Source: an uncultured Thermoleophilia bacterium | GTDB taxonomy: Bacteria > Actinomycetota > Thermoleophilia > UBA2241 | Assembly: GCA_963715985.1 (NCBI GenBank) | Contig: CAVQSP010000014.1 | Location: 512,001 to 576,000, forward strand | Reading direction: 5' to 3' | Length of the DNA: 64,000 nt | Shown here: positions 1-64,000 of the stretch, piece after piece | Numbering within the stretch: position 1 is the stretch's first letter | How the letters are laid out: each line of letters opens with the position of its first letter | Made by a program: the position numbers and the translations under genes | Notes under the pieces: model-generated | The model's database searches: none | Told to the model about the DNA's origin: nothing | What the model saw: the letters and a program-made list of their open reading frames with translations, nothing else

Positions 1-249
1 GTCAACAAGGTCGTGCCGCCGGAGGAGCTCAGGGAGGCCACGGAGAAGTTCGTGAGCGACCTCCTGCGCAACAGCCCGGCCATCCTCAAGATGGCCAAGA
101 TCGCCGTCAACAAGTCGCTGGAGACGCCGTTGTCGGTGGGCATGAGCTATGAGCGCGACCTCTTCGCGCTATGCTTCGGCACGGAGGACCAGAAGGAAGG
201 CGCCACAGCGTTCCTCGAGAAGAGGAAGCCCACCTACTCGGGCAGGTAG
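1..249 (+). CDS. Enoyl-CoA hydratase/isomerase (crotonase) family, C-terminal part (5' end outside window)
   Basis: Typical crotonase tail 'AILKMAKIAVN...GMSYERDLFALCFGTEDQKEGATAFLEKRKPTYSGR'. Confidence 0.9.
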   Translation, partial: VNKVVPPEELREATEKFVSDLLRNSPAILKMAKIAVNKSLETPLSVGMSYERDLFALCFGTEDQKEGATAFLEKRKPTYSGR

Positions 250-304
250 GTCCTGGCGGGCGAGGGCGACCCGGCGTGTGAAGGGGAGTCGGAGGAGGAC
301 TGTG

Positions 305-1177
305 ATGGCGAAGGACGATGTGGCCGGGTCGCGGCGCCGGGGAGGCCAGGCAGGGGGCGCCCGGCGCAGCGGCGAGGGCGGTGACTCGAGCATCGTGCGC
401 ACGCTGGCCTCGGGCATGGCTCTGCTGGGTCTGTTCGACGCCGAGCATCGCCAGTGGAGTCTGGACGAGATGGTGGCGCGCCTCGGGGTGTCGCGCATGA
501 CCGCCTACCGCATCGCGCGCACCTTCCAGAGCACCGGCCACCTCGTCAGCGATCCGGCGGCCGGCGGGTACCGTCTCGGGCCGGCCATGCTGGCGGGCAT
601 CTACCTGGCCGAGGGCTTCGCCCAGCTCGTCGAGGTCTCGCGGCCGTATCTCGAGTCGCTCGTGGATCAGACCGGGGAGCTGGCCGCCCTGGCGGTCGAG
701 CTCGACGGCATGGCCGTCTGCGCCGATCTCGTCGCGTCCGCCCGGCCCTTCGTCCTCGAGATCGCCGTAGGGCGTGTGATCGGCGACACCGCCAACGCGC
801 ACGGCAAGATGTTCGCGGCCATGAAGCCGGATGCCGAGCGTGCGCTCATCGCCGCACAGCCGCACAGGCGACTCACGGCAGCGACCATCACGGAGCCCGC
901 CGCGCTCGCCGCCGAGCTGGACAAGATCAGGGCGGAAGGGCTCGCCTGGGACTTCGAAGAGCACGACCTCGGCACCTGCGCGGTGGTCGCCCCGGTGCGC
1001 GACCAGACGGGAGCCGTCATCGCCACGCTCGGCGTCGTGGTCCCGACCGGTCGCTTCGGCGTCGAGGCGCGACAGGCCTGCGCGGACGCGGTGCGGGCTA
1101 CGGCCGCCGCGCTCTCGGAGTTCTACGGGTACGCACCGCGGGGCGGGCGGAGCAGGCCGGAACGCGACAACGCGTAG
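305..1177 (+). CDS. IclR family transcriptional regulator
   Basis: N-terminal HTH 'RTLASGMALLGLF...SRMTAYRIARTF...YRLGP'; C-terminal 'TANAHGK', 'EEHDLGTCAVVAPVRD'; GGAGG RBS upstream. Confidence 0.9.
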   Translation: MAKDDVAGSRRRGGQAGGARRSGEGGDSSIVRTLASGMALLGLFDAEHRQWSLDEMVARLGVSRMTAYRIARTFQSTGHLVSDPAAGGYRLGPAMLAGIYLAEGFAQLVEVSRPYLESLVDQTGELAALAVELDGMAVCADLVASARPFVLEIAVGRVIGDTANAHGKMFAAMKPDAERALIAAQPHRRLTAATITEPAALAAELDKIRAEGLAWDFEEHDLGTCAVVAPVRDQTGAVIATLGVVVPTGRFGVEARQACADAVRATAAALSEFYGYAPRGGRSRPERDNA

Positions 1178-1182
1178 TCTGC

Positions 1183-1210
1183 TTGTCAACATACGATATT
1201 CCAGTATCAT
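1183..1210 (+). promoter_or_regulatory. Putative sigma70 promoter (TTGTCA-N16-TATCAT) overlapped by the palindrome ACGATAT-TCCA-GTATCAT
   Basis: AT-rich patch upstream of the aminotransferase; same geometry recurs at 6713-6740. Confidence 0.5.
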
Positions 1211-1270
1211 AAGCGCATTCCGCCCGGATGACCGGCGGTCGTCGAGGATTTCACACAGCAAGGGGACGCC

Positions 1271-2656
1271 ATGACGAGCAGGGAAGCACGCGAAGCAGAA
1301 CTGGTGGAGCTGTCCTGGCCGGACGCGCCCAAGATGGTGACCGAGGTGCCGGGTCCCAGGGTCGTCGCACTCATGGAAGAGTCGGCCAAGTACGAGTCCT
1401 TCACGCGGGGCGGCGGCGGGTTCCCCGTCATCCTCGAGCAGGGCAAGGGCGTGACAGTCAAAGACGCCGACGGCAACCTCTACATCGACATGGCCGCAGG
1501 CGTGGCCGTCAACGCCGTGGGCCGCGCTCACCCGAAGGTGCTGGACGCCATCCGGCGGCAGTGCGACGTCATCATGCACACCACGGACATCACCAACCCC
1601 AAGCGGATCGAGCTGGCCAAGAAGGTCTCTTCGGTGATGCCGGAGGGTCTGGCGGGCAACTGTCACACGGCCGTGTATCAGGCCGGCAGCGACGCCGTCG
1701 AGACGGCCATCAAGTTCGCGAGGGCCTACACGGGGCGCTCGCAGATCGTCGCCTTCCACGGTGCCTACCACGGCGTGTGGATGGGCACCGCAGCGCTCAC
1801 CACGTCCTACAACTACCGCCACGGCTGGGGTCCGATGATGCCCGGCGTCATCCACCTGCCGTACGCCTACTGCTATCGCTGCCCCTTCGGCATGGAGTAC
1901 CCGGCCTGCGACCTGCAGTGCGGCAAGTACGTCGACCAGGTGCTCAACGGTCCCTACACGGGCGCCGACGACGTCGCCGCGGTGATCATCGAGTGCCAGC
2001 AGGGCGAGGGCGGTTACGTCGCCCCGCCGCCGGAGTTCCTCGAGGCGATCAAGGCCGCCTGCGAGAAGAACGGCTGCCTCTTCATCGCCGACGAGGTGCA
2101 GGCCGGCGCCGGGCGCACCGGCAAGATGTGGGCCGTCCAGTATTCGCACGTGGTCCCCGACATGCTCACGTGGGGCAAGGGCATGGGCGGCGACATGCCC
2201 ATGGCCGGGGTGACCTACCGCGCAGACATGGAGAGCGCCCTGCGCGAGGGCTCTCAGCCGAGCACCTTCGCCGGCAACGCCATGGGCTGCGAGGTCTGCA
2301 TGACGAACATCGACCTGATCACCGACCCGGAGACCGACCTCATCGGCAGGGCGGCGGAGCTGGGCGCGGAGATCAAGGGCACCTTCGTGGACGCGATGTC
2401 GAGCGTGAAGTGCATCGGCGACGTGCGCGGCAACGGGCTCATGATCGGCATCGAGGTGGTGGCCGACCAGAAGACCAAGGAGCCGCTCGGCGACAAGACC
2501 GGCGAGATCGCGATGAAGCTGCTCAACCGCGGCATCCTCATGACGCCGTGTGGGCGGCACGGCAACGTGTTCCGCTTCATGCCGCCGCTCACGGTGCCGC
2601 GCGACTACGCCGTGAAGGCCACCGAGATCATGCTCGATATCCTCAAGGAGTACTGA
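1271..2656 (+). CDS. Class III PLP aminotransferase (GabT/omega-amine type)
   Basis: 'DADGNLYID', 'GSDAVETAIK', 'FHGAYHG', 'FIADEVQAGAGRTG', PLP lysine in 'WGKGMGG'. Confidence 0.92.
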   Translation: MTSREAREAELVELSWPDAPKMVTEVPGPRVVALMEESAKYESFTRGGGGFPVILEQGKGVTVKDADGNLYIDMAAGVAVNAVGRAHPKVLDAIRRQCDVIMHTTDITNPKRIELAKKVSSVMPEGLAGNCHTAVYQAGSDAVETAIKFARAYTGRSQIVAFHGAYHGVWMGTAALTTSYNYRHGWGPMMPGVIHLPYAYCYRCPFGMEYPACDLQCGKYVDQVLNGPYTGADDVAAVIIECQQGEGGYVAPPPEFLEAIKAACEKNGCLFIADEVQAGAGRTGKMWAVQYSHVVPDMLTWGKGMGGDMPMAGVTYRADMESALREGSQPSTFAGNAMGCEVCMTNIDLITDPETDLIGRAAELGAEIKGTFVDAMSSVKCIGDVRGNGLMIGIEVVADQKTKEPLGDKTGEIAMKLLNRGILMTPCGRHGNVFRFMPPLTVPRDYAVKATEIMLDILKEY

Positions 2657-2758
2657 GGCCGCTCCGCGCTTCCAGTCTCATTCCGGCGGCAGGGCCCCAC
2701 GCTCGTGGCCCTGCCGCCGGATCACGTTGTCCCCCCAACACCCCTCAGGAGGGTCGTG

Positions 2759-3577
2759 ATGTCCGACGCGCTGCACTTCATCCAGGTCGGCGAGCTCGTC
2801 AAGGGGATCAGCGAGGGCACCCTGCCGCCCGCGGAAGAGCTGGCCGGGTCCTCTCTCGCCCTGTACGTCGAGGACGGGCGCGTGGTGCGACTCGCGTTCG
2901 CCGCTGGTGGGGGCCTCAGCTGGCAGGTCGAAGACGGCCCCGGAGCGGGCGAGCGCGGGGAGGAGCGGTGTCTCATCACGCGGCCTCGCGATGGCGTCTT
3001 CGTGGTCGACTACGTCAGCAGCACGCGTCAGGCCACATCGATGACGATCGTGCTCGACCTGCGGCGGCAGGCGGCGACGCTGGTCGCCGGCACGCTGCCC
3101 ACCGCAGAGGAGGCCGCGCGGGGCGCCTTCGCCCTCGCCACGGCGGGCGAGGAGCTCACGCTTGTGCGCTGCGAGATCGTCCGTGCCGCCATCGACCGCC
3201 CGTTCACCGCCGCGGACCACCCTCATGTGCCCACCGGCGAGCTCGTGGGCAAGCGCGTGCAGTACGTCTACAGCGCCACCGAGAAGTACGAGCACATCTA
3301 CCTCAACGAGAACCTGTACACCTGGCAGTGCCTCGAAGGGAGCGAGAAGGGTCTCGCCGACACCGACCGCTGCCACTACCGCAGGATCGCGGACGACCTC
3401 TACCTCTTCGTGTGGCGCGAGAAGGTCATCCCCACGCTCGGCGTCGTCATGGTGGACTGGCGTGAGAAGCGCTCCAACGGCAAGCTGTTCGGCTACGAGT
3501 CCAGCGACTTCGGCGCCCTCTCCAACACGCCCATCGCCTCCGTGGCCACGCTGCTCAACGTCACGACCTACGTCTGA
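2759..3577 (+). CDS. MoaF-family protein (two lipocalin/phenolic acid decarboxylase-like beta-barrels)
   Basis: 'HVPTGELVGKRVQYVYSATEKYEHIYLNENLYTWQCLEGSEKGLADTDRC...LYLFVWREKVIPTLG'; AGGAGG RBS. Confidence 0.8.
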   Translation: MSDALHFIQVGELVKGISEGTLPPAEELAGSSLALYVEDGRVVRLAFAAGGGLSWQVEDGPGAGERGEERCLITRPRDGVFVVDYVSSTRQATSMTIVLDLRRQAATLVAGTLPTAEEAARGAFALATAGEELTLVRCEIVRAAIDRPFTAADHPHVPTGELVGKRVQYVYSATEKYEHIYLNENLYTWQCLEGSEKGLADTDRCHYRRIADDLYLFVWREKVIPTLGVVMVDWREKRSNGKLFGYESSDFGALSNTPIASVATLLNVTTYV

Positions 3578-3696
3578 CCAGGGCCGGGCTCGTGCCACGC
3601 CTCGCGGCACGTACCCCAAGGGGTTGTCAGGTCGCCCTTCCTGCGGTACGTTCCTGCCTTCACGCATTTGCACTATCGCGGGCGAGAGAATTGGCC

Positions 3697-3723
3697 CAAA
3701 TGGCCAACAGCTAGCCATTTGAT
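3697..3723. promoter_or_regulatory. Inverted repeat CAAATGGC-N9-GCCATTTG, candidate operator
   Basis: 8-bp inverted repeat in an AT-richer intergenic patch; TAGCCATTT also matches the reverse complement of 28650-28658. Confidence 0.35.
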
Positions 3724-3955
3724 GCGGGCGGCGCAGGGCGCCGGCCGCGAGCGGACGAAAGGAGCCGGCACCCGAGACGATCGTGACCTCGCGAGCAGCG
3801 GCCCGTGTCTGTCGCAGCCCGCGTCCCGGGGTCGTGGGGCCGGGGGACGTGCGGCGTGGCAGCAACGACCACGGGGCGTCGTCGCGTCCAGCATGTGCAG
3901 TGCTTCTGAGCGGCAAGCGCAGCTCTACTGACAGCTTTCTAGGGGGACTGAGACT

Positions 3956-5188
3956 ATGCAGAAGAGAGTCGTCTTCATCATCCTGGCGCTCGTGCTCGCG
4001 GTCGGCGTACTCGTGATCGGGGCGTGCGGCGGATCGTCCGGGGACACCGGGGCTCGCGACGAATCGTCCTCACCCGCGCCGGCGGCCACCGGCGAGCCGC
4101 TCAAGATCGGCTTCAACGAAGGCTTCAGTGGCTTCATGGCGGTGGACGCCCAGCTCACCGAGCACGGCATCAAGGTGGCGCTGGAGGAGGTCGGCAACCA
4201 GTGGATGGGCCGGCCCATCGAGTACTTCAAGGCCGACAACGCCTCCGACCCGGTCCAGGCCGTGGACAAGGCGCGCCAGCTCGTGGAGAGTGACGGGATC
4301 CAGGTCATGCTCGGGCCGATCTTCTCGCCCTCGAACGCCGCGGTCACCGACTACCTCGCCAAGGCCGGCGGGATCCCCTCCATCTCGATCTTCGGCCAGC
4401 CCACGGTCAACCTCAAGACCGCCAACTACCTGTCGTTCATCCCGGCCGGCATGTTCTCGATGGACGGCTACGTGCTCGGCAAGTACGCCTCCGAGACGCT
4501 CGGCTACAAGACCGCCAACGCCATCAGCCTCGAGGACACGACCGGGCACGAGCTCATGAAGGGCTTCCAGACCGGCTTCGAGGAGGGCGGCGGCAAGATC
4601 GTCAGCAACCAGTTCGTGCCGATCGACACGGTGGACTTCAGCTCGTACCTGACCACGCTCAAGCCGGCGGACTGCACCTACAACTGGATCTTCGGCAACG
4701 GCACCGGGCCGTTCATCAAGCAGTACCACGACTACGGCCTCACGGCGCCGCTCGTCCTCACCATGGCCGACGACCTGCAGGAGCCGACCATGCAGGAGCT
4801 CGGCGACATGGCCCTCGGCATCATCGGCGAGGACCACTACCTGTCGACGATGGACAACGAGCTGAACAAGAAGTTCGTCGCCGAGTACGAGGCGATGTGG
4901 CCGGGCGAGCTGCCCAACATGGACTCCTACGGCGGGTACACCGCCGTGATGATGTTCCTCGAGGCCGTCAAGCAGACCAACGGCGACACCTCGCCCGAGG
5001 CGCTCAAGAAGGTGCTGGCGACGCTCAGCATGGACACGCCGAGCGGCAAGATAACGATGTCGGCCTACGACACGGCGTTCATCGGCACCGGCGACCTCGC
5101 CATCTGCGAGACCGAGCTCGTGGACGGCAACTACCGCTGGATGCCCGTCTACACGTACGAGCAGATCCTGTTCGAGAATCCGTGGTGA
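3956..5188 (+). CDS. LivK-type ABC substrate-binding lipoprotein (aromatic acid-binding subgroup likely)
   Basis: Lipobox VIGA-C; 'EPLKIG', 'GRPIEYFKADNASDP', 'VDFSSYL'. Confidence 0.9.
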   Translation: MQKRVVFIILALVLAVGVLVIGACGGSSGDTGARDESSSPAPAATGEPLKIGFNEGFSGFMAVDAQLTEHGIKVALEEVGNQWMGRPIEYFKADNASDPVQAVDKARQLVESDGIQVMLGPIFSPSNAAVTDYLAKAGGIPSISIFGQPTVNLKTANYLSFIPAGMFSMDGYVLGKYASETLGYKTANAISLEDTTGHELMKGFQTGFEEGGGKIVSNQFVPIDTVDFSSYLTTLKPADCTYNWIFGNGTGPFIKQYHDYGLTAPLVLTMADDLQEPTMQELGDMALGIIGEDHYLSTMDNELNKKFVAEYEAMWPGELPNMDSYGGYTAVMMFLEAVKQTNGDTSPEALKKVLATLSMDTPSGKITMSAYDTAFIGTGDLAICETELVDGNYRWMPVYTYEQILFENPW

Positions 5189-5251
5189 GCGGGAGGCGCG
5201 GGATGACCGAGCCTGGTCCGCCCGCACCGTGATCTGGTGAAGACGCAGTGA

Positions 5252-5285
5252 GGGGAGGGCCGCGGCCGGCGCCGCGGCCCTCCCC
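5252..5285. terminator. Perfect 15-bp GC hairpin after the binding-protein gene (terminator or mRNA stabiliser)
   Basis: GGGGAGGGCCGCGGC-CGGC-GCCGCGGCCCTCCCC; no U-tract. Confidence 0.5.
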
Positions 5286-5409
5286 GTGTGAGGGCGCAGC
5301 GCTGCGGTCGCGACTCCGGTCGTGAGGCCGCCGTGAGCCCATCGACCTCAAGGAGCGCCGGCGTCACGATGCCTCCGCGTCGGGCGCAGGAGGTGAAAGG
5401 AGCCCAGCC

Positions 5410-6582
5410 GTGTCCAGTGCTCTTCCCGGTCTCGAGTTCTTGTCGCCCGCGCGCTTCATCTTCGGCTTCGGCACCTGCGCGCGCCTCGCGGCAGAGGTGC
5501 GGGCGCTGGGCGGCACCAAGGCGCTGGTGGTGACCAAGAAGTCGATGGTGGAGCGCGGCGACGTGGCGCCCGCCTTCCGCTCGCTGGACGAGGGGCGCGT
5601 CCCGTATGCCGTCTACGACGGCATCCAGCCGGACGCGCCCATCGGGCTCGTGGACGAGGCCCTGGCCGTGCTGAGGGCGGAGGGCTGCGACCTGGTCATC
5701 GGTCTCGGCGGCGGCAGCGCCATGGACATCGCCAAGTGCGTCGCCGTCGCCGCCACCAACGACGTGGGCCTGCGCGACATGCTGGGCCACGGGCGGGTGC
5801 CGCGACGGGGCCTGCCCAAGATCGTGGTGTCCACCACGCACGTGGCGGGCGCCGACACCGGCTCCGCAGCCGTGCTCCAGATCGACGCGCACACGCACGA
5901 GCACGGCGTGGTGGACAGCCCGTTCCTGCTCGCCGACGTGGTCCTCAACGACCCCGAGCTCACGCTGACGATGGGCGCCGAGGCCACCGTGGACACCTGC
6001 CTGGACACGCTGGTGACCGGCATCGAGTGCCTCACGGGGAGGCAGGCGAACCTCCTGTCCGACTTCTACAGCGAGAGCATCCTGAGGATCTGCGCCAGGT
6101 ACATGCCGGTCGTGGTCGCCGACGGCGCCGATCGCGAGGCGCGCTACAACCTGGCGCTGGCCGCGAGCATGGGTGGCTGGGCGTACATGAGCTCGTTCAT
6201 CGGCGCCGTGCACGGCATCTCGTACGGTGTGGCCGCAGTGTGCGAGCTGACGCACGGCCGGTCCATGGCGGCCATCCTGCCGGCCGTGATGCGCTACAAC
6301 CTGCAGACGCGTCCGGCGCCCTTCGTGCGCATCGCCGACATCCTGGGCGCGCGAGCGCCCGAAGTGGCGGACTTCAAGGTCGCCAGGCTCTCGGTGGTGG
6401 CGGTGGAGGAGCTGCTCGACAGCGTCGGCGTCGCGCATCGCCTGCGCGACTACGGGCTGGCGCGCGAGCAGATCGGTGAGGTCGCGGACCTCGCCTGGGC
6501 ACAGATCGACGACTTCCTGGAGTCCAACGCCCGACCCTTCGGTAGGGCGGAGGTCGAGGGCATCCTGGGCGAGGCGTACTGA
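5410..6582 (+). CDS. Iron-containing alcohol dehydrogenase
   Basis: 'IGLGGGSAMDIAK', 'GAVHGISY', 'THGRSMA'; GTG start after AAGGAG. Confidence 0.9.
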   Translation: MSSALPGLEFLSPARFIFGFGTCARLAAEVRALGGTKALVVTKKSMVERGDVAPAFRSLDEGRVPYAVYDGIQPDAPIGLVDEALAVLRAEGCDLVIGLGGGSAMDIAKCVAVAATNDVGLRDMLGHGRVPRRGLPKIVVSTTHVAGADTGSAAVLQIDAHTHEHGVVDSPFLLADVVLNDPELTLTMGAEATVDTCLDTLVTGIECLTGRQANLLSDFYSESILRICARYMPVVVADGADREARYNLALAASMGGWAYMSSFIGAVHGISYGVAAVCELTHGRSMAAILPAVMRYNLQTRPAPFVRIADILGARAPEVADFKVARLSVVAVEELLDSVGVAHRLRDYGLAREQIGEVADLAWAQIDDFLESNARPFGRAEVEGILGEAY

Positions 6583-6712
6583 TGCGGGACCGGCCCTCTG
6601 AAACGCCGATATCACGTGTCGTGCAGTCTCGCTCTTGGGCACGCGCACAGTCAGGCGGGGCGGCGTAAGGGGCGTCTCCAGGACGGAGGCGGGGGGCCGG
6701 CAAGGAATCCTC

Positions 6713-6740
6713 TTGCAATCATGTGATATCGCTATATCAT
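6713..6740 (+). promoter_or_regulatory. Putative promoter (TTGCAA-N16-TATCAT) with palindrome GTGATAT-CGCT-ATATCAT
   Basis: Same palindrome type and spacing as 1183-1210; upstream of the liv operon. Confidence 0.5.
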
Positions 6741-6973
6741 TCCTCGTCGAAGCGTTGCAGAAACGGGCCGGCTCCGCTCCAGTACGGCCAGCGGAACGTG
6801 TCAGAATGTGCGGCGCAAGGTGAAGGACGGCCCGCCTCTTCGTGGACGAGGCGGCAGGCGCCGGCCACACAGCAGCGTGCAGGAGGTGGATGCCAGGTCC
6901 AGGACGTTGACCGTGCCAGCCGGCACGCTGCCGGATCATTGACGGAGTGCTCGTCTCGACGCTAGGGGGGCGT

Positions 6974-7834
6974 GTGAGCACCTTCACCATCACGACGCTG
7001 AACGGCGTTTCCTACGCGTTCATCCTGTTCCTGCTCGCCGCGGGATTCTCCCTGACGTTCGGCGTCATGGGGGTCATCAACCTCGCTCACGGCGCCCTCT
7101 ACATGATGGGGGCGTACTTCGGCCTCGCGATGCTGAGCAGGCTCGACACCTTCTGGCTCGGCGTCGTCGTCGCCGCCATCGGGACCGGCCTCATCGGGCT
7201 GGGCATCTACTACTTCTTCCTGCGCCACCTGTACGGCAAGGTGCCCGAACAGGCGGTCCTCACGATCGGCTTGAGTTACGCCTTCGCGAACATCGTCCTG
7301 TGGGTCTGGGGCCCGTTCGCGAAGATGGGCATGACGCCGTCGCTGTTCACCGGGGTGGTGCGCGTGGGGACCCTCGCGTTTCCCATCTACCGGCTGTTCA
7401 TCATCGGCATCGGGCTGGTGGTCCTGGCCGTGCTGTGGTGGATGCAGGACAAGACGCGCGTGGGCGCCATCATCCGCGCGGGCATGGACAACAAGGAGAT
7501 GACGCGCAGCCTGGGCATCAACTACGGGCTCGTCAGCACCTTGGTCTTCCTGTTCGGCGCCGCCCTCGCCGGCTTCGCCGGCATGCTGGGGGCGCCCATC
7601 CTCGGCGCCTTCCCCTCCATGGGCGATGCGCTCCTCCTGCTGACCCTCATGGTCGTGGTTGTCGGCGGCACCGGCTACATCCAGGGCACGATGCTCGGCG
7701 CCCTCGTCATCGGGCTGCTGGATACGTTCGGCAAGGCGTACGTGCCGCAGGTCGCCCTGTTCACCTCCTATGTGGTCTTCCTCGTCGTCCTGCTCGTCCG
7801 GCCCAGCGGCCTCATCGGCCGCAAGGTGTTCTGA
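6974..7834 (+). CDS. livH: Branched-chain amino acid-type ABC permease LivH
   Basis: 'LAAGFSLTFGVMGVINLAHGALYMMGAY', 'TRVGAIIRA', 'VVVVGG'. Confidence 0.9.
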   Translation: MSTFTITTLNGVSYAFILFLLAAGFSLTFGVMGVINLAHGALYMMGAYFGLAMLSRLDTFWLGVVVAAIGTGLIGLGIYYFFLRHLYGKVPEQAVLTIGLSYAFANIVLWVWGPFAKMGMTPSLFTGVVRVGTLAFPIYRLFIIGIGLVVLAVLWWMQDKTRVGAIIRAGMDNKEMTRSLGINYGLVSTLVFLFGAALAGFAGMLGAPILGAFPSMGDALLLLTLMVVVVGGTGYIQGTMLGALVIGLLDTFGKAYVPQVALFTSYVVFLVVLLVRPSGLIGRKVF

Positions 7835-8900
7835 TGGCTGCGCAAGCCGAGACCCAGCTTCTTGATGGGCAGCCTCTTCACCCGCAAGGCGGTGGCCGCG
7901 CAGGGGAAGAGGACGCCGGCCTCGTGGCTGACGACCCTGCTGCCGGTCATCGTCATCGCCGTCCTGCTCCTGCTGCTGCCGACCTTCGTGCCGTCGTACA
8001 TCCAGAGCCTCGTGACCAAGATGATGATCTTCGCGCTCTTCGGCGTGAGCATGAACATCCTGTGGGGGTACGGCGGCATCCCGACCTTCGGCCATGCCGC
8101 CTTCTTCGGCTTCGGCGGCTACTGCTGCGGCATCCTCATCGTGCACGGCGGCATCAGCAACTTCTGGGCTGAACCTCATCCTCGCCATCCTCCTCACTGC
8201 GCTGCTCGCCGCCGGCCTGGGCATCCCGGCCTTCCGCGTGTATGGCGTGGGAGCGTCGGACAACCCCATCTACTTCCTGCTGGTCACACTGGCCTTCGGA
8301 GAGCTCCTGGTGCGCGTGGCGATCTCGGCCCGCTCGCTCACGGGAGGCTCCACCGGGCTGGCGGGCATCCCGTATCCGCAGCTCGGCATACCCGGCGTCA
8401 CCATCGACTCGCAGAGCTTCTACTTCCTTGTGTTCGGCATCGTCGTGGTGTGCCTGCTCCTCATCTACAGGCTGTACAACTCGCACTATGGCTACGCCAT
8501 GCGCGGCATCCACGACAACGAGCGCCGCATGCAGGCGCTGGGCTACAACACGTGGATGTACAAGTACACGTCGTACATCATCGCCGGCGCGTTCGGCGGC
8601 ATCGCCGGCGTGCTGTTCGCCTACTTCGGCGGCGTCATGGTCCCCGCCAACATGGGCATGGCGATGACCGACATCGTCTTCCTCATCGTGATCCTGGGCA
8701 GCGCTTCGGTCTATCTCGGGCCCATCGTCGGCGCCGTCGTCGTGGTCGGCGTCGAGTATCTTGCGAGCCTGTATGCGCCCGACCGCAACCCGCTCATCAT
8801 GGGCGCCATCATCGTGTTCGTCATCATGGTGATCCCGCAGGGTATCGGCGTGATGCTCCTCAACCTGTGGAGGAGGCTGATCCGTGGCAGCGCTTCTTGA
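7834..8900 (+). CDS. livM: ABC permease LivM (frameshifts near 7855 and 8168)
   Basis: 'NILWGYGGIPTFGHAAFFG' continues in another frame as 'YFLLVTLAFGE...TGGSTG...MRGIHDNERRMQALG'. Confidence 0.85.
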
Positions 8901-9648
8901 GGTACAGGGTCTCTCTGTGCACTTCGGCGGCCTTGCCGCCGTCAAGGACGTGACCTTCGACGTGGAGCAGGGTGAGCGCCTGGCCATGATCGGCCCCAAC
9001 GGGGCCGGCAAGACCACGCTCTTCAACCTGCTCACCGGGCAGCTCAAGCCGTCCGGCGGCACGGTGAGGTTCAAGGGCAAGGACATCACGCACGCAGCAG
9101 TCTACGCGCGCACACAGCTCGGCATCGCGCGCTCCTTCCAGATCACGAGCTTGTTCCCCAACGAGACCGTGCGGGTCAACGCGCTCCTCGGCCTGCAGGG
9201 CACGAGCGCAGGCCGGTATCGCGTGTGGGGCGTCTTCAACAGGGACAAAGCGCTGCGCGCCGCGGCGCAGGAGCTGCTGGAGTCCATCGAGCTCTGGGAC
9301 AAGCGGGACGAGGCCGTAAGCTCGCTGGCCTACGGCGAGCAGCGCAAGCTGGAGATGGGCCTCAGCCTCGCGAGCGATCCCGAGCTGCTGCTCCTGGACG
9401 AGCCGAGCTGCGGGCTCACGCCCACGGAGAGCGCGGACATCACCTCGCGCATCCGCGACCTCGGCGCCAAGATCACCGTGCTCATGATCGCCCACGACAT
9501 GGACCTGGTCTTCGGCGTGGCCGAGCGCATCATCCTGCTGCACTACGGCGAGATCTCCGCCGAGGGCACCTGCGACGAGATCCGCGCCAATCAGACGGTC
9601 AAGGACATCTACATGGGATCCCACAAGCACAAGACCCGGGACGCGTGA
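8884..9648 (+). CDS. livG: ABC ATPase LivG
   Basis: 'FGGLAAV', Walker A GPNGAGKT, 'LAYGEQR', 'LLLDEP'. Confidence 0.92.
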   Translation: MAALLEVQGLSVHFGGLAAVKDVTFDVEQGERLAMIGPNGAGKTTLFNLLTGQLKPSGGTVRFKGKDITHAAVYARTQLGIARSFQITSLFPNETVRVNALLGLQGTSAGRYRVWGVFNRDKALRAAAQELLESIELWDKRDEAVSSLAYGEQRKLEMGLSLASDPELLLLDEPSCGLTPTESADITSRIRDLGAKITVLMIAHDMDLVFGVAERIILLHYGEISAEGTCDEIRANQTVKDIYMGSHKHKTRDA

Positions 9649-9655
9649 GCGGGCC

Positions 9656-10378
9656 ATGCTGGAGATCAAGGACATCCACACCTGGTACGGCGACAGCTAC
9701 GTGCTGCAGGGCGTCTCACTCGAGGTGAAGGACGCCACCGTGGTGGCCCTCCTGGGCCGCAACGGCATGGGCAAGACCACCACGATCCGCTCCATCATGG
9801 GGCTGACGCCGCCCAAGAAGGGCAGCATCGTCTTCAACGGCAAGGAGACGGTGGGCATGCCGTCCTACGAGATCGCGCGGCTGGGGATCGGACTCGTCCC
9901 GCAGGGCCGGATGATCTTCCCGTCACTCTCGGTGAACGAGAACCTCACGATGGCGGCGCGGAACACCGCCGGCAAGCAGGATGCGTGGACGCTGGACAAG
10001 GTGTTCACCGTGTTCCCCAAGCTCAAGGAGCGCCAGAAGAACAAGGGCAACCTGCTCAGCGGCGGCGAGCAGCAGATGCTCTGCATCGCGCGGGCGCTGA
10101 TGACGAACCCCGACCTCATCCTGCTTGACGAGCCGTCGGAGGGTCTCGCGCCGATCGTGGTCCAGGAGGTGTTCCGGGTCATCGAGCAGCTCAAGGCCGC
10201 GGGGCAGTCGATCCTGCTCGTGGAACAGGACTTCGCCATGGCCATGGACGTGGCCGATCACGCCTTCATCATGAGCAAGGGCTCAGTGGTATGGGACGGC
10301 ACCGCCGACGAGCTTGTCGACAACGAGAAGGTCAAGGCCACGTACCTCGGCGTCGGGGACGAGGCCGAGGAGTGCTAG
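9656..10378 (+). CDS. livF: ABC ATPase LivF
   Basis: GRNGMGKT, LSGGEQQM, LLDEPSEG. Confidence 0.92.
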   Translation: MLEIKDIHTWYGDSYVLQGVSLEVKDATVVALLGRNGMGKTTTIRSIMGLTPPKKGSIVFNGKETVGMPSYEIARLGIGLVPQGRMIFPSLSVNENLTMAARNTAGKQDAWTLDKVFTVFPKLKERQKNKGNLLSGGEQQMLCIARALMTNPDLILLDEPSEGLAPIVVQEVFRVIEQLKAAGQSILLVEQDFAMAMDVADHAFIMSKGSVVWDGTADELVDNEKVKATYLGVGDEAEEC

Positions 10379-10434
10379 GGGCTTAGCTCGCGGCGGGACC
10401 GCCGCGCGAAAACCACAAGTACGGAGGGGTAGAG

Positions 10435-11673
10435 ATGCGCTACTGCACGCTCAAAATCCTGGTCATCACCGCTGTCCTGGCCGTGAGCGGCCTCGCCGTG
10501 ATCGCCTGCGGCTCGGGCTCCGGGTCCACCGGCGCCCGGGACGAGACCGGCGCGGCGTCGCCGGCGCCGGCGGCCACCGGCGAGCCGCTCAAGATCGGCT
10601 TCGACGAGGGCTTCACCGGCTTCATGGCCATGGACGCAAGCCTGGCCGAGCAGGGCATCCTCACGGCCATCGACATGGTCGGCGGGCAGTGGATGGGCCG
10701 GCCCATCGAGTACTTCAAGGCCGACAACGGTTCAGACCCGGTGCAGGCCGTGGACAAGGCCCGGCAGCTGGTGGAGAGCGACGGCATCCAGTACATGGCC
10801 GGGCCCATCTTCTCGCCGGCCACCGCGGCCGTCACGGACTACCTGGCCAAGGCCGGCGGCATCCCGCAGTGCTCCATCGTGGGGCAGCCGAGCGACAACC
10901 TGAAGACGGCCAACGGCCTGGCCTTCATGCCGAACGGGCTGTACAGCTCCCAGGGCTACTACTTCGGCAAGTACGCCGCCGAGCAGCTCGGATACAAGAC
11001 GGCCAACTGCATCAACTACGAGGACACCGCCGCGCGTCAGCTGCAGGCGGGCTTCGAGAAGGGGTTCGCCGAGGGCGGCGGCAAGGTGCTGAGCACGCAG
11101 TACGTGCCCATCGACACCGTCGACTTCAGCTCGTACCTCACCACCCTCAAGGGCGCCGACTGCACCTACTTCTGGGTGTTCGGCAACGGCGCCGCGCCGT
11201 TCGTGAAGCAGTACAACGACTACGGCCTCACGGCGCCGCTCATCGCCCCGATGTCGAACAACTTCAGCGAGCAACAGCTGGCCGACCTGGGCGAGCTCGG
11301 CCTGGGCATGGTGGCCTGCGACTTCTACTCGCCGGAGGTCCAGAACGACCTCAACACCAAGTTCGTCGAGGCGTACAAGGCCAAATGGGACGGCGCCTAC
11401 CCGCCACCCCAAGCGTTCGGCGGCTGGCAGGCCGTGGAGCTCTTCCTGCAGGGCGTCAAGGCGACGAGCGGCGACACCACTCCGGCAGCCCTCATCGAGG
11501 CGATGTCGACGATCACGCTCGACACGCCCGCCGGCAGCGTGACCATGGAGCCGTACCAGACCGCCTTCACGCCGGTCCGGGACTGGTACATCCTCGAGAC
11601 GCAGAAGGTCGGCGACCGCATCGCCTGGGTGCCGATCTACACGTACGAGCAGGTGCAGCTCAACGAGAAGTGA
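10435..11673 (+). CDS. Second LivK-type substrate-binding lipoprotein, close paralog of 3956-5188
   Basis: Lipobox VIA-C; long identical stretches shared with the first copy. Confidence 0.9.
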   Translation: MRYCTLKILVITAVLAVSGLAVIACGSGSGSTGARDETGAASPAPAATGEPLKIGFDEGFTGFMAMDASLAEQGILTAIDMVGGQWMGRPIEYFKADNGSDPVQAVDKARQLVESDGIQYMAGPIFSPATAAVTDYLAKAGGIPQCSIVGQPSDNLKTANGLAFMPNGLYSSQGYYFGKYAAEQLGYKTANCINYEDTAARQLQAGFEKGFAEGGGKVLSTQYVPIDTVDFSSYLTTLKGADCTYFWVFGNGAAPFVKQYNDYGLTAPLIAPMSNNFSEQQLADLGELGLGMVACDFYSPEVQNDLNTKFVEAYKAKWDGAYPPPQAFGGWQAVELFLQGVKATSGDTTPAALIEAMSTITLDTPAGSVTMEPYQTAFTPVRDWYILETQKVGDRIAWVPIYTYEQVQLNEK

Positions 11674-11717
11674 CGGCGCTCGCGAGGCTCGCACTCGGGT
11701 ACGACCGACCAGGAGTG

Positions 11718-11754
11718 CCGGGGGCCTCACGACGCTGCGTCGTGAGGCCCCCGG
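11718..11754. terminator. Long GC hairpin after the second binding-protein gene
   Basis: CCGGGGGCCTCACGACGC-T-GCGTCGTGAGGCCCCCGG. Confidence 0.5.
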
Positions 11755-11829
11755 GCGTCGCATGCCGGGGCGTCGTGGCGGCGCCCACAGTCGCCGGGTC
11801 AGCCCGGCCGGCAGGAGAGGACCGCTGAG

Positions 11830-12279
11830 ATGGCAGAAGGCAAGTACGACAAGTACGTGATCGATGACCCCAAGCTCGTCACGGAGCTTGCCCACCACGA
11901 CTTCACCGACGTGTCGGGCATCACCTTCCCGGACGAGGTCTTCATCGACAGGGACCTCGCCGGCGAGTCGAACCAGTGGCTCGACATCATGTGGATCTGG
12001 GACGAGCCGACCCCGCCGGACCTGCTCGGCGCTCACGTGCATCCATTCGACGAGATCGTGCTGCTGATCGGCTCGAACGCGCGCGATACGAAGGACTTCG
12101 GCGGCTCGCAGATCGACTGGTGGATGGGCGAGGGCGACGAGGCCGAGTACTTCCGCATCGAGAGGACGACAGCCATCTACGTGCCCAAGGGTCTTGTGCA
12201 TGGCCCCATGAAGTTCCCGCGGATCGTCGCGCCGGTGCTCAACGTGGTCATCGGGCTGAACAGCGGGGACTACGCCTGA
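11830..12279 (+). CDS. Uncharacterised cupin-fold protein
   Basis: Cupin motif 1 'AHVHPFDE' and motif 2 'IYVPKGLVHGP'; GAGAGGA RBS. Confidence 0.75.
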   Translation: MAEGKYDKYVIDDPKLVTELAHHDFTDVSGITFPDEVFIDRDLAGESNQWLDIMWIWDEPTPPDLLGAHVHPFDEIVLLIGSNARDTKDFGGSQIDWWMGEGDEAEYFRIERTTAIYVPKGLVHGPMKFPRIVAPVLNVVIGLNSGDYA

Positions 12280-12349
12280 CGGGTGGCTGGGGCCGGGACC
12301 TGAGAGGTCGTGGCGGCCCTGGGCGAAGCGCCCCGCGGTCGCCGCGACC

Positions 12350-12968
12350 GCGCGACTACGAGAAGCTGGCCTCCGCGTGGGACCGCTACCACAGGGACTT
12401 CCTCCCCGATGTGCAGGCGGACCCTCTGCTGCCCGGACGCCCCTTCGACCTCCTGGGCGGCCGCTTCCTCAGCTGGCCGGGGCACGGGGTGGAAGACGAT
12501 ACCCCGTGGCAGTACGTCGAGGCAGAGTACATGAAGGCGGAGGACTACGACGCCTTGATCGCCGACCCTTCAGGCTACTTCATGCGGTCCCTCCTGCCGC
12601 GCATCGCCGAGGGCTTCGAGCCGTTCGCCGGCCTCGACCCGTTCACGGACTTCCTCGAGGCGGTGAACCTGCCGTTCAACATCATCCCGTTCGCGGAGCC
12701 GGGCTTCCTCGAGGGGATGAAGAGGCTCGCGGCGGCCGCGACGGCGGCCGTCGAGTATCTCGAAGCGGTCACGGCCATGGGCGCCCGCGTCACGGCTCGC
12801 CTCGGCCTGCCGACGCTCACCTCCGGGATGGTCAAGGCGCCCTATGACATCCTTGCCGACACCCTGAGGGGCACACGGGGCATCGCCACGGACCGCTACC
12901 GGCGGCCCCACGAATGCGGTGGCGGGCGGCTCCCCTCGCGGCTGGGGGAGCCGCCCGCCACCGTGTAG
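12350..12968 (+). pseudogene. Internal fragment of a uroporphyrinogen decarboxylase / cobamide methyltransferase family gene
   Basis: 'SWPGHG...QYVEAEYMKAEDYDALIADPS...APYDILADTLRGTRGIATDRYRRP'; no clear start, and the C-terminal half is missing. Confidence 0.65.
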
Positions 12969-12973
12969 TCGGG

Positions 12974-15584
12974 TCAGACCTGCCGTGCGTCCGGCAGCCG
13001 CTCCACCTCGATGAGGCAGGTGTTGCACGCCATGCCCGGCGAGGTGGGCGTGATGAAGCGCTTGGACGTGAGCATGTTGATGCAGCCGGCGAGGTCGGGG
13101 GAGTGGCCCGGCTCGCCGGACGGCCGGTAGTCGGCGCACGACTCGTAGGAGTGCGCCGTGCCCGGCCGCACGCGCTCGGTGACGTACGCGGCGAGGATCA
13201 CCTCGCCGCGCTCGTTGAAGGCGCGCACGAGGTCGCCGTGGGCGACGCCGCGCGCCTCCGCGTCCTCCGTGCTGAGGCGGATGATCCAGTAGCGCCGGCC
13301 GTCGTCCTTGAGCAGGCGGTGCTCCTCGATGTCGTCGGCCCACCCGTCTTTGCCGTCCCCGTGCGTGTGGAAGCTGAAGCGCGGGTGGGGCGAGAGGAGC
13401 TGCAGCGGGAAGCGCTCTGTGAGGTGCGTGGTGTGGTGCCCCTCCCAGCTCTCGATGTACTGCGGGCCCATGGCGGGGCGCTCCTCGTCCACCACGTCGC
13501 CGGAGGCGTAGAAGCGGGTGAGGCTGGAGCTGACGAACTCGATCTTGCCGGTGGTGGTCTGCAGGCCCTTGCCGCCGACCGTGTCCCACGGCGGCGGGCC
13601 CCAGTCGGGCGTGTCCCGCTTGCGGTCCTCGGCGAACCAGCGCAGCGCCGGCGTGTACGGCTTGTCCTCGGGCACGGGCACCACGTAGTAGCCCTTCTCG
13701 CGGAAGTCGTCCCACGAGATGTGCTGCGGCATGTCGCTGGCGTCGAAGATGCGCTTGACCCAGTCCAGCTCGGTCATGCCGCCGTCGGTGTAGATGTCGC
13801 CGATGCCCATCTTCGCCAGCGAGCAGGGCGAAGATCTCGTAGTCGGACCTGGACTCGCCGAGCGGCTCCACGCACTTCTGCTGCAGGACGATGATGCGGT
13901 GGTTCACCTGCTCGAACTTGTGCGTGCCGTAGCCGGAGGCGTGCGCCCAGTCACCGATGTCCCAGCGCTCGAAGTTGGTGCAGGCGGGCAGCACGATGTC
14001 GGCGAAGCGCGTCTCGCCCTCCATCCAGATGGACTGGTTCACGACGAAGGGGATCTCGCCCTCGCGGTAGGCGGTCACGTAGCGGTTGGTCTCGGTCATG
14101 GTGCCGAAGAAGGAACCACCGTACCGGTAGTACATCTCCACGTGCGGGTAGCCCGGCGCCGGGTACTTGTACTCGGGGAACTGCGCCTCGATGGACGAGC
14201 CGCAGAAGCCTTTGCCGTTCCAGCGCAGCTCTTCGTGCCGCATGGCCTCCGGGATGCGCAGGCGCGGCACGGTCTGCCCCTCGGTGGAGTGCTGCGGGTT
14301 GCTGATGAAGCCGCCGTCCGGCCACATGCGGCTGGCCAGCTTCTTGCCCGCGGCCGTGCCGGCGACGTCGCCGGAGATGCCGCCCTCGGCGTAGCCGGGG
14401 AAGAAGAAGTCGGCGTCGAACGGCACGCCGCTGGTGGTGGACCAGAGGTTGCTGCCCGGCTTGCCGAGGCCCTGCATGGCGACGAGGGCGATCATGGCGC
14501 GCGCCCACTCGTTGCCGCTGGAGGCGCGGCAGGCGCCGCCCCAGCCGCCCTGGCCGCCCGCGGCGAGCATGGTCTTCCTGCGGCCCCAGCGGCGGGCCAG
14601 GGCGCGGATCTGGCGGGCGGGGACGCCCGACTCCTCCTCGGCCCAGGCGGGCGTCTTGGGCAGCCCGTCGCTCTCGCCGAGCACGTACGCCTTCCACTCG
14701 TCGAACCCGTGCGTGTGCGTGGCCACGTACTCCGTGTCGTAGGTGCCCTCGGTGAGCCAGGTGTGGGCGATGGCGAGGGCCAGCGCCACGTCGGTGCCCA
14801 GGCGCGGCGCCAGCCACTTGCCGCCTATCAGGGCCGCCGTGTGGTTGTGGTAGGGGTCGATGAACACCATCTCCACGCCGAGCTGCTTGAGCCAGTCGCG
14901 GCGGGAGGTGCTCTCGAAGGAGGCGTAGACGCCGCCGGTGGTCTCGGGGTCCGATGACCAGAACACCATCATCTCGGTGTGCTTGAGCGCGTCCTCGAGG
15001 AGGTCGTACTGCTCGGGGATGCCGAGGCGGTGGCTGAAGCCCCACATGTGGGCGCCGCCCCACTGCCAGCCCTCCCAGCTGTCCGGGTTGTGCTCGCCGT
15101 AGGTGTAACCGACCAGGTTCATGAAGCGGTTGTAGGCGCTGAAGCGGTAGCCGACGTTGCCCCACAGGTGGTGCGAGCCGGGGGTCGTGAGCATGCCCGC
15201 CGGACCGACCTCGCGCTTGATGCGCACGATCTCGGCGGCCACGATGTCGAGGGCCTCGTCCCAGCTGATGGGCTCGTAGCCGGACTCGCCGCGCTTGTGC
15301 GTGTTGCGCGCCCCGTCGGGGTCGAAGTCGACCCGCTTGAGGGGCGTGAGGATGCGCGAGGGCGAGTAGATGGTGGCGCGGTGCGCCACGGTCCACGGGG
15401 AGAGCGTGGTCTTGCGCGGGGGCGAGAACGAGCGCCCGCGCGCCTCGATCTTCCACGAGGGCGCATCGTCGTCGTCGAGCTGCAGAGGGATGATGCGCTG
15501 GATGCGTCCGCCGGCCACGTCGACGTGGACGGGGCCGCCGGTGGTGAGGCTGGTCAGTCGCCTGACGGGCTGCGTGGCGTGCAT
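12974..15584 (-). CDS. athL: Pyrogallol-phloroglucinol transhydroxylase alpha-subunit homolog (Mo-bisPGD); frameshift near 13816
   Basis: 'TGGPVHVDV', 'SHHLWGNVGYR', Ser-ligand motif 'NPDSWEGW', 'FPGYAEGGISGD', 'GLQTTTGKIEF', 'SPHPRFSFH'; no Tat signal and no N-terminal FeS motif. Confidence 0.88.
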
Positions 15585-15804
15585 GCTCGGGTCACCGTCC
15601 GTGTGGGTTGGATGCAGTCGGAGTCTACCGGAACGGGCGGTCCGTTGCACGGTACGGAGCGCAGCCCCAGCCTCGGGAGAGCCGCCCGCGCGGGCCCGTG
15701 TCAGGGCTGTGACCGCGGCCGCGAAGAGGCCGGCCCGCGGCGCCTGAGACGGCGGCGCCGCGGGCCGGCCGGGGGTCAGCCGTGACGATCGCGCAGGCCG
15801 GCGC

Positions 15805-18012
15805 TCAGGCCTTTCCGTAGGTCGGCACGGTGCCGTAGTTCTCGCGTGTGGAACACCTCGTCCTGCATGTCCTCGTCGGCGGCCTTGTAGACCTTGCAGA
15901 TGAGGCAGGTCATGTCGGGCGACCCGTACATGGGGTCGAGGTGGTCGTTGCTGGTCAGCACGTTGGGGTTCGAGATGAACACACCGTGGTACCCCTTGGC
16001 CGGCTCCTCCGGATAGAACCAGTTGGCGGTGCACATGATCATGTCCTTCTTGATGCCCGCGAAGGCGTGCAGCTTCTGGCGGATGCGGCCGCGCTGCGTC
16101 TCGATCCAGATGATGTCGCCGTCCTCCACACCGTACTTCTCGCAGGTCTCCGGGTGCATCTGGCACTGCGGGAACTCCATGTAGCTGCGCAGCCAGGGGA
16201 TGTTGCGGTACTGGCCGAGGAAGTAGAAGGGCTGGCGGAAGCCGGTGCTCAGGAGGAGCGGGTACTCCTTGAACAGCTCCGGCGTGCTGACCGGGCTCTC
16301 GCCCGGCTCGCGGAACACCGGCAGCGGGTCGTACCCGAGCGACTCGAGGTGGTTCGACTTGAACTCGAACTTCTTGCTCGGGGTGGGGAACCCGCCACCC
16401 TCGTGCCAGTAGTCGGTCTTGTACTTGTAGTACACCTGGTCGGGCCCCATGCAGCCGCTGATGAGGTTCTTGCTGAAGTCCTTCCAGGTCATGGTGCCGT
16501 TCATGCCCTTGCGGACCTGGTAGTCGAGCAGCGAGGGGACGTCCTCGAACCACTTGTCGGGCACGACGCGCTTGCCGACCTCGTTGAAGATCCAGGCGTC
16601 GGCCTTGCGCCTCGCCGGGCGGGTCGATGACCTTGTTGTGCGCCTCGATCATGAACCGCGGGTGCATGTCGTACACGTCGTCGAGCTCGAGCCAGTGGGC
16701 GGCCGGCAGCACGATGTCGGCCGCCTCCGCCATCGGCCCCATGAAGAGGTCGGTGTGCGACATGAACTCGACCTTCTCGATGGCCGCGACGACCTCTTTG
16801 GTGTTGGCCATGTGCACGATCTGCTGCCCGCCGACGCTGAACCAGACCTTGACCGGGCTCTTGCCGTCGTTGATGGCCTTGACCATCGTGTCGGGATTGC
16901 ACGTGCGGGCGGCGCCCATCTTGTACGTGTCGCCGCCGATGATCTTGCTCGCCATCTCCGGGGTGATCGGCAGCTCCAGGAAGAAGTCCTCGATGAGGCC
17001 GGTCTCCGGCAGGACCCAGGTGATCATGCTGCCCGGCCGCTCGATGTTGCCCGCCAAGCCCATGAGGCAGGTGATGGCGCGCAGCGTGTGGCCGCAGTTG
17101 GCCTGGCGCTCGAGGGAGCTGCCGACCTGGATGCAGCCCGGCGTGTCGACGGCCCACATCTCGGCTGCCGTCGTCACGTGCTCCTTGGGGATCCAGCAGA
17201 TGTCGGAGACCTTCTCCGGAGTGAAGTCCTTGACGCGCTCGCGGAGCTCGTCGAACCCGAACGTCCAGTCCTCGACGAACTCCTTGTCCCAGAGCTCCTG
17301 CTCGATGATGTGGTTCATCATCCCCATGGCCAGGGCGCAGTCGGTGCCCACGCGCGGCTGGATCCAGAGCGAGGCCCGCGAGGCATACGCCGTGGCTCGC
17401 GGGTCGATGATGATGAGGTTCTTGCAGTAGTCGAGCGAGTTGATGAACCAGTAGGCCATCTCGGAGTCGGCGCTGCTGATCTCCAGCTGCTTGGCCCACA
17501 TGATCTGGGTCTTGGGGAACTCGCCGCCCCAACCGTGGTAGTCGCAGTACAGGCGGCCGTAGCCCGTCACGAGGCCGTAGAGCCCGAGCCGCGGGCTGTG
17601 ACACACGTAGCCGGGCGTGATGGCGTTGCCTGTGCCGAGCGAGCGCGCCATCTTCATGGTGTAGCGGTTATAGCCGCGGCCCGGTGCCCTGTGAGATGGC
17701 GATGGTGTGCGGGCCCGGGTCGGCGATCGCCGCCTTCATCTTCTCGGCGATCGTGTCGAGCGCCTCGTCCCAGCTGATGCGCTCCCACTTGCCCTCGCCC
17801 TTCTTGCCGACCTGCTTCATCGGGTGCTTGATGCGATACGGGTTGTCGATGTGCTGGATGCTCGAGAGGCCCTTGGAGCACATCGTGCCGTTGGTGGTCG
17901 AGTCCGGATTGCCTTGGATGTGGACGATCACGCCGTCTTCGACGGTGACGATGACGCCGCAGCCGCCGTGACAGCTCTTGCACGTCGTGAGGATCTGCTT
18001 GCGCTCAGCCAT
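15805..18012 (-). CDS. Mo/W-bisPGD oxidoreductase catalytic subunit, acetylene hydratase / catechol dehydroxylase-related; frameshifts near 17680, 16610 and 15840
   Basis: FS0 motif 'CKSCHGGC...C', probable Cys ligand in 'GYVC', 'ADIVLPAAHWLE', 'TPSKKFEF', 'GESPVSTPELFKEYPL'; no Tat signal. Confidence 0.82.
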
Positions 18013-18046
18013 TGTCTCCCTTTTCCGACAGGCCCGGAGGCCGGCC

Positions 18047-19024
18047 TCACGCGACCTTTGGAAGGACGGACCGGTAGATCCCGACCTTGAGGACGGAGTA
18101 CTTCAGGGCGAACGCCCCGATCGTGTGGCAGACGATCGCCACGACCAGCAGCGACTCGGTGCTTGTCGTCTCGCCCATGAACAGCGTCGCGAACGAGATG
18201 ACCAGCGGAGTGACGATGCCGAGGATCACGAGCAGGATCCAGAACACCCAGGCGGTGCTTCCCTTGATCAGGTCCTGCGCGGCGAGCTCGGCGGTCGAGT
18301 GCTTGCGGTAGGCGCGGACCAGGTAGCCGGCGATCAGCAGGGCGTTGACGATGAGGAGGATGCGGCTCCAGGACTCCAGTGTGTCGATGGCCACGTCCTT
18401 GCCTGTCATCAGGCTCACGCCCATGGTGAGGGCCAGACCGTCGGCGATGCCCATGATGACGAACACGATGGGCAGCAGGCCGGTGTTCCAGAAGGGGAGG
18501 CTCTTGCAGTAGCTCATGGCGAAGCCGCAGTACACGCCGGTGAGGACGATGAACACGCCGGCGACGATGCCGACGATCCAGGCGAGCACCGTGACGACGT
18601 CTGCAGCCGAGGCGCTGAGGTCGACCCAGTGCAGCAGGTACCACAGGACGATCTGCAGGAAGCCGGTGGCCGCGAACACGATCGAGAAGAACATCCCCCT
18701 GGCGAACCACGAGGTCTTCCAGGCCTTCGTGAACGGGGGGATCGCGCGCCAGAAGTTGCGCTTTCTGCCGAGGTACAGGAAGTGCAGCGGCAGCTTGAAG
18801 AGCATGATCAGCGCCCAGCCGAGCACGGTGGCCCACCAGGCGCCGGTGGTGATCCCCCAGATCCCGGCGATCAGGCCCACGAGGTACGTGCCCATGCCGA
18901 GCGCGGAGAAGACCTCGGCGAGCCACACGAGGATGCCCTTGCCGGAGATCCACTCCTTCTGGCGCATGGGCTTGACCATCCACTCGTGGGTGGTGATCCA
19001 CTGGCGGCGGGTCTGCGCCTTCAT
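18047..19024 (-). CDS. nrfD: NrfD/PsrC-family membrane anchor (quinone-interacting)
   Basis: About 8 hydrophobic segments; 'RQKEW', 'HFLYLGR', 'TSWFARG', 'YCGFAM...PFWN'. Confidence 0.82.
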   Translation of the reverse strand: MKAQTRRQWITTHEWMVKPMRQKEWISGKGILVWLAEVFSALGMGTYLVGLIAGIWGITTGAWWATVLGWALIMLFKLPLHFLYLGRKRNFWRAIPPFTKAWKTSWFARGMFFSIVFAATGFLQIVLWYLLHWVDLSASAADVVTVLAWIVGIVAGVFIVLTGVYCGFAMSYCKSLPFWNTGLLPIVFVIMGIADGLALTMGVSLMTGKDVAIDTLESWSRILLIVNALLIAGYLVRAYRKHSTAELAAQDLIKGSTAWVFWILLVILGIVTPLVISFATLFMGETTSTESLLVVAIVCHTIGAFALKYSVLKVGIYRSVLPKVA

Positions 19025-19812
19025 GACGTCACCTCCGCCTCATCCTTGTCGTGGCCGTGGATGCGCCGGTACGCGTCGCGGTCGACGGTGCTCAGGTGCT
19101 GGATGTGACTGCCCGTCTGCGCCTCACGCGGCGCGCTGTTGGACGGCGCACCGCCCAGCCTGTAGTCGATGTAGTACACCGAGGGATCGGTGGCGTACTC
19201 CGTGCGCAGCTGAAAGCCGATGCGGTCGCGGATGAGCCGCGAGACGTTGCTGTCCGGGTCGTCGAGATCGCCGAAGGTGAGAGCCCGCGCCTGGCACGTG
19301 TTGACGCACGCGGGGGTGGCGTCGCGGTCGATGCCGGGCCACAGCCCCTTGGACATCCCGTCGTCGATGCGCTCCGCGCAGAAGTTGCACTTCTCGGTGG
19401 TCCCCCGCTGGTGCGGGTAGAGCTCCTTGCCCTTCTTCTCGAAGCGGGTCTTCTCGTAGCCGGGGAAGTAGCCCGGGTCCTTGTCCTTGGAGAGGAAGGT
19501 GCGGTTCTGGTATGGGCAGGCGATCACGCAGTACCGGCAGCCGATGCATTTGTTCGAGTCGATGACGACGATGCCGTCCTCGCGCTGGTGCGACGCCTCC
19601 GTGGGGCACACGTGCACGCACGGGGCATCGGCACACTGGTTGCAGCGCACCGGGTACGTGCTGACGTCCACGGCGCCGTCCTCGTCCACCTCATAGGCGA
19701 TGAGCTTGACCCAGGTGATGTGAAGCGGCAGGAAGTGCTCGATCCTGCAGGCGGCGACGCAGGCGTGGCAGCGCATGCACTTCGCCAGGTTGATGACCAT
19801 TCCCCATCTCAT
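19021..19812 (-). CDS. NrfC/DmsB-type four-cluster Fe-S subunit
   Basis: CMRCHACVAAC, CNQCADAPCVHVCP, CIGCRYCVIACPY, KCNFC...PACVNTC. Confidence 0.9.
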   Translation of the reverse strand: MRWGMVINLAKCMRCHACVAACRIEHFLPLHITWVKLIAYEVDEDGAVDVSTYPVRCNQCADAPCVHVCPTEASHQREDGIVVIDSNKCIGCRYCVIACPYQNRTFLSKDKDPGYFPGYEKTRFEKKGKELYPHQRGTTEKCNFCAERIDDGMSKGLWPGIDRDATPACVNTCQARALTFGDLDDPDSNVSRLIRDRIGFQLRTEYATDPSVYYIDYRLGGAPSNSAPREAQTGSHIQHLSTVDRDAYRRIHGHDKDEAEVTS

Positions 19813-19876
19813 CGGCGTTCTCCTGTTCGCCGGCGGACTGGTCCCGCGTCAGGGGGCGCGACGGCGACGCGGTCTC

Positions 19877-20693
19877 CTATCGCGCAAGGGGGATGTCTCC
19901 CAGGCTCACGTCGTTCTCGGTGCTGACTTCGCGGCTGGCGCGGCGCGAACCCCTCCGCGCTGATGGTGAGCGCGTACGTGCCCTCCTCGAGCCCGGTGAT
20001 CCAGAAGTCGCCGAACGCGTCGGTCGCGACGGTGACGGCCTCGCCGCCCCCGGCGGGGGTCGCGGTGCACACGGCGCCGGTCACGACCTCCTTCTCGACC
20101 GGGTCGTACACCGTGCCGGCGATGAACCTCTTCGGCACGTTGAGGTAGTAGACGCGTGGCTTCGTGCCGAGCTCCGGCTTCCTGACCTCGGCCTTGGCGA
20201 TGAGCTCGGCGAACTCGCTCTCCTCGCCGAACTTGAGCGCTGCGGTCGGGCACGAGTCGACGCAGCGCGGCACGTCCCACTCACCGCTGTCCAGCAGGTG
20301 CGCACAGCCGGTGCACTTCTGCGCCAGGTTGAGGTCGTCGTTGAAGTAGATGGAGCCGTACGGGCAGGAGTCGACGCAGGCCTTGCAGCCGGTGCAGAGG
20401 TCGGTGTCGATGATGACGAGGCCGTCGTCGCGCTTGTACATCGCGCCTTCCACCTTGCAGGACGCCATGCAGGGCGCGTCGTCGCAGTGGTTGCAGTGGT
20501 TGGCGACGTAGTGCATGCGCACCTGGGGCACCTGGCCGCAGATGTACTCGTCCACGCGCATCCAGAACTGGCCGCTGTCCGGCTGGGGCTTGGCGATGGG
20601 AGCCCAGTCGTTGCCGACGTGCTCGTCCTTGCAGGCGAACTGGCAGCCGAAGCAGCCGTTGCAGACGCCGACGTCTACGATGAATGCCTTCAT
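19877..20693 (-). CDS. Transhydroxylase beta-subunit-like Fe-S protein with C-terminal beta-sandwich; frameshift near 19945
   Basis: 'CNGCFGCQFACKDEHVGNDW...QPDSGQFWM', 'KCTGCAHLLD...PRCVDSCPT', 'TDAFGDFW'. Confidence 0.85.
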
Positions 20694-20695
20694 GG

Positions 20696-23327
20696 TCAGC
20701 TGTTACCTCCCTCGACCACCCAGCCGTTGAAGCGCAGACCGGCGCCGGGGTCGTATTCTCTCTCGAAGGCCTCGGGGTACTCCGAGCGCCAGTGCTCCCA
20801 CTCCTCGGGCTTGATCTTCTGCACGTCCGCGAGGTAGCCGCTGGTGGCCTGGCCGCAGGCGTTCTTGGATGTCAGACCGTGCGGGGCGATGGTGTTGATG
20901 GCGCCGCCGCGGTCGACCTTGCCGGGGATGATGGGGTCGTGCCGGGCGCCGTGGTCGATGTAGGCCACGCCCGCCATCATGCGCTCCCACACGCAGGCGC
21001 CGGCGAGCACGATGCCGCGCTCGTTGAAGATCTTGACGATCTCGCCGTGCTTGATGCCGCGCGCTTCCGCGTCCACCGGGTTCAGCCACACAGGCTCGTA
21101 GTTGTAGTTGTCCGGGCCGAGGACCTTGCCGGTCGGCGTCTCACGCGCCCACGTGCAGTCGTCGCCCTGGGCGTGCGTCCGCCAGCGGGGGTGGTTCGAC
21201 ATGAGGATGAGCGGGAACATGTCGGCGCGCTCGCTGGAGAGCCGCTCGTCGTGCGTGATGCCCTTCTCGATCCACTTGGGGATGCCGGGGCGCTCCCTGT
21301 CGTCGGGGAAGTGCGTGGCGAGCCGCTCGGAGTAGAACTCCAGCAGGCCCGACGGGGTCTTGAGCGGATGGTTCTCGGGGTCCTCGTAGAACTCACGCAG
21401 GCCCGGAGGATCCTGCTCCCAGTCCTCTGCGGTCGGGAAGACGCAGTACTGCTTCTCCTTGAACTCGTCCCAGGTCATGTACCGATCGACGTGCATGCAC
21501 TCGTAGATCTCCTTCTCGAGATCCTCGATCGTCTTGCCCTTGGTGACCTGCTCCGTCATGCCCAGCTTCTCGGCGACCGCAAGCACGATCTCGTAGTCGC
21601 TCTTGGATTCGCCGACCGGCTCGATCGCCTTCTCCTGCAGCATGCAGGTCTGGTACGGCGGTCCCTGCCGGACGTTGGTGAGGACGTCCTCGACCTCCAT
21701 CGTCGTGTTCGCCGGCAGGATGACGTCGGCGTACAGGCAGTCGTTCTCCAGCCACGGATGCTGCGCGACGCAGAACTCGATGCTCTCATCGCGGTGCGCC
21801 TCGATGGTCCAGTTGCCGTGGTTCCAGCAGGTGATGCGGCAGGGCGTGTCGGTCCAGATCATGTGGAGCCTGGTGCCGCCTTCTTCCGGCGGGTTCGGGA
21901 ACTGGTAGTCGATGAACTGGTCCTCCGTCTCGGCGTTCTGCGCGCCGGTGCCGGAGAAGTGGATGGTCTCGCTGTTGAGGATGGCCTCCTGGATCAGCGT
22001 CTTGGGGATGTTCTGCGTGCCCCAGGCGTCGACGCTGCTCTGCACGGGGATGCGCAGGCCGTGGCTGAGGGAGGGGTTGAAGTAGCGGAAGTTCTCCAGA
22101 GACTCGGCGCGAGGCATGCCGAAGTACGAGAACTGCCACTGGTGCACGCCGGGGCCGCCGAGGCCCTGCATGCCGAGCAGGATGCACTCGAGGCGGCCGG
22201 GCTCGTGCGAGTAGGGGCCGCGGACCATGGAGCCGCCGAAGTAGTGCAGGATCGAGGTGCACTGCTTGGCGAACTCGCGTGCGAGCGCCTTGATCGTCCA
22301 CTCGGGGATGGCGGTCTTCTTGGAGGCCCACTCCGGCGTCTTGGGGATGCCGTCCTCCTCGCCGAGCACGTAGGCGGCGACCTTGTCCATGCCGACGGCG
22401 TGGGTGGCCACGTAGTCCTTGTCCCACGTGTCCTCCTTGAGCCACACGTGGATGATCGCGAGCTGCAGCGCGGCGTCGGTGTTGGGGAGGATGGGGATCC
22501 ACTTGTCGGCGTGGACGGCAGCACCGAAGTTGAGCTCGGGGCAGATGTAGATCTGCTTGATCCCGACCTTGGTGAAGAAGTAGCTGATGTTGGTCGCGTT
22601 CTGCCCGGTGAAGCCCCACGGCGTGGTCTCGTCGTCGCAGCCCCACTTGAGCACCATGTCGCAGTGCTCGACGACGTCCTTCAGGACGTTCAGCTGGGGC
22701 GCCATCATGCCCTGGAAGCCGTGGCCCCAGACGTGCTTGGAGCCCCAGTACCAGCCCTCCCAGCTGTCCGGCTGGCGGACCTGCAGGGTGAAGCCGCCCA
22801 TCTCGTCGAGCAGGCGGGCGCTGTGGCCGTGCGGGGTGTGGATGGTCTTGCTCTCGCCGTGGCCGTCGCCCTGGACGAGGATCGCCGCCGGGCCCGTACT
22901 GCTTGTGGATCCGTGCGATCTCCTTGGCGATGATGTCCGTCGCCTCGTCCCAGGAGATGCGCACGTACTTGCTCTTGCCGCGGTTCTGCGGGTTGCGCTC
23001 GCCGTCGGGGTCCCAGTCGACGCGCTTGAGCGGGTATTTGACGCGGTTGGGTGAGTACGTGCGCTTCTTGTAGGCGGTCATGTAGGGCGCCGGGCGCGAC
23101 CGCATGCCCGGTTCCAGGGTCTCGCCGTTGCGCTCCAGCTTCCAGGGGCGGAAGCTCTCACCGTCGTACTTCCAGTCGAACTGGAACGGCCGGATGCGCA
23201 CGATCTTGCCGTCCTTGACGTCCACCATGACCTCGCCGGTGCCGCCGAGGAGGCCGCCCTGCGACAAGGCCCTGATGACGGTCTTGTCCGGGGTCACGTC
23301 GACCTTCTTGCGCTCTCTGTCTGTCAT
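20696..23327 (-). CDS. Divergent transhydroxylase-family Mo enzyme alpha subunit; frameshift near 22890
   Basis: 'YPLKRVDWDPDGERNPQNRGKSKYVRISWDEA', 'QGDGHGESK' in place of SHH, 'QPDSWEGWYWG', 'SNHPRWRTHAQGDD'. Confidence 0.82.
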
Positions 23328-23376
23328 CTCGATCGCTGTCCTTTCGCCATCGTCGAAGGGGCCCTGAGGAGGCACA

Positions 23377-24234
23377 TCAATCAGGTGACACGGAAGACGG
23401 CCGGGATGGGTTCCAGCCGAGGTAGGCGGAGAGCGAGGCGGCCGCGCTCTTGACGGCGCGCGTGCAGAGCTCGCGTTCGTCGGGGCCGAAGCGCCCGGTG
23501 GGCATGACCACGGACATCGCGGCGACAACGTTGCCGAGCTGGTCGCGGACGGGCGCGCCGACCGCACAGATGCTGGGGAAGAGCCCCTCCACGTCGTAGG
23601 CCACGTCGTCCTCGACGACGCGGTCGAGCTCGTTCGCGAGCGCCTCGGGGTCGGTGACCGTATACGGCGTGTGCCGGCGCCGCGCCTGTGCCAGCACTTC
23701 GGCGCGCTTCTCCGGCGGAGCGAAGGCGGTGAAGATCTTGCCGTGCACGGAAGCGAGGTCGCCGATGATGCGCCCCGGGGCGACGTCGCGCTTGAAGGGT
23801 CGTGCGGAGTCGATGTTGGCAACACTCACGGGCGTGCCGTCCACCGGCACCGCCAGAGTGACCGACTCGCCGGTCTCATCGAGAAGCTGCTGCAGGAACG
23901 GGCGCGCGTGCTCCACGAACTCGGAGTAGTCCTCGACCACGTAGGCCATGGCGATGGTGGCGGGGCCGAGGTGGTACTGGTTGGTCGTGGTGTCGCGGAC
24001 CAGGAACTCTGCGGCCTCCAGCGTGCGGACCATGCGATACACGGTCATGCGCAGGAGGCCGGTGCGGGCGGCCATCTCGTCGATGGTCCACTCACGACGG
24101 TCCACGTCGAACAGCGAGAGGATAGAGAGGCCGCGCGCGAGAGCGCGCACGGTGAGCGGGTCGGTCTCGGCCGGTCTGTCGTGCACGCCGCCGGCCTGAC
24201 CGCCATCGCGAGCCTGTGCTGCGGTGGTCGTCAT
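23377..24234 (-). CDS. IclR family regulator, paralog of 305-1177
   Basis: 'VRALARGLSILSLF...RMTVYRMVRTL...YHLGP', 'ASVHGK', 'ICAVGAPVRD'. Confidence 0.9.
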   Translation of the reverse strand: MTTTAAQARDGGQAGGVHDRPAETDPLTVRALARGLSILSLFDVDRREWTIDEMAARTGLLRMTVYRMVRTLEAAEFLVRDTTTNQYHLGPATIAMAYVVEDYSEFVEHARPFLQQLLDETGESVTLAVPVDGTPVSVANIDSARPFKRDVAPGRIIGDLASVHGKIFTAFAPPEKRAEVLAQARRRHTPYTVTDPEALANELDRVVEDDVAYDVEGLFPSICAVGAPVRDQLGNVVAAMSVVMPTGRFGPDERELCTRAVKSAAASLSAYLGWNPSRPSSVSPD

Positions 24235-24288
24235 GCCATCCCCCTTGTCGGACCCCGATGCCTCTTGCCTGGCGCCGTTGCACAGGAG

Positions 24289-24336
24289 TACGATATTCGC
24301 GTTGCTATCAGACGATATCAGCGTTTTGACGATATG
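24289..24336. promoter_or_regulatory. Divergent control region with three ACGATAT half-sites
   Basis: tACGATATt, gACGATATc and gACGATATg between iclR and the third Mo enzyme; same half-site as 1193. Confidence 0.45.
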
Positions 24337-24418
24337 CAAGGTGTCTGGTCGTTCGGCGTCGCCCGGCGGGGGTCATGGCCGCGGCAGCGCTCCACGGGAG
24401 CCGGTGGGAGGTCGCCCA

Positions 24419-26947
24419 ATGAGTGAACAGGTCTTCACCAATCTGACGAACTGCGGGCCGGTGTCCGTGTACGTCAGGGACGGGGTGGTCACACGGATCC
24501 TGCCGCTCGTGGCGGACGAGGCCGACTTCCGGCCCTGGACGATCGAGGCGGGGGGCAAGCAGTACTCCCCGCCGAAGAAGTTCAACCTGGCGCCGATGGT
24601 GCACGCCGAGCGTCGGCGCCTCTATTCGGACGAGCGCATCAAGTACCCGATGAAGCGCGTCGACTTCGACCCGAACGGCGAGCGTAACCCCCAGAACCGC
24701 GGCAAGTCGGCGTACGAGCGCATCTCCTGGGACGAGGCGCTCGACATCGTCTCGGGGGAGATCGCGCGCGTGAAGAACGAGTACGGCAGCTCGGCCATCA
24801 GCGGCATGACCTCGTCGCATCACAACTGGGGCATCGTCGGCTACAAGATGGGCCCGTTCATGCGCTTCATGAACTGCCTCGAGGCCACCCCGGTCTTCGA
24901 CAACCCGGACAGCTGGGAGGGGTGGCACTGGGGCGCCACGCACACCTACGGCTTCTACTGGCGCCTTGGCATGCCCGAGCCGTTCGACAATCTGCAGGAC
25001 GTGCTCAAGAACTCCGAGATGATCGTCCTCTGGTCGAACGACCCCGATACCACGCGCGGCACCTACTCGGGCCAGGAGTCGGCCATCTGGCGCACGTGGC
25101 TCAAGGAGAAGGGCGTCCCCACAGTCTTCATCGATCCCTTCCACAACTACACGAACGCGCTCTTCGACGAGGGCAAGTGGATCGCCCCGCGTATGGGCAC
25201 CGACACGGCGCTGGCGATGGCGATCGCCTACGTGTGGATCACCGAGGACACGTACGACAAGGAGTACGTCGCCGACCGCACCATCGGCTTCGACGAGTTC
25301 AAGCCGTACGTGCTCGGCGAGACGGACGGCGTGCCCAAGACGCCGGAGTGGGCGGCCGAGGAGTCCGGCGTCGAGGCGCGCGTCATCCGCACGCTGGCGC
25401 GGGAGTGGGCCGGCAAGCGCACCGCCCTCGCGGCCGGCGCGCGGGGCGGCGAGGGCAGCGCGTGCCGGACCGCCTACGGCACCGAGTGGGCGCGGATGAT
25501 GGTGCTCCTCCAGGCCATGCAGGGTCTGGGCAAGCCGGGCATCACCATCGGCGGGATCTCGATGGGCGCTCCGGCGGACTTCGAGACCTGGTTCCCGGCC
25601 TACGCCGAGCCGCAGGGGCGCATGTCCCACTCGACGAAGGCGGCCGACTACATCCCGAAGAACTCCACGAAGCAGAGGCTGTGGCGGCTCACGGTGCCGG
25701 ACGCCATCCTGGATCCTCCCGTGGAGTGGGACGGCGCCGGCTTCTGCGGGCAGTCGCTCGAGCAGCAGTTCGAGCACTTCGTGTATCCGGCCGAGGGCTG
25801 CTCCGAGATCAAGCTCTGGTACCGCTACGGCGGCTCCTTCATGGGCACCATGTCCGACACCACCAAGTGGGTGCGCATGTACCAGAGCCCCAAGCTCGAG
25901 TTCGTCGTCAACCAGGACGTGTGGTTCAACAGCGAGACGCGTATGGCCGACGTCATCTTGCCGGCCTGCAGCAACTTCGAGCGCGACGACCTCGGCGAGT
26001 TCGCCGCCTGCGGCGGCTACACCACGAACTCGCACTCGGGCAACAACTACCGCGTCATCGTGCGTGAGCAGAAGTGCATCGAGCCCCTCTGGGAGTCCAA
26101 GTCCGACTACCAGATCCTCGCTGCCCTTTCCGAGCGGCTCGGCATCTACGACGAGTTCACGGACGGCGGCAAGACCGAGATCGACTGGGCCAAGGCGTTC
26201 TACGACTGCTCCGACCTGGCCAAGGTGCTCGACTGGGAGACCTTCGACAAGAAGGGCTACCACATCATCAACGCCCCCGAGGACTACGAGCCCAAGCCGT
26301 GCCTGCGCTGGTTCGCGGAGGGCCGCGCCTGCGACACGCCCGACACCGGCAACCCGAAGCGCGGCACCGACAAGGCGCACGAGCTCGGCACCTACAGCGG
26401 CAAGATCGAGTTCTCGTCCGAGAGCCTCAAGGCTCACTTCCCGGACGACCAGGAGCGGCCTGTCTCTCCCCGGTACATCGAGAGCTGGGAGGGCCATCAC
26501 ACGACCGAGCTCATCGAGAAGTACCCGCTGCAGCTCATGTCGCCGCATCCGCGCTTCTCGTTCCACTGCCACTACGACAAGCACACCGACTGGCTCGACG
26601 ACATCCCCGTCCACCGCATCAAGAAGGACGGCTACGCGTGGTGGCCGGTGCGCATGAGCCCGGCGGACGCGGACGCGCGCGGCATCCGCAACGGCGACAT
26701 CGTGCGCCTGTACAACGACCGCGCGTCCGTGCTCTGCTGCGCGGTCGTCACCGAGCGGATCCGCCCGGGCATCGTGCACAGCTACGCGTCGTCGGCCAAG
26801 TACGACCCGCTCGAGCCCGGCAAGGCCGACTCGGTCGACAAGGGCGGGTGCGTGAACATGCTGACGCCGTCGCGGATGGTCAGCCGGCACGCCCCGGGCA
26901 TGACGCCCAACTCGTGTCTCATCGACATCGCGAAGTGGGAGGGCTGA
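24419..26947 (+). CDS. athL: Third transhydroxylase-family Mo enzyme alpha subunit (intact ORF)
   Basis: 'TNCGPVSVYV', 'SSHHNWGIVGYK', 'DNPDSWEGWHWG', 'FPAYAEP', 'FAACGGY', 'SPHPRFSFH'; GGGAGG RBS. Confidence 0.87.
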   Translation: MSEQVFTNLTNCGPVSVYVRDGVVTRILPLVADEADFRPWTIEAGGKQYSPPKKFNLAPMVHAERRRLYSDERIKYPMKRVDFDPNGERNPQNRGKSAYERISWDEALDIVSGEIARVKNEYGSSAISGMTSSHHNWGIVGYKMGPFMRFMNCLEATPVFDNPDSWEGWHWGATHTYGFYWRLGMPEPFDNLQDVLKNSEMIVLWSNDPDTTRGTYSGQESAIWRTWLKEKGVPTVFIDPFHNYTNALFDEGKWIAPRMGTDTALAMAIAYVWITEDTYDKEYVADRTIGFDEFKPYVLGETDGVPKTPEWAAEESGVEARVIRTLAREWAGKRTALAAGARGGEGSACRTAYGTEWARMMVLLQAMQGLGKPGITIGGISMGAPADFETWFPAYAEPQGRMSHSTKAADYIPKNSTKQRLWRLTVPDAILDPPVEWDGAGFCGQSLEQQFEHFVYPAEGCSEIKLWYRYGGSFMGTMSDTTKWVRMYQSPKLEFVVNQDVWFNSETRMADVILPACSNFERDDLGEFAACGGYTTNSHSGNNYRVIVREQKCIEPLWESKSDYQILAALSERLGIYDEFTDGGKTEIDWAKAFYDCSDLAKVLDWETFDKKGYHIINAPEDYEPKPCLRWFAEGRACDTPDTGNPKRGTDKAHELGTYSGKIEFSSESLKAHFPDDQERPVSPRYIESWEGHHTTELIEKYPLQLMSPHPRFSFHCHYDKHTDWLDDIPVHRIKKDGYAWWPVRMSPADADARGIRNGDIVRLYNDRASVLCCAVVTERIRPGIVHSYASSAKYDPLEPGKADSVDKGGCVNMLTPSRMVSRHAPGMTPNSCLIDIAKWEG

Positions 26948-26951
26948 TCAG

Positions 26952-27780
26952 ATGCGCCTCGGCATGCTCATAGACGTCACCAGGTGCAGCGGCTGCCACA
27001 ACTGCTTCCTGGCCTGTCGTGACGAACACTACGGCAACGAGTACCCCGGCTACTCCGCGGCCCAGCCCCTGAACGGCCAGTTCTGGATGCAGGTCAGGGA
27101 GGTCGAGGGCGGCAAGTACCCGCGGCCCCGGCTCAACTACATCGCCATCCCCTGCCAGCACTGCCGGAACGCGCCGTGCCTCGACGCCGCCAAGGACGGC
27201 GCGGTGTATCGCCGCGAGGACGGGATCGTGATGATCGATCCCGAGAAGGCGAAGGGGCAGGACCAGATCGTGGCCTCCTGCCCCTACCGCGTCATCTACT
27301 GGAACGCCGAGCTGGAACTGCCGCAGAAGTGCGGCCTCTGCGCCCAGCGTCTCGACAGCCGGCGACAGGCAGCCGCGTTGCGTGGAGTCGTGCCCGACGG
27401 GTGCGATGGCGTACGGCGACCTCGACGATCCCGGGTCCGAGATCGCCAAGCGCCTCGAGGAAGTCTCGTCCGAGGTCCTGCATCCCGAGTACGGGACGGA
27501 TCCTCTGGTGACCTACGCCGGCCTCCCGGGCCGCATGGTCGCCGGCGAGGTCGTGCTCGAGGGCAGCGACGTCTGCGCCGAGGGCGTCAAGGTCACGCTC
27601 CAGGGCGACGGGGTCTCCCTGGAGACGGCGTCGAGGACGTTCGGCGACTTCGCCTTCGAGCGCCTGCCGCAGAGCAAGGCGTTCACGGTCACCGTCGCCG
27701 CCGACGGCTTCACGCCGCAGGTGTTCGACGTGAAGACGCACACCGACGTCGATCTCGGCGAGGTCGTGCTGACGAAGTAA
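26952..27780 (+). CDS. bthL: Transhydroxylase beta subunit homolog; frameshift near 27360
   Basis: 'CSGCHNCFLACRDEH...SAAQP...QFWM', 'CQHCRNAPC', 'DPEKAKGQDQIVASCPYRVIYWN', 'FGDFAFE'. Confidence 0.85.
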
Positions 27781-27801
27781 GGGCGCTATCAAGGTGCGCC
27801 G

Positions 27802-27858
27802 CTGAGGCGGCGGGCGTGGCGGGAGTGCACGACGTCCCCGCCGCGCCCGCCGCCTCGG
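27802..27858. terminator. GC hairpin between convergent genes
   Basis: GAGGCGGCGGGCGTGGCGGG ... CCCGCCGCGCCCGCCGCCTC. Confidence 0.45.
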
Positions 27859-27862
27859 TGGT

Positions 27863-28594
27863 TCAGGTGGCGCTCGCGCCCAGCCCCGAAGCCTCGAGGG
27901 CGCGGGTCATCAGCTGCCGGACCCTGCACACGTGCGACACGGCGGCAGCGGCGGCGCGCCCGGGGTCCTGCTCGCGGATCGCGGCCACGATCTGCTCGTG
28001 CGTGGCGAAGACGTCGTCCTCGGAGCTGTCGAGGAGCTCTTCGTCCACGGGCAGGAAGAGGTCGGCGCGCACCGCGTTCATGGCCAGCGCCAGACGCGAG
28101 CTGTGGGCGGCGCGGGCGATGCTGCGGTGGATGCCGGCATCCGCCTGGAAGAGCGAGGCGCGGCGGCGGTTGTCGCGCTCCTCGGCGAGGGCGCGCTCGA
28201 TGTCGTCGAGCTCTGCCTCCGTGCGGCGCTCCGCGGCCAGCTCGGCGAGCCGGCTCTCGATGGTGATGCGGAACTCGAAGATGTCGTCGAGCTCGCGGCG
28301 GTGCAGGGCCATCCACTGGTCCCAGCACTTCTGCAGAGCCTGCACGTCGCTCACACGCGAGCCGCCGTGGGCGCCGCGCGTGGTCACGAGGTAGCCGGTG
28401 CTCTCCAGCGACTTGAGCGCAAGGCGGAGGGTGACGCGTGAGATCCCCAGGCGCGCGGCCAGTTCGGTGGCAGGGGGGAGGCGGTCGCCCGGGCCCAGCT
28501 CGCCCCAGAAGATGAGGGCGCGCACGTAGCGCTCGGCGCTCTCGCTGGCCGTGCCGGGGGTGAGAGACATGTCGTCGAAGCTCTGTTCGCTCAT
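27863..28594 (-). CDS. GntR/FadR family regulator (FCD domain)
   Basis: 'LGPGDRLPPATELAARLGISRVTLRLAL...RGAHGGS', 'EFRITIE', 'ADAGIHRSIA', 'HEQIVAAI'. Confidence 0.9.
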   Translation of the reverse strand: MSEQSFDDMSLTPGTASESAERYVRALIFWGELGPGDRLPPATELAARLGISRVTLRLALKSLESTGYLVTTRGAHGGSRVSDVQALQKCWDQWMALHRRELDDIFEFRITIESRLAELAAERRTEAELDDIERALAEERDNRRRASLFQADAGIHRSIARAAHSSRLALAMNAVRADLFLPVDEELLDSSEDDVFATHEQIVAAIREQDPGRAAAAAVSHVCRVRQLMTRALEASGLGASAT

Positions 28595-28634
28595 GCCACC
28601 GAGTCCGTTCGTGTACGGCGTGATTGTAGCAGGC

Positions 28635-28670
28635 TTGACATGAATATCTAAATGGCTACCATCTATACAA
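28635..28670 (+). promoter_or_regulatory. Promoter TTGACA-N16-TACCAT with FadR-like near-palindrome AAATGGCTACCATCT
   Basis: AT-rich divergent intergenic region between gntR and the ACD-ior operon. Confidence 0.55.
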
Positions 28671-28716
28671 TTCAACGGGATCCCGGCAGCCCGCCGGGGT
28701 GATGAGAGGAGCCGCG

Positions 28717-30905
28717 ATGCCCGCCGACGTCCACGATGCGCGCGAGGTCGCGGCAGGCATCGTCGAGGGGGCGCTCAGGGCGGGTCGGCCGGCCCTCGAT
28801 GAGGCGGCCGCCAAGCAGGTCCTGGCCGCCTACGGCATACCCGTTCCGGCCGGCGGTGTCGTGCATTCGGCGCCGGAGGCGGTCGACCTGGCCGCAGCGC
28901 TGGGCGGGCCGGTGGCTCTGAAGGCCGCCGGCGCCCTCATCCAGCACAAGACGGAGGCCGGCCTGGTCCTGCTCGACCTGCGCACGCCCGACGAAGTCGG
29001 CGCCGGCTACGCGATCCTCGCGGAGCGCGGCGGCGACGCTCTGGAGGGCGTGCTCGTGGAGCAGATGGTGGCCGGCAGCCGCGAGTTCCTGATCGGCATG
29101 AAGCGCGACGCCGCCTTCGGTCCCGTAGTGACGTTCGGCCTGGGCGGGACCATGACCGAGGTGTTCCGCGACATCGTTCTGGCGATCCCCCCTGTCGCTG
29201 ACGACGATGTCGCGGAGCTCCTCGGCCTCATCAAGTCCAGGGCGCTGCTCGGCAACTTTCGCGGGCAGCCGGCCGTGGACCGCGACAAGCTCGTCGCGAT
29301 CTTCCAGGCCGTCGCGCGCCTCGCCGCCGAGCAGCCGCGCATCGCGGAGATCGACGTGAACCCGCTGCTCATCGCCGGCGACTCGCCGGTGGCCGCGGAC
29401 GCGCTGATCGTGCTCGGGGCGGAGGCGCGCGCAGGTGCCGGCGCACAGGGCGTTCACCCCCGACCTGGAGGCCGTGCTGGCGCCCCGGTCTGTCGCCATC
29501 GTCGGCGCCTCCGACGACGTCGTGAAGTGGGGAGGGTCGGCGCTCAAGAACATCATGGCCGGCGGGTTCGAGGGAGCCATCTACCCGATCCACCCCAAGG
29601 GCGGCGAGTTCTTCGGCTTGCCCGTGTATCCGAGTCTCGCCGACACGCCCGAGCCGCCGGACATGGCGCTGCTCGCCGTCGGCGCCGCTCGCGTCCCCGA
29701 CATGGTCGCGGAGTGCGGCGCCAGGGGCGTGCGGTCCGCCGTCGCCATCGCCGCCGGCTTCGCCGAGACGGGGGAGGCCGGGGAGGAGGCCGAGCGGACG
29801 CTGGCCCAGACGGCCGACGAGGCCGGCGTGACGCTCATCGGCCCCAACTGCATGGGCATCATCGCCAACGCCACCAGCTTGCACGCGACCGGCTTCATCG
29901 CCCTGCACCCCCGCCCCGGCAAGCTCGCCATCGTCTCCCAGTCCGGCAACCTCGGCGTCCAGCTGACGGAGCTCGCCGACCGTAGGGACGTGGGCGTACG
30001 CTGCTTCATCGGCGTCGGCAACGAGGCGCAGGTGAGCGCCGTGGACGTGGTCGACTACCTGTCGCGCGACGACGGCACGGCCTCCGTACTCATGTATCTC
30101 GAGGGCATCGACGACGGCCGTCAGCTGCTCGACGTGGCGCGAGCGACCGGCCGGAAGAAGCCGGTCGTCGTGCTGCGGGGCGGCCTCACGGAGCACGGGG
30201 GCAAGGCCGCCGCGTCGCACACCGGCGCCATGGCCGGTTCCGCGGCCGTCTTCGAGGCCGCGGCGCGCCAGGCCGGCCTCGTCACCTGCACCTCGGTACA
30301 GGAAGCGCTCGACCTGACGATCTGTCTTGCGCACCTCCCGCTGCCCAGAGGCCGCCGCATGGCCATCGTCACCAACGGTGGCGGCGCCGGCGTCCTCGCC
30401 GCCGATGAGATGTCTCGCCACGAGCTCATGCTCGTCGACCCCCCGCAGGAACTGCTGGACGAGCTCGACACCATCCTGCCGCCGTTCTGGAGCCGCCGGA
30501 ACCCGATCGACATGGTGGCCATGGCCGGCGGCGACGTCGCCCATCGCGTGCTCTCGGCGGTCGCCAAGAGCCCGGCTGTGGACGGCATCGTCGTCCTCTC
30601 GGTCCTCGGCGTGCCCAACACGGGTGACGAGGTGCGCTCCCAGAGCCTCACCGGCGACTACGACGACTTCAGCCCCTGGGAGAAGACGCTACCTCGACCT
30701 CGTCGCCGACCTCATGCGCGAGACCGGCAAGCCCATCATCAACGTCCCCGACCTGCCCCTGCGCCGGGCGCTTCACGCCGGCGACCACCTGTACACTCCC
30801 GTCGTGGTGTCCACGCCGCGCAACGCCGCGCTCGTTCTCGCGCGTATGGCGAGCTATGGCGCCTGGCGCCACGACACGAATCCGCGACCGAAGGATCCCG
30901 CATGA
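28717..30905 (+). CDS. ADP-forming acyl-CoA synthetase (ACD), ATP-grasp domain N-terminal to CoA-binding domain; frameshifts near 29433 and 30688
   Basis: 'HKTEAGLV', 'FGPVVTFGLGG', 'EIDVNPL', then 'PRSVAIVGAS', 'IGPNCMG', 'SQSGN', phospho-His 'AASHTGAMAG', 'NPID'. Confidence 0.87.
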
Positions 30906-32758
30906 GCACGACCGACGTAGCGGGGGCGAGCCGGGAGACAGCCGCCCCGCAGCTGGAGATCATGTCCGGCAACGAGGCCATCGCCCGCGGCGCCTGGGAG
31001 GCGGGCGTACGCTTCGCCTCGGCCTATCCCGGCACGCCGAGCACCGAGATCATGGAGAACCTCGCCGGCTACGACGGCGTGTACGCCGAGTGGGCGCCCA
31101 ACGAGAAGGTCGCCGTCGAGGCCGCCACCGGCGCGTCCATGGCGGGCGCCCGCGCCCTGGCGTGCATGAAGCACGTGGGCCTCAACGTCGCCGCCGACCC
31201 GTTCTTCTCGTCCTCGCACGTGGGCGTGACCGGCGGGCTTGTGATCGTCTCCGCCGACGACCCCGCCATGCACAGCTCGCAGGACGAGCAGGACAACCGC
31301 AACTACGCCAAGTTCGCGAAGATGCCCATGATCGAGGCGTCCGACGCCGACGAGATGCTCCAGTTCATCAAAGCGGCGTACGAGCTCAGCGAGTCGTTCG
31401 ACACGCCGGTGCTGTTCCGTACCACCACACGCACGTCGCACGCCCAAGGCGTGGCGCGGCTGGGCGAGCGGGTCCCCGAGGCCGAGCCACTCCTCACCCT
31501 CGACCGCGACCCCGCCAAGCACATCATGATGCCGCACAACGCGACCAAGCGGCACGTCTTCATCGAACAGCGCCTTCTGGACCTGGCCGAGTGGGCGGAG
31601 ACCACCGACCTGAACCGCGTGGAGATGGGCGACACCCGCGTCGGCATCGTCACCTCCGGCGCCGCCTACGGCTCCGCCAGGGAGGCGTTCCCGCGGGCCA
31701 GCTTCCTCAAGCTCGGCTTCACGTACCCGCTGCCTCGCCGCCTCATCGCCGACTTCCGCGCCAAGGTCGACAAGCTGTACGTGGTGGAGGAGCTCGATCC
31801 GTTCCTCGAGGAGCTCATCCGCCTGCAGGGCGTGCAGGTCGACGGCGGCAAGGACCTGCTGCCGCTGTGCGGCGAGTTCAACCCCGGCCTCGTGGCTCGC
31901 GCCCTCTCCGAGGCCGGCGTGCCCGGCGTGGACGAAGCGCTGCTGGTGGTGCCGGCCCCGGCGGCCGACGACCTGCCCGACCGGCCGCCGACCCTGTGCC
32001 CGGGCTGCGCGCACCGCGGCGTGTTCGTGGCCCTGCGCCGCCTGCGCACCTTCGTCAGCGGCGACATCGGCTGCTACAGCCTCGCCGCGCTGCCGCCGTT
32101 CGAGGCCATGCACTGCAGCACCTGTATGGGCGCCGGCATCAGCATGGCGCACGGCATGGCCAAGGTGCTCGACGAGGAGGCCGACCACCGCAACCGCCCG
32201 GTGGCCATCATCGGCGACAGCACCTTCTTCCACTCCGGCATCACGTCACTCCTCGACATCGCCTACAACCGCAGCGACGTGCTCACCATCATCCTGGACA
32301 ACCGCACCACCGCCATGACCGGCGGCCAGGAGAACCCGGGGATGGGGAAGACCCTGTCGGGCGCGCAGGCGCCGGACGTGGACATCCCCGCCCTCGTCCG
32401 CGCCCTCGGCATCTCGCGAGTGAGGGAGATCGATCCGCTCAACGTGGCCGAGACGCAGGCGGTGCTCAAAGAGGAGATCGCAGCGCGCGAGCCGTCGGTG
32501 GTCATCGCCACCTCGCCGTGCGTGCTGGAGTACCGCATCAAGCGCGAGGCCTACCGCGTCGACCCCGACCTCTGCACCGGCTGCAAGGTCTGCCTCAAGG
32601 CGGGGTGCACGGCGCTGAGCCTGTACCTGAACGACGAGGGTGAACGGCGCGTCGAGATCGACCCCACCGCCTGCAGCGGCTGCAGCGTCTGCTCGCAGCT
32701 CTGCAAGTTCGAGGCCATCATCGGTCCTGAGACCGCCGGCGGAGAGGATGCACGATGA
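30902..32758 (+). CDS. iorA: Indolepyruvate/arylpyruvate:ferredoxin oxidoreductase alpha subunit
   Basis: 'SGNEAIARG', 'YPGTPSTE', 'MKHVGLNVAAD', 'LCPGCAHR', 'GDSTFFHSG', C-terminal 2x[4Fe-4S]. Confidence 0.93.
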   Translation: MSTTDVAGASRETAAPQLEIMSGNEAIARGAWEAGVRFASAYPGTPSTEIMENLAGYDGVYAEWAPNEKVAVEAATGASMAGARALACMKHVGLNVAADPFFSSSHVGVTGGLVIVSADDPAMHSSQDEQDNRNYAKFAKMPMIEASDADEMLQFIKAAYELSESFDTPVLFRTTTRTSHAQGVARLGERVPEAEPLLTLDRDPAKHIMMPHNATKRHVFIEQRLLDLAEWAETTDLNRVEMGDTRVGIVTSGAAYGSAREAFPRASFLKLGFTYPLPRRLIADFRAKVDKLYVVEELDPFLEELIRLQGVQVDGGKDLLPLCGEFNPGLVARALSEAGVPGVDEALLVVPAPAADDLPDRPPTLCPGCAHRGVFVALRRLRTFVSGDIGCYSLAALPPFEAMHCSTCMGAGISMAHGMAKVLDEEADHRNRPVAIIGDSTFFHSGITSLLDIAYNRSDVLTIILDNRTTAMTGGQENPGMGKTLSGAQAPDVDIPALVRALGISRVREIDPLNVAETQAVLKEEIAAREPSVVIATSPCVLEYRIKREAYRVDPDLCTGCKVCLKAGCTALSLYLNDEGERRVEIDPTACSGCSVCSQLCKFEAIIGPETAGGEDAR

Positions 32759-33381
32759 GCGCACGTCCGACCTTCAACATCCTCATCTCCGGCGTCGGCG
32801 GCCAGGGCGTGGTGCTGGCCAGCTACGTGCTCAGCCGCTGCGCCCTGGCCGAGGGCTACGACGTCAAGCAGAGCGAGGTCCACGGCATGGCCCAGCGCGG
32901 CGGCTGTGTGACCAGCCACCTGCGCTTCGGCGACAAGGTCTACTCGTCGCTCATCACGCCCGGCACGGTGGACGTGCTGCTCTCCTTCGAGTCCGTGGAG
33001 GCGCTCCGCTACGTGCACTGGCTGAAGCCCGGCGGCCTGCTGGTCTACAACATGACGCGCGTGAACCCGAGCACCGTCTCGTCCGGGGCCGAGGAATACC
33101 CGGAGGGCCTGGCCGAGCGCATCGCGGAGGCCTGGCCCAACGTGCGCGCCCTGGACGCCAGCGCGCTGGCCGCCGAGGCCGGCACCGTCAAGGCGGCCAA
33201 CGTCGTGATGCTGGGAGCCATGGCGAGCGCGCTGCCCTTCGCGCCCGAGACGCTCGAGGACATCATCCGCCGCTCGGTGCCTCCGAAGACGGTCGACGTG
33301 AACCTCAAGGCGTTCCAGCTCGGCCGCGCCGTGCAGTCGGGCACGAGCGACGAGGCCGTGCCGGCCGCCGCCGGCGCATGA
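32755..33381 (+). CDS. iorB: Indolepyruvate/arylpyruvate:ferredoxin oxidoreductase beta subunit
   Basis: 'GVGGQGVVLAS', 'SEVHGMAQRGG', 'ANVVMLGA'. Confidence 0.93.
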   Translation: MSARPTFNILISGVGGQGVVLASYVLSRCALAEGYDVKQSEVHGMAQRGGCVTSHLRFGDKVYSSLITPGTVDVLLSFESVEALRYVHWLKPGGLLVYNMTRVNPSTVSSGAEEYPEGLAERIAEAWPNVRALDASALAAEAGTVKAANVVMLGAMASALPFAPETLEDIIRRSVPPKTVDVNLKAFQLGRAVQSGTSDEAVPAAAGA

Positions 33382-33475
33382 CGGCGAAGTCCGGCGGGCG
33401 GCCGCAGGTGCAGCCGCATCACGATAGCACCGGCCACCGCGTGGGCCGCAGACTGAGCGAAAGGACACCGCCGCC

Positions 33476-34100
33476 ATGAAGAGCACCACCTGGCAGGACG
33501 ACCACCCCTGGACCCACATCGACTGGGAGTTGAACGACGTCACCCCGTACCAGCTCAACTGGTTCTGGTGCAACATGGAGAAGGGCGACTACCTCTGGCA
33601 CCCCAACCAGCACAAGGGCTTCGAGTGGTGGATCAGCCTGGAGGAGGCCGGCGGCCCTCTCGGCAGCGTCCACATCGCGCCGCAGACGTGGAACGACGGC
33701 GTCAAGATCCGCCCGTACATCAAGTTCCCGCAGGCTTGAGGACGTCCCCGCCGAGATCAGGGACCTCATCAAGTACGACCACGTCGTCATCGCCGGCGCG
33801 ATCAGCATCCTCGGCGACAACGTGAAGCCCGACGATCCTGTGCTCGGCTACCGCGTGCACCAGTGGCAGAAGAGCGACAACGGCTGCGTCGGCATGTCCT
33901 CGGCCGTAGAGGCCAAGGAGAACGCGGCCGACGACGGGCTCATCTGGGCCGCTCACGCCAACGAGGAGGTCGGCAACTGGGAGGTCTTCCTGCCGACGCT
34001 CGTGCGCCTCTACCGAGTGATCACGGATCCCGAGATCGCCCCGTACTACTCCTTCCGGGTGGAGGGCGTGGGTCGCGAGGCGCGGTACGCAGAGCTCTGA
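33476..34100 (+). CDS. Short divergent PhlG/phloretin hydrolase-like (SRPBCC fold) protein; frameshift near 33730
   Basis: 'VTPYQLNWFW...LWHPNQH', 'YRVHQW', 'AHANEEVGNWEVFLP' parallel the PhlG motifs; joins ORFs 33476-33739 and 33822-34100. Confidence 0.62.
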
Positions 34101-34234
34101 GAGACAAAGCGCCTGCAGCCAGCAGGAGGCGGCGACCGACAACGGAAGCTGCGGCGCCGTCGGCAAGCAGGAGGCGATGGGTGTGACCTGCAACGTGTCC
34201 CGATCCTGTAGAGGCCGGTGACTGGGGGTATGCG

Positions 34235-35104
34235 ATGCTGAAGTTCATGCTGGCCAGCCGGAGCAAGCCGGAGCACACGAAGGAGCGTTACTACTTCGAG
34301 TGGGGCATCATCCACGTCGCCCTGATGGTGACCACCCCCACGGTGGTGTCGACCTTTCGCCGGTACGCCCAGCACTTCGTCCCGGATGGGCTCGACGGAG
34401 ACAGACTGCTCTTCCCGTTCTCTGAGATGGGCTGGGAGAACATGGCCGACCACTGGCTCGAGACCTGGGACGACCTCGTCCTCCCGTTCAAGTCCGACGA
34501 CTATCCCAACCGCATGCAGCCGCACAACTTCGGCGACAGCACCTTCGACCTGCAGCTGATGACCGGGGAGGAGCTGTACGCGGACGACGGGTACTACGCC
34601 GGCGGCGTGAAGCTGGTGCACTTCCTGCACCGGCGGCCGGACATCAGCCTGGAGGACTTCAAGGCGAAGTACCGCGCGCACGCCGAGCTGCTGCTGGCGG
34701 AGGGCGTGGGCCGGGGGCTGGTGCGCAAGTGCGTGCAGAACACCGAGACGCAGGGCGACCCCAAGTACTTCAAGGGGACGCTGTTCGAGCTCGGTGGGGT
34801 GAACACGTACTCCGGGGTCGAAGAACTGTGGTTCGACGACGTGGGCGCCGTCTATGAGTTCTGCGGCGACCCTGAACGGCGGGCTGCCCTGCTGGAGAGC
34901 TACGCCGGCTTCGCCGACGAGCAGACCTACTCCATGGTGACGACCGAGCGCGTGGTGTTCGACTGGGTCACTCCGGGCCACATCAGTCCGCAGCCGGCGG
35001 TGCTGCAGGAGGGCACCCTGGAGGCCGCGATCGACGGGCAAGGCTACAGAGGCTGGAGCGTACCCGGGTGGGAGAAGCGGACACGCCAGAACCGCTCGAC
35101 GTGA
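34235..35104 (+). CDS. Two-domain EthD (dimeric alpha+beta barrel) protein
   Basis: Repeated pattern 'KFM..SR.KP..TKERY...W...H...RYAQH' and 'KLVHFLHRRPDISLEDF..Y..H...KCVQN...GVEELWFD'. Confidence 0.75.
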   Translation: MLKFMLASRSKPEHTKERYYFEWGIIHVALMVTTPTVVSTFRRYAQHFVPDGLDGDRLLFPFSEMGWENMADHWLETWDDLVLPFKSDDYPNRMQPHNFGDSTFDLQLMTGEELYADDGYYAGGVKLVHFLHRRPDISLEDFKAKYRAHAELLLAEGVGRGLVRKCVQNTETQGDPKYFKGTLFELGGVNTYSGVEELWFDDVGAVYEFCGDPERRAALLESYAGFADEQTYSMVTTERVVFDWVTPGHISPQPAVLQEGTLEAAIDGQGYRGWSVPGWEKRTRQNRST

Positions 35105-36247
35105 CGCAGGCGGGTCCTGCCGGGAGTCCGCCGCCCGCCGGTGCCGGTGACGCGCGTCCCGCGGGCCAGTCCGAGCTCAGCGGGGGTCGCGCAGACGCTT
35201 TCGCCGCGGTGCTCATGGCGTTCGTGGCCCTGCAGACCGTGGGCATCGCGCTCATCCCGGTGGTCACGCCGTTCCTGAAGGACCACTACCAGCTGAGTGA
35301 CGCGCAGATCGGTCTGCTCACCTCTGCGTTCGCTCTTGCGGTCGCGCTCACGTCGATCCCCATGGGCCTGGCCACGGCACGGTGGGGCGGCCGGACGCTG
35401 CTCATCGCGGCCGCCCTCTTCCTGGCCGGGAGCCTCGTGTTCGCCGCCGCCGACTCCTAATCTGGTTTCTGGTGGGTCGCTTCATCCAGGGCATGGGCGC
35501 CGGGACAGGCCTCGGCACGGTCGGCACGCTGCTCATCATGCCGAGCATCGCCGCAGCCGGCGGGTACCACGCCGTGTTCATCGCGGCGGCGGTCTTCGGC
35601 GTCGCGCTCGCGGCGGCGGCGGTCTCACTCAGGGCCCTGCGGTCGCGGCCGGCGTGGAGCGACGCCCAGACCGTCGGCGCACTGATGCGCGCGCTCGGCA
35701 GGGCGGCCCTCAACCCGGGCGTCCTCGTGATGGCCGTGATGAACCTGACCGTCGTGGCCGTGGTGGTCGGCGTGCTCACGTGGACGCCGCAGTTCCTGCA
35801 CGACATGCACGGCGCATCGCTGGCTGTGGCGGCGTATCTCACCGCCACCATCGGTCTCTCGCAGACGGTGGGCAACCCGGCCGGTGCTGGAGCCATGACA
35901 CGCTGGGGCAAGAACGCAGTGCTCGTCGTCGGCTTGGGGCTGCTGGCCGTCTCGACGGCGCTCGTCCCCCTGGGTCCGGGGATCGTCGCGACCTTCATCG
36001 CGGTCATCGTGACCACGTTCCTTGCGGGAGCGATGCTGCCGCCCAGCCTCGCCATCGTCGCCGACGTGGCTCACGGCAACGAGGCGGTGGGCGCTGTCAC
36101 CGGTCTCATCGGCCTGTTCAACGTGGTCGGCTCGATGATCGCGCCTTGGATGTTCGGCGTGCTGCTGGACACGTACGGCACGGCGCCTGCTACCTCACGG
36201 CTCTGGTGAGTCCAGCCGTTCGGAGACCTCCGCGGCGGTCTTCTTGA
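35101..36247 (+). pseudogene. MFS transporter, disrupted (stop/frameshift near 35458 and 36180, apparent internal deletion)
   Basis: 'LSDAQIGLLTS', 'RWGGR', 'GRFIQGMGAG', 'LTWTPQFL'; TM4-TM5 segment appears to be missing. Confidence 0.6.
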
Positions 36248-36440
36248 CCGCTGCCGCGTGCCGGCGCATCTCGGCTTCGCTGGACCGCTCGACGGGACGA
36301 CGACATCCCCGAGCACGGATCGACCTGCGATCTCGCCACATCGCCACGGAGTGCAGGCAGGAGCCGCTACGCCTGATCCCGGAAGCGCGCACTTGGGGCG
36401 GCAGGCTCAATGACGCGGGCGCCACCCTTACTGCATGAGA

Positions 36441-36474
36441 AGGGGCCCGCTGCCCTTGCGGGCAGCGGGCCCCT
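36441..36474 (-). terminator. 15-bp hairpin with GCAA loop on the minus strand
   Basis: AGGGGCCCGCTGCCC-TTGC-GGGCAGCGGGCCCCT, downstream of the small membrane protein gene. Confidence 0.55.
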
Positions 36475-36505
36475 CTCGCGCCAGGGCAAGCCGTGGCGCG
36501 GTCTC

Positions 36506-36718
36506 TCAGACCGGCGGCCTGGACTTGGACGGAATGATCAACAAGATGATGATCGTTATCAGCGGGAAGAAGATCGCCAAGATGACCCAGAGGAGCGGAC
36601 TGCGACCCTTGCTCGCGGCGAGCAAGAACGTGAAGTAGATGAAGAGCATCCAGAAGACGATTGCGATGATCCACCACATCCACATCCAGAATGTGGTCGC
36701 CGCTATGACTCCGAGCAT
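36506..36718 (-). CDS. Small two-helix membrane protein
   Basis: 'WWIIAIVFWMLFIYFTFLLAASKGRSPLLWVILAIFFPLITIIILLIIP'. Confidence 0.7.
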   Translation of the reverse strand: MLGVIAATTFWMWMWWIIAIVFWMLFIYFTFLLAASKGRSPLLWVILAIFFPLITIIILLIIPSKSRPPV

Positions 36719-36911
36719 ACGTACCCCCCGACTACGAACCTTCATGACGCACGAAACATACTCACACCTGTGGCTGCTTTGGCAAGGATGACGTGCCAGA
36801 GCGAGTTGCCGGGAACGCTCACACGGACGCCGTTGCCACCGCGTCGCAGCAGCGGCTCCCTTGCTGGCACCCCGGAGCCTCCTCTGCGGTGAGGGCCTGC
36901 CGGCAGCAGAA

Positions 36912-36946
36912 GGGCGGCCCGTAGGTGCGATGCTCACGGGCCGCCC
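36912..36946 (-). terminator. GC hairpin downstream of the CMD-family gene
   Basis: GGGCGGCCCGT ... ACGGGCCGCCC. Confidence 0.4.
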
Positions 36947-37063
36947 GAAAGATGAAACGGACGGCGAGGGGGGACGCCGCGGGTCAGCCTTGGAGGCAAC
37001 TCGTCGTCAAGGGGCCGGGCGGGCCCGATCAGTCGTGAGCGCCGGCGCCGCTATTGCGCGCGA

Positions 37064-37500
37064 CTACTCGGCCAGCGGCAAGATCGCTTGGAACGTGGGG
37101 CTCTCGAAGACCTTGCCGAGGCAGGCGCCGCTCTCCTGGAGCTTGGCCTTGCCCACCGAGTAGCAGACGCAGAACGCGACTTCCATGAGCTCCTCGTCGG
37201 TCGCGCCGGCCGCCTTGGCGTTGCACGCCTGCGGCAGCACGCCGTCCCCCAGTGGCCGTTCATCATGGAGAGGCCCACGAGCAGCGGGTAGCGCGTCTTG
37301 GGCTCGAGGATACCCCGGTCGAGCTGACCGGTGAGTCGGCTCTGCGCGAACGCGTGCAGCATGTCCGACCTGTTCTTGACCGAGAAGTCCAGGCTGGGAT
37401 CGTCCGCCGGCTTGCCGTACCCCGGCCGCTGCTTGGCCCACGACGCGAGGACCTCCTCGGCGGCCGTCCGCGCGTACGGTTCCGTTCGGGTCCGGTGCCG
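37064..37500 (-). CDS. Carboxymuconolactone decarboxylase (CMD/AhpD) family protein; frameshift near 37245, start uncertain
   Basis: 'GILEPKTRYPLLVGLSM...' continuing as 'NAKAAGATDEELMEV'. Confidence 0.6.
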
Positions 37501-37582
37501 GTTGGGTACTCCTCGCAGCAGTGCCGGTGCGTTCGACCGGCGAGCAGCGCGGATCGGTCGGTCGTGTGGAAAGGAGCGCGAG

Positions 37583-37978
37583 ATGTCAGGCTGGGAGCAG
37601 GTCGCCGGGAGCGGCGAGAACGACCCCATCAAGCTCGCTGAGAGCGGAGAGAAGCAGCAGTGGTCCTTTCACGGCCACGTCTTCGAGTTCGAGTGCCGGC
37701 TCGCGCCGCACAAGTACCAGATGATCCCCAACGGCGTGCAGCTCGAAGTGAGCATCGCGGAGACGGCCGGCGGTGACCCGGCGAAGCCGATCGCGTGCAC
37801 GGAAGTGGCGACCCAGGGCGGTGAGGGAGCGGAGGTCGTGAGCGACTTCGACGAGTGGGCCCGGATCAACGCCCAGGCGAAGGTCAGGGAGATCTTCGCG
37901 TATGCCGGCAAGTGGGTGCTGGCACTCGAAGAGCTGGAGCGTATGGCGAACCCCGAGGCGCCGGCGGGAGAGGCCTAG
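37583..37978 (+). CDS. Hypothetical protein
   Basis: AAAGGAG RBS, GC3-biased codons, acidic globular sequence. Confidence 0.6.
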   Translation: MSGWEQVAGSGENDPIKLAESGEKQQWSFHGHVFEFECRLAPHKYQMIPNGVQLEVSIAETAGGDPAKPIACTEVATQGGEGAEVVSDFDEWARINAQAKVREIFAYAGKWVLALEELERMANPEAPAGEA

Positions 37979-38454
37979 CTCGTCGGGCTCTCCTGCTGCT
38001 GGCGAAGTACAGGAGTGCATACGTAAGTGTGTCGCCGAGGCGGGCCCTCGAGGCCGAACGGTCAGCGCGGAACAGGCCTGTCGAGTGATCGGCAGAAGCA
38101 CCGTCGAACAGGTCGGGCAGGAACAGGGATGCGAACCTCTGGGGAGCGTGTGATCGTCCGCGCGGACGTACCTCCACGGGGCACTGACGAACACGCCGTG
38201 GGCACCCCTTGCTGCGCGTGGACGTTGTCGGGAACACGGCTCCGCGCAGCTCGGACGATCCCGATCATCTCAGCCCGCGCCCTACAGGAGTCGTGTTGGA
38301 GCTCAGCGACGTCGAGTCGATCCGCGTGCCGGACGCGTCGGACGTCGTCGGCGAGGCCATCGGCGTGCTCACTCGCCGGTCCAGCGGGCCGAGTGCGCGA
38401 TGTCTCTCGAGCAAGTGGGAGCCGCAGACCGGCGTGGGCTCCCCTTTCGAGACG

Positions 38455-39668
38455 CTACTGAACGACCACGGTCCCGTGGTGGCACTGCGGACCCATCCAG
38501 CACTGCCATTCGTAGGAGCCGGGGGCCAGGCCGCTGGAGTGCCAGGTCAACGGGTCGGGATAAGCCCTGGTCTTGGTCAAGTCGCTCGCCGTCGTGAAGA
38601 AGATGGTCCTCCAGCACAGCATCCTGGCGCCGGTGAAGACGATGTCTACCGGCTTGTTCGCGGGCACCGTCGTCGTCGAGTCGAGGGGGTCCGAGTCGAT
38701 CGTCACTTGCTGGGCGGTCCGTCGACCACCAGCGTGCCGTAGTGGCAATCGTCCATCCAGCACTTCCAGGCGTAGCGCCCGTAGTCCAGGCCGGCCGTGT
38801 GCCAGATGAGGGGATCGGCGCTCGACTGCGCGAAGACACGGGAGTCGAACGCGATGCTCCGGTTGCAGCCCATGCCCTGGTCTGAGACGTCGCCGAAAGA
38901 GATGTCCGCCGGCAGGTACGGCAGGGCGTGCGTGTCGGCGTGGGAGGTCTGGGCGATGTCGATGTGCTGGGCGACGACCAGGCAGCCGGTGCCCCACTTG
39001 GGCATCGCGTCGCGCATCCAGTCGTAGCGCCCGGGGCGCAGACCCGAGGTGCGCCAGACCAGCCCGTCGGCGCTCACCTGCTCGAAGTCGCCCCAGATGA
39101 AGTGCGCGGCGCCGTTCTTCTTGGGGTCGTTGGAGGCCCAGTCGGCGGGGGTGCTGAACACGATCTCGAGCGGCGTGTCCGCGGGGGCCACGGTGTCCCG
39201 GAGCGCCGCCGTCAGCCACCCGTTGACGTTGGAGTCGATGGAGATGCGAAGAGCGGCCGGCTGGACGTCGAAGCGCGTCAGGGCGGACCTCTTCACGAGC
39301 TTGCCACCGCGATACTGGAACGCGCGGACGGCGTGTTCGCCCTCCGTCGGCACGGTGATCCGGCACGTGTACGCGGTCCCAGACGCGCCGTCGGGCGCCT
39401 TGGAGAGCGTGGCGCGGCACGTATCGATGACGTTCCACTGCCCGTCCGTGAGCTTGTACAGCTTGACGTCCACCGTGGCGCGAGACGACGTGGCCGACTT
39501 GGGCTTGATCACCCCGGAGACGTCGAAGGGTGCGCCTGCGACGGGCTCGGCCGAGACCTCCGGCTGGCTCACCGCGTAGGTGATCTTGGCGTTCGCCACC
39601 CCGGGCAGGCCGACGAAGAACGCCAGCACGAGTGCCGCCAGCAGCAGTCGCTTCACGGGACGTGACAT
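38455..39668 (-). CDS. Secreted protein: Ig-like domain plus three cupredoxin-like repeats; frameshift near 38710
   Basis: Signal peptide ending ANA; repeats ending 'GRYDWM...GCLVV', 'GRYAWKCWMDDCHYGTLVV', 'GSYEWQCWMGPQCHHGTVVVQ'. Confidence 0.65.
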
Positions 39669-39929
39669 GGTTTCCCTCCCAACGTCGCGGCGCCGAGCGT
39701 GGCCCCGGCGCCTCCCCGGCGTCATAGTACATTATGTATAGGCGCACTTATAGCATTCTATGTAGATCCGTGCCGCCTGGCGTCATTGGCAGCCGCACTC
39801 GGCCGGCCCGCTGCCCGGAATCCTCGCCTCGATGGGCAGCCCGGGCGGCGCCGAGGACCGCCGCGGAGAGCGGCACGGCGACGATCATGGCCGAGATGCT
39901 GGAGAGGGAGCGCTTCCTGCAACGGACTA

Positions 39930-40010
39930 CCGTGCCTGGCGCCGCCTCGTCCTCGCGCACTATCGCGGTGATGGCGTCCTTGAACGGGGCCAGTTGGGAG
40001 CCCCCGGCGC
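39930..40010 (-). mobile_element. Possible IS21 (IstA) transposase remnant
   Basis: 'SQLAPFKDAITAIVREDEAAPGTV' resembles the IstA 'SKLDPFK..I..LL..D...PATV' segment; no other IS parts seen. Confidence 0.25.
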
Positions 40011-40114
40011 TGCCTGCGCGGCGGCTGGGCAAGTCCGGCAGACTCCCGCCGCCCGCTCTTTCTGACGCAGGGTGGCGCAAGCCTTCCCGCGGCGCCGGCG
40101 CGCGTGCGAGGCCG

Positions 40115-41048
40115 TCAGGGTGCCGCGTCTGGCGGAACCGGCGGGCCTTCGCTCCACGAGCCGGTCGATGAGGCGCGGTAGTCGTCCAGCCGCCCGGTGA
40201 CATCGCCCTGACACCGGTACGCCGCCTCCACGGCGAGGAAGAGGAAGACGTGCGTCAGCATGATGTCGCGCTGGTCGTACTGGTCGTCCCAGGCCGCGCG
40301 CATGGCGACCTGCTCGATGGCGCCGTAGAGGCTGTAGGCCATGAGCTCGTCGGAGACCGGGGGAGAGGCTGGCCTGGGCCGCAGCGCGGCGAGGTCGGCG
40401 GCGGGCCCGGCGGCGATGAGGCGCAAGCGCCTCCTGCACGGCGGCGCGGGTCTCCGCGTCTTCCTGAAGGGCCTCCGCGCGCGCCAGGCCGAGCAGGTCG
40501 GGGCTCAGGCGCTGCAGGCCCCAGAACGCGTAGGTCCGCATGATGAGCCGCACGACGGGGTCGGGCTCCTGCGCCAGCGGCGGCTCGATGAGGCCGCTCA
40601 TCCAGCGCACGAACACGTTGAACGACTCGATGAACAGCTGCCGCTTGGTGGCGAATTGCGTGTAGAACAGCGGAGGCGTGACGCCGGCCTCCGTGATGAT
40701 GTCGGCGAGGCGGGTGCGTTTGTACCCCTTGCGCGCGAACTGGCGCGCCGCCGCCTGCAGGATCGCGGCGCGCGTCTCCGCGGCGCGCCGCGCCACGAGG
40801 TCGGGCTCGGCCGCGGTCTGGCGCTCGAGGAGCGGGCGGATGCTCGTCTTGATGGCCTCGAGGTCGGCGCCGGCGTGCTTGAGCCGGCGGATCTCCCCGA
40901 GCAGCTCGACGTGCACATCGCTGTAGAGGGCGCGGCTGGCGGCGGCCTTCTGGGCGGCCGGCAGCAGGCCCTCGCGCACGTAGAAGTAGATCGTGCTGCG
41001 CGGCGTGCTCGTGGCCGCTTCGAGCTCCGTGATCGTGAGCGCCTTCAC
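40115..41048 (-). CDS. MerR-HTH / TetR hybrid regulator; frameshifts near 40425 and 40170
   Basis: 'ITELEAATSTPRSTIYFYVREGLLP...YSDVH' followed by 'TRAAILQAAARQFARKGYKRTRLADIITEAGVTPPLFYTQFATK'. Confidence 0.8.
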
Positions 41049-41222
41049 CGCGATCTCCCTCCGGCGGCGGCTTCTGCGTGACCCGGGTCACGGCGACATT
41101 GACAGGACGGACCGCGTAACTCTAGCATACGAACCAGTGATGTATAGTCCTATAGCAGAGGTCGCTGCTCTGGTGGATGGACCGTCTGCGTGGATGCTCG
41201 AGCGGGGAGGTCCGGGTCTGCC

Positions 41223-41477
41223 ATGAACACCGTGACGATCGACTTCGAGGCGTGCACCGGCTGCAAGACGTGCTACCTGGCCTGCTTCGCCGACGTCATC
41301 CGCTGGGACGCCGAGGCCAAGCGGCCCATCGTCGCGTACCCGGAGGACTGCGTGCGCTGCAACGTCTGCGAGATCAACTGCAAGGATGAGGCGATCAACG
41401 TGGTCGCCGACTGGGACATGGACTTCCCGCCGGTCATCGAGCGCGGCTTCCCGTACACGGTAGGAGGCAAGCGATGA
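41223..41477 (+). CDS. AprB-like 2x[4Fe-4S] ferredoxin
   Basis: CTGCKTCYLACF...YPEDCVRCNVCEINC. Confidence 0.88.
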   Translation: MNTVTIDFEACTGCKTCYLACFADVIRWDAEAKRPIVAYPEDCVRCNVCEINCKDEAINVVADWDMDFPPVIERGFPYTVGGKR

Positions 41478-43188
41478 CCGTCCTCGAGGATCTGGGCCGG
41501 GTCGAGTCCGCCGACGTGCTCGTCATCGGCGGGGGCATCGGCGGGCTCGTTGCCGCGGTGGCCGCCAAGGAGAAGGACCCGGACGCCGACGTGCTGGTCG
41601 TCGAGAAGGCGAGCTCCGGCTGGGCCGGCCAGGCCAACAAGGGCGCCGGCGTGTGGTGGTACCTGGCGCCCGAGGACGATGTGGACCGCTTCGTGCAGTT
41701 CCACGTCGAGCACATCGGCCACTACATCGAGGACCAGGAACTGCTCGCCGACTTCGGCCGCCAGAGCCTGGCCACTCTGGAGCGCATGGACGGATGGACC
41801 GGCAAGTTCCAGCGCCGTGACGACGGGCAGTTCATCCACAAGCGCTTCAAGCCGTTCCTGCCCTGGAGCCTCACGGGCGCGGACCTCGACTTCATGCGCC
41901 CGCTCAAGCGCACCGCCCGCAAGCTGGGAGTGCGCTTCATCGACAAGACGTCGCTCACCGACCTGCTGACCGACGGCGGGCGCGTCGCCGGCGCCGTCGG
42001 GTTCAGTCTGCTGGACGGCAGCCCTCTCGTGGTGCAGGCCCCCGCCGCCGTCATCGCCACCGGCGGCCAGAGTTACCGCATCATGGGCATGTGGAGCTGC
42101 CAGCGCGGCGACGGGCTGGGCATGGCCTGGCGCGCCGGCGCGCAGATGCGCAACGCCGAGTGGGGGCCGTTCGCCCAGCTCGCCGGCAAGAAGGGCAAGG
42201 AGCCGCTCATCGGCTCCGAGGACGCGCTGTACAACGCCTGGCACGAGAAGCTCTCGCCGCGGTTCCGCGACGAGCTCGCGCCCGACGTCTGCGGCATGAC
42301 GAGCGCCGTGTGGTACCAGCAGATGGTGGCCGGCAACGGCCCGCTGGTGACGTTCCACCCAGAGAACTGGATGCTCGCCAACACCACGGAGGACCTGGAG
42401 GGCGGCACCGTGTGGGACCGCCCGGTGGCCATCAAGTTCTGGGAGACGCTCATCAGCCGGGTGCGCAGCGCCGACCCGCCGGGCGCCTTTCTCGAGGTGT
42501 TCCCGGCGGTCCTCGGCGAGCTCTCGCCGATCAAGGTGGATCACGGCATGGCGACGACGGTGCCCGGCCTGTTCGCCTGCGGCAACGCCTGCTACAACGG
42601 CTCCGGCTTGCCCGGCGCCGTGCCGGCCTCGCCCGGGCGCATGCGCGGGTCCGGCCTCTTCGGCGCCACCTGGATGGGCATCCGCGCCGGCGAGTCGGCG
42701 GTGGGCGCCGCCGGCGGCGCACAGGCCGACGCGATGCAGGCGGAAGCGCTCGTACGCGACGCGCTCGCGCCCCTCGAGCGCACGGACGGCGTGCCGGCGA
42801 TGGAGCTGGTGCGCGCCGTCCAAGACGGCCGTGAACCCGGTCGGCTACTCGATCTACAAGAGCGAGGAGCGCATGACCGAGGCGCTCCAGATGGTCCTTG
42901 ACGTCAAGGAGCGCCTCCCCCAAGTCGCGGCCACCGATCCGCACTACCTGGTGGCCGCCCACGACGCCCGCAACATGGCGCTGAGCGCCGAGCTCTTCTA
43001 CCGCACGGCGCTGGAACGCAAGGAGTCGCGCGGCTGGTTCATCCGCGAGGACTACCCCGAGCGCGACGACGCCGAGTGGCTCAAGTGGGTCAACGCCGAG
43101 CCCGACGGCGACGGGATGCGCATCTGGACCGAGGACGTCCCCGTCGCCGACTACCCGTTCCAGCCCGACCGCCCCCGAGAGGAGCTGA
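41474..43188 (+). CDS. AprA/SdhA-superfamily flavoprotein of unknown substrate; frameshifts near 42826 and probably 43175
   Basis: 'DVLVIGGGIGG', 'IATGG', 'GDGLGMAWRAGA', 'TTVPGLFACG', 'RKESRGWFIREDYPERDD'; no covalent-FAD His. Confidence 0.82.
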
Positions 43189-43193
43189 GCCGA

Positions 43194-44058
43194 ATGGCCG
43201 CCACGATGGAACGCCAGCCTCGCCCTCTGACCCCCGAGGAACAGGCGAAGCCCTACGCCAAGTTCTACACGATGGAGTTCCCGGGGCCGGACCCGGCGAC
43301 GGTGGCGCTCATGGCGCGTGACCGCCAGGTCCCGCAGGAGCAGATGCTCATGCCGGAGGACCTCAACAAGCTGCTCGACCCCGGCAACCTTCGAGACCGA
43401 GGTCGGCTGGGGCATGATGGACAACGGCGCCGGCTACATCGCCATGCGCCACGAGATGCCCGGCGTCACCGTCGAGATGGTCGACTGGTGGTTCGCGTGG
43501 CACCCGATCGAAGGCCTGCGCTACCGCATCTGGTACCCGCCGTACCACCTCGGCGTCCACGTCGACGAGTGGGCGCAGCCGCGGCTGCTCGACCCCGGCG
43601 TGCCCGTCCGCGACAAGTGCGAGAAGGTCGTCCACCACGTGACCGAGGACACCGGCGTGGGCACGGAGCACATCGACATCCACTTCCTCACGCCCGAGCA
43701 GATCGGCTTCGACATGAGCCGCTGGCACAAGCCGAACGTGGGCACCTTCGTCGGCGGCTTCGGGTGGAGCGTCAACGAACACCAGCCGCCGGAGATCCCG
43801 GCCGCCCCGGCCATCATGGTCCACTTCATCCGCGAGATGGAGGGCGGCGTCGAGTGGCGCACGCGCTTCTGGATGGGCTACACGATCCTGAACGGCCACC
43901 CGGTCCCCCTGCTGCCGCCGGGCATCCGCGTGCCCGAGGACGCCGTGTGCGGCCTCGCCAACCACAACATCTACGAGTACACACGGCTCAAGTCGCTGCT
44001 CCCGCTGGTCTACGCGGAGCTCGGCGGCACCGTACGTGTGACCGTACGCAGACGATGA
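43194..44058 (+). CDS. Phloretin hydrolase / DAPG hydrolase (PhlG) family, copy 1; frameshift near 43388
   Basis: 'MPGVTVEMVDWWFAWH', 'LRYRIWYPPYH', 'VTED', 'TRFWMGY', 'HNIYEYTRL..LLP'. Confidence 0.87.
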
Positions 44059-44088
44059 CCGTCGCAGCCAGAGGGGAGAGGTGACCGC

Positions 44089-44871
44089 ATGCTCAAGAGC
44101 ATCGTGATGATGGACCTGCCCATCGACGACATCGCGCCGATGGAACGCTGGTACTACGAGTCGCACTCGTCGGAGATCTCGCGCCGGTACGGCCCGTGGC
44201 TGCAGCGCCACGAGAGCTACGTGGCGCTCGACGCGCCCGAGGACGCGCGCCGGTTCGGCTTCTACAACTGGCGCGTCACCGAGACCTACTGGCGCGAGAT
44301 GCCGGAGTCCGGGGCCAAAGGCGCGTACTGCTTCACGCCGGCCCCGGTCTGGAACCCCGTCGCCACCTGCACCGTCCCAGCGCAGCCGGACAACGACTTC
44401 TTCGGCTGGGACGGGTTCTCCACGGACGGCGCCAGCATCCGCTGGTACATCCTGTTCCGGTATCCCCTCGGGGTACGCCTCAAGGACGGCGAGGACTGGT
44501 TCGTCAACGTGCACGCCCCGGAGGTGTGCAGGCAGCCGGGGCTCAAGCGCTTCTTCAGCTACAAGGTCGAGCAGGCGGCGATCCCGCTGCCCGGCATGTG
44601 GCACCCGGACGCCACGCCGCCGCAGGACATGATGATGGTGCAGTGGGACCGCGTGGTGGAGCTCTGGTACCCGAGCTTCAGTGCCTGGCGCAAGGCGGTC
44701 ATCGAGGAGCCACCGGCCTACACGGCACCGGAATGGGCGACCGACGACTTCTACAAGGACGGCCATGCCACGTACCCGTTCTTCAAGCCGGGCGTGGACT
44801 TCGTGAGCACGTTCCTGCTCGAGCGCCCCGCCGACGAGTTCCTGCGCGACACGCGCTACTACCGGCCATGA
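44089..44871 (+). CDS. Bacterial-type chalcone isomerase homolog
   Basis: 'ERWYYESH', 'RFGFYNWRVTETYW', 'DGASIRW...YPLGV...GEDWF', 'WDRVVELWY...W', 'PEWA...YPFFKP' are collinear with Eubacterium ramulus CHI as recalled from memory. Confidence 0.75.
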   Translation: MLKSIVMMDLPIDDIAPMERWYYESHSSEISRRYGPWLQRHESYVALDAPEDARRFGFYNWRVTETYWREMPESGAKGAYCFTPAPVWNPVATCTVPAQPDNDFFGWDGFSTDGASIRWYILFRYPLGVRLKDGEDWFVNVHAPEVCRQPGLKRFFSYKVEQAAIPLPGMWHPDATPPQDMMMVQWDRVVELWYPSFSAWRKAVIEEPPAYTAPEWATDDFYKDGHATYPFFKPGVDFVSTFLLERPADEFLRDTRYYRP

Positions 44872-44932
44872 GCGCGCCGTTCGTGAGCCGCTCGCGTCCC
44901 GTTCCAGCCATCGCCACCCGGAGGTCACGCTG

Positions 44933-45772
44933 ATGGCCGTCAGGACACTCACGCCCGAAGAAGAGGCCAAGCCGTACGCCAAGTACTACCACCGCCCGGT
45001 CACGCCGCCGGACGCGGACATGATCGCGCTGATCCAGCCCGACGTGCAGATCGACCCGGCCCTGGCGCTGCCGCCGGAGCGCATCAGCGACCTGCTCGAC
45101 CCCGGCTACCACGAGGTCGAGACCGGCTGGTGCATCATGCCCAACGGCAGCGGCTACCTGGCCGTGCACAACCGCATGCCCGGCGTGACCGTCGAGATGC
45201 TCGACTGGTGGTTCTGGTGGCACTCCATGGCCAGCGTGCGCTACGGCCTCTGGTACCCGCCGGGCCACTACGGCATCTCGATCAGCAAGAAGTCGCGCGC
45301 CAAGCTCAGTGACCCGAGCGTGCCGGCCAAGGAGAAGATCTACGGCCGCACCGACCACGTGGTCGAGGACATCGGCACGGGCGCGGAGGACATCTACATC
45401 TGCTTCTGCGCCCCCGAGGAGATGGGCTTCGACATGAGCCGATTCCACGCGCCGAACGTCGCGGCCGTGTACGGCGGCTACGGCTTCGACCAGCCGCAGG
45501 GCGCCAAGCCGAGCGACATCCGGGCGCCCGCCATCATGTGTCACTTCATCCGTGAGCTTCCGGACGGGGACGGCATCGAGTTCCGCTCGCGCTTCTGGAT
45601 GGGCTACAAGCTCATCGAGGGGCAGCCCGTGCTCGCCATCCCGCCCGGTGAGTCGGTGCCGGCCGATGTGCCCTACGGCCTCGCCGATCACAACGTCAGC
45701 GAGTACTGCAACCTCAAGTCGCTGCTGCCGGAGATCTGGGCCGAGTTCAAGGACGCCGACCCGGCGCTGTGA
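44933..45772 (+). CDS. Phloretin hydrolase / PhlG family, copy 2
   Basis: 'MPGVTVEMLDWWFWWH', 'WYPPGH', 'VVEDIG', 'SRFWMGY', 'HNVSEY'. Confidence 0.88.
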   Translation: MAVRTLTPEEEAKPYAKYYHRPVTPPDADMIALIQPDVQIDPALALPPERISDLLDPGYHEVETGWCIMPNGSGYLAVHNRMPGVTVEMLDWWFWWHSMASVRYGLWYPPGHYGISISKKSRAKLSDPSVPAKEKIYGRTDHVVEDIGTGAEDIYICFCAPEEMGFDMSRFHAPNVAAVYGGYGFDQPQGAKPSDIRAPAIMCHFIRELPDGDGIEFRSRFWMGYKLIEGQPVLAIPPGESVPADVPYGLADHNVSEYCNLKSLLPEIWAEFKDADPAL

Positions 45773-45794
45773 AGCCGGGCAGGGAGGAACCCCT

Positions 45795-46589
45795 ATGCCA
45801 ATGAAGCTGATGGCGGCGTCACGCCGCCGGCCCGGGCTGACCAGGGCCGAGTACTTCCGCTACATCGAGCACTACCACGGCACCGTGGCGCGCCTCGAGC
45901 GCTTCAAGATCGAGAAGTACATCCAGAACCACGTGATCGACGGCGCGTTCGGCGTGATCTCCGACGCGGGCGGCCACAAGAACAAGGTCGCCGACAGGGA
46001 CGCCGTCGTCGAGCTCCACTTCGACAGCTTCCGCGACATGCTGGCCACCCTCGAGCCCGAGGGCGTGACCGTGTCGCGCGCCAACCAGGACGGCCGTTTC
46101 TTCGCCGACGAGCCGACCAACATCATCGTGATGGCGGAAGAGACCGAGCTGCCCGTCGCCAAGCCCATGCCGGACTTCAACCCCGGGCTCGGCGAGCCGG
46201 GCAGGGGTGCGCTCAAGGTGATGCAGTACATCATGCGCCGGCCCGAGGTCTTCCCCCAGGACTTCCACCGGCTGTGGCGCCGCGCCCACGACGAGGCTCT
46301 GGCGGCGAGCCCCTACGCCAACGACATGTTCCGCAAGATCGTCGTGAGCAAGCGCTCGCGCGTGAACGACAACGACGCCGCGGCCCGCGCGCACTTCAAG
46401 ATGGTCGACCCGCCGGTGTACGACCTCGTGGTGTCGTTCGTCCTCGACAGCATCGAGCAGGCCGGCGCCTTCCGGCAGTACTTCGACGCCATCACCAGCA
46501 GCCCGCTGGTGTTCGCCGACTGGTCGGAGTCGTTCTTCCTCTACGTGAGGCCGGTGCGGATCATCGACGACGCGCCGCCGAAGGAGTAG
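45795..46589 (+). CDS. Two-domain EthD protein
   Basis: 'RRRPGLTRAEYFRYIEHYHG...KYIQNH...DAVVELHFDS' plus a second degenerate domain; GGGAGG RBS. Confidence 0.78.
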   Translation: MPMKLMAASRRRPGLTRAEYFRYIEHYHGTVARLERFKIEKYIQNHVIDGAFGVISDAGGHKNKVADRDAVVELHFDSFRDMLATLEPEGVTVSRANQDGRFFADEPTNIIVMAEETELPVAKPMPDFNPGLGEPGRGALKVMQYIMRRPEVFPQDFHRLWRRAHDEALAASPYANDMFRKIVVSKRSRVNDNDAAARAHFKMVDPPVYDLVVSFVLDSIEQAGAFRQYFDAITSSPLVFADWSESFFLYVRPVRIIDDAPPKE

Positions 46590-46593
46590 TGCC

Positions 46594-47502
46594 ATGCCGG
46601 ACATGACCAAGCCTGAATGGGCGGCCCAGAAGACCTACGACGAGAACCGGGCGTTCAGCAAGACCAAGGCCACCCGTCCGCCGCTCACGCCCGAGGAAGA
46701 GAAGCGCCCGTTCGCCAAGTACTACTACGACGAGATCCCGCAGCCGGATCCCGTGCACTACGCGATCATGGACGAGCCGATGGACCCGGCCGACGCGTTC
46801 TACCCGGAGGACATCAGCCGCCTCCTCGACGTGCCGGCGCTCGAGGCGGGGGTGGAGATCGGATGGTGCAACCTGCCCAATGGGGCCGGCTACATCGCCA
46901 ACCGGATCCACTACCCGGAGTTCACCGCCGACATGGTCGACTGGTGGTTCGCGTGGCACCCGCTCGAGGACCTGCGGTACCGCATCTGGTACCCGCCGCA
47001 GCACGCCGGCATCATGCTGAGCCCCATCGACCGTGCTCGCATCCTCGATGACTCCATCCCCAACCGTGAGAAGAACTGGGGCGTCGTCCACAACGTGACT
47101 GAGAACTGCGACAACGGCTACGAGAACATCGACATCGCCTTCCGCTCGCCGGCCGACGCGGGCTTCGACATGGAGAAGTTCGACAAGGTGGCGGCGACCA
47201 TGGCGGGTGGCATGGGCTGGGCCGTGACGGTCGACAAGACCGACGAGTCCATCACCGCGCCGGCGCTCATGGTCCACATGTTCTACGACGCTCCGGAGGG
47301 AGGGCTGATCCACCGCACGCGCTTCTGGATGGGCTACCGCTTCAACGAGGAGGACAAGCCCGAGCTGTGCCTGCCGCCTGGCGTGAGCGTGCCGGTCGAG
47401 GCCGTCCAGGGCCTGGCGCGGCACAACGTCAAGGAGTACACGCGGTGGCGCGAGTTCCTGCCGAGGATCTACGCGGAGCTGGGCCCGGGGATGTACTGCT
47501 AG
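46594..47502 (+). CDS. Phloretin hydrolase / PhlG family, copy 3
   Basis: 'MVDWWFAWHPLEDLRYRIWYPPQH', 'VTEN', 'TRFWMGY', 'HNVKEY'. Confidence 0.88.
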   Translation: MPDMTKPEWAAQKTYDENRAFSKTKATRPPLTPEEEKRPFAKYYYDEIPQPDPVHYAIMDEPMDPADAFYPEDISRLLDVPALEAGVEIGWCNLPNGAGYIANRIHYPEFTADMVDWWFAWHPLEDLRYRIWYPPQHAGIMLSPIDRARILDDSIPNREKNWGVVHNVTENCDNGYENIDIAFRSPADAGFDMEKFDKVAATMAGGMGWAVTVDKTDESITAPALMVHMFYDAPEGGLIHRTRFWMGYRFNEEDKPELCLPPGVSVPVEAVQGLARHNVKEYTRWREFLPRIYAELGPGMYC

Positions 47503-47614
47503 GGGTATCCCGTCGGGCATCGACGATTGAGTTGACCGCGTGAGGGCGGGGGCCGGGGCCGGCGTGCAGGACGTGGCCGCCCGGCCCGTGGCAAACCACG
47601 GCGAGCCGGGCATG

Positions 47615-48532
47615 CTAGGGTGTCAGCCAGCCGTGGGTGAGGTCCGGCGGCCGCTTCTCGGCACGTTCCGGCAGCGGCTCGCTCACGGGCCAGATGAGCT
47701 CCGTGGCGAAGTCCGCGGGGTCGGCCGTGTCCCGCTCGTCGCGGACGAAGCGCATCCGCAGCCGGCCGCGGAGGCCGCGGCCGCTGTCCGCGAGCCATTC
47801 GAGCTGTCTGGCGTAGGCGAAGCGGTAGCCGTCCTCGTAGAGACCTGAGAAGACGCTTCGCGCGAAGCGGCCGCCCTCGAGCTCGACGAGGTCCGCGGCT
47901 GGTGTGGTGGTCGCCTCTCCGGCCACGGGGAGGCAGAGCTCGTAGCGGAGCACGGTCTCGTCCCCGCCCGCGAGACCTTTGTCCGTCGGGTCGAGCAGTA
48001 CCACGTGTTCTCTCCCCGTCGGGGTGAGGCCGGACTCGGTGGCTCTATCGGCGAGCACGGCGGCGAGATCGATGTAGGACTCGTGGAACTCCGAGCGGGC
48101 CATCGTCCCCGACCAGCGCAGGCAGCGCTCCGGCGCGAGGTCGATGAGTTCGACGGCGGGAGCCGCGCGGAACATGGCGTCGAGCTCGTCGATCCTGCTC
48201 AAGAGCCGCAACGCCGCATCCAGGCGGGCCTGCTCCTGCTCGAGCCGCTGCTTCTGCTGCGTGAGGGTCTCTTCGAGACGATCCGTCGCAGCCGCGTCGA
48301 TGTACAGGCGCATCTCGTTCAGGGGTACGTCGAGCCGCCTGAGAAGGCGGATCATCTCGGCTGCCCGGATCGAGTGGACGTCGTAGGATCGGTATCCCGT
48401 CGCCTCGTCGACGTGCGCGGGCAGCAGGAGCCCGCGATCGGCGTACAAGCGAAGGGCACGATGGCTCAGCCCGGTCATGCGCGAGAAGATGCCGATCGGC
48501 ATCAGTCGCTCATCACCCCGTGGCGACCGCAT
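47615..48532 (-). CDS. MerR family regulator with GyrI-like effector domain (BmrR type)
   Basis: 'IGIFSRMTGLSHRALRLYADRGLLLPAHVDEATGYRSY', C-terminal 'TELIWPV'. Confidence 0.88.
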   Translation of the reverse strand: MRSPRGDERLMPIGIFSRMTGLSHRALRLYADRGLLLPAHVDEATGYRSYDVHSIRAAEMIRLLRRLDVPLNEMRLYIDAAATDRLEETLTQQKQRLEQEQARLDAALRLLSRIDELDAMFRAAPAVELIDLAPERCLRWSGTMARSEFHESYIDLAAVLADRATESGLTPTGREHVVLLDPTDKGLAGGDETVLRYELCLPVAGEATTTPAADLVELEGGRFARSVFSGLYEDGYRFAYARQLEWLADSGRGLRGRLRMRFVRDERDTADPADFATELIWPVSEPLPERAEKRPPDLTHGWLTP

Positions 48533-48628
48533 CTCCCGTCGTCCTTCCTGGTCCATGACGCCACTCTAGTCTCGGACGCGGAAGGTGGCCATCTTGCCGT
48601 CCGTCACCGCCCGCACGCGCGTCGCTCG

Positions 48629-48659
48629 TTGACTCTGACGCGGGTCAGTGTTCGAGACT
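48629..48659 (+). promoter_or_regulatory. MerR-type promoter TTGACT-N19-GAGACT with internal dyad
   Basis: ACTCTGAC-GCGG-GTCAGTGT dyad overlapping -35 and the spacer; divergent from the merR-family gene. Confidence 0.55.
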
Positions 48660-48732
48660 CTCTGAGCCGCGTCGCGCGCCGGCGCCGAGCACGCACTGTC
48701 TATCGCTACGGCCACTGTTCCAAGGGAGGCTG

Positions 48733-50248
48733 ATGAGTGTGAACGACATCGTCAATGGGCTCGCCGCGCTCGTCGGCCGCGACTACGTCGCGGCCGACCC
48801 GGCGAGCCTCCAGGAGTACGCGGGCGACGAGAGCTTCGTCCCGCGGCTGACGCCGTGGGCCGTGGCCCGGCCGGGCTCGGCCCAGGAAGTGCAGAAGGTC
48901 GTCGCCTGGGCCAACGAGACGGCGACGCCGCTCGTGCCGGTCAGCTCCGGCGGGCCGCACTTCCACGGCGACACGGTGCCCAGCGTGACGGGCGCCGTGA
49001 TGCTCGACCTGCGGCGGCATGGACAGGATCCTGCGTATCGACCGGCGCAACCGCATGGCGGTCATCGAGCCGGGCGTCACGTATCCCCAGCTGCAGGCCG
49101 CCCTGGCCGAGCAGGGCATGCGCGTGACGCCGCCGCTGCTGCCGCGGGCGAACAAGTCGGTCGTCGCGAGTCTGCTCGAGCGCCAGCCGACGCTCATCCC
49201 GCGCTACAACTTCCACCTGCCCGAGCCGCTGCGCAGCTGCGGCGTGGTGTGGGGAAACGGCGAGACCATGTTCACCGGCGAGGCCGGCAGCGGCCCCGAG
49301 TCGCTGGAGGCGCAGTGGCAGGCCGGCGGCGTGCAGGCCGACCCCAAGGGCCCGGCGCAGACCGACTTCTTTCGCCTGCTCACGGGCGCGCAGGGGACGA
49401 TGGGCGTCGTCACGTGGGCGGCGGTCAAGTGCGAGCTGCTGCCCGCCGCCCACGAGTTCGCGTTCGTGACGGCCGCCGACCTCGACGACCTGGTCGACCT
49501 CACCTACCGGCTCGACCGCATCCGGCTCGGCGATGAGGTGTTCATCGTCAACGACGCCTACCTGGAGCGGCTGCTTGCCTCGCAGCATGGGGGCAAGGTC
49601 GATCCCGACGAGCTGCCGGCGTGGACGCTCGTCCTTGGGTTCGGCGGGCGCGAGCACTTCGCCGCGGAGCGGGTCGCCGTCCAGAAGAAGGACGCGGCAT
49701 CGCTGGCCGGGGAGTTCGGCCTGACGCTGCAGCAGTCGATCCCCGGTGCGCTGACCGGTGACATCGCCGCCGCGATCGGCGCCTGCTGCGAGACGCCATG
49801 GAAGCTGGCGGCGGAGGGCGCCTGCGCCGACGTGTTCTTCGTGACCACTCTCGAGGAGGCGCCCGCGTTCGTCGAGATCGCGCACATCGTGGCCGACGGG
49901 TACGGGTACGCCGCGGAGGACGTCGGCGTGTACATCCAGCCCCAGCACCAGGGCGTGACGCACCACGTCGAGTTCAGCCTGCCCTACGACGGCTCGGACG
50001 CGGCCACCCGGGAGGACATGAAGGGCCTGTCCGACGACCTCGCCGCCAATCTCATGGCCGCCGGCGCCTACTTCAGCCGGCCGTACGGCTCGTGGGCTCA
50101 GCCCGTCTACAACCGCGATGCCGCCTCGCGCGACGCCCTGCGCAAGGTCAAGGCGATCTTCGACCCGGCCGGGAGTCATGAACCCCGGCAAGCTGTGCTT
50201 CGGGGCGCCGGATCGCGCCCGCGCGCGCTCGTCGAAAAGGAGGCCTGA
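48733..50248 (+). CDS. FAD-binding oxidoreductase (VAO/PCMH/GlcD superfamily); frameshifts near 49018 and 50172
   Basis: 'ARPGSAQEVQKVV', 'VPVSSG', 'DLRRMDRILRID', 'IEPGVT', 'GAQGTMGVVT', 'KAIFDP...NPGK'. Confidence 0.82.
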
Positions 50249-50249
50249 C

Positions 50250-51570
50250 ATGGCCCTCACCGACTATCGCGCCGACGCCATGCGCTGCACGCGCTGCAGC
50301 TACTGCAAGTGGATCCCCTTCGACCTCGTGAAGAGCCACCGCTTCGCCAAGGGCTGCCCATCGATCGAAGCCGGCAAGTTCCACGCCTACTCGGCCGGCG
50401 GCCGGCTCGTCACCATGCGCTCGCCTCCTCGACGGCCGCAGCGAGGTCACCGACCAGGTCGTCGACATCGCCTTCCGCTGCCAGCTCTGCGGCAACTGCG
50501 ACGTGGCCTGCAAGATGTGCCGCTACGACATGGAGCCCATCCTCGCGCTGCGCGAGCTGCGCGCGCACCTGGTCGAGATGGACCGGGTGCCGGAGTCGTA
50601 CCGGCCGCTCATCGAGCGCACCCGCGCCGGCCTCGCCGGCAAGGGCAAGACCCCGGCCGAGCGCAACGCCTGGGCTGAAGGGCTGGGCCTCGTGGACCCG
50701 ACCGTCGAGCCCGTCGACGTCGTCTTCTTCGCGGGCTGCAAGTACTCCCTCGAGGAGTCGCTGCGGGAGACCGTGCGCACGCAGGTGCGCGTGCTGCAGG
50801 CCGCCGGCCTCAGCGTGGGCATCATGCCCGAGGCCGGCTGCTGCGGCGGCCTCGCCGACAAGATGGGCTATCGTGACGAGGCCGCCAGGCCGGCACGAAG
50901 ATGCTCGAGCAGTGGGCCGCCGCCGGTGTGAAGACGGTGGTCACGCCGTGCGCCGACTGCCGGCACACGTTCACGCGCGCCTACCCGAAGTACGAGGGCG
51001 CGTCGGAGGACATGCCGGAGATCCTGCACACCGTCGAGTGCGTCGACAGGCTCGTGAAGGACGGGCGGCTCGAGCTCACCGCGCCCGTCCCGCTCACCGT
51101 CACCTACCACGACCCCTGCAACCTCGGTCGTCAGGGCGAGCCCTACACGCAGTGGGAAGGGGTCGAGAAGAAGATCTACGGCCAGGCGGTCGTCTACGAC
51201 CCGCCGCGACCGCGCCACAACGGCGCCAACGGCGTCTATGACGCGCCGCGCGACGTGCTCGCCGCCATCCCCGGCGTGGAGCTCGTCGAGATGGAGCGCA
51301 GCCGCGAGGCCGCCTGGTGCTGCGGCGCCGGCGGCGCCTGCCGCGAGGCGTTCCCCGAGTACTCGGCCGCGACGGCCGCAGAGCGCGTGGAGGAGGCGGC
51401 GTCGACCGGTGCTGAGGCGCTCGTCACCGCCTGCTCGCGCTGCGAGCTCAACTTCGCGGAGGCCGTGGCCGCCGACACCGCGTCGGGCGGCCCCGGCGCC
51501 GATCTGCAGGTCCACGACGTGCTGGAGCTCGTCGCGCTCTCCGCCGGCATCAGGGAAGGAGGCCTCATGA
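50250..51570 (+). CDS. GlcF/HdrD-like Fe-S protein with CCG domains; frameshifts near 50425, 50893 and probably 51553
   Basis: CTRCSYC, CQLCGNCDVAC, 'GCCGG', 'VTYHDPCNLGR', 'CCGAGG', 'TACSRC'. Confidence 0.82.
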
Positions 51571-53269
51571 GCCCGAGCTACGCCAAGCCCACCACGCCGG
51601 CCGAGACGGCCGCCGCCTCGGCGCAGATCACCGACGAGGCCTACCGCGCCCTCGAGGACATCGTCGGCGCCGACAACGTCTCGCGTGACGCCGCCATCCT
51701 CGACACGTACGCGTTCCAGTGGCTCGCCGAGCTGGTGCGCCCCGACCAGAGCCACTACATGCCGCGTCCGGCGGCCGTCGTGCTGCCCGGATCGACCGAA
51801 GAGGTCCAGGCGATCGTCCGCCTGGCCAACAAGTACGGCCTGAAGGTGAAGCCGCACGGGACCGGCTGGTACCACTGGTCCGGTCCCATCAAGGACTCCG
51901 ACGCGACGCTGCAGCTCGACCTGCGCCGCATGGACGCCATCGTCGAGATCGACGAGCAGAACATGTACGCGGTCGTCGAGCCGTACGTGATCGCCGCGCA
52001 GCTGCAGGCGGAGATCCTCCCGCTGGGCCTCAACCTCAACATCCCCGGCGTGGGCTGCTCCAGCTCGATCGTCGCCAGCGCCTGCGCTTACCACGGCGCC
52101 GGTCCGGACACCTACTACATGGGCGGCAACGCCGAGAACGTGCTCGGCATGGAGTGGGTCACGCCCGAGGGCGAGATCGTCCGCACCGGCTCGCTCGGCT
52201 AGCGGCGACGGCTGGTTCTGCAGCGAGGGCCCCGGCCCGTCCGTGCGCGGCATCTGCCGGGGCACGCTCGGCAGCCGCGGCGGCCTTGGCGTGTACACGA
52301 AGTGCGCGGTCAAGCTCGCCCCGCACTTCGGCCAGACCGAGTGGAACGTCGAGGGCACGTTGCCCGCGTACCGCCTGCCCGTGCACGAGAACCTGCGCGT
52401 CTACACGCTCGCGGTCCCGGACTGGGACGCCTGGGCGGACATCTACTACAGGATCTACGACAACGAGATCGGCTACATCTTCCACCGCCAGTTCAACCTC
52501 GCCGGCGCCGACCTCGGCCCCGCGTTCTGGCTCATGTACAACGACGCATCCAAGGTCGCTCTCGGACGTGCCTGAGCTGGTCGCCGATCCGGAGGTCGCC
52601 GCGCTCACCGAGGAGATGCGCATCAGCTTCCAGCTCATCCTCGCAGGGCGCTCCAAGGACGACATCGAGCTGCAGGACAAGATCCTCGACGCCATCCTCG
52701 AGGAGGTCGGCGGCTGGAAGGTCGAGCGCTTCTGCGAGCAGGATATGGCCGAGTTCACCAACGTCTACCTGCAGCGGCTCGGCCACAAGCACGTCAACTT
52801 CGTCTGGGCCGGCGGCTACATCGGCAGCTGGATGCAGTTCGGCACGCCGGACTGGGTCAAGGGCTACGTGCCCACGGCCATCGACGGCCTTGCGCGGGAC
52901 GCCAAGGACGGTCTGCTCGTGCAGTGCGGGGGAGACGCGATGATGGGCTCCGGCAGCGGCATCCCGCTGGGCGGCGCCACCGGCCTCGAGCAGTTCGTCA
53001 GCTACGACCCGGACGACCAGGCCTCGACCAAGGCCGGCATCAAGCACATGGAGGACGCGGTCAAGGATGCCGCCTCCATCAGCTACCCGCCGGGCAAGGA
53101 GTTCCTCTACCTGCAGATCGGCTGGACCGACGAGCAGATCTGGGACGCGCTCGCGCACGCCAAGCAGCCGCAGGTGTTCCACTACCAGCGGCAGATCAAG
53201 GAAGCATTCGACCCCAACGACGTCGGCGACAGGATGTATCCCACGCTGCCGGCCGACCGGGGAGAGTGA
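51567..53269 (+). CDS. Second FAD-binding oxidoreductase (PCMH-like); frameshifts near 52199 and 52555
   Basis: 'PAAVVLPGSTEEVQAIVRLANKY', 'LDLRRMD', 'GMEWVTPEGEIVRTGSLG...GPGPS', 'IKEAFDPN'. Confidence 0.82.
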
Positions 53270-53298
53270 CCCTCAGGCGCTGACGCGGCGCCAGTTCC

Positions 53299-53340
53299 GG
53301 AGCGGGGCGGCCCGCACGTCCCCCAGGGCCGCCCCGCTCC
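53299..53340. terminator. 15-bp hairpin between convergent genes
   Basis: GGAGCGGGGCGGCCC ... GGGCCGCCCCGCTCC. Confidence 0.55.
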
Positions 53341-53412
53341 GCACGATCCTGGCGTGAGACCCCGCGCCCGATGCCGCGTCGCGGCGCGGGCACCGACGAG
53401 CCGAAGGGCGCG

Positions 53413-54531
53413 TCAGTCCCCGCCAGGGAGCCGCAGCCTGACGAGGTGGCTGCCCACCACGGCAGCCAGCATGCCGAGAAGCTGCGGTTCCCCGCTCCGG
53501 GCGGGTCTCGAAAGCGAGAGGGTCAGCGTCAGCTCGACAGGACCCGAGGCGTCGGTCGCGGTCAGCACGTCCGCACCCTTCAGGGTGAGTCGGCGGCGGC
53601 TCCTTTCTCCCTCTTCCACGCCCTCAGCGGCTTCGCCGGCGCGGCTTCTGGAGAAGCCGGCGCTCATGCCACCGGCCGCGGCGACGCAGCTCACGGCGGC
53701 GAAGGTCTCGCAGGCGGACCGAGCGGCGGCCTCCAGGAGGCCGCCGATGTCGGCGGCTCTGCCGAGGGCCGCGACGGTGTCGCCGGCCACGTCGATGGCC
53801 GCGCAGATCTCCTCGATCTCGCGAGTGGCGGCTCTCGCGTCGGAGTATGTCTGGGCGTTGTGCAGGGCGACCGCTGCCTGCCCCGCGATCCCACTGCAGA
53901 TCCTCAGCTCCTGCCGCGAGTAGCGGCGCTCGCGGAGGTGATCCATCAGTTCGAGCAGGCCGATCGAGTGACCGCCGTAGACCATCGGCACCATGAGGAG
54001 GCTCTTGTCTCCGTCTCGGGCAAGCTCTCGCAGCTCGTCCGGGTCCGCGGCGGGATCGCTGAGATTGACGACCGCCGTGACCTGCTCTTCGAGGACATGG
54101 CGCGTGAGCGGGTAGCGCGAGAGCGCGTAGGTCCCCCGGTCGGGCAGACGACGGCCGCCGTCGTCGAAGTCGGCGAGCATCGTCACCGTTTGGGACAGGT
54201 CGTCGTAGGCAGAGATGGCGCAGAACTGGCAGTCCATGAGGCGCGTGAGTCGCTTCGCTATCTCCTTCAGCAGGTCGGTCAGCTCGAGTCTGCTGACCAG
54301 CGCCAGGGACGTCTCGAGCAGCGTGTCGACCTCGCGCTCGCGGGCCCGGCGGGCGGCCATGTGGTTGCTGTCCCCGATCTGTTGGGCGAGCGCCTCCACG
54401 TCTTCTTCACGGATGCGCCTGTGCCCTCCGGGGGTCCGCGTGCACGGCAGAAGACCGCTGGCCGTCCATCGGCGGACCGTGTGGGGCGCCACTCCGAGCC
54501 GCAACGCCGCGCGCTGCACATTGAGGTACAT
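53413..54531 (-). CDS. Excisionase/BldC-like HTH fused to a GAF domain (sensor-regulator)
   Basis: 'YLNVQRAALRLGVAPHTVRRW..SGLLPC.RTPGGHRR', GAF 'SLLMVPM...IGLLE...QAAVALHNA'. Confidence 0.8.
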   Translation of the reverse strand: MYLNVQRAALRLGVAPHTVRRWTASGLLPCTRTPGGHRRIREEDVEALAQQIGDSNHMAARRAREREVDTLLETSLALVSRLELTDLLKEIAKRLTRLMDCQFCAISAYDDLSQTVTMLADFDDGGRRLPDRGTYALSRYPLTRHVLEEQVTAVVNLSDPAADPDELRELARDGDKSLLMVPMVYGGHSIGLLELMDHLRERRYSRQELRICSGIAGQAAVALHNAQTYSDARAATREIEEICAAIDVAGDTVAALGRAADIGGLLEAAARSACETFAAVSCVAAAGGMSAGFSRSRAGEAAEGVEEGERSRRRLTLKGADVLTATDASGPVELTLTLSLSRPARSGEPQLLGMLAAVVGSHLVRLRLPGGD

Positions 54532-54712
54532 CTACCACCTCTCGCTTCGAAAAGTGTCAGGTTAGTTGAAGTTCTCGTCAGCACCTCTGTCAAGACCGTT
54601 GAGGAGATAGTCCTGTAAATCGGCGTGAAGCGTGACACGATTCGTCAAGAAACCCGCAGCCATTGATTCAAGTCGCGGAGGCTTGGGTGGCTGCTCTGGA
54701 AAGGTGTGAGTC

Positions 54713-55918
54713 ATGCGAGTACTGCAGTTGGGCGTTGGTTCCGTCGGCGAAGTGACGGCGCGCACCGTAGCCACGGAGCCCGAGGTGACCTCGGTCGTCC
54801 TCGCCGACATCGATGAGTCGCGGCTGGCCGCCGTGGCCTCCAGGCTTCCTGAGGGCAAGGCGACGACACTGCCGCTCGATGTGCGCGACAAGGATGCGCT
54901 CGTCAGAGCGTTGTCGGAGGTCGATCTCGTCATCAACGGCCTCATCCCCGAGGTCAACCTCGACGTCATGGCGGCCTGTCTGGAGGCCCGTACGAACTAC
55001 CTCGACATGGCCGCGGCCGGGCCACGTGACATCGTCGGCACCGCCGACGTCGACGAGGAGCTGGCGCTGCACGACGAGTTCAAGAAGGCCGGACTGACGG
55101 GTCTGGTCTTCTTCGGCATCGACCCCGGCGCGAGCGACGTCTTCGCGCGCAGCCTGTACGACCAGTTCGACACGGTCGAGCGCCTCACGGTGCTCGACGG
55201 CGACAACTCCAGCGCCGAGGGCGTCGACTACGCGCCGAGCTTCTCGCCGACCACCATGGTCGAGGAGTGCCTGATCCTGCCGCCCCACGCCTTCGAGAAC
55301 GGCAAGAGCATCCGCCGCACCTCGCTCTCGAAGAACTTCGACTTCACCTTCCCGGAGCCGGTCGGGCAGCTCACGGTGTGGAACGTCGACCACGAGGAGT
55401 CGCAGCTGATGCCGCTCTTCCTCGGCGACAAGGGCCTCAAGAACGCCGACTTCTTCATCGCCCTCGACCCGGACTGGGCGAACCTGCTGCTGGCCTGGCG
55501 TCGCCTCGGATTCGACCACAACAAGGAGATCGAGTTCGAAGGCGCCCGCTTCCGGCCGCTCGACCTGCTGGTCTCGCGCCTGCCCAAGTCGGTCGACCTC
55601 ATCGGCAAGATGCACGGCGCCGTCTGCGTCGGCACGCTGGCCGAGGGCACGATCGGCGGGAAGCGCGTGCGGCGCTTCATGTACCAGATCACGTCGCACG
55701 ACCAGGCGTTCGCGGAGCACGGCGTTCAGGGCACCGGCTGGCAGACAGGTGTGCCCGCCGCCTGCGCCGGCATCATGCTGGCGAAGGGGCTCGCTCCGAC
55801 GAACGGCGTCTATGCGCCCGAGCAGATCGACCCGGCGCCGTTCCTCGAGCTCATGACGAAGCACGGCACGCCCTGGGGTGTCGTAGACCTGCCCGCGGAC
55901 GAAGAACTGCCGATCTGA
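54713..55918 (+). CDS. Saccharopine dehydrogenase family oxidoreductase (carboxy(nor)spermidine synthase-like)
   Basis: GxGxxG 'LGVGSVG', 'NYLDMA', 'GIDPG', 'VDHEE', 'QTGVPAA', 'GVYAPEQIDP'. Confidence 0.82.
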   Translation: MRVLQLGVGSVGEVTARTVATEPEVTSVVLADIDESRLAAVASRLPEGKATTLPLDVRDKDALVRALSEVDLVINGLIPEVNLDVMAACLEARTNYLDMAAAGPRDIVGTADVDEELALHDEFKKAGLTGLVFFGIDPGASDVFARSLYDQFDTVERLTVLDGDNSSAEGVDYAPSFSPTTMVEECLILPPHAFENGKSIRRTSLSKNFDFTFPEPVGQLTVWNVDHEESQLMPLFLGDKGLKNADFFIALDPDWANLLLAWRRLGFDHNKEIEFEGARFRPLDLLVSRLPKSVDLIGKMHGAVCVGTLAEGTIGGKRVRRFMYQITSHDQAFAEHGVQGTGWQTGVPAACAGIMLAKGLAPTNGVYAPEQIDPAPFLELMTKHGTPWGVVDLPADEELPI

Positions 55919-55939
55919 GACCGAGTCGGGGGGCGGAAC

Positions 55940-57354
55940 GTGTCTGAGCAGCTCCGGAGGGTGCGGATACCACTCCTCACCGCCGTGGCCATGATCTTCA
56001 TCTTCGTGTCCTCGGGCGCCTTCGGCATCGAGGACATGGTGGGCAGCGACGGGTCAGGGCCGGGCCTGACCCTCCTGCTGCTCCTCGTGCTGCCCCTGGT
56101 CTGGGCGCTGCCGATGGCGCTCGTGTGCTCGGAGCTCGGCTCGGCGATCCCCGAGGAGGGCGGCTACTACGTCTGGACCCGGCGTGCTCTGGGCGAGTTC
56201 TGGGGCTTTCAGTGCGGCTGGTGGGCGTGGACCTGCCAGTGGGTCGACTCGGCCGTCTACATCGCCCTCGTCCAGGGCTACATCGCCACGTGGTGGCCGC
56301 AGCTGAACGCCTGGGAGATCTGGGGCATCGGCGCGATCCTGATCGCCGTGTTCGCCTACACCAACATCCGCGGCCTCAACATCATCGCCATCAGCTCGGC
56401 GATCTTCACGGTCATCATCGTCGCACCCTTCGTCGTACTCATCGTCCTGGGGTTCTCTCACTGGCACGGCTCGCCCCTGCAGCCGTTCATCCCTCCCGGC
56501 GAGTCGTTCCTGAACAGCCTCAACTACGGACTCGCCATCGGCGTCTGGATGTACTCGGGCTTCGACTCGATGTCGACCCTGGCCGGCGAGATGGAGAACC
56601 CCCGGCGCATCATCCCGAAAGCGCTGATGATCGCCACGCCGATCATCGTGGCGCTGTACTTCCTGCCGACCCTGGCCGGCCTCGCCGGCGTGGACGGCTG
56701 GGCGGACTGGGCGACGACGGGCGGTACGTCGTTCGTGGAGGTCGCGAAGTCGCTGGGCGGCCCGATCCTGGGCTACGCGATGCTCGGGGCCGCCGTGATC
56801 AGCAACCTGGCGCTCTATCAGGACTACCTCACCAGCGGCTCTCGCCCCGCCTACTCGATGGCCGAGGACAGGCTTCTGCCGAGGGTGCTCACCAAGGCGC
56901 ACCCGAAGTACGGCACGCCGTTCATCTCCATCCTGTTCCTCGCCGGCCTCAACCTCGTGCTCATCATGGGCACCTTCGCCAACCTCGTGGTCATCGACGT
57001 GATGCTGAACATGTTCTACTACCTGCTCATCTTCGTCGCCGCGATCCGCCTGCGACAGAAGGAGCCGGACCTGGAGCGGCCGTTCCGGATCTGGGGCAAC
57101 ACCGCGGTGCTGGCTGCGATCTGCGCGCCGGCGATCTTCATCGCGCTGGCGACGATCTACACCAACGCGGTGGACACCGAGACGAGTCATCTTCGGTCGC
57201 GCGAGCTTCACCGTTCTGGTAGTTACCTTCGGCTGGTACGGGATAGGCGGGCTTATCGGACTGCATCGCCGGACCGATCGCCTATCTGGTCTTCAAGCGG
57301 ACTCTCGGAGGGAGGTCCGACAAGCACGACAGGGACACGGCGGCCGCCGGCTGA
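55940..57354 (+). CDS. APC family permease, polyamine/amino acid type; C-terminal frameshifts near 57190-57270
   Basis: 'VSSGAFGIEDMV', 'ELGSAIPEEGGYYVW', 'WMYSGFDSMSTLAGEMENP', 'LRQKEPDLERPFR'. Confidence 0.85.
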
Positions 57355-57387
57355 GTGTCCGCGCACGCTATGAAACGGGGGAGAACG

Positions 57388-59439
57388 ATGACGCGACGTC
57401 TTGGACCACTCTGTGTGCTCGTCGTCTGTGCGCTGGCGCTGCTTGCGCCGGGCGTCGCCGGGGCGGCGACACAGACCTACGATCAGGCCGTCGAGCAGCT
57501 GATCAGCGATGGCTACCCGCAGACCATCGAGACGTACCTCGACAGCCTGGGCGCGAACCCGCTCGGCTTCCGTCTTGCCGGCACCGATGCCGAGCAGGCG
57601 GCGAGCCGGTATCTCGCTGCGGAGCTCAAGGACATGGGCCTGAGCAACGTGCGCCTCGAGCCGGTGCCGGTCGATGCCTACGAGCTCCTCGGCGCGAGCG
57701 TCACCGTCGGCAGCCGTGCGATGACGGCCTCGCAGTTCCCGGGTATTCCCGGCACCTCGCCCACGGGCATCACCGGCGACGTCGTGTATGTGCACGACGG
57801 CACCGCTGCCGACTTCGACGCCGCCGGCGATGTGACCGGCAAGATCGTCCTCGTCGACACCTTCCTCGAGGACTTCTGGCTCAACTCGCCGGGCGCCGAG
57901 GCTACTCTCCGCGGCGCCACCGCCGTGATCGCCACGTACGGCCCTCACAGCTACCCGTGGTATTCGATCGCCCCGGACGCGCTGGGATCGAACGACGGTG
58001 AGTACATGGACCACTGGGTGCCGTTCGTCTACATCTCCCGCCAGGATGGGGACTGGCTCAAGAGCCGGCTCGAGTCGGGGACGGCCGCGGCGACCGTCAA
58101 GAGCGCCGTGGAGATCACCCCGCACGACTTCGACGACCCTGAGGCCGGGGGCGTGGGCTACAACGTGGTCGCCGAGCTGCCCGGCACCTCCGGCGACGAC
58201 GGGTTCGTCCTCGTCACTTCGCATCAGGACGCCCACTTCCGCTGCGGTCTCGACGACACGGGCGCCCTGGTCGCCGAGATGACCATGGCCAAAGCCATGA
58301 TGATGAGCGGCGCCAAGCCGAAGCGTACGGTCGTCTTCCTGCTCACGAGCGGTGAGGAGTTCGGCTACGGCAACTCCTACTTCGACTACCTCACCGGCGC
58401 CTGGTGGGCGATCAGCCACACGCATCCCGACTGGGCCGGCAAGGCGGTCGCGATGCTCAACCTGGAGTGCTTCGCGCGACCCGGAGCGGCGTCTGCGAAC
58501 ACCTCGCCCGAGCTGGCGCGGTGGCTGCGCCGGGTGGCAAAGGAGAACGACGACCTGTTGCCCTGGGGGATGAACGTGACGGCCGTCAAGAGTTCGTGGG
58601 ACGACGGCTGGCCGCTGCTCGCCTCCGGCGTGCCCTCCTTCACCATGTCGGCCGCGGGTGACGACTTCTGGGAGCGCTATCACTCCACGTGGGAGACCAA
58701 GGAGACCATCAGCTGGCAGTACCTCGGCAAGCTCACGCGCTTCGTGGGCGCCGTGCAACGCAAGCTCGACGGGGGCCTGCTGCCGTACGACCTGCCGAGT
58801 CGTGCTCAGAGCGTCCAGGCGTCGGTACAGGCGCCGTTGCTGCGTGCCGCCGGCGTCCCCGCCGCCGACGTGACGGGCCTCGTGCGCGCGGCAGACCGAT
58901 TCCAGGCGGCCGCCGGCCGCTTCGCCGCCCGCAAGGCGACTATCCCGACCTCCCGCCACGCCGCCGTCAACAAGCGCCTGCTTGACGTGGTGAGGGACAT
59001 CGACGCGAACCTCACGGGCCTCAGTGCCTTCGAGGAGACGGTGTACCCGCACCAGCAGGTGCTGTGGGACGTCCTCAGCCTCAACGCGACGCTGGCCGAG
59101 CTCGGGCGCGCCACGCCGCGGCCCGCCAAGGCGCTCAAGGCGCTCATCAACGTGGGCAAGACCTACTACGGCCTGGAGTTCAGCCCCGAGGTGTACGCCG
59201 AGGACCTCTCACGCCTCGAGCCGGACTACCCGCTGCTCACCTGGGGCGCCCTGGGTCATCTCGCGCCGCAGCTCAACGTCGTGGAGCAGTACCGTCTCAT
59301 CGAGAAGGGGAAGTACGCGGAGGCCGCGGCCGATCTGAAGCCGCTGCGTGACGGCGACCGTGTCGAGCTGGTGAGCCGGGTCAAGAGCCTGCGAGCCCTG
59401 CTGCAGCGACTCACGCCTCGCATCAACGCTCTGCGCTGA
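57388..59439 (+). CDS. Secreted M28 family metallopeptidase with PA domain
   Basis: Signal peptide; 'RLAGT', 'DVTGKIVL', 'NVVAELPG', 'SHQDA', 'GLDDT', 'GEEFG', 'YHS'. Confidence 0.85.
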   Translation: MTRRLGPLCVLVVCALALLAPGVAGAATQTYDQAVEQLISDGYPQTIETYLDSLGANPLGFRLAGTDAEQAASRYLAAELKDMGLSNVRLEPVPVDAYELLGASVTVGSRAMTASQFPGIPGTSPTGITGDVVYVHDGTAADFDAAGDVTGKIVLVDTFLEDFWLNSPGAEATLRGATAVIATYGPHSYPWYSIAPDALGSNDGEYMDHWVPFVYISRQDGDWLKSRLESGTAAATVKSAVEITPHDFDDPEAGGVGYNVVAELPGTSGDDGFVLVTSHQDAHFRCGLDDTGALVAEMTMAKAMMMSGAKPKRTVVFLLTSGEEFGYGNSYFDYLTGAWWAISHTHPDWAGKAVAMLNLECFARPGAASANTSPELARWLRRVAKENDDLLPWGMNVTAVKSSWDDGWPLLASGVPSFTMSAAGDDFWERYHSTWETKETISWQYLGKLTRFVGAVQRKLDGGLLPYDLPSRAQSVQASVQAPLLRAAGVPAADVTGLVRAADRFQAAAGRFAARKATIPTSRHAAVNKRLLDVVRDIDANLTGLSAFEETVYPHQQVLWDVLSLNATLAELGRATPRPAKALKALINVGKTYYGLEFSPEVYAEDLSRLEPDYPLLTWGALGHLAPQLNVVEQYRLIEKGKYAEAAADLKPLRDGDRVELVSRVKSLRALLQRLTPRINALR

Positions 59440-59488
59440 GCCACGACGTCGCGCCCTGACGGGCGCTCGAGGCCGGGGAACCCGACGC

Positions 59489-59529
59489 GATCAGGCGGCC
59501 GCCGTCAGGCGGCCGCCTGATCCGTTTGT
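59489..59529 (+). terminator. Intrinsic terminator candidate
   Basis: GATCAGGCGGCCGCC-GTCA-GGCGGCCGCCTGATC followed by CGTTTGT. Confidence 0.6.
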
Positions 59530-59749
59530 GGGCGCCGGCACGGGAGCAGAACGGGCAGCCGTCCGCTCGCAAGGAAGAAGCGTCGGTGGACGAGCTCATC
59601 CAACGGGGCGGCGGCTCTGAGGCGATGGCCGGACTCACATGCCCGGAGAGCGCGGTGGTCGCGGCGCAGGTCGGCGGAACTCCCCATGGCCTCGAGGGGC
59701 GCGTGCGTCCGCCGCCTCAGGGGCCGGGTCCCTGAGTCCGCAAGTGCAG

Positions 59750-59780
59750 TTGACAATTCCGCTAACTCTCATTTAGATAT
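59750..59780 (+). promoter_or_regulatory. Promoter region with TTGACA and CATTTAGATAT
   Basis: The 11-mer is the exact reverse complement of 28644-28654. Confidence 0.4.
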
Positions 59781-59856
59781 GTGGACTTCGCTGCGACGAC
59801 TAGCCTAGCTCTCGTTTAGTTGAGTGGACTTCTGACCGGAGGATGGGGAGGACCGC

Positions 59857-60079
59857 TTGAACGCCATCCAGATCGACTTCGACGCCTGCACCGGCTGTCA
59901 GACGTGCTACGAGGCCTGCTTCATGGACGTCTTCCGCTGGGACGCCGCCGCGGAGAAGCCCATCGTCGCCTATCCGGAAGACTGCGTGGAGTGCAACAAG
60001 TGCGAGCTCGAGTGCCCGGAGGAGTGCGTCACGGTCGATCCCCGACTTCGCCGGCATGTACTGGCCGCAGGTGGTGTGA
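59857..60079 (+). CDS. Second AprB-like ferredoxin (TTG start; frameshift near 60036)
   Basis: CTGCQTCYEACF...YPEDCVECNKCELECP; GGAGG RBS. Confidence 0.82.
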
Positions 60080-60080
60080 C

Positions 60081-61803
60081 GTGGCGACGCTGGAATCACT
60101 CGGCACCGTGCTCTCCGCCGACCTCCTGATCGTCGGCGGCGGCATCGCCGGCCTCGCCTGCGCCATCCGCGCCAAGGAGGTCGATCCCGAGGTCGACGTG
60201 CTCGTCCTCGACAAGGTCGTCTCCGGCTGGGGCGGCAAGGCCAACAAGGGCGGCGGCAACATCGTCTTCATGGACCCCGCCGACGGCATCGACACCTTCC
60301 TCGACTTCCACCTGCACAACGTCGGCGAGTTCCTCGAGGACCAGGAGCTCCTGCGCGACTTCGCCAACGAGTCGCGCGGCAACCTCGAGCGCCTCGAGAG
60401 CTGGGGCGTGCACATCTACCGCGACGAGGCCGGCGAGCCCAAGTACGTGCGCTGGCTGCCCGAGCAGCCGTGGCGCATGGCCGTCCTCGACCAGGACCTC
60501 ACGCTCAACATGGCCAAGCACGCGCGCCAGCTCGGCGTGCGCTTCCGCGACCGCGTGGAGATCGTCGACCTGCTCAAGGACGGCGACGCGCGTCTGCGGC
60601 GCCGTCGGCTTCGGCATGCTCGAGGGCGAGTGCATCATCGTGCAGGCCGGCGCCGTCGTGCTGGCCAACGGCAACCAGTGCTTCAAGCTGATGCCGCGCT
60701 GGTCCAGCGCCGGCGGTGAGGGCATCGCCGCCGCCTACCGCGCCGGGGCCGCGATGCGCGGCGCCGAGTTCGGCAACTTCATCAACTGGGTGTTCACCGA
60801 TACCAAGGAAGTCTGCCAGGGCGCCGAGGACGTGCTCTACAACAGCAAGGGCGAGAACATCTCCAAGCGCGTGCGCCCCACCCTCGAGTCCGACGTGGCC
60901 TCCAAGGAGGTCGTCGAGTGGTGGCGCGAGATGCAGGCCGGCAACGGCCCCATCTGCGCCAACATGGCGGAGAACTACGTGAACAACGAGATCGTCCCCG
61001 CCTTCCACGAGGACAAGCTGGCCGTGCGCCCGGTCAGCATGAAGTTCTGGGGCCTGACGATCGGCAAGGCCATGGCCGCCTCCACGGTGCGCGGCCCCAT
61101 GCAGCCGGTGATGCCGGGCCTCAACGCCGAGCTCTCGCCGCTCAAGGTCGACCACGAGATGGCGACCAGCCTGCCCGGGCTCTTCGCCATCGGCGACGCC
61201 TGCTATGCGGGCTCCTGCCTCGCCGGCGCCGTGCCGGCTCCCCCCGGGCGCATGCGCGGCTCCGGCCTCGGCTTCGCCACCTTCTCCGGCGTGCGCTGCG
61301 CCCCGGCGGCGGTGGCGGCGGCCAGAGCCGGGGCGGCGACGCCCGACGCGGCGCAGGCGGAGGCGCTCAAGGCGCGCGTCTTCGCGCCGCTCGGGCGCAG
61401 CGGCATGGCGGCCCCCGAGCTGGTGCACGCGGTGCAGGACGTCATGGCGCCCGTGGGCTACAGCATCTACAAGAGCGCCGAGCGTATGAACGAGGCGCTC
61501 GAGAAGGTGCTGGCGCTCAAGGAGCAGGTGCCGCGGCTCGCCGCCCCGGACCCGCACTACCTGGCCGCCTGCCACGTCGCCGAGGCCATGGTCCTCGGCG
61601 CCGAGCTGTTCTACCGCGCCTCCCTCGCTCGCGAGGAGTCGCGCGGCTGGCACCTGCGCGAGGACTTCCCGGAGCGCGACGACGCCGGCTTCCTCAAGTG
61701 GATCGAGCTGCGCGACGCCGGCGGCGAGATGGCGGTGTCGCTGCACGACGTGCCGATCGAGAGGTATCCCGTGCAGGCAGACGGGAGCGAGGTCCCGGCT
61801 TGA
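60081..61803 (+). CDS. Second AprA/SdhA-superfamily flavoprotein, paralog of 41474; frameshift near 60590
   Basis: 'DLLIVGGGIAG', 'GWGGKANKGGG', 'ELSPLKVDHEM', 'PGRMRGSGL', 'REESRGWHLREDFPERDD'. Confidence 0.82.
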
Positions 61804-61862
61804 TGGACGTGCGGACCCGAGTCACCGTCCTCGGCGTCCCGGAGCTCACGGGGGGGTCCAGC

Positions 61863-62747
61863 ATGGGCGTGACCCAGTGGCTGCAGCTGCTGATCTCGGG
61901 CGTCGTGGCCGGCTCCATCTACGCGCTCGTGGGGCTCGGGTACGTGACCATCTACCGTACCTCCCGGGTCGTGAACTTCGCCCAGGGCTCCTTCGTCATG
62001 CTCGGCGCGCTGATCACCTACTCGCTGCTGACCGAGCGCGGTCTGCCGTTCTGGCTCGCGGGGATCCTTGCCGTGGTCGTGGTGGTGGCGATCGCGGTGG
62101 CGATGTACTTCCTGGTCATCGCCCCCATCATGAAGGTCTCGCTCGTCTCGATGATCCTCGTGACCATCGGCGTCAGCCTCTTGCTCGAGAACCTGGCTCT
62201 GGTGAAGTGGGGCGGCTATGGCCTGGGCATCCCGGCGTTCCCGGGCGACCGCACGCTGCATTTGTGGAAGCTCACCTTCGAGGTGCAGAGCATCTGGGTG
62301 ATCGGGGTCGCCTTGCTGCTCTTCCTGGGGTTGTACCTGCTGTCCAACCGCACCCGGGTGGGCAAGCAGATGACGGCCACGGCCAGCGACCCGCTCTCGG
62401 CCAGCCTCTCCGGCATCTCGACCACCCGGATGGTCGTGCTCGCGTTCGCGATCAGTGCGGCAATCGGCGCCATCGGTGGCATCTGCGTGGGCTCCATAAG
62501 CGCCATGAGCTACGCCTCGGGCGGCGTCCTCGGGCTGGCCGGCTTCATCGCCGCCATCGTCGGCGGCTGGGGCAAGAGCAGCGGGGCCATCGTCGGCGGG
62601 CTGACGGTGGGCATCGCCGAGTCCCTCGCCTCCGGCTTCCTGCCCGGCGGGTACCGAAGCGCCGTCGCCTACGTGCTGCTCATCATCATCCTGTACTTCC
62701 GGCCCTCGGGTATCCTGGGCACCGGGGCCGCGGAGGCCGACGGATGA
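61863..62747 (+). CDS. livH: LivH-type ABC permease
   Basis: 'GSIYALVGLGYVTIYRTSRVVNFAQG', 'TRVGKQM', 'AAIVGG'. Confidence 0.88.
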   Translation: MGVTQWLQLLISGVVAGSIYALVGLGYVTIYRTSRVVNFAQGSFVMLGALITYSLLTERGLPFWLAGILAVVVVVAIAVAMYFLVIAPIMKVSLVSMILVTIGVSLLLENLALVKWGGYGLGIPAFPGDRTLHLWKLTFEVQSIWVIGVALLLFLGLYLLSNRTRVGKQMTATASDPLSASLSGISTTRMVVLAFAISAAIGAIGGICVGSISAMSYASGGVLGLAGFIAAIVGGWGKSSGAIVGGLTVGIAESLASGFLPGGYRSAVAYVLLIIILYFRPSGILGTGAAEADG

Positions 62748-64000
62748 GCGCCCGGGCGGAGCAGCCCGCCGCTCAGGCCGCGCCCCGCGGCGGCAACCGC
62801 TTCGTGTCCGCCGCGTTGTTCGCGAAGCTGGCCGTCATCGCGGTGCTGGCCGTGTGGCCATTCTTCTACAGCGATCTCTACACGCTCAGCTGGATGACCT
62901 TCGCCGGCCTGTCCCTGATGGTCGTGGTCAGCGTCTACCTCATCATCGCGCAGGCCGGTCAGCTCTCGTTCGGTCACGCCGCCTTCTACGGCGTCGGCGC
63001 CTACACGGCCGCGATCCTCTCGATGAAGTACAACGTTCCCACGCTCTTGGCGCTGCTGGCCGGCGCCGCACTTGCGGGTCTGATCGCGGTCGTCATAGGA
63101 CGCCCGGTGCTGCGCCTGCGCTACTTCTATCTGGCGCTGGCGACGATCGGCCTCGGCATCATCTTCAGTGCCCTCATCGTCGAAGCGCGCGGCGTGACCG
63201 GGGGCACTCTCGGCCTCGCGCCGGTGCCGCCCCTCGATCTCTTCGGGTTCAAGGTGGACACCTACATGCGCCAGTACTACGTCGTGTGGATCGTCGCCTT
63301 GCTCATCCTGCTGTTCACCGAGCGCGCCCTCGGCATGCGTGTCGGTCGCGCCCTGCGGGCCCTCGCGACGAGCGAGATCGCGGCGGAGACCCTCGGCGTG
63401 CGCACCGCGAACTGGAAGCTCGTGGCGTTCGTCGCCAGCGCCGTCTTCTGCGCCATCGCCGGCGCGCTGTACGCCTTCACGCTGGCGGCGATCACGCCCG
63501 GGGCGTTCGCCTTCGGCGCCGCCATCCTGCCGATCATCATGATGCTGATCGGCGGCGGCGGGTCCATCTGGGGCGGGCTGGTCGGAGCCGTGCTGATGAC
63601 GTGGCTCTCCAACTCGCTCTCCGGCACGCAGCAGTGGAGCGGGGTGATCTACGCCGCCATCATGATCCTCCTGCTCCTGTTCCTGCCGATGGGCATCACC
63701 GGGTTGTTCACGAAGCGCCGCCTGGTCAGCGTGAAGACCGCCTTCCGCCGGCAGAGCCGGGCCGAGACGCTCGAGTGCGCCACCGTGGCGGAGGCCGACG
63801 GTTCCACCGCAGCGTGCGAGACGCAGGTGGCGCTGCCGGTCTACGTGCCCGAGCACGCGAATCCCGCGCTCGACGAGGGTTCGCCGGGTACCCTGTTCGC
63901 CGACCTGCGGCGGCAGGGGTCGGGGAACGAGGGAGAAGAGCTGCTGAGGATCCGGGACGTCTCCGTCGACTTCGGCGGGCTGCGGGCGGTGAACGAGGTC
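62744..64000 (+). CDS. LivM permease fused to LivG ATPase (3' end outside window)
   Basis: Translated by hand: 'AGQLSFGHAAFYGVGAY', 'YLALATIG', 'GRALRA', ending 'LLRIRDVSVDFGGLRAVNEV'. Confidence 0.82.
   Translation, partial: MSARAEQPAAQAAPRGGNRFVSAALFAKLAVIAVLAVWPFFYSDLYTLSWMTFAGLSLMVVVSVYLIIAQAGQLSFGHAAFYGVGAYTAAILSMKYNVPTLLALLAGAALAGLIAVVIGRPVLRLRYFYLALATIGLGIIFSALIVEARGVTGGTLGLAPVPPLDLFGFKVDTYMRQYYVVWIVALLILLFTERALGMRVGRALRALATSEIAAETLGVRTANWKLVAFVASAVFCAIAGALYAFTLAAITPGAFAFGAAILPIIMMLIGGGGSIWGGLVGAVLMTWLSNSLSGTQQWSGVIYAAIMILLLLFLPMGITGLFTKRRLVSVKTAFRRQSRAETLECATVAEADGSTAACETQVALPVYVPEHANPALDEGSPGTLFADLRRQGSGNEGEELLRIRDVSVDFGGLRAVNEV

Follow-up and report, generated by a model that had tools for sequence, protein, structure and literature searches.

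The window analysed here, a stretch of 64,000 nucleotides from an uncultured Thermoleophilia bacterium, carries a tightly spaced operon that runs 5' to 3' on one strand (+) through a ferredoxin, a flavoprotein, phy1, a chalcone isomerase (CHI)-like gene, phy2, a tandem EthD gene and phy3. This order, strand and spacing had been described in a first-pass annotation of the DNA and are borne out by the open reading frames and domain matches:

39960..41087, minus strand: divergent MerR/TetR-type regulator (Pfam TetR_N 1.5e-14, MerR_1 6e-12)
41223..41477, plus strand: small 2x[4Fe-4S] ferredoxin, presumed electron-entry subunit (Fer4, E 2.6e-8)
41474..43188, plus strand: SdhA/FrdA/AprA-fold flavoprotein (FAD_binding_2 7.5e-24 in the N-terminal part, Succ_DH_flav_C 1.4e-18 in the next frame)
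43194..44058, plus strand: phy1, DAPG-hydrolase/phloretin-hydrolase family (PF18089 5.7e-63, genome profile search)
44089..44871, plus strand: bacterial chalcone-isomerase-like protein (Chalcone_N 7.1e-9; 36.5 bits, cut-off 25)
44933..45772, plus strand: phy2 (DAPG_hydrolase, E 1.3e-71)
45795..46589, plus strand: tandem EthD-domain protein (PF07110 4e-13, two EthD stretches)
46594..47502, plus strand: phy3 (DAPG_hydrolase 5.3e-63)
47615..48565, minus strand: MerR/GyrI-like regulator downstream of the operon (MerR_1 2.1e-10, GyrI-like 2e-5)
59857..61782, plus strand: paralogous ferredoxin and flavoprotein pair with no adjoining phy (tblastn 45-48% identity; tree clade without phy adjacency)

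The ferredoxin has 84 aa with eight Cys in two CxxCxxCxxxC motifs, and its stop overlaps the ATG of the flavoprotein at 41474; the flavoprotein is about 570 aa long if read as in its relatives. An AGGAG ribosome-binding site lies 9 nt upstream of phy1, which shares 50-51% identity with phy2 and phy3. The three phy products score 241, 213 and 213 bits against PF18089 (cut-off 22.7), a rare domain with three matches in the genome, all within the operon, and matches in 0 of 14 control genomes. Phy2 matches the phloretin hydrolase of M. abscessus (5xey, 6e-38) and PhlG (3hwp, 5.8e-28), and in an alignment of 41 Phy sequences the columns of H103, H118, H147, E151, H210, H257 and E261, which are candidate Zn ligands, are invariant or nearly so. 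The CHI-like gene is the sole PF18232 match in the genome. Its product matches the Eubacterium ramulus CHI structures (3zph/4d06) at 6.4e-11 over three stretches, with a His aligned to His33, the catalytic residue of that enzyme; the low identity leaves room for a different substrate. For the EthD protein, a sequence search of solved structures gave no relative, and the pairing of EthD with phy recurs in Holophagales and Acidobacteria (loci L062, L067, L072). The same fused MerR/TetR regulator type adjoins the module in two further loci (L026, L057), and IOR-type 2-oxoacid oxidoreductase genes lie in the window at 29408-33381.

The AF2 model of the flavoprotein (pLDDT 87.2, pTM 0.91) had 8a8o_A (E 6.8e-32), FrdA and AprA as its top Foldseek matches (TM 0.73-0.81). 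The FAD-binding, capping and C-terminal helical domains are present (PF00890, PF02910), in the three-domain fold of SdhA/FrdA of complex II and quinol:fumarate reductase (7d6v, 1kf6, 3p4p; TM 0.77-0.81). The GDG and RxESRG motifs are kept, as is Arg389, which matches FrdA R390 and is invariant in 53 sequences. However, identity to SdhA/FrdA is 20-24%, and in profile alignment to the solved chains W-A-G of WAGQANKGAG aligns with S-H-T in E. coli FrdA and with A-H-T in 7d6v, EWGPF.. takes the place of FHPT, and GELSPIKVD that of HYVMGG. The S-H-T His forms the covalent 8-alpha-FAD linkage, and the histidines of H-P-T and HYxMGG bind the dicarboxylate; that all three elements are missing, as the first-pass annotation had claimed, is confirmed by this alignment. 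The partner also differs from that of SdhA/FrdA, being the 84-aa ferredoxin and not a three-cluster SdhB, and the module has no membrane anchor genes.

The pair had been called AprAB-like, a likeness of architecture and not of sequence. Like AprAB (1jnr) and the PAPS reductase of archaea (8a8o), it has a small 2x[4Fe-4S] subunit whose gene lies immediately upstream, and its FAD would be bound non-covalently. In contrast, the flavoprotein is equally far from AprA and from SdhA/FrdA, and the ferredoxin is not AprB: the aprA model (TIGR02061) gives 38.1 bits (cut-off 641.75) and the aprB model (TIGR02060) 21.7 bits (cut-off 135.65), the closest solved chain to the ferredoxin is the delta subunit of 2-oxoglutarate oxidoreductase, with PsaC also near, and there are no sulfate-reduction genes around the module. 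All NCBIfam equivalogs fall far below their cut-offs, the best being PRK08275 (105.9 against 587 bits, N-terminal part of the window copy). Urocanate reductase UrdA and cardiac glycoside reductase Cgr2 are soluble reductases of the FrdA superfamily that act on non-fumarate enoates and enones, and they belong to its flavocytochrome-c3-type branch. The idea that anaerobes recruited this superfamily for C=C bond reduction in further conjugated compounds may extend to the present flavoprotein, but the solved structures from that branch (1qo8, 1d4c) match it at E 7e-12 to 2e-9, compared to 1e-38 to 1e-43 for SdhA/FrdA/AprA, and we know of no UrdA/Cgr2-type reductase that pairs with a C-C hydrolase.

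The family set comprises 85 flavoprotein copies from about ten bacterial lineages. The ferredoxin is directly upstream in 80 of them, and a phy gene lies within 1.5 kb in 43/85, in five to seven separate clades: Thermoleophilia (15/15 and 2/2), Actinomycetota/Desulfobacterales (6/6), Firmicutes with Spirochaetia (16/17) and Acidobacteria/Actinomycetota (3/3). On the tree the phy-adjacency label changes 7 times against a shuffled mean of 28.9 (0/500 shuffles as low), and the Phy tree has the same groups as the phy-linked clades of the flavoprotein tree. A chi gene is found within 3 kb of 13/85 copies, a link mostly confined to one genus. The neighbourhood with chi and phy genes, whose frequency the first-pass annotation had proposed to measure, is therefore strong for phy and weak for chi. 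Phy is absent nearby from 42/85 copies, among which L069 sits directly beside phloroglucinol genes with no hydrolase, L039 and L045 adjoin a Peptidase_S15/CocE-like hydrolase, and L079 and L070 adjoin IOR-PTA-kinase genes; such varied neighbours suggest that the chemistry of the family is broader than chalcone reduction.

An in-frame flavoprotein::Phy fusion was found in four MAGs of gut bacteria of the Oscillospiraceae. In L081 it is a single ORF of 813 aa with FAD_binding_2, Succ_DH_flav_C and DAPG_hydrolase domains, in L082 and L093 it is stop-free for 808-809 aa, and in L080 it is open to the contig end. Structure prediction of a flavoprotein-phy1 complex passed, with a score of 0.65 where the best control had 0.29; the mark was reached by 58/80 solved complexes and 2/110 mismatched pairs, counts that apply only roughly here because our own alignments were used. 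The runs had at least 96% common contacts and a partner pLDDT of at least 88, and on the flavoprotein side the predicted interface is made up of residues 253-259, 287-288, 294 and 338.

The module shares an operon with the phloroglucinol pathway genes (PGR, TfD, DPGC, TAL) in several phyla, for example in the order cupin-SDR-3HCDH-Cyclase-BKACE-Phy-fdx-flav (L071) or SDR-3HCDH-Cyclase-BKACE-fdx-flav::Phy (L081), and 13/85 copies have three or all four of the pathway genes within 8 kb. Since operons of the L071 and L081 type already contain the SDR, the flavoprotein is not needed there as a phloroglucinol reductase. In the source genome TfD-TAL-SDR-thiolase-DPGC genes are located just upstream of the window, 45 kb upstream of the operon, and there is a second set on contig C13.

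To our knowledge, the only enzyme known for the proposed reduction step is unrelated to the flavoprotein. The Fcr/enoate reductase of E. ramulus cleaves flavanones and flavanonols and consists of an OYE-type FMN domain and a FAD/NADH domain. The flavoprotein is not homologous to it and has no Oxidored_FMN domain (PF00724), would be fed by a separate 2x[4Fe-4S] protein instead of a built-in NADH domain, and coexists with OYE genes in some loci. What the two may share is the reaction, flavanone or chalcone to dihydrochalcone, and the place beside phy, as PMC11868195 describes fcr and phy of C. butyricum as adjacent and proposed to form one transcription unit. A PF00724 search matched 13/14 control genomes and gave no OYE gene in the window, in the operon proteins or in the whole 88.8%-complete genome, so the earlier remark that none is visible in the window is true and extends to the genome. 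The idea that the flavoprotein fills a missing OYE step thus fits this organism but is not general: PF00724 genes occur in 22/40 other genomes of the genus, in 7/10 of the operon-bearing genomes and beside the module in some Firmicutes. Long Fcr-type OYE genes are found 0.6-7.5 kb from the module in L093 (at 622 bp), L068, L077 and L057, and a 722-aa one lies about 26 kb upstream of it in G006, and in these cases the flavoprotein may do a different step.

Judging from sequence and gene context, the pair probably carries out a reduction step of oxygen-free flavonoid breakdown. As a two-subunit reductase, the 2x[4Fe-4S] protein would pass electrons to the non-covalently bound FAD of the SdhA/FrdA/AprA-fold subunit, whose active site has lost its dicarboxylate-binding residues. 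Enone reduction by the flavoprotein would then turn a chalcone, or a flavanone after its opening by the CHI-like or EthD proteins, into a dihydrochalcone, which Phy would hydrolyse to phloroglucinol and an arylpropionate, and the phloroglucinol would enter the PGR-DPGC-TfD-TAL pathway encoded 45 kb upstream. Reductase and Phy-type C-C hydrolase would work as a two-step feeder, probably in physical contact. Phy is the tightest and most widespread partner, fusions included, which is best explained if the product of the reductase is the direct substrate of Phy. We infer the direction of the reaction (reduction) and the electron donor, and the substrate (chalcone or flavanone) is assigned by guilt by association; the chances that the pair is an Fe-S-fed ene-reductase making the substrate of Phy in this way are, in our judgement, about even. 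The chalcone/flavanone reductase of the first-pass annotation thus gains from the phy linkage, the fusions, the predicted complex, the phloroglucinol context and the non-canonical motifs, but little from chi and not from a general lack of OYE. No description of such an Fe-S-fed ene-reductase was found in the published literature. It is conceivable, though somewhat short of even, that the pair founds a class of flavonoid C-ring-cleaving (chalcone/flavanone) reductases non-homologous to Fcr, in a channelling complex with phloretin hydrolase that is fused in Oscillospiraceae. Such a class would give flavonoids a main oxygen-free route into the phloroglucinol pathway in wetland soils, rumen and gut, and its paralogous clades would comprise additional reductases of polyphenols, with different hydrolases as partners.

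We consider it possible but rather unlikely that the same module acts on a different bond, with the flavoprotein reducing some other polyphenol ahead of a hydrolase. Possible targets are C2=C3 of flavones and flavonols (the FLR step), isoflavone or dihydroisoflavone toward an O-DMA-type ketone, and the diketone that arises by ring opening of alphitonin, the auronol that CHI forms from taxifolin. The coexisting Fcr-type OYE in L093, L068, L077 and L057 would leave a second reductive step to fill, and many clades of the family have differing neighbours, the window itself holding the paralogous pair. IOR-type genes, expected if an arylpyruvate is released, are found near L072, L079 and L070 as well as in the window, and the alphitonin-cleaving enzyme is stated to be unknown in PMC12203004. 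On the other hand, the close and widespread partnership with Phy speaks for a reductase whose product is the direct substrate of Phy, and an FLR product would have to pass through an isomerase and another reductase to become one.

In the assembled sequence, three one-base insertions within 1.7 kb disrupt the reading frames of the flavoprotein and phy1. Alignment with six relatives places an extra G at 42827-42828 and one extra base within 43161-43176 in the flavoprotein, and an extra C at 43388-43389 in phy1; 6/6 relatives have none of them and keep both genes intact (the flavoprotein ortholog is L024:10080-11798). Because the insertion within 43161-43176 puts the flavoprotein TGA (43186-43188) out of frame, the reading frame continues into phy1. 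Taken at face value, both would be true pseudogenes and the operon would be in decay in this organism, irrespective of the role of the family in others, which we regard as unlikely. Uncorrected long-read assemblies carry many such insertions. Short-read contigs of four runs lack single window bases at 50175, 52203, 60036 and 60586/60588, all inside genes, which indicates many such insertions across the window; the paralogous pair is also frameshifted, near 60036 and 60586. Among the matches listed, one short-read run lacks a base at 43166, and none is listed for 42827 or 43388. Furthermore, other genes of the same operon are frameshifted in related low-contig MAGs (chi and phy2 in L020), and amino acid identity to relatives is 84-92% on either side of each break. 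The three insertions are thus probably long-read assembly errors.

FrdA-type enzymes are the classic reducers of alpha,beta-unsaturated carboxylates, and the retained Arg matching FrdA R390 would suit a flavoprotein acting after Phy, as an Fe-S-fed reductase either of a phenolic ring that the NADPH-dependent PGR does not take, such as resorcinol-type rings from 5-deoxyflavonoids, or of the acid product, with hydroxycinnamate reduced to arylpropionate as an electron sink. Some members, such as L069, lie directly beside DPGC-TAL-PGR-TfD with no hydrolase, and a ferredoxin-dependent resorcinol reductase is mentioned in PMC10470551. Still, we find a role after Phy unlikely, as the L071 and L081 operons already hold a PGR-type SDR and no extra resorcinol-branch genes, while the fusion and predicted Phy contact are compatible with such a role but do not require it. 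Nor do we know of a Phy that cleaves chalcones to cinnamates.

That the flavoprotein is an ordinary fumarate reductase/succinate dehydrogenase, APS reductase or L-aspartate oxidase, as the shared fold and the generic naming in databases (for instance 'succinate dehydrogenase/fumarate reductase flavoprotein subunit') would have it, is extremely improbable given the low equivalog scores and the missing covalent-FAD His, HPT and HYxMGG, and the genome has separate SdhA-like genes elsewhere, while the neighbourhood of the flavoprotein is one of polyphenol catabolism.

The ferredoxin and flavoprotein that head the operon at 41223..47502 very probably form a reductase that is functionally coupled to Phy, the phloretin hydrolase family (PF18089, DAPG_hydrolase), and feeds the phloroglucinol pathway. 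The gene calls, all on the + strand, agree with the first-pass annotation, which had listed ferredoxin, flavoprotein, phy1, chi, phy2, ethD and phy3:

Genes of the operon
41223-41477, +, ferredoxin, 84 aa, 2x[4Fe-4S]
start 41474, +, flavoprotein, its ATG overlapping the ferredoxin stop
from 43194, +, phy1, with an AGGAG site 9 nt upstream
44089-44871, +, CHI-like gene
44933-45772, +, phy2
45795-46589, +, tandem EthD protein
46594-47502, +, phy3

MerR-type regulators lie on the opposite strand at both flanks. The source MAG is 4.35 Mb in 22 contigs (completeness 88.8%, contamination 7.3%), the region's genome has a G+C content of 68-70%, and near-identical sequence comes mostly from wetland and soil metagenome runs. 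The operon's three PF18089 genes and its one PF18232 (CHI-like) gene are the only ones in the genome. A solved relative of the tandem EthD protein was sought by sequence and none was found.

We rate the flavoprotein as a member of the SdhA/FrdA/AprA superfamily that was recruited with the ferredoxin to polyphenol reduction and is coupled to a C-C hydrolase. Among the scored candidates, its intact ortholog in the genome G020 (573 aa, L024:10080-11798; with the ferredoxin 9802-11798) has 451 relatives at E <= 1e-10, all with generic names. The family profile matched solved chains of mycobacterial Sdh (4.5e-43), E. coli FrdA (8e-39), archaeal PAPS reductase (9e-39) and AprA (2.7e-38) about equally, and the AF2 model of the flavoprotein (pLDDT 87.2, pTM 0.91) fits these structures with TM 0.73-0.81 at 16-24% identity. 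Every score against the NCBIfam equivalogs was far under the cut-off. The profile alignment confirmed the motif differences described earlier, with a covalent-FAD site without His, no HPT, and GELSPIKVD replacing HYxMGG; the Arg equivalent to FrdA R390 is invariant in the family. The ferredoxin, a simple two-cluster protein, is nearest to the delta subunit of 2-oxoglutarate oxidoreductase and to PsaC. Thus, the label 'AprAB-like' is apt for the architecture but not for family membership, as AprA is about as near to the flavoprotein profile as the other three, and AprB is not the nearest relative of the ferredoxin.

A profile-based scan of species genomes gave 70 loci, in Thermoleophilia, other Actinomycetota, Desulfobacterales, Holophagales and other Acidobacteria, a Sandaracinaceae MAG, Dehalococcoidales, Spirochaetia, Lachnospiraceae, Oscillospiraceae, Clostridium, Moorellaceae and a Vibrio. 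Among 85 flavoprotein copies with at least 400 aligned residues, the window included, the ferredoxin is directly upstream in 80. A same-strand phy lies within 300 bp of 39 copies, and a phy within 1.5 kb of 43, one of them (L034_3957) doubtful, its phy, 1171 bp away on the other strand, being part of a neighbouring module. Orthologs from a single genus make up 15 of these 43, and clades therefore carry more weight than single copies. The phy label requires 7 changes on the tree (at least 5 of them forced by well-supported branches) compared to a mean of 28.9 after shuffling, and 0 of 500 shuffles were as low. The phy-linked clades are Thermoleophilia (15/15 and 2/2), Actinomycetota/Desulfobacterales (6/6), Firmicutes with Spirochaetia (16/17) and an Acidobacteria/Actinomycetota group (3/3), and the groupings of the Phy tree match those of the flavoprotein tree. 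Since none of 14 control genomes had a PF18089 match, adjacency by chance is very unlikely. The neighbourhood link to chi/phy proposed in the first-pass annotation is therefore borne out for phy but weak for chi, which is found within 3 kb of only 13/85 copies. Half of the family has neighbours other than phy, such as a Peptidase_S15/CocE-like hydrolase (L039, L045), IOR-PTA-kinase genes (L079, L070, L072) or phloroglucinol genes alone (L069).

Four Oscillospiraceae MAGs, all short-read assemblies, encode the flavoprotein and Phy in a single reading frame: an 813-aa ORF in L081 (9977-12415) carries FAD_binding_2, Succ_DH_flav_C and DAPG_hydrolase, L082 and L093 are stop-free for 808-809 aa, and in L080 the fused frame is open up to the contig end. 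The database proteins P0037 and P0087 also hold PF18089 together with SdhA domains. Only the four Oscillospiraceae cases count as fusions here; those that seem to occur in Thermoleophilia MAGs from long reads (L032, L037 and the window) were discounted as artefacts of indels. The complex prediction for the unfused proteins from the window's lineage passed, scoring 0.65 against 0.29 for the best control; the score mark is reached in 58/80 solved complexes and 2/110 mismatched pairs, counts that are rough here since custom alignments were used. At least 96% of contacts were common to the runs, with partner pLDDT of at least 88, and the predicted contact of Phy is the capping domain of the flavoprotein (residues 253-259, 287-288, 294 and 338), which supports binding between the two proteins.

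The gene order is cupin-SDR-3HCDH-Cyclase-BKACE-Phy-ferredoxin-flavoprotein in L071 and SDR-3HCDH-Cyclase-BKACE-ferredoxin-flavoprotein::Phy in L081. According to PMC10470551, the anaerobic phloroglucinol pathway has its PGR, TfD, DPGC and TAL in the families SDR, 3HCDH, Cyclase and BKACE. At least three of these four families occur within 8 kb of 13/85 copies (6 phy-adjacent and 7 others). The source genome has 3HCDH-BKACE-SDR-thiolase-Cyclase a short way upstream of the window (contig 14, 503-510 kb; L110:5063-11813) and a second 3HCDH/BKACE/SDR/thiolase/Cyclase set on contig 13 (L111), both with an IclR regulator at the head. The flavoprotein with Phy looks like a feeder into this pathway.

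The flavoprotein would supply the substrate of Phy by reduction of a chalcone enone, or of a flavanone opened by the CHI-like/EthD proteins. This reaction, suggested in the first-pass annotation, is the simplest one, and as a candidate for the window's enzyme we consider its chances about even. The adjacency of fcr and phy in C. butyricum is a precedent for a reductase beside Phy (PMC11868195). The absence of an OYE gene (PF00724), earlier noted for the window, extends to the whole source genome at 88.8% completeness, but not to all genus relatives or module loci. OYE genes occur in 22/40 other genomes of the genus (in 7/10 with the operon versus 6/15 without it), G006 has a 722-aa Fcr-type OYE ~26 kb upstream of the module, and in L093, L068, L077 and L057 an OYE gene is 0.6-7.5 kb away from it. 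Together with the half of the family standing beside other genes, this argues against the chalcone/flavanone reaction and keeps flavone/flavonol reduction, isoflavonoid cleavage and alphitonin cleavage as live alternatives; the enzyme of the last is still unassigned according to PMC12203004. The coexistence with OYE and the varied neighbours indicate that the flavoprotein family is a set of related reductases. A phloroglucinol reductase is less likely, as PGR-type SDR genes in the same operons make the flavoprotein unnecessary for that step.

The operon had been taken as intact, and three frame-breaking one-base insertions, seen in the alignment with six relatives (84-92% protein identity), had been overlooked:

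Extra bases in the window compared to six relatives
42827-42828, extra G
within 43161-43176, one extra base, hiding a TGA at 43186-43188
43388-43389, extra C

The Succ_DH_flav_C domain (E 1.4e-18) and the FAD domain are read in different frames; the frame of the former continues stop-free into the start of phy1, whose remainder uses a third one. Contigs from the short reads of four runs were aligned to 41100-61000. Among the indels listed, single window bases are missing at 50175, 52203, 60036 and 60586/60588 in the contigs of four runs and at 43166 in those of one run, all within genes; for 42827-42828 and 43388-43389 the six relatives are the basis. In low-contig MAGs of the genus such as L020, it is different genes of this operon that are frameshifted. 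Because short-read contigs lack single window bases and other low-contig MAGs are frameshifted, we read the three extra bases as probable assembly errors. That the window's flavoprotein and phy1 are real pseudogenes seems improbable. Downstream at 49001-53269 (+), several ORFs are the pieces of broken FAD_binding_4 (GlcD/PCMH-type) and CCG-domain Fe-S genes. The base missing from the contigs of four runs at both 50175 and 52203 points to more such insertions here; in G020 these genes stand after phy3 (L026:15728-20537).

To our knowledge, the OYE-type Fcr is the sole reductase type for the step before phloretin hydrolase, and we know of no enzyme for several anaerobic flavonoid steps, for example alphitonin cleavage. 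Anaerobic flavonoid breakdown bears on peat and wetland carbon turnover (the 'enzyme latch' debate) and shapes which dietary polyphenol products reach the host. The conserved, sometimes fused reductase-hydrolase module is a concrete candidate for flavonoid reduction in Thermoleophilia, other Actinomycetota, Desulfobacterales, Acidobacteria, Spirochaetia, Lachnospiraceae and Oscillospiraceae, where annotation would gain from it, its genes being currently named succinate dehydrogenase or fumarate reductase. Even without chalcone activity, the tight coupling to Phy and phloroglucinol operons would mark an uncharacterised reaction of polyphenol catabolism. We found no description of the ferredoxin/SdhA-like pair beside phy in full-text literature, while supplementary neighbourhood tables (e.g. 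PMC10470551) may show the genes unnamed; Fig. 8 of that paper has DAPG_hydrolase among the cluster members.

The window also encodes pyrogallol-transhydroxylase-like molybdoenzymes, an IOR-like oxidoreductase fused to CoA-ligase domains, another EthD gene and ABC transporters, and its genes together are a polyphenol island. The molybdopterin enzymes form three sets (12974-16648 (-), 19809-23077 (-) and 24200-27780 (+)), some apparently fragmented; in one, the first domain is AhtL-like as in pyrogallol hydroxytransferase, accompanied by Fer4_11/CarboxypepD_reg small subunits and by an NrfD-like membrane protein at 18047-19039. They may be transhydroxylases or dehydroxylases of trihydroxybenzenes. 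At 29408-33381 (+), CoA-ligase (ADP-forming) domains share a 1116-aa ORF with an indolepyruvate/2-oxoacid:ferredoxin oxidoreductase (POR_N, TPP_enzyme_C, Fer4), and a POR gamma gene comes after it. IOR-type genes adjoin family members in L072, L079 and L070, and would fit an arylpyruvate intermediate, e.g. from hydrolysed ring-opened alphitonin. B12-binding corrinoid and URO-D-type methyltransferase genes near family members (L026:20538-21269, L073:7745-8770, L072:19654-20775, L094:5524-6747), including in Holophaga foetida, suggest that these islands include the O-demethylation of methoxylated aromatics.

In one Actinomycetes clade (L039:9812-13509, L045:11574-13502, L074:6369-8096) a Peptidase_S15/PepX_C (CocE/NonD-type) hydrolase follows the flavoprotein in place of Phy, a second reductase-hydrolase pairing, which in L039 is within an operon with BKACE, SDR, 3HCDH and Cyclase. 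L061, L073 (11700-12668), L078 and L090, four loci of Lachnospiraceae and Parasporobacterium, have a PF03060 (nitronate-monooxygenase/FabK) gene at 30-1180 bp from the flavoprotein. These genes were considered as the flavone reductase FLR on the premise that FLR is of the NMO/FabK family, and were dropped as candidates since PMC7862272 describes the FLR fold as flavodoxin/WrbA-like. Contigs of a MAG labelled 'Deltaproteobacteria bacterium MAG248' (L036, L064) carry genes 88-96% identical at the protein level to the Thermoleophilia operon; their taxon label or binning is probably wrong. A paralogous ferredoxin-flavoprotein pair (45-48% identity) lies at 59857-61782 (+), ahead of branched-chain-type ABC permeases (61880-64000). 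The paralog of G020, with an EthD protein after it, stands 9 kb upstream of the main operon (L026:662-3480).
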